DNA from: Candidatus Micrarchaeota archaeon
GTDB taxonomy: Archaea; B1Sed10-29; JAJRYS01
Length of the DNA: 29,685 nucleotides
Assembly (NCBI GenBank): GCA_964496415.1
Contig: CAZBZN010000007.1
Coordinates: 5,470-35,154 of the forward strand
Direction: 5' to 3'
The notes beneath the pieces were generated by a model. The model made no database searches, had not been told where the DNA came from, and saw only the letters and a list, made by a program, of their open reading frames with translations. Of this stretch, positions 1 to 29,685 are shown one piece after another; position 1 is the stretch's first letter; each line of letters opens with the position of its first letter. A program made the position numbers and the translations under genes.

Positions 1-57
1 GTTAGAAAAGAAGTGCAATTAAGAAGAGGAATTGGGAAAAAGAGGAAGAAAAAGTAA
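1..57 (+). CDS. 3' end of a gene truncated by the window edge (...VRKEVQLRRGIGKKRKKK*), polybasic C-terminus
   Basis: Frame 1 is open from base 1 to TAA at 55-57, purine-rich coding-like composition, ends 12 nt before the radical SAM ORF. Confidence 0.6.
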   Translation, partial: VRKEVQLRRGIGKKRKKK

Positions 58-69
58 CTTTAACAATAT

Positions 70-1155
70 GTGAGGGGTATGACATCAACTTTAGAAAAAA
101 GAGTAAAACAGGTTCTTGGGATTACTTTAGCTGATTTAGAAAAAATAGTTTTAAGTAAAAGGCAGAATATTGTTGATGTGCTGATTAGAAATGGTTGCAA
201 TTTGAATTGCAATCATTGTTTTGCAGGGCCAAAGAAGATAGCTAAGTATGACGTGGAGAAGATAAGAAAGATAATGAGGGCTTTTGATAGAGTTTTCATA
301 TACCCTCTTGAAATAACAGCGGGGGATACTGATTTAATGCTTGAATTAATGAAAGAGACAAATAGAAAAAGGATTTTAACTAATGGAGTTGCTATTGGGA
401 AGAACCCCCAATTGTTGGATAAATTTAAGCAATATGGTATAAGGGAGTTAAGTATAGGTAATGTTGAAGCAGTGGATGAAGAAACTCAATCAAAGCTTAC
501 AGGTGAAGGAGAGTCATTGAAGTACACTTTTAAGGGGATAGTTAATGGAGTAAATAAAGGATTTAAAGTAGGGGTTTATACTGTTGTTAGCAGAGCTAAT
601 CTATCGCAAATAGAAGATATAATAAAAAAAGTGAAGTCATTAGGGGCAAGTTCAATAAGATTTTACAGGTTTCTTGCTATTGGAAAAGGAGCACAGCAAA
701 AAGATTTAATGATGAATGCTAAAGAAACTGAGGAATTTGTACTAAAAGTTTTCTCTTTAAGAAAGAAGTATAAGAATAAAATAAGAATAAGTCTTAGCCC
801 AACTTTTGGTCCTGATTTGTATTCAAAAACAACTTTAAGATATTTAGTAGATAAGAATGCAGAGTCAAGATATGTTTGTTACGCAGCAAGTCCTAATTAT
901 ATTGCTGTAGAGCCATTAGTTGATAAAGATCTTTATTATCCTTGCTTTACTGGTTCAGGTGAAGAAAATCTTACATTTTCTTCTCCTCAGAAATTTGAAA
1001 TAAGTAAGCTAAAAGGAAAATGTGGGGAATGCAAGTATAAGAGGATCTGTGGGGGTGGCTGCAGAATGGTTGCATACTCCTTAACAGGAGATTTTTATGA
1101 AAGCATGGATACTTGTGTCACAATGATTAGAGAGAAATATGGGATATTTGATTAA
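70..1155 (+). CDS. Radical SAM protein with C-terminal SPASM domain
   Basis: CNLNCNHC (CxxxCxxC), ILTNG motif, and C-terminal C...PC...CGECKYKRICGGGCR...C (7-Cys SPASM pattern). Start may be ATG 79 rather than GTG 70. Confidence 0.9.
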   Translation: MRGMTSTLEKRVKQVLGITLADLEKIVLSKRQNIVDVLIRNGCNLNCNHCFAGPKKIAKYDVEKIRKIMRAFDRVFIYPLEITAGDTDLMLELMKETNRKRILTNGVAIGKNPQLLDKFKQYGIRELSIGNVEAVDEETQSKLTGEGESLKYTFKGIVNGVNKGFKVGVYTVVSRANLSQIEDIIKKVKSLGASSIRFYRFLAIGKGAQQKDLMMNAKETEEFVLKVFSLRKKYKNKIRISLSPTFGPDLYSKTTLRYLVDKNAESRYVCYAASPNYIAVEPLVDKDLYYPCFTGSGEENLTFSSPQKFEISKLKGKCGECKYKRICGGGCRMVAYSLTGDFYESMDTCVTMIREKYGIFD

Positions 1156-1173
1156 AGAATAAGAGATGGTAAA

Positions 1174-1947
1174 ATGATCACTTTGGTTTTTTCAACAAAA
1201 GATCCTGCAAGCATGCTGATGTTTGATATTATGAGCGAGCATTTTAAGGCTTCTGAAAAAGAATGGGAAGGCATGGCAGTATTTGTGAGAGACAATATTG
1301 AGCTGCTGAGGACAAATTCTGAGCTGGTGTTTTTCAACCAGGTGAACGATATTGATACTGATGAGATAATTTTCATGTCACGTCATAAGTCTGCTTCAGC
1401 AAAGCCTACTATCACTGCTCATTTTTGCGGAAACTTCGGGCCAGCTGATCTTGGAGGAGAGCCAGGAAAATTATCCACTGCTGATGCTTTACTAATGCAG
1501 CAGGTGTTCAAAGAACTATTAGGATGCTTTCTTGATTATGATGTTTCTTTGGAAGTAACCCATCATGGGCCGTTAGTAAAAATCCCTCACTTTTGGGTGG
1601 AGCTTGGTTCTTCTGAAAAACAATGGAATGACTCTGAAGCAGCAGAATTCATAGTAAATTCTGTGCTGAAAGCATTGGAGAAAAAACCAGAGTCAAAACA
1701 AGTTGGTATAGGAATAGGCGGAGGGCATTATGCGCCTGTGTTTTCAAAAATAGAAGAAGAAACGCCTCTTGGTCATATCATGCCTAAGTATGCTCAGGAG
1801 TACTTGTCGAAAGAAATGCTTGTTCAAATGATAGAAAAAACATTTCCAGAGCCAAAAGTAATTTTTATAGATAAGAAAGGAGTAAGGCAACAAAGTACTG
1901 TGAAGAAGCTAGCTGAGGAAACAGGTTTAGAAGTGATAGTGGTTTAG
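1174..1947 (+). CDS. dtdA: D-aminoacyl-tRNA deacylase, archaeal DTD2 type
   Basis: Motifs SRHKS, TAHFCGN, EVTHHGP, VELGSSE, GGGHYAP, GHIMPKY typical of the DtdA/GEK1 family. Confidence 0.93.
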   Translation: MITLVFSTKDPASMLMFDIMSEHFKASEKEWEGMAVFVRDNIELLRTNSELVFFNQVNDIDTDEIIFMSRHKSASAKPTITAHFCGNFGPADLGGEPGKLSTADALLMQQVFKELLGCFLDYDVSLEVTHHGPLVKIPHFWVELGSSEKQWNDSEAAEFIVNSVLKALEKKPESKQVGIGIGGGHYAPVFSKIEEETPLGHIMPKYAQEYLSKEMLVQMIEKTFPEPKVIFIDKKGVRQQSTVKKLAEETGLEVIVV

Positions 1948-1948
1948 G

Positions 1949-3076
1949 GTGGTTGTTTTGATTCTTGATTTTCTTCATCATCCAGTTGAACCAGAGCTTG
2001 CTGAGATTTATCTTCATAGGTTTTTAAGGGTTTTTGCTTTTGGCTTGATTAACGTGTTCGTTCCAGTTTACTTACTTAAAATTGGTTTTTCTTTTCAACA
2101 AGTTCTTAGTTATCTTTTGATTCAATACTTAACCTTCATGGCTTTTACTCCTACAAGCGTGGTTTTTGAACAGAAAAAAGGCATAAGAAATGCTATTACT
2201 TGGTCAACTTTTATCCTGCTTGCTGCTTTTTTCACTTTGTTTACCATAAATAATTACCATTGGCCGATTCAGTTCATTGCTTTCCTTTTCGGAATTCAAT
2301 GGGCTTTGTATTGGACTCCTATTAATATTAATTTTGCAAGAAATGCTGGAAAGAGGACAGGAGTAAGAGTAGGCGCTTATTTTTCAATCCCCAGGATTAG
2401 TTTAATAATTGCTCCAGTGCTTGGAGCTTATCTTATTAGCTTTTATGGTTTTAATCTTGCTCTTGCATTTGCTTTTTTTACTTTGGTATTGTCTTTGGTT
2501 CCTTTGTTTTTTTCAAAAGATTTTAAGATAGTTAAAAGAGTTTCTTTTAAAATTTTTTTCAAGAGACAGGAAAGATATTTTTTAATGTTTTTTATTCAGG
2601 GGCTTATTGATTCTGGAGTCATTTTATGGCCTTTATTTGTCTATTTTGCTTTTTCTACTTATTCTTCAATAGGGTGGACGGTATCAGCAAGGTTTTTGAT
2701 AAGCACTTTATTTCCTCTCTTCATAGGATTTTTGACTGATAAAATAAGTAAGAAAAGTTTGTTAGCTGTGGCTGGATTGTTTAATGCTTTAGTATGGTTA
2801 CTTGTAATAAAAGCAACTACTTTTTTGGAATTTATTGTTCTTTCTCTTGCTCTTGGAGCTTCTTTAATGCTTATTAATGTTCCTTTCTTTGCTTTAGCTT
2901 CTAAAAAAGCATTAAAAGAAGGCCTTGTCGAAACTATCGCGTTGCGGGAAATGCTTCTTAATGCTGGGAGAATTTTTGGCATAATTATAGCAATCTTAAC
3001 TTTGAATTTGTATCATGTTTTTATCCTGATTATCATTTCTTCTTTAGTATTTTCTTTTTACTGGCTCAAGAGCTGA
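1949..3076 (+). CDS. MFS-type membrane transporter
   Basis: About 12 hydrophobic segments in two repeats; GFLTDKISKK resembles MFS motif A. Exact start uncertain (GTG 1949). Confidence 0.8.
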   Translation: MVVLILDFLHHPVEPELAEIYLHRFLRVFAFGLINVFVPVYLLKIGFSFQQVLSYLLIQYLTFMAFTPTSVVFEQKKGIRNAITWSTFILLAAFFTLFTINNYHWPIQFIAFLFGIQWALYWTPININFARNAGKRTGVRVGAYFSIPRISLIIAPVLGAYLISFYGFNLALAFAFFTLVLSLVPLFFSKDFKIVKRVSFKIFFKRQERYFLMFFIQGLIDSGVILWPLFVYFAFSTYSSIGWTVSARFLISTLFPLFIGFLTDKISKKSLLAVAGLFNALVWLLVIKATTFLEFIVLSLALGASLMLINVPFFALASKKALKEGLVETIALREMLLNAGRIFGIIIAILTLNLYHVFILIIISSLVFSFYWLKS

Positions 3077-4445
3077 GTTGTTTTTTGATTTCCTCGTCAA
3101 GGATTTTAAGAAATTCTTCTTTTTTATCAGGGTTTATTCTTGCACCTGCTGCCACGTCATGCCCTCCGCCAGCTCCTCCAACTTCAGAAGCAGCTTTCTT
3201 CATTGCTTTTCCAAGGTCAAGCCCTTGTCTTACTAAGTCAAGAGTGCCTCTCCCTGATATTTTTATCATTCCTTCTGGGTCTATGGCAAGTGCAATTACT
3301 GGCTTGTCATTACCTACTATCAAAGCGCTGTAAAGCATTCCAGCAATCGTGCCGATTATAGTGTCTTTTACTTTGTCACCGAACTCAACAACATAAAGCC
3401 ATTGTGTTTCTCTGATTCCATTGTTTTTCACTAAGTCTATTCCTTCTTTTAGCATTCTCCTGTGTTCTGCAAGCATCTTAGCAGCTTCTTTGAATTTTTC
3501 TTTCCTATCACCCATGGCTACTTTTATTCCTATTTCTTCTTTGTCATGTCTTCCGCAGGCATTAAGCAAAGTAGCAAATTCTTTCGCGTCTTTAAGAATA
3601 GGTTCTTTTTCTTTTACAAGCTCGTATACTTCTCCAACCATTCCTTTTAAAACAAACTCAGGAAGCCCGTGTTGTTTTGCATAAATGTAAATTGCCGACG
3701 CGAATCTCTTTTTTTCATCCTCGCTTAAGTCAGCGTAGCATCTCCACTTATCGTCTTTTTTTAAAGGTATACCAAGAGAAGTAATGAACCTAGCGCATTC
3801 TTCTTCTTCGCCAACAAGCCCTGGGAGAAAAGGATCTGTTGAGTAAGCAAGAAATTGTGTTAAAGGCCTTGAGTACCTTCCATAAAGTCTTAGGTCTTTT
3901 TTTACAATTAGTTCTCCTGATTTTACAGCGTCTTTTAGTATTTTTCTGTTTTCGCCTATTAATTTGCCCTCTTTGTCTTGCATGTCTCCTACTGCGCCTA
4001 TTATTGCTATTTTTGCCAAGTCAATGTTTTTTTCATTAACTTTTTTTGCTATCAAGTATGTTACTCCAGCACCACTTATTTCTCTCGCACCATCAATACC
4101 GTAATAATGTGGGTTCACGTTTAAGAAGAAAGTTTTTTCCTTATCTGGTTTGTGATGGTCGCTTATCAGCACGTTAAATTCTTTTAGTTGGTCTTCTATT
4201 TTTTCAAGAGTGCTTGAACCAAGGTCAACAAAAATAAGGTTCTTTTTTCCTTTTTCCTTTATTTTTTTTATTCTTTCATCATCAAGGGCTTTGCTTGCCA
4301 TTATTTCAAACTTTTTCCCAAGTCTTTTAAGGGTTAAGCCCATTATTGCTCCTGAAGTTAAACCATCAGCGTCATAATGGCAGATTACTAAGAAGTCGTC
4401 GTTTTTTTTCAAGAACTCAGCAGCTTTTTCAAGCAATTTTTCCAT
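3066..4445 (-). CDS. recJ: RecJ/Cdc45-like DHH-DHHA1 nuclease (archaeal RecJ/GAN family)
   Basis: HYDADG, DLG, DHH, GAVGD, LNACGR, SGR, GGGHDVAAG motifs. Confidence 0.9.
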   Translation of the reverse strand: MEKLLEKAAEFLKKNDDFLVICHYDADGLTSGAIMGLTLKRLGKKFEIMASKALDDERIKKIKEKGKKNLIFVDLGSSTLEKIEDQLKEFNVLISDHHKPDKEKTFFLNVNPHYYGIDGAREISGAGVTYLIAKKVNEKNIDLAKIAIIGAVGDMQDKEGKLIGENRKILKDAVKSGELIVKKDLRLYGRYSRPLTQFLAYSTDPFLPGLVGEEEECARFITSLGIPLKKDDKWRCYADLSEDEKKRFASAIYIYAKQHGLPEFVLKGMVGEVYELVKEKEPILKDAKEFATLLNACGRHDKEEIGIKVAMGDRKEKFKEAAKMLAEHRRMLKEGIDLVKNNGIRETQWLYVVEFGDKVKDTIIGTIAGMLYSALIVGNDKPVIALAIDPEGMIKISGRGTLDLVRQGLDLGKAMKKAASEVGGAGGGHDVAAGARINPDKKEEFLKILDEEIKKQLSS

Positions 4446-4498
4446 TGTAGCACCTTTTTATATTTTCTTTATTCAAAAATATAAACAGGTTGGTTTAG

Positions 4499-5119
4499 AT
4501 GAGTGAACTTGAATTGAAAAAAGAACTAGAAGAATGCAGGAAAAAGTTAAAAGAGCATTACTATAAAGGCCTATTGTTTGATTTTCTAATAAGAAGGTAT
4601 AGGGATTATATTGAAACAAACGAGGCTAAAACAATTCAGGATCTTAAAAGAATGATTGATGCTTCAAATGAAACAGTTAAGAAGGTAGCTGATGAAGTAA
4701 TAAGAAGCATACCTGATTATTCCTCTGAGAAGGTAAAAGAAGGAGTAGAAGCAGCTTTGAAACTTATTAGCGAAAGGATTTATTCAGTGCCTTCTCTTGG
4801 AATTAATTTTTGGATGACTCCTGAAGAAGTTTATGAAGCAAGAGTTGCTGATTACGAAGATAAAGCAATTTTCTTTTGTTCTGTTTTAAAAGCAATGGGT
4901 CTCAATGCAAGTGTTTTAATAGCAGAGTTAAGTGACGGCACTAATGCACCGTTTGTAGTGGTTAGGAATGCTAAAGTGTTTTTAGTGGACCCGAATAATA
5001 ATTTGCTTTTTGAGGCTGAAAGTTTCCCAGAAGTAGTAAAAAAGTATGAATTTAATGGTGTGAGAATAACCTCCTTGCTCTATGAGTTTGATGACTTAAA
5101 ATACGAGGAATACTCTTAG
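4499..5119 (+). CDS. Transglutaminase-like fold protein, probably catalytically inactive
   Basis: FWMTPEEV...ADYEDKAIFFCSVLKAMG matches the YWxxPxET...GDCEDxAxLxxSLL signature, with Tyr at the catalytic Cys position; LVDP downstream. Confidence 0.7.
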   Translation: MSELELKKELEECRKKLKEHYYKGLLFDFLIRRYRDYIETNEAKTIQDLKRMIDASNETVKKVADEVIRSIPDYSSEKVKEGVEAALKLISERIYSVPSLGINFWMTPEEVYEARVADYEDKAIFFCSVLKAMGLNASVLIAELSDGTNAPFVVVRNAKVFLVDPNNNLLFEAESFPEVVKKYEFNGVRITSLLYEFDDLKYEEYS

Positions 5120-5184
5120 TTGTTGTTTTTATAACAAAATCTTTTTAAATTATTAGTTGATTATTAGGTAAAAAGGTGAAATAA

Positions 5185-5364
5185 GTGGCAGTAAGAGCTG
5201 ACAGAAACAAATGCTTGTATTGTGGTGGTTGTGTTTCAGTATGCCCTGCTAATGCTTTAACTTTAAGAGAAACCCGTATAGAATGTGATGATTCAAAGTG
5301 CATTAACTGCGGTGCATGCATTAAGTTCTGCCCAGCTGGTGCTTTAAGTAAGTTTGAGGGATGA
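5185..5364 (+). CDS. 2[4Fe-4S] ferredoxin, 59 aa (missing from the ORF track)
   Basis: My translation from GTG 5185: MAVRADRNKCLYCGGCVSVCPANALTLRETRIECDDSKCINCGACIKFCPAGALSKFEG*. Two CxxCxxCxxxCP motifs, GGTGA RBS at 5175-5179, ATGA overlap with the next gene. Confidence 0.95.
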   Translation: MAVRADRNKCLYCGGCVSVCPANALTLRETRIECDDSKCINCGACIKFCPAGALSKFEG

Positions 5365-6587
5365 AAATGGTTTTTAATACAAGTGAGTTAGCTTCTCAGG
5401 AATGGGATGTAATAATAGTTGGAGCAGGGCCAGGTGGAAGTATTGCTGCAAGAGACTGCGCTAATTATGGGTTAAAGACCCTTGTTATTGAAAGAAGACA
5501 GGAGATAGGAGCACCAGTAAGATGCGGTGAAGGATTAGGAGAAGTATGGATGAAAAAAGCAGGCTTAGAGTATGATCCTACTTGGTGCCTTAAAGAAATG
5601 CATGGCGCAGTAATTTATGGTCCTAAAAAAGTGAAGATGGTCATTCCAACAGAAAATAAAGGTTACATTATTGAGAGGAAAATGTTCGAGAAGAAACTGG
5701 CAAGCCAAGCGATAAAAGCAGGAGCAAAGTATTTAGTAAAAACCCAGGTGGTTGGAGTAATCAAAGAAGATGGTTTTGTTAGGGGAGTAATCGCAGAAAA
5801 CGCTGAAGGCAGGTTTGAATTCAAAGCAAAACTTGTTATTGCTGCTGATGGCGTTGATTCTCAAACAGCAAAGTATGCTGGAATTAACACAGTTAATGGA
5901 CTGACAGAGGTTGACTCTGGTTATGAGTATGAAATGGAAGGGTTAAACATTGATTATACTGATAAGATTCATATTTTTGTAGGAAACAAGATAGCTCCAA
6001 GGGGTTATGTTTGGATTTTTCCAAAGTCAGAGACAAGAGCTAATGTTGGCATAGGTATTCTTGGAAGTGAAGAATCAAAGACAGCTAAGGAGTATTTGGA
6101 TGAGTTCATTAGGTCTCATCCTGAGATTTTCAAAAATGCTGGAATAATAGAAGTTAAAGGAGGAAGTGTTCCAGTAGGGGCTCCTTTAGAAAAGCCTTAT
6201 GCTAATGGATTACTACTAGTTGGTGACGCAGCTCACATGGTCAACCCAATTCACGGGGGAGGAATGGGGACTGCAATGGAGGCAGCTAGAATAGCTGCAA
6301 GAATTGCAAAGGAAGCAATAGAATCCAATAATGTTTCAGAAGAATTTTTAAAGAAGTACGCTGATGAGTGGTTTGAGGTAAGAGGAAATCAATTACTACA
6401 AGTTCTTAAGGTTAGGAAATTTTTTGAAAAACTAAGTGATGATGACATGGAAAAACTCGGAGAAATTTTCACTCCAGAAACATTATTAGAGTTCAGTGAT
6501 GGTAAAAAACTAAAAGTCTTTGCTAAGGCTTTTGCAAAACACCCCAAGCTAATGCTTATAGCAGCAAAGACTTTACTTGCTGGTTAA
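5361..6587 (+). CDS. Geranylgeranyl reductase family flavoprotein (digeranylgeranylglycerophospholipid reductase)
   Basis: DVIIVGAGPGG FAD motif, RCGEG, AADG, PRGYVWIFPK, NVGIG, LVGDAA...NPIHGGG. Confidence 0.92.
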   Translation: MKMVFNTSELASQEWDVIIVGAGPGGSIAARDCANYGLKTLVIERRQEIGAPVRCGEGLGEVWMKKAGLEYDPTWCLKEMHGAVIYGPKKVKMVIPTENKGYIIERKMFEKKLASQAIKAGAKYLVKTQVVGVIKEDGFVRGVIAENAEGRFEFKAKLVIAADGVDSQTAKYAGINTVNGLTEVDSGYEYEMEGLNIDYTDKIHIFVGNKIAPRGYVWIFPKSETRANVGIGILGSEESKTAKEYLDEFIRSHPEIFKNAGIIEVKGGSVPVGAPLEKPYANGLLLVGDAAHMVNPIHGGGMGTAMEAARIAARIAKEAIESNNVSEEFLKKYADEWFEVRGNQLLQVLKVRKFFEKLSDDDMEKLGEIFTPETLLEFSDGKKLKVFAKAFAKHPKLMLIAAKTLLAG

Positions 6588-6624
6588 ACGTCAGTTTTTT
6601 AAGCTCATGCTCTTTATTTTACTC

Positions 6625-7416
6625 ATGAGAATTTTGAAATACAAAGCCACCTTATTTCTTGCTGGCTTAATGACTTTCTCTTATTTTTATTTCTCAAGTC
6701 ATTTGATTTATATTCCTACAAAAACACTTGTTTATTATGGTTTTTCAACCTCTAATCTTCTAACCGCTTTATCTTATCCTTTTCTTCACGTTAGTCCAAT
6801 GCACTTATTAGGGAACCTGCTTTTGGTTTTGTTAGCTGGAATGGTAAGTGAAGCTACTTTAAAATCAAAGCATTTTATTGTATTGTTTTTTGTTTCATCA
6901 ATTGCAAGTGCTTTCGTTTTTTTGATCATCAGTCCTGACCGAGTATTAGTTGGCGCTTCTGCAGGGATTTCAGCTGTAATAGCAGCTGGCTTCATAGTTG
7001 ATTTTAAAAAAATGCTTGCAGGGCTTTTGATTGTTTCAGTACTTGTAATGTTTGTTTCTGGCTTTGTTAATAATTATACTATGAAAAAGCTTTCCGAGCT
7101 TAGGCAGGAACGATTAGAAAAAGAAGAACAACTAAAGAACGTAACCAATGAGCTTAAAAATGCTGTACCTGGTTCAGAGGAGTATGAAAATCTTTTAACC
7201 AAGAAACAAGAGTATTATAATCAATTAGCAGTAGTGATTCAAAAACAGGTTACTATTGAAGAAGGAAAACTAAGGGAAAAACAAGTTAAGACTAACGCAT
7301 TGCTTCATCTGACAGGGGCTATTGTTGGGATACTTTACGTTTGGTTGTTTAAGAGGGATTTGTTATGGAAGCTTCCTTATCAGTTGATACCATCAAAGTA
7401 CTTGCAGAAGAGCTAA
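6625..7416 (+). CDS. Rhomboid-family intramembrane serine protease with a coiled-coil insertion
   Basis: FLHxxxxHLLGN, catalytic GASAG and HLTGAIVG. Start placed at ATG 6625 (track start TTG 6577 overlaps the GGR gene). Confidence 0.85.
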   Translation: MRILKYKATLFLAGLMTFSYFYFSSHLIYIPTKTLVYYGFSTSNLLTALSYPFLHVSPMHLLGNLLLVLLAGMVSEATLKSKHFIVLFFVSSIASAFVFLIISPDRVLVGASAGISAVIAAGFIVDFKKMLAGLLIVSVLVMFVSGFVNNYTMKKLSELRQERLEKEEQLKNVTNELKNAVPGSEEYENLLTKKQEYYNQLAVVIQKQVTIEEGKLREKQVKTNALLHLTGAIVGILYVWLFKRDLLWKLPYQLIPSKYLQKS

Positions 7417-8153
7417 ATGAAGAGCTTGTTGGGAAGAAAGTTTTAAAAGTTCAGCAAGTCGGAAGAGAGCTTTTTAAGATAACTTTCGGGCCTGGCAAGA
7501 AAGAACTACTAATAGAGCCAGGAAAAAGAATTCATTTGACCCAGTATGTTATTCAAGCTCCTTTAAAAGCATCTCAAGCGGCAATGTTTTTAAGAAAGCA
7601 TCTTAAAGGTGAAAAAGTTAAGAGAGTATATCAATATGATGAAGAGAGAATAATAGTTATTGAATTTGAGGATTATTTCCTAATATCAGAGTTCTTTTCT
7701 CATGGGAACATGGTCTTGGCAGATAAAGAATTTACTATTCTTTTTACTTTTAGGAAAGAAGAATGGAAGGACAGGGTTTTTAAGAAAGGGGAGAAATACC
7801 TGTTTCCAAAGAATCCTCATAAAGTAAAGAAGGGTTTTTCACCAGTGGGAAAAGAAAAATATGAAGAGCATGGCAGCATGAATAAAGCTCTTGATGAGTA
7901 TTTTTCAGCACAAACAAAACAATCTGAAAGCCCTTTGATTAAAAAACTTAAAATTAGGTTAGAACAGCAAATGAAAGCATTAAAAGAGTTTGAAGAGAAA
8001 GCCAAAATTGAAAGACAAAAGGCTGACAAGATTTATGAGAACTACCAGCTGGTTGAAGAAGTACTAAGATTAGTTAAAGAAAAGAAGTATGATGAATTAA
8101 AACAAAAAGGCGTAGAGCTTAAAAAAGGAAAAATAATAATTAATTTAGACTAG
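7365..8153 (+). CDS. NFACT/Rqc2 (RqcH)-family protein, N-terminal half only
   Basis: NFACT-N motifs (AMFLRKHLKG, YQYDEERII, EFFSHGNMVL, GEKYLFP) followed by a coiled coil (LEQQ...ADKIYENYQLVEEVL); no NFACT-R domain. Confidence 0.82.
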   Translation: MEASLSVDTIKVLAEELNEELVGKKVLKVQQVGRELFKITFGPGKKELLIEPGKRIHLTQYVIQAPLKASQAAMFLRKHLKGEKVKRVYQYDEERIIVIEFEDYFLISEFFSHGNMVLADKEFTILFTFRKEEWKDRVFKKGEKYLFPKNPHKVKKGFSPVGKEKYEEHGSMNKALDEYFSAQTKQSESPLIKKLKIRLEQQMKALKEFEEKAKIERQKADKIYENYQLVEEVLRLVKEKKYDELKQKGVELKKGKIIINLD

Positions 8154-8405
8154 CATGCTTTCGTCAACAACAATAACGTCACTTACTGCAAAAACTGCTT
8201 TGAAAGGAATCATTCCTAAGCCTTCATGTTTCATTAAGTTCTTAGCTATTTTTGAAGCATTGTTAGGTTCAATTAAAAAAGCTTCTATTTTTCCAGTTGT
8301 CTCATCAATTAGAATGTCACTGAGCCTTCCAATTTCTTCTCCCTTGTTTGTTATTATTCTTTTTCCACCTAATTGTTTTGCTATGAAGAACTTTCGTGCA
8401 GCCAT
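8145..8405 (-). CDS. PRC-barrel protein (CdpB-like, archaeal FtsZ-division associated family)
   Basis: LGGKRIITNKGEEIGRLSDILIDETTGKI...IPFKAVFAVSDVIVV PRC-barrel pattern. Start re-assigned to ATG 8405, with AGGTGG RBS at 8412-8417 on the minus strand. Confidence 0.85.
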   Translation of the reverse strand: MAARKFFIAKQLGGKRIITNKGEEIGRLSDILIDETTGKIEAFLIEPNNASKIAKNLMKHEGLGMIPFKAVFAVSDVIVVDESMLV

Positions 8406-8510
8406 AAGCATCCACCTTGAAACTATTAATCGTAACGCATTTATAAACTTATCGTGAATTTTGGGTTTTTCAAGCACTTTTTTAAACAATAGAATTCAAA
8501 AACAATAGCA

Positions 8511-9413
8511 ATGGACAAAGAATACGTGGAAGTACTTAGAAGACAGCATTACGCGGTTTTTGGAGAGCATGAGCACTCAGCTGCAAAACTATGCACTTGG
8601 CTTAAGAAGTCGCTTAAAAATCAAGGAGTGTGTTACAAGCAAAAATTTTACGGAATACGGTCTCATCGTTGTCTTCAGATGACTCCAAACATTTACTGTA
8701 ATCAAAGATGCGTGTTCTGCTGGAGGGTTTATGGTCCTTCTCCTGACAAGCTTCCAGTAGAATGGGACGAACCAAAGCAAATAGTAGAAGAGTCTTTCAA
8801 AGCACAGCAAAAGCTGTTATCTGGTTTTGGAGGAAACCCTTTAGTTGACAAGAAGAAGTTGAAAGAAGCCATGAACCCAAATCAGTTCGCCATATCTCTT
8901 ACAGGAGAGCCTACTCTTTACCCTTACTTAGATGAGCTCATAAAAGAGTACGGCAAGCATGGCACTACTTTCGTAGTCTCAAACGCGTTACTCCCAGAAG
9001 TCATTAGCAAGATAAATCCGACGCAGCTTTATCTTTCACTTGACGCTCCTGATGAAGAAACTCACTTGAAGATTAACAGGCCTGCATGGAGAGGTTCATG
9101 GCAAAGGATAAATGATTCACTTGAAATTCTATCAAGTAAGAAATGCAGGACAGCAATAAGAATAACTTTAGTGAAAGGCTTGAATGACTTCAACCCTGAA
9201 AAGTATGCTAAGCTTGTTGAAAAAGCAGAGCCTGACTTCTTAGAAGTTAAAGGATACATGTTCATAGGCGGAAGCAGGCAAAGACTAAGCATTCAGAACA
9301 TGCCCAGACATGAAGAAGTTAAAGCTTTCGCAGAACAAATAAATGCTTATCTTGGATATGAGTACGGCGGAGAACAACCAATAAGCAGAGTTGTAATGCT
9401 TAAGAAAAGGTGA
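8511..9413 (+). CDS. taw1: 4-demethylwyosine synthase (radical SAM tRNA-Phe modification enzyme)
   Basis: KLCTW, CYKQKFYGIRSHRCLQMTP, CNQRCVFCWR, AISLTGEPTLYP, EVKGYMFIGGSRQRL. Confidence 0.96.
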   Translation: MDKEYVEVLRRQHYAVFGEHEHSAAKLCTWLKKSLKNQGVCYKQKFYGIRSHRCLQMTPNIYCNQRCVFCWRVYGPSPDKLPVEWDEPKQIVEESFKAQQKLLSGFGGNPLVDKKKLKEAMNPNQFAISLTGEPTLYPYLDELIKEYGKHGTTFVVSNALLPEVISKINPTQLYLSLDAPDEETHLKINRPAWRGSWQRINDSLEILSSKKCRTAIRITLVKGLNDFNPEKYAKLVEKAEPDFLEVKGYMFIGGSRQRLSIQNMPRHEEVKAFAEQINAYLGYEYGGEQPISRVVMLKKR

Positions 9414-9419
9414 TAAGAA

Positions 9420-9629
9420 GTGAAACTGTTTGGAAAAATCTTCGGCAAGAAGAAAACAGAGCCACAGGAAAAACCAGAACCAGAAGAAGTTAAAGAAGAA
9501 TCTAAGCAGGTTTCGTCTAATGTGTGTGTTGCCTGCGGCGAGCCAGGAGCTGATAAAAAGTTCGCTGGCCAATGGTGGCATAAAAAATGCTTAAGGAAAG
9601 CACGCAAAATGGCTAAGAGCATGATCTGA
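9420..9629 (+). CDS. Small zinc-finger protein (CxxC-x14-HxxC, LIM-like half finger)
   Basis: CVAC...AGQWWHKKC; AGGTGA RBS at 9408-9413 overlapping the taw1 stop; T-run after the stop. Confidence 0.75.
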   Translation: MKLFGKIFGKKKTEPQEKPEPEEVKEESKQVSSNVCVACGEPGADKKFAGQWWHKKCLRKARKMAKSMI

Positions 9630-9633
9630 TTTT

Positions 9634-10194
9634 TTATTCTTCCTTAAATATTTGTCCTTCGAACCTGTAGAAAGTGACGTTTGGGTCAAGCCACATTCCA
9701 GGGTCAAGGCCTGCTTTCCAGCACGTCTGCGCTAGGAATGTTTCAGCATCCCATCCTTCTTCCACTGCTACCTGCGGGAGTAATAATCCACTGAATGGCC
9801 CGTACTCTGCTATCAAGCCATGTTTTCCTATTTTCACGTGTTTTACAAGTTCTTTTCCATGAGCATTGATTTTTTCAGGAACTGTCAACACTGTGACTTC
9901 TATTTTTATGTCTTTTAGTTCTTCTTCACGTAAGCTTGGAAAACGAGGGTCTTGGAAAGCTGCTGCGACTGCTGCTCTTTTTGTAGCTTCTGCTAACGGA
10001 AGCATTGGGTAAGGGTATCCTATGCATCCTCTTAGTTCTCCTTTCTTGTATAAGGTTACGAACACCCCTCTTTTTTGATTTAGTTTTTCAGGTATTTCTT
10101 TAACTTGTTCTGGTTTTTTCCCAAGTTTTTCAAGAATAGCGTTTTTAGCAAGTTTTATTAAAATTTTCCCTTCTTTTTCATTAAGTAAGTCCAT
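9634..10194 (-). CDS. AMMECR1-domain protein (AmmeMemoRadiSam protein A-like)
   Basis: GVFVTL, LRGCIG, DPRF, GLLLPQV, CWKAG. Confidence 0.93.
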   Translation of the reverse strand: MDLLNEKEGKILIKLAKNAILEKLGKKPEQVKEIPEKLNQKRGVFVTLYKKGELRGCIGYPYPMLPLAEATKRAAVAAAFQDPRFPSLREEELKDIKIEVTVLTVPEKINAHGKELVKHVKIGKHGLIAEYGPFSGLLLPQVAVEEGWDAETFLAQTCWKAGLDPGMWLDPNVTFYRFEGQIFKEE

Positions 10195-10302
10195 GTTTAC
10201 ATGTATGTTTTTTGACTATTTAAAACTTTTAACCAGTCTTGCTTTTTTGAAACCAATAATAGTTTCGAAAACTCTTTAATCCTGTTCATTCATTTTTCTT
10301 TT

Positions 10303-12888
10303 ATGTTCCAATGGCTCACTTTATTATTAATTTTAGCTTCAGCTTCACTGCCTCCAATTCCTTCATCAGATCCAATTACTGTTATTAGTTATGCTGTAAA
10401 GGCAAGCAGTGAACTTCAAAAACTTCACACTCCTCCAGATGTCTATTATTATTCTGAGAAATACTGCTCTAATCTTAGCAAGCCTTATGTAGTAAATGCT
10501 TGGCTTCAAGCTGAAAAAACAAAATCAAAAGCAAAAGAACTGAGATTATCTGCTTCAAGGGTGATTGTTTACCTGACTGCAAAGGTTTCAGTCGGCTATG
10601 ACTTTTTAATAGAGGATTATTATGAAGCTGGTGAAGAGTATAAGAAGACAATCAGTTCAGCAGGTGCTGTTCTTGAATCTTTTAGAAAAGAGCTTTCTAA
10701 AGAAGTTTTTTTACTTGACTTGCTTGGCGCTGACATTAACCCATCTTCAAGACAAGTGTTTGAGGAAGGAGTCAAGGCTTTAAAAGCATTCAGCAAACCA
10801 ACTGGAAGTTGTGACGACTCTTTTTCAGGAAAGATTTCATGCGTGCTCTTAAAAGCAAAAAATCAAAAGTATTTTCAAAAAATAAGCTTTTATAATTCAG
10901 TAGTTTCACCTGATAATTCTTCCCTGTTATTTTACTTTTACTTGTTTAGGAAGAATGTTAGTAAAGTTGAGAATGATTTAAAAGAGCAGTATTTTGGTTT
11001 AGTTAAAGAGTATTCTAAGAAGTTTGCTGACTTGAAAGCTTTGGTTAAAAGAGTAAAACAAGACAAGCTTGTCAGGATAATTGAAGAAGACTCTGGTGAT
11101 GAGGTTGTTGCTTCTAAGCCTTACTCTCTGCAAGAGTTATTTAAAGAAGTTTCTGAACAGATTTCATCAGCAGAGTTTGAAAAGAAAAAAGCAGAGAGTT
11201 TTTTCACTTCACATGAAGACAATTTCCTCTATAACGCAATAATTCATTATAAGAAAGCAGTTTGTCATCTTGATACTGTTTTTTCTAAGATAAATGAGAG
11301 TTATAAGAGAGCTGAGCTTGTCTTAAAATCAAAGAAAGAAAAAGCAAGATCCTTGCTTGATTCAGCGTGCAGTGGCTCCTTTTATTTAAAAGGAAAAGAG
11401 TTGTTTGAAAAAGCAGCAAGAGAGCAAAGCTTTTATCAAGCATTTTTAGATTATCTTGGTTCTATAAGATATTTAAGGCTTTCATGCAGTGGTTTTGAAG
11501 AGAAAAAACAGTATGCTTTAACCTTGGCTTCACAGCTTAACTTGTTAGGAGTAAATGTATTCAATGAACAACAAGGGTTAAATGAGGTTTCACCTAGCAA
11601 GCTTTCTCAGATTATTTATTCGCTTGAAATGAAAGCAGAACCTTTCCTTAAGAAGATTGAAGAATTGAAGCTTTTCTTACTTCAAAACGAGGAGTTAGTT
11701 GATGATGAGGATGCTGGGTTTTTAAGAAACACTGAAGTTCTTCCTTATGTTGCTGATGAGTATTTCAAAGCAATTGCTCTTTATGAAAAAGTAAGCACTT
11801 TGCTTGAAAAGTCAAAAACCAAAGCAGCTAAGAATGTGAGGGTTTTTTATTCTGTTCATTTTGGCAATGTTGAATGTAATTCCATTTATCATGGAGTTCT
11901 TAGTTTATTTGCTTATAATCAAAACCAATTCAATGTTTCTGGTTTTAGGTTTCATGCTCCTGAAGGGCTTATAATTGAAAACACTACAGGGGATTTTGTT
12001 AAACTGTCCTTACTTCCATTTGAAGAAAAGACAATTAAACTTAAGGTGGTTGGTGTTCCTCTTGAATGCAGTTATTCTAAGGATATGATTAAAGTATCTT
12101 CACATTATTGTTTTAGTCAAGGAGTTGTTCCTATAAGAAAGCCATCTAATTCTTCACTGCTTTTCTTAGAAGAACCATTTACAGTCAGGAAAAATACCAC
12201 TCATTTTCTTGTTGAAGTTCCTTGCCTTAATTTTTCACTTCATTATCACTTTATTAATTCCTCTACAAAAACAAATAACACTTTTTTCGTTCCAATAATC
12301 AATCATACTCCTGTTTTTGAAAGTTATGATCAGTTAAAGCAGGATTTTGAAATTAAAGAAAACAATACGCCAATGTATGATTCTTATGATAATGTTAATG
12401 AAAGCAAAGTTGACTTGACTTCTTTTACTGTTCTGCCACCAAAGAAAGCTTATGATCGTGACCTGTCAGGCCTTCTTGACAGAACATTTTACCATGACAT
12501 TAATGACTCTTTTTTTGATTACTTTGACTCACGGTATGAGTATTACAAGTCAATTATTAAAGAGCCGGATTCTTCAAAAGAGATTATTAAAGCAGTGAAT
12601 GACCTTTGTGAAACTGCTTTAGAGAAGCTAACTTCAGCAGCAGAACATGTTAAAACACAAGGAATTTCTTCAGAGTTTTTATCAAAAGCTCAAAAGGCTT
12701 ATGATGCAGGTCATTGCGTTCTTTCAATTTATTATTCTAACAAGGTCTTGGTTCAAAAGAAAGAGAATCTTTTTAAGTACCTTGTCTTGCTTCCGCTTTT
12801 TACTTTTTTGTTTATTTCCTTGAGAAAGCCAAAACAGAATAATGTGAGAATTGCTAAAAGAGTGCGGAGGTTTCATTTTTCAAAGTAA
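10303..12888 (+). CDS. Large secreted, C-terminally anchored hypothetical surface protein (861 aa)
   Basis: N-terminal hydrophobic signal (MFQWLTLLLILASAS), C-terminal TM (YLVLLPLFTFLFISL) plus basic tail, about 15 N-x-S/T sequons. Confidence 0.75.
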   Translation: MFQWLTLLLILASASLPPIPSSDPITVISYAVKASSELQKLHTPPDVYYYSEKYCSNLSKPYVVNAWLQAEKTKSKAKELRLSASRVIVYLTAKVSVGYDFLIEDYYEAGEEYKKTISSAGAVLESFRKELSKEVFLLDLLGADINPSSRQVFEEGVKALKAFSKPTGSCDDSFSGKISCVLLKAKNQKYFQKISFYNSVVSPDNSSLLFYFYLFRKNVSKVENDLKEQYFGLVKEYSKKFADLKALVKRVKQDKLVRIIEEDSGDEVVASKPYSLQELFKEVSEQISSAEFEKKKAESFFTSHEDNFLYNAIIHYKKAVCHLDTVFSKINESYKRAELVLKSKKEKARSLLDSACSGSFYLKGKELFEKAAREQSFYQAFLDYLGSIRYLRLSCSGFEEKKQYALTLASQLNLLGVNVFNEQQGLNEVSPSKLSQIIYSLEMKAEPFLKKIEELKLFLLQNEELVDDEDAGFLRNTEVLPYVADEYFKAIALYEKVSTLLEKSKTKAAKNVRVFYSVHFGNVECNSIYHGVLSLFAYNQNQFNVSGFRFHAPEGLIIENTTGDFVKLSLLPFEEKTIKLKVVGVPLECSYSKDMIKVSSHYCFSQGVVPIRKPSNSSLLFLEEPFTVRKNTTHFLVEVPCLNFSLHYHFINSSTKTNNTFFVPIINHTPVFESYDQLKQDFEIKENNTPMYDSYDNVNESKVDLTSFTVLPPKKAYDRDLSGLLDRTFYHDINDSFFDYFDSRYEYYKSIIKEPDSSKEIIKAVNDLCETALEKLTSAAEHVKTQGISSEFLSKAQKAYDAGHCVLSIYYSNKVLVQKKENLFKYLVLLPLFTFLFISLRKPKQNNVRIAKRVRRFHFSK

Positions 12889-13385
12889 CCTGAAAAGTCC
12901 ACTTCATCCCCTTTTGACAAGCCGTAAAGGATTTTTACTGCTTCTTCAAGTGTTTCTGAAGGCTTTCTATTTGTGGTATCAATTTCAAAGACTGCTTTAT
13001 AATTTTCTTTTGCTTTTATAGTGCAGTAGTCCAAGGCTTCTGCTTCAACGTTTTCTTTTATTTTTTTCTGAGAATACTTTCTTTTTTTCAAGCGTTTTTT
13101 CAGTTCTTCAGGATGGCACCTTAACACAATCACAAAAGAGTTTCTTAACTTGAACTCGCATGCAAGATGCCCTTCAATTATCCCTGTTTCTTTGTTAAGC
13201 ATGTTTCTTAATTCTTTCATTTTTGGAATTATTGTTCCGTCTTTTTCAACTTTTTCAATGAGCTTGTGTTTTTTTATGTAATCTGTTATATGAATTACTT
13301 TTGTCATGAATTTTTTTCCAAGAGCATTGGCTAAGGTTGTTTTTCCCGTTCCTGGAACGCCTGTGATTATTATCTTTTCATACAT
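12873..13385 (-). CDS. AK6/Fap7-type adenylate kinase/ATPase
   Basis: P-loop GVPGTGKTT, IIEGH, VLRCHPEELKKRL...Y...KIKENVEAE. Confidence 0.9.
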   Translation of the reverse strand: MYEKIIITGVPGTGKTTLANALGKKFMTKVIHITDYIKKHKLIEKVEKDGTIIPKMKELRNMLNKETGIIEGHLACEFKLRNSFVIVLRCHPEELKKRLKKRKYSQKKIKENVEAEALDYCTIKAKENYKAVFEIDTTNRKPSETLEEAVKILYGLSKGDEVDFSGYFEK

Positions 13386-13487
13386 GGGTTATGTTAGTCA
13401 GTTTTCCTTTAAAACTGTTTGCTAAAAAGTTGCTAAGGTTGAGAAGTTTTTTATAGCATTAAGGAGATAAAACTAATAATAATTTTA

Positions 13488-13495
13488 AAGGAGGT
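13488..13495 (+). promoter_or_regulatory. Shine-Dalgarno site AAGGAGGT for the 13501 ORF
   Basis: Perfect SD 5 nt upstream of ATG 13501. Confidence 0.8.
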
Positions 13496-13500
13496 TTTTT

Positions 13501-13641
13501 ATGGCTGAGTTTAGACCTACTTGCAGGCAATGTTTTCTTGAAAGAGGTCAGACAATATTGCTTGAGAAAGTAAACGGGGAGTGGGTGTGTCCAGTAAACC
13601 CAAAGCACAAGACAAAGTTTGATGACGTGCAAATAGCGTGA
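13501..13641 (+). CDS. Small Zn-ribbon-like protein, 46 aa (missing from the ORF track)
   Basis: My translation: MAEFRPTCRQCFLERGQTILLEKVNGEWVCPVNPKHKTKFDDVQIA*. CxxC...CPxxxxH, strong SD, GTGA overlap with the next ORF. Confidence 0.85.
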   Translation: MAEFRPTCRQCFLERGQTILLEKVNGEWVCPVNPKHKTKFDDVQIA

Positions 13642-14099
13642 CTGGTTTTATGTTTAAGAAGATGAATAATAGAGAAGTGAAATTATTTTTGAGTTTAGTT
13701 TTTCAGGAAGCAGAAGAAGCTTTAAAAGGAGAGTTACTTTTTTTGTTTAATAAAGGAAAAATAAGTGAAAGAGTCCTAGCTGAGTATTTCCCAGTTCAGT
13801 ATTCTGAAGCAAAGGCTTATTTAGGAAAGAAAAGGCTTTTTGACAAAAATAATTACTTGCTTTGTTACGCACTTGATCAGGGTTGTAAGCTTTGTAAGAT
13901 AAATAGTTTTAAGGCAGAGACTTTTGCAGGCAAGACAGTAAAAAAGCTTTATGTTTCCTGTGATGTTGGTACTGTTGAAGTACAAGCAGGAGAATTGCTT
14001 GGCCCAGTAAATTTAGGTGATGTTGTGTTGGTAAAGGGGGATACTGCTGTTTTTAAACTTTCTCAAAAGGAGATAACCCAACTTAATAAGGTTCTTTAA
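13638..14099 (+). CDS. Hypothetical protein with a C-terminal HypC-like OB-fold segment
   Basis: LLGPVNLGDVVLVKGDTAVFKLSQKE resembles HypC LLxxVKVGDYVLVHxGxAIxKIDEEE; adjacent to the hydrogenase genes. Confidence 0.55.
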   Translation: MTGFMFKKMNNREVKLFLSLVFQEAEEALKGELLFLFNKGKISERVLAEYFPVQYSEAKAYLGKKRLFDKNNYLLCYALDQGCKLCKINSFKAETFAGKTVKKLYVSCDVGTVEVQAGELLGPVNLGDVVLVKGDTAVFKLSQKEITQLNKVL

Positions 14100-14418
14100 G
14101 CCCTTCTGCTAAGAAAAGATTTTTCATTTTTTCTCCGAAATCAATACCAAACATTTCACTGCATTCTCTTTCATACAAGTCGCAGTTTTCAATTAATGAC
14201 TTGAATCTTTTCGCTTTTTTCCCATCCAGTTTTACTACGTAGTTTATTATTTTTCCTTTTTCTTTTTCATCAAAATGATAAATCATATAATACTGGTTGT
14301 TTATTTTTTCACAAGTGATTGTTATCAGCCTTGAGCCTTTTGCTTTTTCTTTTTTTAATATACTTTCAAGCTTTTCTAAGCTTATCTCAATATTTTTTGC
14401 TTTATGTTTTACCTTCAT
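14083..14418 (-). CDS. Hydrogenase subunit, NuoC/EchD/MbhK-like (complex I 30 kDa family)
   Basis: RLITITC, IYHFD, YERECSEMFGIDF, LFL. Confidence 0.85.
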   Translation of the reverse strand: MKVKHKAKNIEISLEKLESILKKEKAKGSRLITITCEKINNQYYMIYHFDEKEKGKIINYVVKLDGKKAKRFKSLIENCDLYERECSEMFGIDFGEKMKNLFLAEGLKEPY

Positions 14419-14450
14419 GCTAAAATATTAGTTTTCTTTCTTATAAAAGC

Positions 14451-14918
14451 ATGATTGTTTTTTTAGGAATAGGTAATGAATTAAGAAGAGATGACTCTTT
14501 TGGTTTAGAGTTATTAAAAGATCTTGAAAAGATACTGAAGGGTAAGAAGTTTAAGTTTGTAAGTTGTGGTACTGTTCCTTTTTCTTATTTAAGCAAGCTT
14601 CCTAAATCCCCTAAAGCGTTATTTATTTTGGATACTGTTATCAATGAAGAATTAAGTCCAGGGTCTTTGATAATAAAAGAACTTAAACAGGAATCTGAGT
14701 TAAGTGGTTTTGTTTCAAGTCACAAGCTCCCCTTTTCTTTGTTATTCAAGTTTGTTAACCCTGAAAGAACATTCCTTGTGGGATTTGTTCCAAAGGACTT
14801 TGGCTATGGAACAGGTCTTTCTTCTGAAGCATGCGAAGCCAAAAAAAGAGCAGTAAAAGAAATTAAGATTATTCTTAAGAGTTTAAAGTGCTGGGATGAA
14901 TCCAGCAGCTGCTTCTGA
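14451..14918 (+). CDS. hycI: Hydrogenase maturation endopeptidase (HycI family)
   Basis: LGIGNELRRDDSFG, CGTVP, ILD, SSHKLP, FGYGTGLS. Confidence 0.9.
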   Translation: MIVFLGIGNELRRDDSFGLELLKDLEKILKGKKFKFVSCGTVPFSYLSKLPKSPKALFILDTVINEELSPGSLIIKELKQESELSGFVSSHKLPFSLLFKFVNPERTFLVGFVPKDFGYGTGLSSEACEAKKRAVKEIKIILKSLKCWDESSSCF

Positions 14919-16175
14919 AAATTTAAATAACGCTGATGGGAATATTCCAAAAATCAATACTAATACTGTGAGGAACAATACTGGTAGGAGTTTTTTCCAA
15001 GAGTACTTTTTGATAATCTTTTTACTTTTTCCTTTTGAGAAGAAAAGGAAGTAAATTATCCTTAAGTAAAAGATCATTGCAAGTAAGTAAGAAGCAAGCA
15101 TTACTGCTACTGGTATTATTTTCCCAGAATCAAGTACAGATACTATTATAGCTACTTCTGACACGAAACAATTTGTTGGCGGTATTCCAGCAACGGCTAG
15201 TACGCTTATTAAAAAACAAGCGCCTGCAATATTCCTAGCGTAGCCTTTTAGTTTACGTAAGTCAGTAAAGCTTGTTCTTGTTGTTATTAGTCCTAATGAG
15301 AGGAACATGAGGGTCTTAGCTATTCCGTGGTTAAACATGTGAAGTAATGCTGGTGCTTGGCTTATTGCAGCGCTTATTCCAAGAGTTATGTAACCAACGT
15401 GGATTATTGAAGAATATGCAATGAGTTTTCTTATATCCCATTCAGTTAATCCTCTTATTCCAGCGTAGAGCATTGAAGCAGCTGCAAGGACTAACAGCAA
15501 TGGCCTTGCTTGTATAAAGTTTGCATATTTGAATATTCCGAAAAACCCAAGATTTATTATTATGCCTGAGAAAACAGCTGCTGTTGGGATTGATGAAGAA
15601 GAGTAAACGTCAGGAAGCCACACGTGAAATGGGAATAAAGCACTCTTTACTATTAACCCCATCAGTATTAATATTGCAATAAGTAAGGGAGTAGTACTTG
15701 TTGGATTTAAGGAACTAGTATAAGAGAAGTTTAAAGCTATCCCAGTCATGGTTAGCGTTGAACCAAGAAGATTTATTATTAAGTATTTTTCAGCAGCTTT
15801 CAGACTTTCTTTGGTTGCATTATAAACAGCAATACTTGAACTAATTATGATTGTCTCAAACAATACGTAAAATAAGAAAAAGTTCTCTGAAAATGAAAGT
15901 AAGAAGCATGAAAAGATTATTGTTTCATAAAGCACTAGTTTTTCCCAGCTTTCTTTTGAGTAAACGATTAAAGGCAATGAACTGAGAAGGCAAAAGGCTA
16001 TTAAAAAAGCTGATAATGCGTCCAAGTAATGAGAAGCAGGGTCATGAGTCAATGAAAGTATCCCAGTGACTAATAATGCTGTTAGAATCACTGCTTTTGA
16101 AAGCTGCTTATTTTTTCTAACAAAAAAACTTACCAAGATGCTTGTAGTGAATATTAGTAAAAGGTTTTCGATCAT
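14883..16175 (-). CDS. Antiporter-like membrane subunit (NuoN/NuoM/MrpD family)
   Basis: FE, AAEKY, KSALFPFHVWLPDVY, KLIAYSSIIHVGY, HMFNHGIAK, GIPP, FVSE. Start re-assigned to ATG 16175. Confidence 0.9.
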   Translation of the reverse strand: MIENLLLIFTTSILVSFFVRKNKQLSKAVILTALLVTGILSLTHDPASHYLDALSAFLIAFCLLSSLPLIVYSKESWEKLVLYETIIFSCFLLSFSENFFLFYVLFETIIISSSIAVYNATKESLKAAEKYLIINLLGSTLTMTGIALNFSYTSSLNPTSTTPLLIAILILMGLIVKSALFPFHVWLPDVYSSSSIPTAAVFSGIIINLGFFGIFKYANFIQARPLLLVLAAASMLYAGIRGLTEWDIRKLIAYSSIIHVGYITLGISAAISQAPALLHMFNHGIAKTLMFLSLGLITTRTSFTDLRKLKGYARNIAGACFLISVLAVAGIPPTNCFVSEVAIIVSVLDSGKIIPVAVMLASYLLAMIFYLRIIYFLFFSKGKSKKIIKKYSWKKLLPVLFLTVLVLIFGIFPSALFKFSEAAAGFIPAL

Positions 16176-16176
16176 T

Positions 16177-17535
16177 TTACCACACCATAAGAATGTTTGG
16201 ATAAACACCTACGATGATTATTAGTCCTGTTAAGATTATTAACGTTGTAAGCATCTCGTTCCTTATTTTTTTGAATTTTGTTTTTCCAGAAGCAAAGAAC
16301 ATTGAATGAGCAAACCACAAACAGTAACCTAAAGTAAGAAGACTTCCGAAGATTAGTAACAAGTCAGCAGCTAAATAATTCAATCCTCCTAAGAAGATGA
16401 GTACTTCGCTTTGGAAAGCAGCAAAGAAAGGAGTGCCTGCAAGGCTTAAGATACTTGCAAAGAAGGCAATGGTGAGTATTGGGTTTTTTCTATATAGTCC
16501 TTTTATTTCATCAATCTTCTTGGTTCCAGTAGCATAAATTATTACTCCTGCAACTAAAAATAGCAGGCTTTTTGTTAGAGCTTGTGTTACTAAGTGAAAT
16601 CCCGCTCCTTTGAGAGCGTAAAGGGTTAGTGCTCCTGCTCCAAAAACTATCATTCCTCCTTGGCTTACAGTACTCCATGCTATTGCTTTCTTTAAATGAG
16701 TTTGTCTGAATACCATTAGTGCTCCTAAATACAGGCTTATCAAAGCGATTATTATTAATGTTGTTGAATAGGTTTTCATAACTTCTGGGAATAATGAAGA
16801 TACTCTTAACAAGGCATAGCCTCCTACGTTTACCATTAGCCCGCTTAGCATTGCTGATATTGGTGTTGGAGCAACAGAGTGAGTGTCAGGAAGCCAGTCA
16901 TGAAATGGAAACACTCCTTGTTTTATCAGGAAAGAAATCATCAAAGGCAGGAATACTATTGCTGGAGCTGTTTTTGCCTCTAGCAAGTTAAAAGAGTCAG
17001 TGGAAGCATGGAACAAACCAATTCCAAGAAGTAAAGAAGTAGAAGCAACAGCCATGTAAATAAAGTATTTCAAACCAATTTCTCTTGCTTTTTCTTCACC
17101 CCATTCAACTACCAAGAAGTAAGAGGCTACAAGCATCACGTCCCAAAACAGGTAAAAAGTGATTAAATTAACTGATAAAACTACTCCTATCATGCTTACT
17201 GTGAATAATCCTGTTAAAAAATAATAAAGCTGTTTGTTTTTTTGTTCCTGTAAGTAAGCTTTTGAATAGTAAATGCTTATTCCAGAAACCAGTAAAATCA
17301 TTGCTAAGAAAGGATAACTAAGCCAGTCAACTAAGAAAGCAAGGTTAAGACCAAAATCAGGAGCCCATTCTATAGTTTCTATAATGGGTTTGCTGGGATA
17401 ATGGAGAACTAAGATTAATAAACTTAAAAGCATACTTGCTGAGAGTATTAAGTGAAGATTTTTCTTAATCCTTTTTTCTTTTATCAAACAAAGTATGCTT
17501 GCAAGCAAAGGAATAATTATTACAAGCCAGAGCAT
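16177..17535 (-). CDS. Antiporter-like membrane subunit, NuoM-like
   Basis: IEWAPDFGLNLAFLVDWLS, FYLFWD, KYFIY, KQGVFPFHDWLPDTHSVAPTP, FQSE. Confidence 0.9.
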   Translation of the reverse strand: MLWLVIIIPLLASILCLIKEKRIKKNLHLILSASMLLSLLILVLHYPSKPIIETIEWAPDFGLNLAFLVDWLSYPFLAMILLVSGISIYYSKAYLQEQKNKQLYYFLTGLFTVSMIGVVLSVNLITFYLFWDVMLVASYFLVVEWGEEKAREIGLKYFIYMAVASTSLLLGIGLFHASTDSFNLLEAKTAPAIVFLPLMISFLIKQGVFPFHDWLPDTHSVAPTPISAMLSGLMVNVGGYALLRVSSLFPEVMKTYSTTLIIIALISLYLGALMVFRQTHLKKAIAWSTVSQGGMIVFGAGALTLYALKGAGFHLVTQALTKSLLFLVAGVIIYATGTKKIDEIKGLYRKNPILTIAFFASILSLAGTPFFAAFQSEVLIFLGGLNYLAADLLLIFGSLLTLGYCLWFAHSMFFASGKTKFKKIRNEMLTTLIILTGLIIIVGVYPNILMVW

Positions 17536-19268
17536 GAAATCACCATGATTATCACTATGCCAATAAACGCGATGGCTATGCTTTTTTCAAGGCTTTTAGG
17601 AGTAAATACTTCAAGAGACCTGCTTGTTTTTGAAATAAGTTTAAGCATTCCAGGATTTTCAACAACAAACTTAACATACCTTGTTTCTATTTTTTCCCAA
17701 ATTCTTTCTTTTGCATTGAGTATTTTGGTTATTACTTTCATGGTGTTGATTGCTAGTTTGTCATACCATGATGAAAGTTTTGTTGAGAGCATGTAAAGTT
17801 CTTTTTTCTGCCATCTTGGCAAGTATTCATAATAAATGTAAAATCCTACAAAGCCTATTAAGATAAGGACAAACGGGTCAATGATCCATTTAAAAGGAAG
17901 CTGTGTCCCCATTAAGTTAGAATATAATGGGGTTAAAGGGATTAAAGAAATCATTAGTAAGAGTGTTATAAATTCTGGGATAAGTAATCCTGCAGGAGCT
18001 ATTTTCAAACTTACTTTTTTCGGTCCTTTATAGAGGTAGTATAATAATCTCATTGCGTACATTACTGTAATGACAAAACCAATATCTATCAAGATTTTTA
18101 GTTTTGTATTTTTTAGAGCCACGAACATGAATTCTTTACTCCAAAAACCATTAAGAGGAGGAATTGCTGCAAGTGACAAGATTGCAAGAGAAAATATTAT
18201 GAAAGTGTAAGGCATTTCTCTTGCAATGCTTCCTATTCTTTTAATGTTTCTTTCTCCAGTCAAATGGATTATGTTACCAGAACACATGAACATAAGGCTT
18301 TTGAACATTGCATGCGATGCTAAATAAAACATTCCAGCAGTTATTCCTTTCCATGACAAGCCTACTGCAATAATCATGTAAGAAATCTGCGAAGTGGTCG
18401 AGTAAGCAGCTATTCTTTTAATATCCTCTGAACCCAAAGCAAAAAGTCCAGTAATTATCCCAGATATTGCTGCAAAGTATAGTACAAAATGCCATACTGG
18501 AGTTTGAGATATTAATGGGTAGAAGACTGCAAAAAAGTAAACAGGCGCTTGAACTAAAGTTGCTGAATGCAAGAAAGCAGATACTGGGGTTGGTGCTTCC
18601 ATAGCATCAGGAAGCCATATTTGAAAAGGAACTTGTGCTGCTTTAGCAAACCCAGCTATTGCGAATAAAATTGCCACGTAAAATAAAACGGTGGCTGGAA
18701 CAGTTGAAGAAAGAATTTCAGGGATGAGGGTGGTTTTTGTTTGTAAGAACAGCAAGAAAATCCCTATCAGTAAAGCAAGGTCTCCGAATTTTGTTATAAT
18801 AAAAGCTTCTGCTCCAGCAATCCTTGCTTTTCTCTTTTTGAAATTAAAGTTTATCAAAAAATAAGAGCAAAGAGTGGTTAATTCCCAGAAAAAGAATAAT
18901 TGTATTAGGTCAGGTGACAATGCCAACCCAACCATTGCCCAAGTAAAAACAAGCATGAGTGAGTAAAACCTTCTCAGAGCTTTTGTTTTTTTCATATATG
19001 TTAAGGAATAAAACAACACAATGCTTGAAATAGTTAGGATTACGATTGTAAAAACTACTCCTAGTTTTGACCACCAGATTCCAAAATCTGCTATCGGAAG
19101 CCACCTTACTTTAACAAGGTTTGCTTCAAAGCCTCTTAAGAAAACCAGTATTAGTGAAATTAAGGGGTAAAAAGGAGCTGTTTTGTATAGTTTTTCTTTT
19201 AACGAGATTATCCCTGCTCCTATTAATGGAAGTAAAAACACAAGAGCTTCAAGTAATACTTCATTCAT
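17520..19268 (-). CDS. Antiporter-like membrane subunit, NuoL-like with lateral helix
   Basis: FFFWE, KAAQVPFQIWLPDAMEAPTPVSAFLHSAT, DIKRIAAYSTTSQ, HAMFKSLMF, GFWSKE, long amphipathic C-terminal stretch plus a final TM. Confidence 0.93.
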   Translation of the reverse strand: MNEVLLEALVFLLPLIGAGIISLKEKLYKTAPFYPLISLILVFLRGFEANLVKVRWLPIADFGIWWSKLGVVFTIVILTISSIVLFYSLTYMKKTKALRRFYSLMLVFTWAMVGLALSPDLIQLFFFWELTTLCSYFLINFNFKKRKARIAGAEAFIITKFGDLALLIGIFLLFLQTKTTLIPEILSSTVPATVLFYVAILFAIAGFAKAAQVPFQIWLPDAMEAPTPVSAFLHSATLVQAPVYFFAVFYPLISQTPVWHFVLYFAAISGIITGLFALGSEDIKRIAAYSTTSQISYMIIAVGLSWKGITAGMFYLASHAMFKSLMFMCSGNIIHLTGERNIKRIGSIAREMPYTFIIFSLAILSLAAIPPLNGFWSKEFMFVALKNTKLKILIDIGFVITVMYAMRLLYYLYKGPKKVSLKIAPAGLLIPEFITLLLMISLIPLTPLYSNLMGTQLPFKWIIDPFVLILIGFVGFYIYYEYLPRWQKKELYMLSTKLSSWYDKLAINTMKVITKILNAKERIWEKIETRYVKFVVENPGMLKLISKTSRSLEVFTPKSLEKSIAIAFIGIVIIMVISCSGL

Positions 19269-19497
19269 GTTTTTCCCCTTTCAACAAGTAAATCAATAAC
19301 AAAACACAAAACCCTGCTGTTTCTAATACCATAGTTATTATTAACAGTTTCCAGGCTCCTGTTTTTACTAACAGTAAGTTTGGAGTTGTCAGGCTTAAGG
19401 TTATCCCACAAAGCCTTTTGCTTTTTTCTTTAGAAAGCAAACAAATTATTCCTAATACTAACAACCCAAAGCTTGTTTCAACGTACATTTTTCTCAT
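19261..19497 (-). CDS. Small 3-TM subunit, NuoK/MrpC-like
   Basis: Three hydrophobic segments, LGI in TM1, LETAG in TM3, position immediately before the NuoL homologue. Confidence 0.6.
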   Translation of the reverse strand: MRKMYVETSFGLLVLGIICLLSKEKSKRLCGITLSLTTPNLLLVKTGAWKLLIITMVLETAGFCVLLLIYLLKGEKHE

Positions 19498-19678
19498 TCA
19501 CCATCCTTACTCCAATTGAGATTATTATTATCACAATTAGTACTGAAAGCATTACTTCTTTTCCAATTAATTCTCCAGGAACATGTTTTTGAAAGATGAT
19601 TACTTTATCTGATAAACTTGCTATTAGCAAAACGCCAAATGCAAGTACTATCATTTTTAACCGATGATTTTTACTCAT
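19478..19678 (-). CDS. Small 2-TM subunit, NuoJ C-terminal half-like
   Basis: TM-loop-TM, with KEVMLSVLIVIIIISIG resembling NuoJ TM5. Start re-assigned to ATG 19678, overlapping the upstream stop. Confidence 0.5.
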   Translation of the reverse strand: MSKNHRLKMIVLAFGVLLIASLSDKVIIFQKHVPGELIGKEVMLSVLIVIIIISIGVRMVNEKNVR

Positions 19679-19892
19679 ACTCCCACTTCTCATAAAAGTA
19701 AACAACAACACTTATGCCAGCAAACAACACTGCCTGCATAATGCCAACCAAAAGATTATCAACTGCTATTATTAAGCCAAGGAATAATCCTGTAAGCATT
19801 AAGGAAACCACCATTTTTTCTTTCCTAAGTATCACTACTGAAAATGCTGAAACCAGAGTACATAAACAAAGCAAGGTTATTAAATCAAGCAT
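19671..19892 (-). CDS. Small 3-TM subunit, NuoJ N-terminal half / MbhD-like
   Basis: SAFSVV...VGIMQAVLFAGISVV resembles NuoJ TM1-3 (Q-x-x-V-Y-A-G). Confidence 0.65.
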   Translation of the reverse strand: MLDLITLLCLCTLVSAFSVVILRKEKMVVSLMLTGLFLGLIIAVDNLLVGIMQAVLFAGISVVVYFYEKWEYE

Positions 19893-20743
19893 ACTAGAAC
19901 ACCAATTATTGAAATAATCAAGGGATATTTAAACCAATTACTTGCTTGGTCAATCCTATACCTTGGAAATAAGGCATTCATAAAACTGAGAAGGAATGTT
20001 ATTGGAATGGCTTCAAGTAAGTTAATCATGCTTGGTCCAAAAAGCAAAGCTGCGCCAAAAACTCCTACGAATAAGAATTCAACATTTTTAGCAAGTTTTA
20101 GTATTGCTAGTTTTCTTCCACTAAGGTCTGTTTCATAACCTGCTATTAGTTCTTGTTCAGCAGTTGAGATGTCAAAAGGAAGTTTTTCAAGTTTTGCAGC
20201 TGAAGAAAGCAAATAACCAATAAATGGGATGATTAAGACAGGTGAAAATCCTTTCAATTCAGAAAGGCTTAATGCTTTTGAAAAAATCATAAAACTAACT
20301 ACTGAAAGAATAAAGCTTAGTTCATAAGAGAAGAATAAGAGTGTTTTTCTCATCGAACCAATTACTGCAAAAGGATTTTTTGAACTAACTCCTAAAAACA
20401 TTATCAGAAGGCATGTTAAGTCAAACAAGAGAATTAAGAAGATAAAATCTCCTGGAAAACTAAAAGCATTAAGGTGAAATGGAATAATTAAGATTGAAAA
20501 TAAGCTCAAAGCCAAAACAATTACTGGTATTAAACCCATCACCTTGCTTTGCACTAAATCCTCTTTGTAAAGCAACTTTAAGAAATCAGCAAATGGCTGT
20601 AGGATTCCATAAGGCCCAGTAATCAAAGGACCATGTCTTCTTTGGACTTTTGCAACAGTTTTTCTTTCAACCCACTCAACAAGAAAAGCTAAAAAAATTA
20701 TCGATATTACGATTTCACTGAAATAAACCAACTCTTCAAGCAT
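19880..20743 (-). CDS. Membrane anchor subunit, NuoH/EchB/MbhM-like
   Basis: ERKxxAKVQRRHGP, GILQPFADFLKLLYKE, PFD...AEQELIAGY, PRYRIDQ. Confidence 0.95.
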   Translation of the reverse strand: MLEELVYFSEIVISIIFLAFLVEWVERKTVAKVQRRHGPLITGPYGILQPFADFLKLLYKEDLVQSKVMGLIPVIVLALSLFSILIIPFHLNAFSFPGDFIFLILLFDLTCLLIMFLGVSSKNPFAVIGSMRKTLLFFSYELSFILSVVSFMIFSKALSLSELKGFSPVLIIPFIGYLLSSAAKLEKLPFDISTAEQELIAGYETDLSGRKLAILKLAKNVEFLFVGVFGAALLFGPSMINLLEAIPITFLLSFMNALFPRYRIDQASNWFKYPLIISIIGVLVCLI

Positions 20744-21029
20744 AAACTATCACCAAAGCAGTTATTAAGAAACTAGTTAGCACTATGCTTGCATAAATCG
20801 TGTTTTTAAAGAACAGCAGTAAGAGGATCATGCTTTCAACTATCAAGAACAATGTAGCTGTTTTCAAAAGTTCTGAATGGTACTTTTTAAGCTTTTGAAA
20901 TTCCTTAAATCCAGACACAAAGGGGGTTGTTTTTCTTTTTTTGACATAAAATCCTGGAATGAGATAGATCAATAATGAGAAAATGACACTCACAATAGCA
21001 GCAGCTATTAAGTTATCCAGCACCTTCAC
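20736..21029 (-). CDS. 3-TM subunit, NuoA-like
   Basis: TM1, loop KTTPFVSG (cf. KxxPF/YESG), TM2 LFLIVE, TM3. Confidence 0.7.
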   Translation of the reverse strand: MKVLDNLIAAAIVSVIFSLLIYLIPGFYVKKRKTTPFVSGFKEFQKLKKYHSELLKTATLFLIVESMILLLLFFKNTIYASIVLTSFLITALVIVYA

Positions 21030-21354
21030 TCACCAGCTTTTTCTTATTTTTATCACTCATGTCAAAAACTGTTGAAAAACTTATTGCTTTAGTAGGGCAT
21101 ACTTCCTCACACCTACCACAGAAAATGCATTTTCCTAAGTCAACAACCCATGTTCTTTTTTCTTTATCAACTTTTATTGCAAATGCAGGACAGTTAACTG
21201 CGCATAATCCACAGTAAATGCACTTATTTTTATCATGCACGTGCTTTCCCCTATACTCTTTTTGAATTTTAGGGTCACCAAAAGGATACTCTACTGTGAC
21301 TCTTTTTTTGAAAAAATCCCTAACCTCAAACATGATAGCTTTTATTACCTTCAT
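21013..21354 (-). CDS. 2[4Fe-4S] subunit, NuoI/EchF/MbhN-like
   Basis: TVEYP, YRG, CIYCGLCAVNCP, CIFCGRCEEVCP. Confidence 0.95.
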   Translation of the reverse strand: MKVIKAIMFEVRDFFKKRVTVEYPFGDPKIQKEYRGKHVHDKNKCIYCGLCAVNCPAFAIKVDKEKRTWVVDLGKCIFCGRCEEVCPTKAISFSTVFDMSDKNKKKLVSEGAG

Positions 21355-21770
21355 TTTCCAGCACCAAGTTCTTCAGCCATTTTTTTAATAGCAGCAATGA
21401 TTGCTTCTGGTTTAGGAGGACATCCTGGAACATATAAGTCAACTTTGAATAATTTATCAGCAGGTCCTGCAATGTTATAAGAACCAGCAAAAACCCCACC
21501 ACTTATCGCACAACTTCCCAAAGCAATTACTTTCTTAGGTTCAGGGGTTTGTTTTATCACTTCTTTTACTTTATCAACATTTTTCCAGTTTATTGGCCCT
21601 ATTACTATTATTATGTCAGCGTGTTTTGGTGAACCAACAAGTTTTACTCCAAGTCTTTCAGGGTCATACTTTGAAGCTAACGTAGCAAGCAATTCAATAT
21701 CACAACCATTACACCCGCCAGCATTTAAATGATAAATCCAAAGGCTTCTTTTCCTAGCCCATTTTAACAT
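21351..21770 (-). CDS. Group 4 [NiFe]-hydrogenase small subunit (EchC/MbhJ/NuoB-like)
   Basis: GCNGCDIE (CxxC hydrogenase type, not the tandem CC of NuoB), SPKHAD, GSCAISGG, VPGCPP. Confidence 0.95.
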   Translation of the reverse strand: MLKWARKRSLWIYHLNAGGCNGCDIELLATLASKYDPERLGVKLVGSPKHADIIIVIGPINWKNVDKVKEVIKQTPEPKKVIALGSCAISGGVFAGSYNIAGPADKLFKVDLYVPGCPPKPEAIIAAIKKMAEELGAGK

Positions 21771-22912
21771 TTTCTCACCAATTCTTGAAAAGTTATTATC
21801 TTTTCTTCACCGCTATTCACATCAATTACACATGCTCTATCAGTACAGCTAAAGCAGGGGTCAAGAGAAATGACCACTGAGGCAGCGTCAGAAATCATTT
21901 CCCCAGCAAGCATTTCAGGCAAAGCAATAAAGTTAGCATAAGTAGGAGGCCTTATCCTAAGTCTTTTTGGAGTAGTTTTTCCAGTAAGCAAGTAATGAAA
22001 GTTTTCACCTCTTGGCGCTTCCACTCTCGCAACGCTTCTTATTCCTTCTTCAAGCACTACCTTGTCTTTTCCCCGGTAATCTTGTTCTGGAAGGTCAAGT
22101 AATTGGTTTATGATTTCAATGCTCTCAAAGATTTCCTTTAATCTTACAATTGTTCTTGATAAAGAGTCACCTTTTCTTTCCCTCACCACCTTAAAATCAG
22201 TAAAGTAATACGCATCATAGCCTTCAATTTCCCTAATATCCCTTTTCAAGCCAGAGCCTCTTGCAACAGGCCCTACGACACCAAGCTCTTCAGCTCTTTT
22301 CTTTTTAAGAACTCCTATTCCTTTTAGTCTTTCAACATAAGGGTCATTACTCATTATTTCCTCGTATAACCTTTGAGTGTTTGCTTTTATCATTCCAAGC
22401 TTTTTTCTAACAAACTCTGCAGTTTCTTTAGTAATGTCTTTTCTCACTCCACCGAACTCACTTACTCCGTAATGCCTTCTTGCTCCTGAAATTTTTTCAA
22501 CAGTTTCAAGCACGTCTTCTCTATAAGTCATAGCATGCATGAATAAAGTATCAAACCCAAGCAAGTTTGACTGGACTGCAAGACACAATAAGTGACTTTG
22601 AATTCTTTCAAATTCAGACATTATGCTTCTAATCATTTTTGCTTTCTTGCTTGGTTCAAGCCCAGCAGCTCTTTCAACAGCTTTAGTAAAAGCAGAATTA
22701 TGAGTGTTAGAACAAATACCGCAGATTCTCTCTACTAAGTAAATTACTTTATCATAAGACCTTGACTCAGCTAGTTTTTCAATTCCCCTATGATTATAAC
22801 CTAAGAAAAACTCAACATTAAGAATTTTTTCGCCTTCAACATAAAGCTTCAAGTGTTCTGGTTCTTTAAGCAAAGGATGATACGGCCCTATTGGAATACA
22901 AGTGCCTTTCAT
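21764..22912 (-). CDS. Group 4 [NiFe]-hydrogenase large (catalytic) subunit
   Basis: GPYHP, HRGIEK, L1 ERICGICSNTH, EAPRGE, L2 DPCFSCTDR followed by a 23-aa extension. Start re-assigned to ATG 22912. Confidence 0.96.
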   Translation of the reverse strand: MKGTCIPIGPYHPLLKEPEHLKLYVEGEKILNVEFFLGYNHRGIEKLAESRSYDKVIYLVERICGICSNTHNSAFTKAVERAAGLEPSKKAKMIRSIMSEFERIQSHLLCLAVQSNLLGFDTLFMHAMTYREDVLETVEKISGARRHYGVSEFGGVRKDITKETAEFVRKKLGMIKANTQRLYEEIMSNDPYVERLKGIGVLKKKRAEELGVVGPVARGSGLKRDIREIEGYDAYYFTDFKVVRERKGDSLSRTIVRLKEIFESIEIINQLLDLPEQDYRGKDKVVLEEGIRSVARVEAPRGENFHYLLTGKTTPKRLRIRPPTYANFIALPEMLAGEMISDAASVVISLDPCFSCTDRACVIDVNSGEEKIITFQELVRKC

Positions 22913-22941
22913 AATGATCAATAACACTAACTCATAACTTG

Positions 22942-22950
22942 TTTTTATAA
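22942..22950 (-). promoter_or_regulatory. Putative TATA box (TTATAAAAA) of the hydrogenase operon
   Basis: Lies in the short asnS-large subunit gap, about 29 nt before ATG 22912. Confidence 0.5.
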
Positions 22951-22954
22951 TTAG

Positions 22955-24229
22955 CTAAGGATAATACCTTTCAGGAGTTCTTGGAAAAGCAATAGCATCT
23001 TTTATGTTATCCAAGTCACAAAGCCACATTATGACCCTTTCAACACCTAATCCAAAACCACTGTGAGGAACAGAACCATAACGTCTTGTGTCAAGATAAA
23101 ACTTATAGTTTTCAAGTTTTTCACCCTGCGCTAACAGTCTTTGTTCAAGTTTCTTAACATCTGTTTCTCTTTCACTAGCCCCAATTATTTCCCCTACTTT
23201 TGGCACAAGCATGTCAAACCCAAGCACTTTAGAAGGATCTTCTGGGTCTTCTTTCATGTAAAAAGCTTTTATCTCTTTAGGATAATGAGTGACTATGAGT
23301 GGTTTTTCATACAATTCAGTGAGTTTTTTCTCCTCAATAGTTCTAAGGTCCTTGCCATAAGGAACTTTCACGCCAAGCTCTGATAGCTTTTCAAGAGCTT
23401 CATCATAAGTTATTCTTGGGAAAGGAGGTTTTATCTTTGATAACTTTTCAACATCAGCGCCAAGAAATTCAAGTTCTTCCTTGTCCTCGTCAAGCACTCT
23501 CCTGCATATAAAGCTAATCAGTTCTTCTGCTTCTTTTTGGAGTTCTTCAAAATCCATCCAAGCAGCTTCCATTTCAGCATGCCAGTACTCAGTCAAGTGC
23601 CTGGAAGTAGAAGACTTTTCAGCCCTAAAAGAAGGAGCAATAGTATAAATCTTCTCTAACGCGAATATCGCTGCCTCAGCATAAAGCTGCCATGTCTGCG
23701 ACAAGTAAACCTTCTTGCCGAAGTAGTTTACTTCAAACAAAGTAGAACCGCCTTCAGCAGCTGCTGGAGTGAATATCGGCGAGTGGAATTCATAGTATCC
23801 TTTTCCCCTGAAGAAGTCATGAATTGCCCTGAAAACAGTTGACCTTACTTTTAACACTGACGTCATTTTTCTTGACCTAAGCCATAGGTGGCGGTTGTCA
23901 AGCAAGAATTCATAAGACTGGTCCTTAGTAATAGGGAACCTCTCAGCCAAATGGACTACTTTCATTTCTTTTACTTTTAACTCATAACCAGTAGGAGCTC
24001 TTTTGTCTTCCACGATTGTTCCAGTCAGGACTACTGAAGACTCTATGCTTAACTTGTCAGCCTGTTCATAAAAAGGAGAGTCTTTCTTAACAGTGCATTG
24101 AAGAATTCCAGAAGAATCTCTTAAAATTATAAACACTACTTCTTTAGTTGAACGATGCCTGTAAACCCAGCCACGTACAGTTACTTCTTCCCCAACATGA
24201 TCTGCTGCTTGTTTTGCTTTTATCAGCAT
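22955..24229 (-). CDS. asnS: Asparagine--tRNA ligase
   Basis: N-terminal OB fold, NRHLWLR, EGGSTLF, YLSQTWQLY, FRAEKSSTSRHLTEYW, KAFYM, YGSVPHSGFGLGVER. Confidence 0.93.
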   Translation of the reverse strand: MLIKAKQAADHVGEEVTVRGWVYRHRSTKEVVFIILRDSSGILQCTVKKDSPFYEQADKLSIESSVVLTGTIVEDKRAPTGYELKVKEMKVVHLAERFPITKDQSYEFLLDNRHLWLRSRKMTSVLKVRSTVFRAIHDFFRGKGYYEFHSPIFTPAAAEGGSTLFEVNYFGKKVYLSQTWQLYAEAAIFALEKIYTIAPSFRAEKSSTSRHLTEYWHAEMEAAWMDFEELQKEAEELISFICRRVLDEDKEELEFLGADVEKLSKIKPPFPRITYDEALEKLSELGVKVPYGKDLRTIEEKKLTELYEKPLIVTHYPKEIKAFYMKEDPEDPSKVLGFDMLVPKVGEIIGASERETDVKKLEQRLLAQGEKLENYKFYLDTRRYGSVPHSGFGLGVERVIMWLCDLDNIKDAIAFPRTPERYYP

Positions 24230-24251
24230 GGTGTTTAATTAGTTTTTCAAG

Positions 24252-24260
24252 TTTTAAATA
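24252..24260. promoter_or_regulatory. Putative shared bidirectional TATA element (TTTTAAATA)
   Basis: Centred in the 53-nt gap, 22 nt from each of the divergent ATGs (24229 minus, 24283 plus). Confidence 0.6.
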
Positions 24261-24282
24261 GTTTGCCTGGTTTATTATTCTC

Positions 24283-24864
24283 ATGGTTGACAAGCAATTA
24301 GTTGACTTGATGAGAAAAGCTGCTGAAAAAGGAGAAAACTTTTCAGTAACCGACGAGCAGTTTGCTGAATTAATTGATTTTAAGGAAAAACCAAACTCTG
24401 ATGTTGGGTTAGCTGTGATGAAAAGAATCATCAAAACGATTGAACAGCATTATAACAAACCAGCCCCTGTAAGAGTAAAAGCTTTTGAAAAACAATTCCC
24501 TGAGAAAAAAGTAGAAGTATGGCTTTTCAGTGACTCAGGAAGGCTTTGCAGTCAAGGAATATTTGACAGGATTTACGTGATGAAAGGTAACATTTACTCT
24601 GCTTCTTTTTCAAGAGAAGACGAACCAATAAGAACAAACGGAGTACTTGTATGTTCTTTGCTTGAGAGTTTTGCTGCTTTAGTAGCGTCAAGAATGGAGA
24701 CTGCTTCAACAGAATATGAAGTAATAAACATGGATGTTGTTAAAACTCTTGACCAAGCAAACTTGACCATGCCTGGTTTTCTAAAGTTTTTCATGCAAAA
24801 AAATAACAAAGAAACTCATATTAACTCGTTAGTAAATGCAAACGCAGAGGTAATAGTCACTTAA
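24283..24864 (+). CDS. Stand-alone protein resembling the C-terminal anticodon-binding domain of O-phosphoseryl-tRNA synthetase (SepRS_C)
   Basis: Colinear resemblance to the SepRS C-terminus as I recall it: TDEQFAELI, P..DVG, H..KPAP, KKVEV, RLC, IYVMKGNIY, NGV, ESFAALVA, VKTLDQANL, NNKETHI. No catalytic class II motifs. Confidence 0.7.
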   Translation: MVDKQLVDLMRKAAEKGENFSVTDEQFAELIDFKEKPNSDVGLAVMKRIIKTIEQHYNKPAPVRVKAFEKQFPEKKVEVWLFSDSGRLCSQGIFDRIYVMKGNIYSASFSREDEPIRTNGVLVCSLLESFAALVASRMETASTEYEVINMDVVKTLDQANLTMPGFLKFFMQKNNKETHINSLVNANAEVIVT

Positions 24865-25896
24865 TTAGTACCTTGGAAAAGGTTTGAAGGGGTTTAAGAG
24901 CAGTTCTATTGTTCTTTGATTGCTTTTCTCAATATTTACTTTTGTAGGTTTAAATTTTTCATAGTATTTTTTCCATGTGGCATCTATCGCTTTTTTAATT
25001 TCAGTGCTTAATTTCCAAGAACCACAGTATTCTTCTCTAAACTCTTTTAATAGATATCTTGAAATTTCAGCCCCTTTTACAATTTTCTTTTTTGTATTCA
25101 TTTTTTCAACAAACTCGTATTGTTTAGCAGAGATTCTGTTAAGTTTTCTTATTAATGTATTAATGTCATTTGTTTCATAATCATTTATTAGGATTGAAAA
25201 CCCGGCAACTTTGTCTGATAATCGTGCTTTGCTTATCACATGGCCAAGCCAGTCTATCTTTAATTTATTCATTTTATATGAAATAAATAGCTTTACTTCT
25301 TTTATTTTTGTGTTTTTGCCCCATAGGTCACGTGGGTTGGCTCTGTATAAATGATACACAATTACTTGTTTTCCATTGATTTTATAAGGGCCACTTATAT
25401 TGAGTCCTGCTGTTCTGAAAACATCATAATAAAAAGCTCTAGCATATGAATCTATTGATAGTATCAATTGTGCAAGTTCATCTTTTTCTTCTTCTGCGTT
25501 TTTAAGTTTGATTCTTTTTACTTCTTTTTCTATTTGTTTTTCTTTGGTATTATTTATTGCATGCCAGTTTCTTCCTGTTTTATTTTTTAGTACTTTTATC
25601 CATGTTTTTAGAAAAGTATTAATTTCTTGATTATTCATTTTTCTTTCAATTCTGTTTATTTTTAGTCCAACAAGCCACAAGCTATTAAAAGAATGTCTTA
25701 TTGTAGATGCGTTAAGAATAAATTCTGAGATTTTAGGTATAGAGAGATCTTTTATAGAGTCCCATACTTCAAGAGTATCTATAAAGTCAAAATTTGTTAC
25801 TATTTGTGAAGCGCTGATTGGCCAAAAAGTTCTTGAATCAGTTCTTGAAAAAGCCATTGCTATTGATTCTAACATTTTTTGCAAGTCATTCGTCAT
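24865..25896 (-). CDS. Hypothetical protein (343 aa, soluble, AT-rich)
   Basis: Long ORF overlapping the upstream PEP-mobile gene by 11 nt; no family recognised. Confidence 0.8.
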   Translation of the reverse strand: MTNDLQKMLESIAMAFSRTDSRTFWPISASQIVTNFDFIDTLEVWDSIKDLSIPKISEFILNASTIRHSFNSLWLVGLKINRIERKMNNQEINTFLKTWIKVLKNKTGRNWHAINNTKEKQIEKEVKRIKLKNAEEEKDELAQLILSIDSYARAFYYDVFRTAGLNISGPYKINGKQVIVYHLYRANPRDLWGKNTKIKEVKLFISYKMNKLKIDWLGHVISKARLSDKVAGFSILINDYETNDINTLIRKLNRISAKQYEFVEKMNTKKKIVKGAEISRYLLKEFREEYCGSWKLSTEIKKAIDATWKKYYEKFKPTKVNIEKSNQRTIELLLNPFKPFPRY

Positions 25897-26209
25897 ATTC
25901 TACGACTCCTTTTGACCCATCAACAGTGATTTTCATAAAATCTTTTATTTTTTTAGTTGCTTTTTCTGTCCCAACAACACAGGGAATGCCAAATTCTCTT
26001 GAAATCATTGCAGCATGGCTGCATACTCCGCCATAGTCAGTTACGATGCCGATGACTTTTGACAATATTGGTGTGAAGGCGGGGGTAGTTGCAGTAGTGA
26101 CGAGAATCATGCCTTTTTTTACTTTTTTAAAATCTTTTGATGATTTAACCACTACTGCTTTTCCAGATATTTTTCCAGGGGACGCTGGAATTCCTCTTAG
26201 AATTTTCAT
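25886..26209 (-). CDS. Stand-alone PEP-utilising enzyme mobile (swivelling phospho-His) domain
   Basis: GIPASPG, ILVT..TTP, IVTDYGGVCSHAAMISREFGIPCVVG, VDGSKGVV. Confidence 0.92.
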   Translation of the reverse strand: MKILRGIPASPGKISGKAVVVKSSKDFKKVKKGMILVTTATTPAFTPILSKVIGIVTDYGGVCSHAAMISREFGIPCVVGTEKATKKIKDFMKITVDGSKGVVEYDE

Positions 26210-26247
26210 ATAATGGTTTTAAAATCTTCTTTGATTTAAAAATTTAT

Positions 26248-26916
26248 ATGAACAAAATGAAAAACCTACTCATTGATATTGAAGGTGTTTTGATTAATGG
26301 TAGGGACTTGTTTGAAGTAGCCCGTAAGTACTTGAATCAGCGTGAAGAAAGAGAAGTAAGAGAGATTCTTAGGGTTGAAAAGTATTGGAAGCATCCTGAT
26401 TTTGTTAGGAGGCTTGTTGAGATAAGCTCTGAAGTTTATTCAAGGCTGATGAAAGATGAGAATCTTAAGAAGAAAGTGCTGTTAGAGATAAAGAGAAGAA
26501 TGAAAGTTGATCCTGACAAGTTGAAAAAAGAGATTCTTGAGTATAAGAAAGAAACAGGTGCAAAAGTTTATATTCACAGTGATTTTGGAAGGTCGCCGGT
26601 GTCAAGAATATTTGCTGAGTTAGTCGGCGCTGATGGGGTTGTTGAAAAGTTTGATCCTGAAGCATTAAAGAAAGGAATAATGATTGATGATTTCAGCAAA
26701 CTAAAAAGAGAAGAGTTCATGAGAAGGGCTTTTGGCAAGCTTGAGAAAAAAGAAGAAAAGAGAAGGGTTTATTCTGCTGCTATTAGAATTCTTCCAAGGC
26801 CTGAAGAAGTTAAAGTAAGTAAAAACCAAAGAAGGCTTGAAGACTTTAAAGCAAAAATTAAGACTCCAAGTATTGTTGATGTAGTAAAAAAACTTAGAAA
26901 AAGGCGACGTAAGTAA
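26248..26916 (+). CDS. HAD-like hypothetical protein with polybasic C-terminus
   Basis: LLIDIEGVL (motif I-like, DxE), IHSD (motif II-like), MIDD (motif IV-like), ends KKLRKRRRK*. Confidence 0.55.
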   Translation: MNKMKNLLIDIEGVLINGRDLFEVARKYLNQREEREVREILRVEKYWKHPDFVRRLVEISSEVYSRLMKDENLKKKVLLEIKRRMKVDPDKLKKEILEYKKETGAKVYIHSDFGRSPVSRIFAELVGADGVVEKFDPEALKKGIMIDDFSKLKREEFMRRAFGKLEKKEEKRRVYSAAIRILPRPEEVKVSKNQRRLEDFKAKIKTPSIVDVVKKLRKRRRK

Positions 26917-28821
26917 TTATTTTAGTCTTATTGAGTCAAGGTTTCTTGGAGCAGTTGCTTCTACCCTGAACTTGTAAGCAATTGAACGAGCAAGGTTAAT
27001 GCATTTCTTTTCTTCACCGTGAACTGTTAGCACTCTTTCTGGTCTTGGGCTTAGTTTTTTGAAGTACCCGAGTAATTGGTTTAAGTCAGCGTGTCCTGAA
27101 AGCCCTTCTATTGTTTCTACTCTTAGTTTTATTTCGTATTCTTGTGCTTTTCCATTGTTTTCTAATACTACTTGTTTTGCTCCTTTTTGGATTTTTCTTC
27201 CAAGACTTCCTTCTGCTTGGTAACCAACGAATACTAAAGCATTGTTTTCATTATCACTTATTTGTTTGAAGTATTCTATTACTGGTCCTCCGTTCATCAT
27301 TCCAGCAGGTGCTAGTATTACACATCTTCCATCATCAATTATTTGTCTTCTTTGACTTGGGTCAACTATTTGGAAGATGTTTGAGTCAAAAGGAGAATCA
27401 TTATGCAGTATTCTTCTTTGCAGTGATTTTTTCAAGTATTCAGGGTATGCTGAGTGGATTGCTGAAGCTTCTTTGGTCATGCCATCAAGGTATACTGGTA
27501 CGTCCCATTCTCCTTTCTGCCTGGCGTAGTTTTCTATTACCATCATTACTTCTTGTGCTCTTCCTACAGCGAATGATGGTATTAATACTATTCCGTTTTT
27601 TTCAGTAGTTTCTTTTATGATTTCTATTAGCTTTTGTTCAGCCACGTATCTTGGTTTTTGAACGTCTTGCGGCCCACCGTATGTTGATTCAATGATGAGT
27701 GTTTCTAATCTTGGGAATTTTGTTTCTGCAGGGTCAAATAGTTCAGTGTACCCAAATTTTAAGTCTCCTGTGTATAATAAGTTATGAGCTCCTTCTCCAA
27801 TATGTAAGTGTACTAATGCAGACCCGATCATGTGACCAGCATTATGTAAAGTTAGCCTCATGTCAGGAGCGATGTCAGTTACTTCGCCGTAATTTCTTGG
27901 AATGCAGTGAAGAAGTTCTTTCTTTATGTCTTTTTCAGAGTATATTGGTGTTTTTGCGCTTTTTTCAAGCACTCCTATGTAGTCTTCTTGAAGCAGTATC
28001 ATCGTGTCTCTTGTTGCAGGAGTACAGTAAACAGGACCATCATACCCGTATTGGAATAAGTATGGGACGAATCCTGAGTGGTCTAAGTGAGCGTGAGTAA
28101 TCACCACAGCGTCTATTTCTTCTAAGGAGAAGTCAACTGATGAAAGGTATGGGAAGGCGTTTTCAGTGCTTGCCACACTTACTCCACAGTCAAGAAGTAC
28201 TTTGCTTTCAGGAGTTTCAACAAGTATGCATGATCTTCCTACTTCTCTCCAGCCACCAAGCCCTGTTATTCTTATCCAGTCAGTTGGTTTTGGGTCGTTT
28301 CTGTAGATTCTTTTTCCAATGTTTTTCAGTATTTTTTTTCTTTCAGCTCCTTCTTTTATGAGAGTTTCTCTTATTGCCCTTAGCATTTTTGATTCTGTTG
28401 TAGGGGTTCTTAGGAGTTTTGCAGCCCATCCTGTTTGAATGGTTATGCTTTTTAGGGTTTGGCCTTTTGGACCAATCACTAAGCCAAGTTTTTCAGCTTC
28501 GATGTTAACCTCATTAAAAGCAGGGTCAAAGTATATGTTTTTAATGTTTGCTTCATGCGGAACTATTTCTTCTATTTTTTCTTTTGCTTCTTCAGGGCTA
28601 AGCATTATTGAAGAATCAGGCCGTATGACGAATTTTTTCTTTAATGTGCTTGCTAATGTTTTTATTATTTTTTCATCTTCTAAAAATTCTTTTATCGTGT
28701 TAGTGTATATTGCAATATCCGGCCCTTCAAATTCAAGGTTTGTTATTTCACATTTGTCAGGGAGTAATTCAGCTACCTTTTTTTCAATTTCTTTTAAAAG
28801 TACTGAGTTCAAAAAATCCAC
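26917..28821 (-). CDS. fttA: beta-CASP ribonuclease aCPSF1 / transcription termination factor FttA
   Basis: N-terminal KH domains (FEGP, GLVIGPKG), GGWREVGRS, THAHLDHSG, AGHMIGS, YTGD, ESTYG, GLSGHAD, VHGE; adjacent to psmB. Confidence 0.96.
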   Translation of the reverse strand: MDFLNSVLLKEIEKKVAELLPDKCEITNLEFEGPDIAIYTNTIKEFLEDEKIIKTLASTLKKKFVIRPDSSIMLSPEEAKEKIEEIVPHEANIKNIYFDPAFNEVNIEAEKLGLVIGPKGQTLKSITIQTGWAAKLLRTPTTESKMLRAIRETLIKEGAERKKILKNIGKRIYRNDPKPTDWIRITGLGGWREVGRSCILVETPESKVLLDCGVSVASTENAFPYLSSVDFSLEEIDAVVITHAHLDHSGFVPYLFQYGYDGPVYCTPATRDTMILLQEDYIGVLEKSAKTPIYSEKDIKKELLHCIPRNYGEVTDIAPDMRLTLHNAGHMIGSALVHLHIGEGAHNLLYTGDLKFGYTELFDPAETKFPRLETLIIESTYGGPQDVQKPRYVAEQKLIEIIKETTEKNGIVLIPSFAVGRAQEVMMVIENYARQKGEWDVPVYLDGMTKEASAIHSAYPEYLKKSLQRRILHNDSPFDSNIFQIVDPSQRRQIIDDGRCVILAPAGMMNGGPVIEYFKQISDNENNALVFVGYQAEGSLGRKIQKGAKQVVLENNGKAQEYEIKLRVETIEGLSGHADLNQLLGYFKKLSPRPERVLTVHGEEKKCINLARSIAYKFRVEATAPRNLDSIRLK

Positions 28822-28851
28822 CTTCTACAATTAATCAGTTGTTGACTTTGC

Positions 28852-29481
28852 TTATTTTTTAAGCAGGTTGTTGATTTCTTTTTCAGTTAGGAACTTTGCT
28901 CCTTCTTTTGTTATTACTGCAATGTCAAATCCTTTTCCTCCGGAGTAAATGTCTCTTTCGGTGGCTGCTTTTAAAGCCTGTGCTGCTACTGGCAGGTTTT
29001 CTTTTATTGTTCCTCCTTCAATGTATTTTTCTTCAAGCACTCCATAGGCTATGGGTGAGCCTGACCCAGTTGCTACGCTTTTTTCTTCCATTAGAGATCC
29101 AAAAGCATCAAAAGAGTAAAGAGCTGGTTTTGAGTCATAACCACCAAGCAGTAATTGCACGTAATATGGGAAGTACTTGTTGTTTTGAAGAATATTTGAT
29201 AATATGGTGGCTGCTGCTTCTACTTTTATTTTCTTTTTTCTTTCTATTTCATAAAGTGAAGTTGTTGCTTTAAGAATTTTTGCTAATCTCTGAGCATCGC
29301 CAACAAGCCCTGCTATTGACATTACTAAGTGGTCTTGTATTTTCAGCACTTTTTTTGCTTCTTTATTTGCTATCAGATTTCCCATGGTTGCTTTTCTTTC
29401 AGCGCCGATTATTACTCCATCAGAGCAGAGTAACCCAACGTTTGTTGTTCCTTTCATTGGTTCTTTTTCATAATCAACCAT
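28852..29481 (-). CDS. psmB: Proteasome subunit beta
   Basis: Short propeptide then G|TT catalytic Thr, AGLVGDAQ, ATGSGS, RDIYSG. Confidence 0.96.
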   Translation of the reverse strand: MVDYEKEPMKGTTNVGLLCSDGVIIGAERKATMGNLIANKEAKKVLKIQDHLVMSIAGLVGDAQRLAKILKATTSLYEIERKKKIKVEAAATILSNILQNNKYFPYYVQLLLGGYDSKPALYSFDAFGSLMEEKSVATGSGSPIAYGVLEEKYIEGGTIKENLPVAAQALKAATERDIYSGGKGFDIAVITKEGAKFLTEKEINNLLKK

Positions 29482-29570
29482 TTAACCGTCTCCTAAAATT
29501 AAAAACATAAAATAAGCTGCTGGGTGATTGCTATAATAGGACAATTTGTAATATTTAAATGTTGCGGAAG

Positions 29571-29684
29571 TCAGTATTCCTCTTCAAAGCTTACTTTTTC
29601 AAGCTTCAGATATTTTTTAAGATTGTTTGTTGTTGCTGTTTTTCTTATTTGAATGTCCCTGAGCAAAGCATCTTGCTTTGATAC
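29571..29684 (-). CDS. 3' end of a gene truncated by the window edge (...VSKQDALLRDIQIRKTATTNNLKKYLKLEKVSFEEEY*)
   Basis: Open minus-strand frame from the edge to TGA at 29571-29573; product not recognisable. Confidence 0.55.
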   Translation of the reverse strand, partial: VSKQDALLRDIQIRKTATTNNLKKYLKLEKVSFEEEY

Positions 29685-29685
29685 T

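Follow-up and report, generated by a model that had tools for sequence, protein, structure and literature searches.

An Hfo-like, Complex I-shaped Group 4 [NiFe]-Hydrogenase Operon in a Micrarchaeota Genome and Its Probable Role as a Ferredoxin-driven Ion Pump

Ech-type enzymes have six subunits, one of which is antiporter-like. The membrane-bound hydrogenase (MBH) of Pyrococcus furiosus (group 4d; PDB 6cfw) is ferredoxin-dependent, H2-evolving, and ion-translocating, and combines one antiporter-like subunit with an Mrp-type Na+ module (PMC7886697). Hydrogenase 4 of E. coli (Hyf, FHL-2; group 4a) has three antiporter-like subunits, HyfB, HyfD, and HyfF, and, by annotation, a small NuoK-like protein, HyfE (PMC3144371). 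The Ni-ligand cysteines are lost in NuoD and FpoD (PMC7886697; PMC3144371). The closest description is that of Hfo from Bathyarchaeia (Bathy-6), a [NiFe]-hydrogenase of 11 subunits on the Fpo/Nuo pattern (Loh, Herve & Brune, 2021; PMC7886697). In that paper, Hfo-like clusters are also placed in Pyrodictium delaneyi and Ca. Methanomethylicus and assigned to HydDB subgroup 4g, lineage 4g-6. Within the Micrarchaeota, a group 4e (Ech-type) hydrogenase was reported for Ca. Fermentimicrarchaeum limneticum (Kadnikov et al., 2020, as cited in PMC8561730); it is another membrane-bound group 4 [NiFe]-hydrogenase of the phylum.

The locus described here lies in a stretch of 29,685 nucleotides (the window). 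The first-pass annotation had regarded it as especially notable if its host were a DPANN archaeon, and the 0.69 Mb genome indeed belongs to the Micrarchaeota, its owner being a very small archaeon of the symbiont type. The genes of a group 4 [NiFe]-hydrogenase form a single, tightly packed operon (22927–14883, minus strand) in the order D-B-I-A?-H-(J?)-(J?)-K?-L-M-M, flanked by a HycI-type protease gene and a NuoC-like gene, the latter beyond the convergent protease gene (Table 1). The gene order initially annotated was borne out by the ORF calls, and the Ni-site cysteines, the C-terminal tail, the small-subunit CxxC, and the maturation protease were all recovered in the ORFs, motifs, and profiles. 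The absence of a NuoEFG, formate dehydrogenase, or CODH input module also held, with no such domain among the 34 window ORFs scanned; E. coli NuoE, NuoF, and NuoG gave zero tblastn matches in the whole genome. It is confirmed that a true group 4 [NiFe]-hydrogenase module is joined here to NuoH-, NuoL-, and NuoM-like subunits and a third, M-type antiporter-like subunit.

Table 1. Features of the operon and its surroundings (positions in the window)
Feature	Position	Strand	Evidence
153-aa protein, order-specific family, HypC-like C-terminal domain	13638..14099	+	Family homologues
NuoC-like subunit, 111 aa	14083..14418	-	Complex1_30kDa 4.1e-9, 37.5 bits, cut-off 22.5
HycI-type hydrogenase maturation endopeptidase, convergent with the operon	14451..14918	+	TIGR00072 4.5e-21, 75.4 bits, cut-off 47.45
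Third antiporter-like subunit, M-type (N441)	14883..16208	-	Proton_antipo_M 8.8e-46; Glu in TM12
NuoM-type antiporter-like subunit	16177..17535	-	TIGR01972 261.5 bits, cut-off 263.8; Proton_antipo_M 6.7e-62
NuoL/ND5-type antiporter-like subunit, 582 aa (L582)	17520..19268	-	NF005141 NuoL 1e-100, residues 47-577; Proton_antipo_M 1e-66
78-aa membrane protein, NuoK/MrpC-like candidate	19261..19497	-	Structural lead only
77-aa membrane protein, 2 TM, at position of NuoJ C-terminal part	19478..19711	-	Position and topology
73-aa membrane protein, ~3 TM, at position of NuoJ N-terminal part	19671..19892	-	Position and topology
NuoH-like membrane subunit, link between peripheral and membrane arms	19880..20743	-	NADHdh 1.8e-61
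NuoA/ND3-like candidate, 97 aa, three hydrophobic segments	20736..21029	-	Sub-threshold Oxidored_q4
NuoI/HycF-like 2x[4Fe-4S] subunit	21013..21354	-	Two CxxCxxCxxxCP motifs
Small subunit (NuoB/HycG-like), four Cys for one [4Fe-4S] cluster	21351..21770	-	Oxidored_q6 5.4e-30
[NiFe]-hydrogenase large subunit (NuoD/HycE/MbhL homologue)	21764..22927	-	Pfam, L1/L2 motifs, PDB sequence matches

The large subunit probably starts at the ATG at 22912, in agreement with the end first annotated and with a 382-aa database record (P0001). It carries the motifs CGICSNTH and DPCFSCTDR, both matching the L1 and L2 patterns given in PMC7886697, followed by a 23-residue C-terminal tail. Its Pfam matches are Complex1_49kDa (6.9e-59) and NiFeSe_Hases (8.4e-16), and its best matches among solved structures are HycE (7z0s_E, 8.2e-78) and then MbhL (6cfw_L, 7.7e-71), compared with 4.8e-48 for Nqo4 (2fug_4). 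By sequence it is placed in a DPANN-specific clade. The small subunit has a CNGC motif and two more cysteines, and scores 119 bits against HycG versus 102 bits against NuoB. The pattern is general in comparisons with E. coli: peripheral subunits match Hyc better, and H, L, and M match Nuo better, which fits the earlier description of the enzyme as intermediate between group 4 hydrogenases and complex I. The NuoC-like ORF fell within the range first annotated and was unnamed there; in two relatives, G006 and G012, its orthologues immediately precede the large-subunit gene.

The three antiporter-like subunits are encoded by the only Proton_antipo_M genes of the genome, and all keep the conserved charged residues of TM5, TM7, and TM12. 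L582 retains the key residues E129, K209, H234, K323, and K378. At its C terminus, which is colinear with that of E. coli NuoL, lie a long helix and a terminal TM anchor. In its AF2 model (pLDDT 79.8), helices are predicted at residues 485–537, 539–553, and 560–579, a region where pLDDT is only 40–66. The 50 Foldseek matches listed comprise 48 NuoL/ND5/NdhF chains, which the model matches over the full length, and 2 MrpA. The nearest named relatives of this subunit are Chloroflexi proteins of ∼40% identity. The tree places the NuoM-type subunit (D132 in TM5, K205 in TM7, E377 in TM12) beside E. coli NuoM, with support of 93 and long branches. The third subunit (E118, K188, E351) scores 118 bits with HyfB, 114 with HyfF, and 90 with NuoM, and groups with an antiporter-like subunit of the relative G008 (support 96).

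The NuoH-like subunit is closer to NuoH (85.9 bits) than to HycD (64.3) or HyfC (58.5), and zero orthologs above 36% identity were found in the 31 phylum genomes searched. The four small ORFs are hydrophobic, with 3, 3, 2, and 2–3 segments; the A, J, and K labels first given to them fared less well. The 97-aa ORF matches Oxidored_q4 below threshold (E 0.033; 14.8 bits versus a cut-off of 23.3; colinear over residues 27–93) and has as many hydrophobic segments as E. coli NuoA, but was unmatched by an HMM made from metagenomic NuoA-like proteins. The 73-aa ORF gave no match in profile and HMM searches; in hhalign, it is colinear with NuoJ-like proteins at a score of only 6, and in a separate shuffle test, 329 of 500 shuffles equaled or exceeded the real sequence. 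For the 78-aa ORF, the nearest cluster of the Atlas model bears PF00420 (TM 0.90 by query; flagged under threshold), 30 of 500 shuffles reached its real HMM score, and its sole homologue in 5.8 billion proteins is itself. No MbhD or Mrp small-subunit match was obtained at E ≤ 10 for the small proteins of the window. The J(N), J(C), and K labels come down to position and topology. Overall, the A and K labels are weakly supported and the J labels unsupported.

How does this arrangement compare with known systems? As Hfo is described in PMC7886697, both enzymes possess an L1/L2 large subunit, the complex I/Fpo core homologues including NuoH, and three antiporter-like subunits; both lack FpoFO/NuoEFG and an Mrp-type Na+ module and presumably have ferredoxin as partner. 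In contrast to the Fpo/Nuo gene order of Hfo, that of the window is rearranged, with C beyond the protease gene; its small subunits are too diverged to recognize, its third antiporter-like subunit is M-type, and the small DPANN host genome yielded neither hypCDEF nor ATP synthase. The best reading is that the cluster is Hfo-like, a likeness drawn from the description of Hfo. The architecture is not novel in itself, Hfo having been published with this layout in 2021. What is new is the DPANN (Micrarchaeota) host, the rearranged order, the DPANN-specific large-subunit clade, and the failure to find hypCDEF and ATP synthase alongside retained HypA, protease, and Ni ligands.

Three antiporter-like subunits are not confined, as had been supposed, to complex I and Fpo, since Hyf has them (PMC3144371). 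Hyf is likewise a true [NiFe] enzyme with a NuoH-like subunit (HyfC), and L582 scores 180 bits with HyfD. Unlike the window enzyme, it has HyfA, a formate dehydrogenase partner, and a large subunit fused to NuoC; the E. coli HycE/HyfG clade (support 100) is apart from that of the window, and the H, L, and M subunits of the window match Nuo with better scores than they do Hyf. MBH has the role proposed here for the window complex but not its three antiporter-like subunits, which include a NuoL-type protein extended at the C terminus. The core homologue set is that of 11-subunit complex I-like enzymes (Fpo-like, NDH-1, and Nuo without the N-module), from whose NuoD/FpoD the window differs in keeping the Ni-ligand cysteines and the maturation protease. 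Metagenomic operons of the order J-K-L-M-A-B-C-D-H-I with HycI were also found, whose L has its nearest named relatives in Anaerolineae/Chloroflexi. Like the window, they encode a true [NiFe] large subunit (both L1 and L2 in 29 of 31), a NuoL-type subunit of ∼582 aa, and a HycI-type protease, and their L and large subunits are ∼40% identical to those of the window. They differ in gene order, in having two antiporter-like subunits (30 of 31 loci), and in a large-subunit clade of their own (support 100). NuoJ (PF00499) and NuoK (PF00420), unrecognizable in the window, exceed the cut-off in both operons tested, and ND3/NuoA accounts for 16 of 17 PDB profile matches of their NuoA/ND3-like protein (best E 0.0022). 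Among Micrarchaeota relatives, G004, G013, and G028 have an Mbh-like order, J-K-L-M-N.

In textbook maturation, the NiFe(CN)2CO site could not be made without HypCDEF. The first-pass annotation had held that absence of hypC, D, E, and F genome-wide would mean a nonfunctional hydrogenase, and none was found in this 91.35% complete genome, whether the queries were Pfam/TIGRFAM models or Hyp proteins of the same class and of E. coli; the genome lacks about 9% of its sequence. None of the 18 genomes of the order yielded HypD, HypE, or HypF. HypA, however, is present as a full-score equivalog (157 bits; cut-off 125), and its end is overlapped by a gene for an Mrp/ApbC-type (Mrp/MinD-type) ATPase. 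Because the Ni ligands, tail, protease, and HypA are retained, the absence is taken to pose a puzzle of maturation and not to prove nonfunction. The 153-aa protein is a candidate accessory or chaperone protein. Homologues are present in 13 of the 18 genomes of its order but in none of 23 from elsewhere, and the family has 14 representatives in 1.84 billion proteins. Its gene neighbors that of the protease in G003, G009, and G013, and hypA in G007. Ten of 13 members match PF01455 weakly (best 0.0018), and the sole PDB profile match is HypC (3d3r_A, E 1.1).

The complex probably acts as a ferredoxin-driven, H2-evolving ion pump that energizes the membrane. Ferredoxin would be reduced by the fused 2-oxoacid:ferredoxin oxidoreductase encoded elsewhere in the genome (POR_N, TPP_enzyme_C, and 2xFer4; contig G000:C1), and electrons would pass through the clusters of the NuoI-like and small subunits to the NiFe site, which would reduce protons to H2. 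The membrane arm would use the free energy released to move H+ or Na+ out of the cell. A search for an A/V-ATPase, suggested at the outset, found no ATP synthase: ATP-synt_ab had 0 matches in the host genome (91% complete), and only 1 of 18 genomes of the order has ATP synthase subunits, as a fragment. H_PPase (H+-pyrophosphatase) also had 0 matches in the host genome. Since neither these nor other antiporter-like genes were found, the complex would be the main generator of membrane potential in the cell, the potential being spent on solute uptake rather than ATP synthesis. At the end of maturation, Ni would be inserted by HypA and the neighboring ATPase, and the tail then cut by the HycI-type protease; a source of Fe(CN)2CO is absent from this scheme. 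Counting against this reading, electron transfer from ferredoxin to protons releases little free energy. One ion per H2 in each of the three antiporter-like modules and in the NuoH-side channel is more than it can pay for, and stoichiometry or ion specificity must therefore differ from complex I. Catalytic direction is also unreadable from sequence. In favor of the reading, the same forward role was proposed for Hfo in MAGs lacking ATP synthase (Loh et al., PMC7886697).

The missing Hyp proteins also allow that the enzyme is no active hydrogenase, its large subunit holding Ni only, another metal, or none, and the complex being a relic or functioning in the movement of ions or in some other redox reaction. 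This is unlikely, although the failure of all HypC, HypD, HypE, and HypF queries favors it, as do the restriction of HypD, HypE, and HypF to 2 of the 18 Micrarchaeota genomes bearing a large subunit and the loss, in the divergent window copy of the HypC-like protein, of the near-invariant His and Cys of its family. Against it, the Ni-binding motifs, with their four cysteines, and the tail are kept in 8 of 8 large subunits of relatives checked, the protease family is present in 18 of 18 large-subunit-bearing genomes, and HypA is intact in score. Relatives that lost hydrogenase function (MBS/Mbx, NuoD, and Ehr) lost the cysteines. Furthermore, all ORFs are intact, and variant sites among strains are mostly synonymous (15 of 25 gene-site calls, including all four of those in the large subunit). 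Somewhat less likely again is an active enzyme working in the uptake direction, as Eha/Ehb and Ech are known to run in methanogens, with H2 from vent fluid reducing ferredoxin at the expense of membrane potential. The metagenome runs containing the window DNA are labeled hydrothermal vent, and such sites are often rich in H2, which counts for uptake. Loh et al. proposed and preferred this direction for Hfo in Bathyarchaeia (PMC7886697). In contrast, nothing was found that could build the potential required, and the presence of the 2-oxoacid oxidoreductase indicates that the cell more likely needs a sink for ferredoxin than a source.

Joining of a soluble DPANN hydrogenase module to the membrane arm of another organism during assembly is very improbable, even though the genomes of the closest large-subunit relatives, G006 and G012, have no NuoH-like gene and the NuoL-type subunit has its nearest named relatives in Chloroflexi. 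GC is even across the operon region (0.33–0.38), and genes overlap by 8–41 nt throughout. The cluster is no assembly chimera: in run X2, from an independent study, a single contig (7298 letters) matches 14541–21838 with 4 differing letters. It begins in the third antiporter-like gene, takes in the final 75 nt of the large-subunit gene, and crosses the junction between hydrogenase and membrane arm. The break at 21838/21840 falls within the large-subunit gene, 75 nt short of its end, rather than where the modules meet.

The 11 consecutive ORFs of the operon overlap one another by 8–41 nt and follow the order D-B-I-(A)-H-x-x-(K)-L-M-M, after which come a convergent protease gene and then C. The large subunit carries the motifs CGICSNTH and DPCFSCTDR, with all four cysteines, and ends in a 23-residue tail after the second motif. 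Both motifs satisfy the patterns L1, C[GS][ILV]C[AGNS]xxH, and L2, [DE][PL]Cx[AGST]Cx[DE][RL], as given by Loh, Herve & Brune, 2021 (PMC7886697). In a phmmer search of the PDB, the subunit matched HycE (7z0s_E, 265 bits, 8.2e-78) and MbhL (6cfw_L, 242 bits, 7.7e-71) and, more weakly, Nqo4 (2fug_4, 167 bits, 4.8e-48) and the MBS subunit (6u8y_L, 2.2e-41). BLAST gave 269 bits with HycE versus 142 with NuoCD, and the scores against the NCBIfam models lie far under the cut-offs for NuoD (291.7 versus 360) and FpoD (281.6 versus 600). A NuoB-like small subunit, a NuoI-like two-cluster ferredoxin subunit and a NuoH-like subunit are clear and share the one cluster. The gene that converges on the operon end encodes a HycI-type endopeptidase (TIGR00072, 75.4 bits; cut-off 47.45), and past it, on the operon strand and separate from the large-subunit gene, lies a short NuoC-like gene. 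Solid core homologues were found for B, C, D, H, I, L and M and for a third antiporter-like subunit. Among E. coli proteins, Hyc gives the higher scores for the large, small and I subunits, and Nuo gives higher scores than Hyc/Hyf for H, L and M. No FpoFO/NuoEFG input module or Mrp Na+ module was found, and the window holds no HyfA or formate dehydrogenase domain.

Judged on sequence, the L1/L2 motifs, the affinity to HycE and MbhL, the B, I and H cluster and the tail with its endopeptidase place the enzyme among the membrane-bound [NiFe]-hydrogenases that make up group 4. Were it instead an enzyme of the Nuo, Fpo or MBS kind, it would reduce quinone, F420 or sulfur; the retained Ni ligands and protease speak against this reading, which is rejected. 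In contrast, NuoD and FpoD of complex I and Fpo lack the Ni ligands and have a quinone/phenazine site. The first-pass annotation had described the operon correctly, since its large, small, I and H subunits, three antiporter-like subunits and protease were all identified; it left out the NuoC-like gene.

Coordinates of the features discussed (window positions count from the start of the window, which spans 5470-35154 of contig C7 in the source genome, G000)
Feature	Location	Position	Strand	Description
MFS transporter gene	window	1949-3076		
861-aa ORF	window	10303-12888	+	no Pfam match at E ≤ 0.01
HypC-like family ORF	window	13638-14099	+	153 aa
Protease gene	window	14451-14918	+	HycI-type
Hydrogenase operon	window	22927-14883	-	11 ORFs
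Large-subunit gene	window	21764-22927	-	387 aa
Contig of metagenome run X2	window	14541-21838		7298 letters
ORF	window	24283-24864		no Pfam match at E ≤ 0.01
ORF	window	24865-25896		no Pfam match at E ≤ 0.01
ORF	window	26248-26916		no Pfam match at E ≤ 0.01
PEP-utilizers mobile domain ORF	window	25886-26209	-	107 aa
2-oxoacid:ferredoxin oxidoreductase	L125 (G000:C1)	1417-3321		634 aa
Closest large-subunit relative	L024 (G012:C50)	5559-8246		56–57% identity
Closest large-subunit relative	L025 (G006:C24)	91-2828		56–57% identity
Group-3-like [NiFe] hydrogenase	L140 (G007:C1)	~4492-7961		25% identity to window large subunit

The claim of a complete complex I-type membrane arm stood for H, L, M and the third antiporter-like subunit; A is weak, K is a lead and J could not be detected. 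The three antiporter-like subunits are present as claimed, with their charged residues kept in the alignment columns. At 25%–31% mutual identity they are old paralogues rather than recent copies. In the 582-aa subunit, residues 47–577 match the NuoL equivalog model (1e-100, under the curated cut-off), and about 80 polar residues followed by a hydrophobic segment (564–582) make its C terminus colinear with the lateral helix and last TM helix of E. coli NuoL. The subunit falls in a starred clade (96) with E. coli NuoL and HyfD. Its AlphaFold2 model, built from 23 sequences (mean pLDDT 79.8, pTM 0.81), has helices at 485–537 and 539–553 and a terminal helix at 560–579, where confidence is only 40–66. 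Among the 50 Foldseek matches listed for this model, 48 were NuoL/ND5/NdhF of complex I or NDH-1 and two were MrpA, with near full-length alignments. In computed alignment columns, E, D, K, H, K and K stand opposite E144, D178, K229, H254, K342 and K399 of E. coli NuoL. In the 452- and 441-aa subunits the TM5 acid and the TM7 lysine are retained, and the TM12 position holds a glutamate, as in NuoM.

For the four small membrane ORFs of 97, 73, 77 and 78 aa, labeled A, J(N), J(C) and K in the first-pass annotation, the sole Pfam match at E ≤ 10 was a colinear, sub-threshold match of the 97-aa ORF to NuoA (E 0.033). The nearest cluster to the Atlas model of the 78-aa ORF is PF00420 (NuoK/MrpC), flagged below the tool's bar, and among 5.8 billion proteins searched this ORF matched only itself. 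The 73-aa ORF has no ESM Atlas family, the 73- and 77-aa ORFs had no matches in the searches made, and phmmer against the PDB gave nothing relevant for the 73- and 78-aa ORFs. Profile HMMs of metagenomic-operon proteins (35 J-like, 46 K-like, 34 A-like) picked out none of the four among 5904 genome ORFs; hhalign scores were insignificant, and in shuffle tests the real score was reached by 19 to 486 of 500 shuffles, which is without significance. By-eye motif resemblance to E. coli NuoJ, NuoK and NuoA was not counted as evidence. The number and topology of the ORFs are compatible with 3+5+3 TM segments: the same method finds three hydrophobic segments in the 97-aa ORF, 3+2 in the 73- and 77-aa ORFs, two to three in the 78-aa ORF and 3/5/3 in E. 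coli NuoA/NuoJ/NuoK. Moreover, the 73-, 77- and 78-aa ORFs lie between H and L, the site of J and K in complex I operons. The Pfam match weakly supports a NuoA-like identity for the 97-aa ORF, and the structural model offers a lead toward a NuoK-like identity for the 78-aa ORF. From position and topology, the 73- and 77-aa ORFs may together represent a split J.

Because the nearest relatives of the large subunit lack a membrane arm, the possibility that the cluster is an assembly chimera was checked. The G000 genome (687 kb in 41 contigs) is 91.35% complete and 0.32% contaminated, and GC content in the window stays at 0.33–0.39 from end to end. Archaeal genes surround the operon, with functions in wyosine synthesis or products such as FttA, a proteasome subunit, geranylgeranyl reductase and the archaeal D-aminoacyl-tRNA deacylase. 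Nearly the whole stretch (shares 0.99 and 0.96) occurs in two runs labeled as hydrothermal vent metagenomes, from which the habitat was taken; runs with small shares (X3–X6) were left out, and the listing showed no RNA run that contains the stretch. Run X2, from a study other than that of the possible source run, holds a single contig with four differing letters that extends from the last antiporter-like gene through L, the putative K and J, H, the putative A, I and the small subunit to the final 75 nt of the large subunit. This contig crosses the module junction, and on its strength the chimera reading is rejected; the hydrogenase cluster is considered to be real DNA. A second X2 contig resumes at 21840, and the break at 21838/21840, common to X1 and X2, lies inside the large-subunit gene, away from the module boundary. 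Short alternative X1 contigs bridge that point, and the break is probably a strain-variant bubble.

The architecture is not new. The parts list of complex I in a hydrogenase was published in 2021, when Loh, Herve & Brune (PMC7886697) described the Bathyarchaeia enzyme Hfo as the first [NiFe]-hydrogenase to share all 11 subunits and the gene organization of Fpo/Nuo, assigned it to HydDB subgroup 4g and noted that Pyrodictium delaneyi and Ca. Methanomethylicus have clusters resembling it. A 2026 study found polyphyly, seemingly of subgroup 4g. Like Hfo, the window operon is without the FpoFO/NuoEFG and Mrp Na+ modules; unlike Hfo, which keeps the Fpo/Nuo order ABCDHIJKLMN, it is rearranged and has the protease gene ahead of C. 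E. coli Hyf (FHL-2, group 4a) is annotated with three antiporter-like subunits plus HyfC and HyfE, as also described by Moparthi & Hagerhall, 2011 (PMC3144371), according to whom NuoA and NuoJ seemingly occur in no hydrogenase, a gap that Hfo filled in 2021 (PMC7886697). The Hyf large subunit, however, is fused to NuoC, which is separate here, and Hyf includes a HyfA-type subunit and partners with a formate dehydrogenase, domains missing from the window; its large subunit also falls in a separate clade.

Eighty metagenome loci (L045–L124) were retrieved with the NuoL-type subunit. A large subunit lies on the same strand in 31; the other 49 are mostly too short to judge. L1 and L2 are both present in 29 of the 31, a NuoH-like gene in 28, a HycI-like gene in 22 and exactly two antiporter-like genes in 30, and the typical order is J-K-L-M-A-B-C-D-H-I-HycI. 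J and K scored over the Pfam cut-offs in both operons tested, and a profile of 33 A-like proteins drew ND3/NuoA as 16 of its 17 PDB matches (best E 0.0022); a 2026 paper (PMC13399641) reports that relatives of NuoA were not detected. Given these operon counts and profile matches, sequence data commonly contain true hydrogenases whose arms are of the NuoA/J/K/L/M type. With Hfo already published, this abundance means that the question of complex I origins is not reopened.

A quick maximum-likelihood tree of large subunits was built from 62 rows: the window, all 12 close database matches (P0002–P0013), every fourth of P0014–P0120 (27 of 107), eight Micrarchaeota relatives, 11 metagenomic operons and three E. 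coli references, with no labeled Hfo, Mbh, Ech or Eha/Ehb sequences. The window protein is sister to an 11-row clade (98, starred), and the two form a 12-row clade (99, starred) that includes Micrarchaeota G006 and G012. This clade stands apart from E. coli Hyc/Hyf with the NuoC-fused archaeal clade (100, starred), from the metagenomic J-K-L-M-A clade (100, starred) and from the Mbh-ordered enzymes of other Micrarchaeota (98, starred). The closest relatives, in G006 and G012, are arranged as a NuoC-like gene, the large subunit, a small-subunit::NuoI fusion (232–249 aa) and a convergent HycI-type protease. Searches of G006, G012 and G017 gave no match to the NuoH family, and G006, which is 91% complete, yielded no antiporter-like gene; the set may be a group 4 hydrogenase module without a membrane arm, possibly soluble. 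None of the NuoH-like proteins in 31 genomes of the phylum exceeds 36% identity to that of the window, and 5.8 billion proteins yielded only two closer relatives of the 582-aa subunit (45% and 40% identity). The window's enzyme is a rare, rearranged member, as shown by these low identities and by the different build of its sister enzymes.

The observation made in the first-pass annotation is confirmed and its interpretation partly supported; what makes the cluster interesting is its DPANN host and the lack of HypCDEF and ATP synthase genes, rather than its set of parts. A complex-I-like hydrogenase is placed here in a 0.69-Mb genome of the DPANN, a group usually described as purely fermentative and host-dependent. 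The genome searches for hypABCDEF and for an A/V-ATPase that had been proposed as checks found HypA at full score (NF003008, 157 bits; cut-off 125), no match to HypC, HypD or HypE in the G000 genome (91.35% complete), only a 35.7-bit partial match to HypF, and no ATP synthase A/B subunit (PF00006). Likewise, tblastn of G000 with HypC/D/E ORFs from a genome of the same class and with E. coli HypA–E gave nothing at E ≤ 0.01. A gene for an Mrp/ApbC-family P-loop ATPase overlaps the end of hypA; in Thermococcus, HypB is of the Mrp/MinD type. Of the 41 genomes searched, the same six have HypD, HypE (over cut-off) and HypF, and none of the six is among the 18 of the window's order, and so the gap is not confined to one genome. 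A group 4 large subunit occurs in 18 genomes of the phylum; the maturation protease is present in each of these and HypA is often kept, while HypD/E/F were found in two and not in the other 16. Both motifs and the tail are kept in all eight relatives' large subunits read, and the listed strain-variant sites of the operon, a small partial sample, comprise 15 synonymous versus 10 non-synonymous gene-site calls, and all four calls in the large subunit are synonymous. With motifs, tail and protease kept and variants mostly synonymous, selection seems to maintain a Ni-site protein without its textbook cofactor pathway.

Ni insertion and proteolysis are kept without the steps that build Fe(CN)2CO, here and in most other Micrarchaeota clusters, which points to a new maturation route or to cofactor dependence on the host. 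It is possible, if rather doubtful, that functional [NiFe]-hydrogenases are produced throughout a DPANN lineage with no HypC, D, E or F, and that the enzyme is here also the sole membrane energizer in a cell that lacks ATP synthase. Fe(CN)2CO might then come from an uncharacterized pathway, perhaps with the order-specific HypC-like protein encoded beside the protease or hypA genes, or the symbiont might obtain cofactor or maturases from its host. The gap parallels that of archaeal [FeFe]-hydrogenases without HydEFG, an analogous case for which Greening and colleagues proposed an alternative pathway (PMC11216029). A limited literature search found no description of Micrarchaeota group 4 [NiFe] hydrogenases without Hyp genes.

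The HypC-like family of the ORF beyond the protease gene is present in 13 of the order's 18 genomes and in none of the 23 others, with only 14 representatives in 1.84 billion proteins. Its members are ~165–175 aa long in relatives (L027, L133–L144), somewhat longer than the window copy. A member adjoins the protease gene in G003, G009, G013 and the window and adjoins hypA and a group-3-like hydrogenase in G007, a synteny that covers five genomes. Weak HupF/HypC matches to the C-terminal domain occur in 10 of 13 members (best 0.0018, all under the cut-off), and the sole PDB match of the family profile at E ≤ 10 is the HypC/HupF chaperone 3d3r_A (E 1.1). The family also occurs in genomes in which no large subunit was found (G010, G011, G014–G016), and the window copy is without the family's near-invariant His and Cys. 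The family is a candidate accessory protein, to be taken as a lead and not a finding.

ATP synthase A/B subunits were found in one of the 18 genomes of the order (G012, a contig-end fragment) versus 16 of 41 genomes overall. The order is unusual in this respect, since in a 2021 survey 82.7% of Micrarchaeota had an annotated V/A-type ATPase. G000 also yielded no H+-pyrophosphatase and no antiporter-like gene outside the operon. It encodes a 2-oxoacid:ferredoxin oxidoreductase whose domains (POR_N, PFOR_II, TPP_enzyme_C and two Fer4) are fused in one polypeptide, and the window contains a gene for an MFS transporter. The sequence data show which components are there, that they are conserved and that they are linked; besides maturation, we infer electron donor, direction, ion and coupling. 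On the most likely course, 2-oxoacid oxidation would reduce ferredoxin, which the complex would re-oxidize while reducing protons to H2; the membrane arm would export H+ or Na+, and the resulting potential would drive uptake systems. On general thermodynamic grounds, far less energy is available from the ferredoxin/H+ couple than from NADH/quinone, and three antiporter-like modules therefore cannot run at the stoichiometry of complex I. With no ATP synthase found, the lineage is naturally suited to testing the idea of a redox pump that energizes transport only. The same role was raised for Hfo in ATP-synthase-less MAGs by Loh et al. (PMC7886697).

Elsewhere in the window, the 861-aa ORF and the three other ORFs tabulated above are without Pfam matches, and among the latter lies a stand-alone PEP-utilizers mobile domain (4.7e-26) without attached kinase or synthase domains. 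HypD/E/F were not found in G007 either, a larger relative (1.3 Mb) of the same order; its group-3-like [NiFe] hydrogenase has hypA and one of the HypC-like proteins as neighbors.
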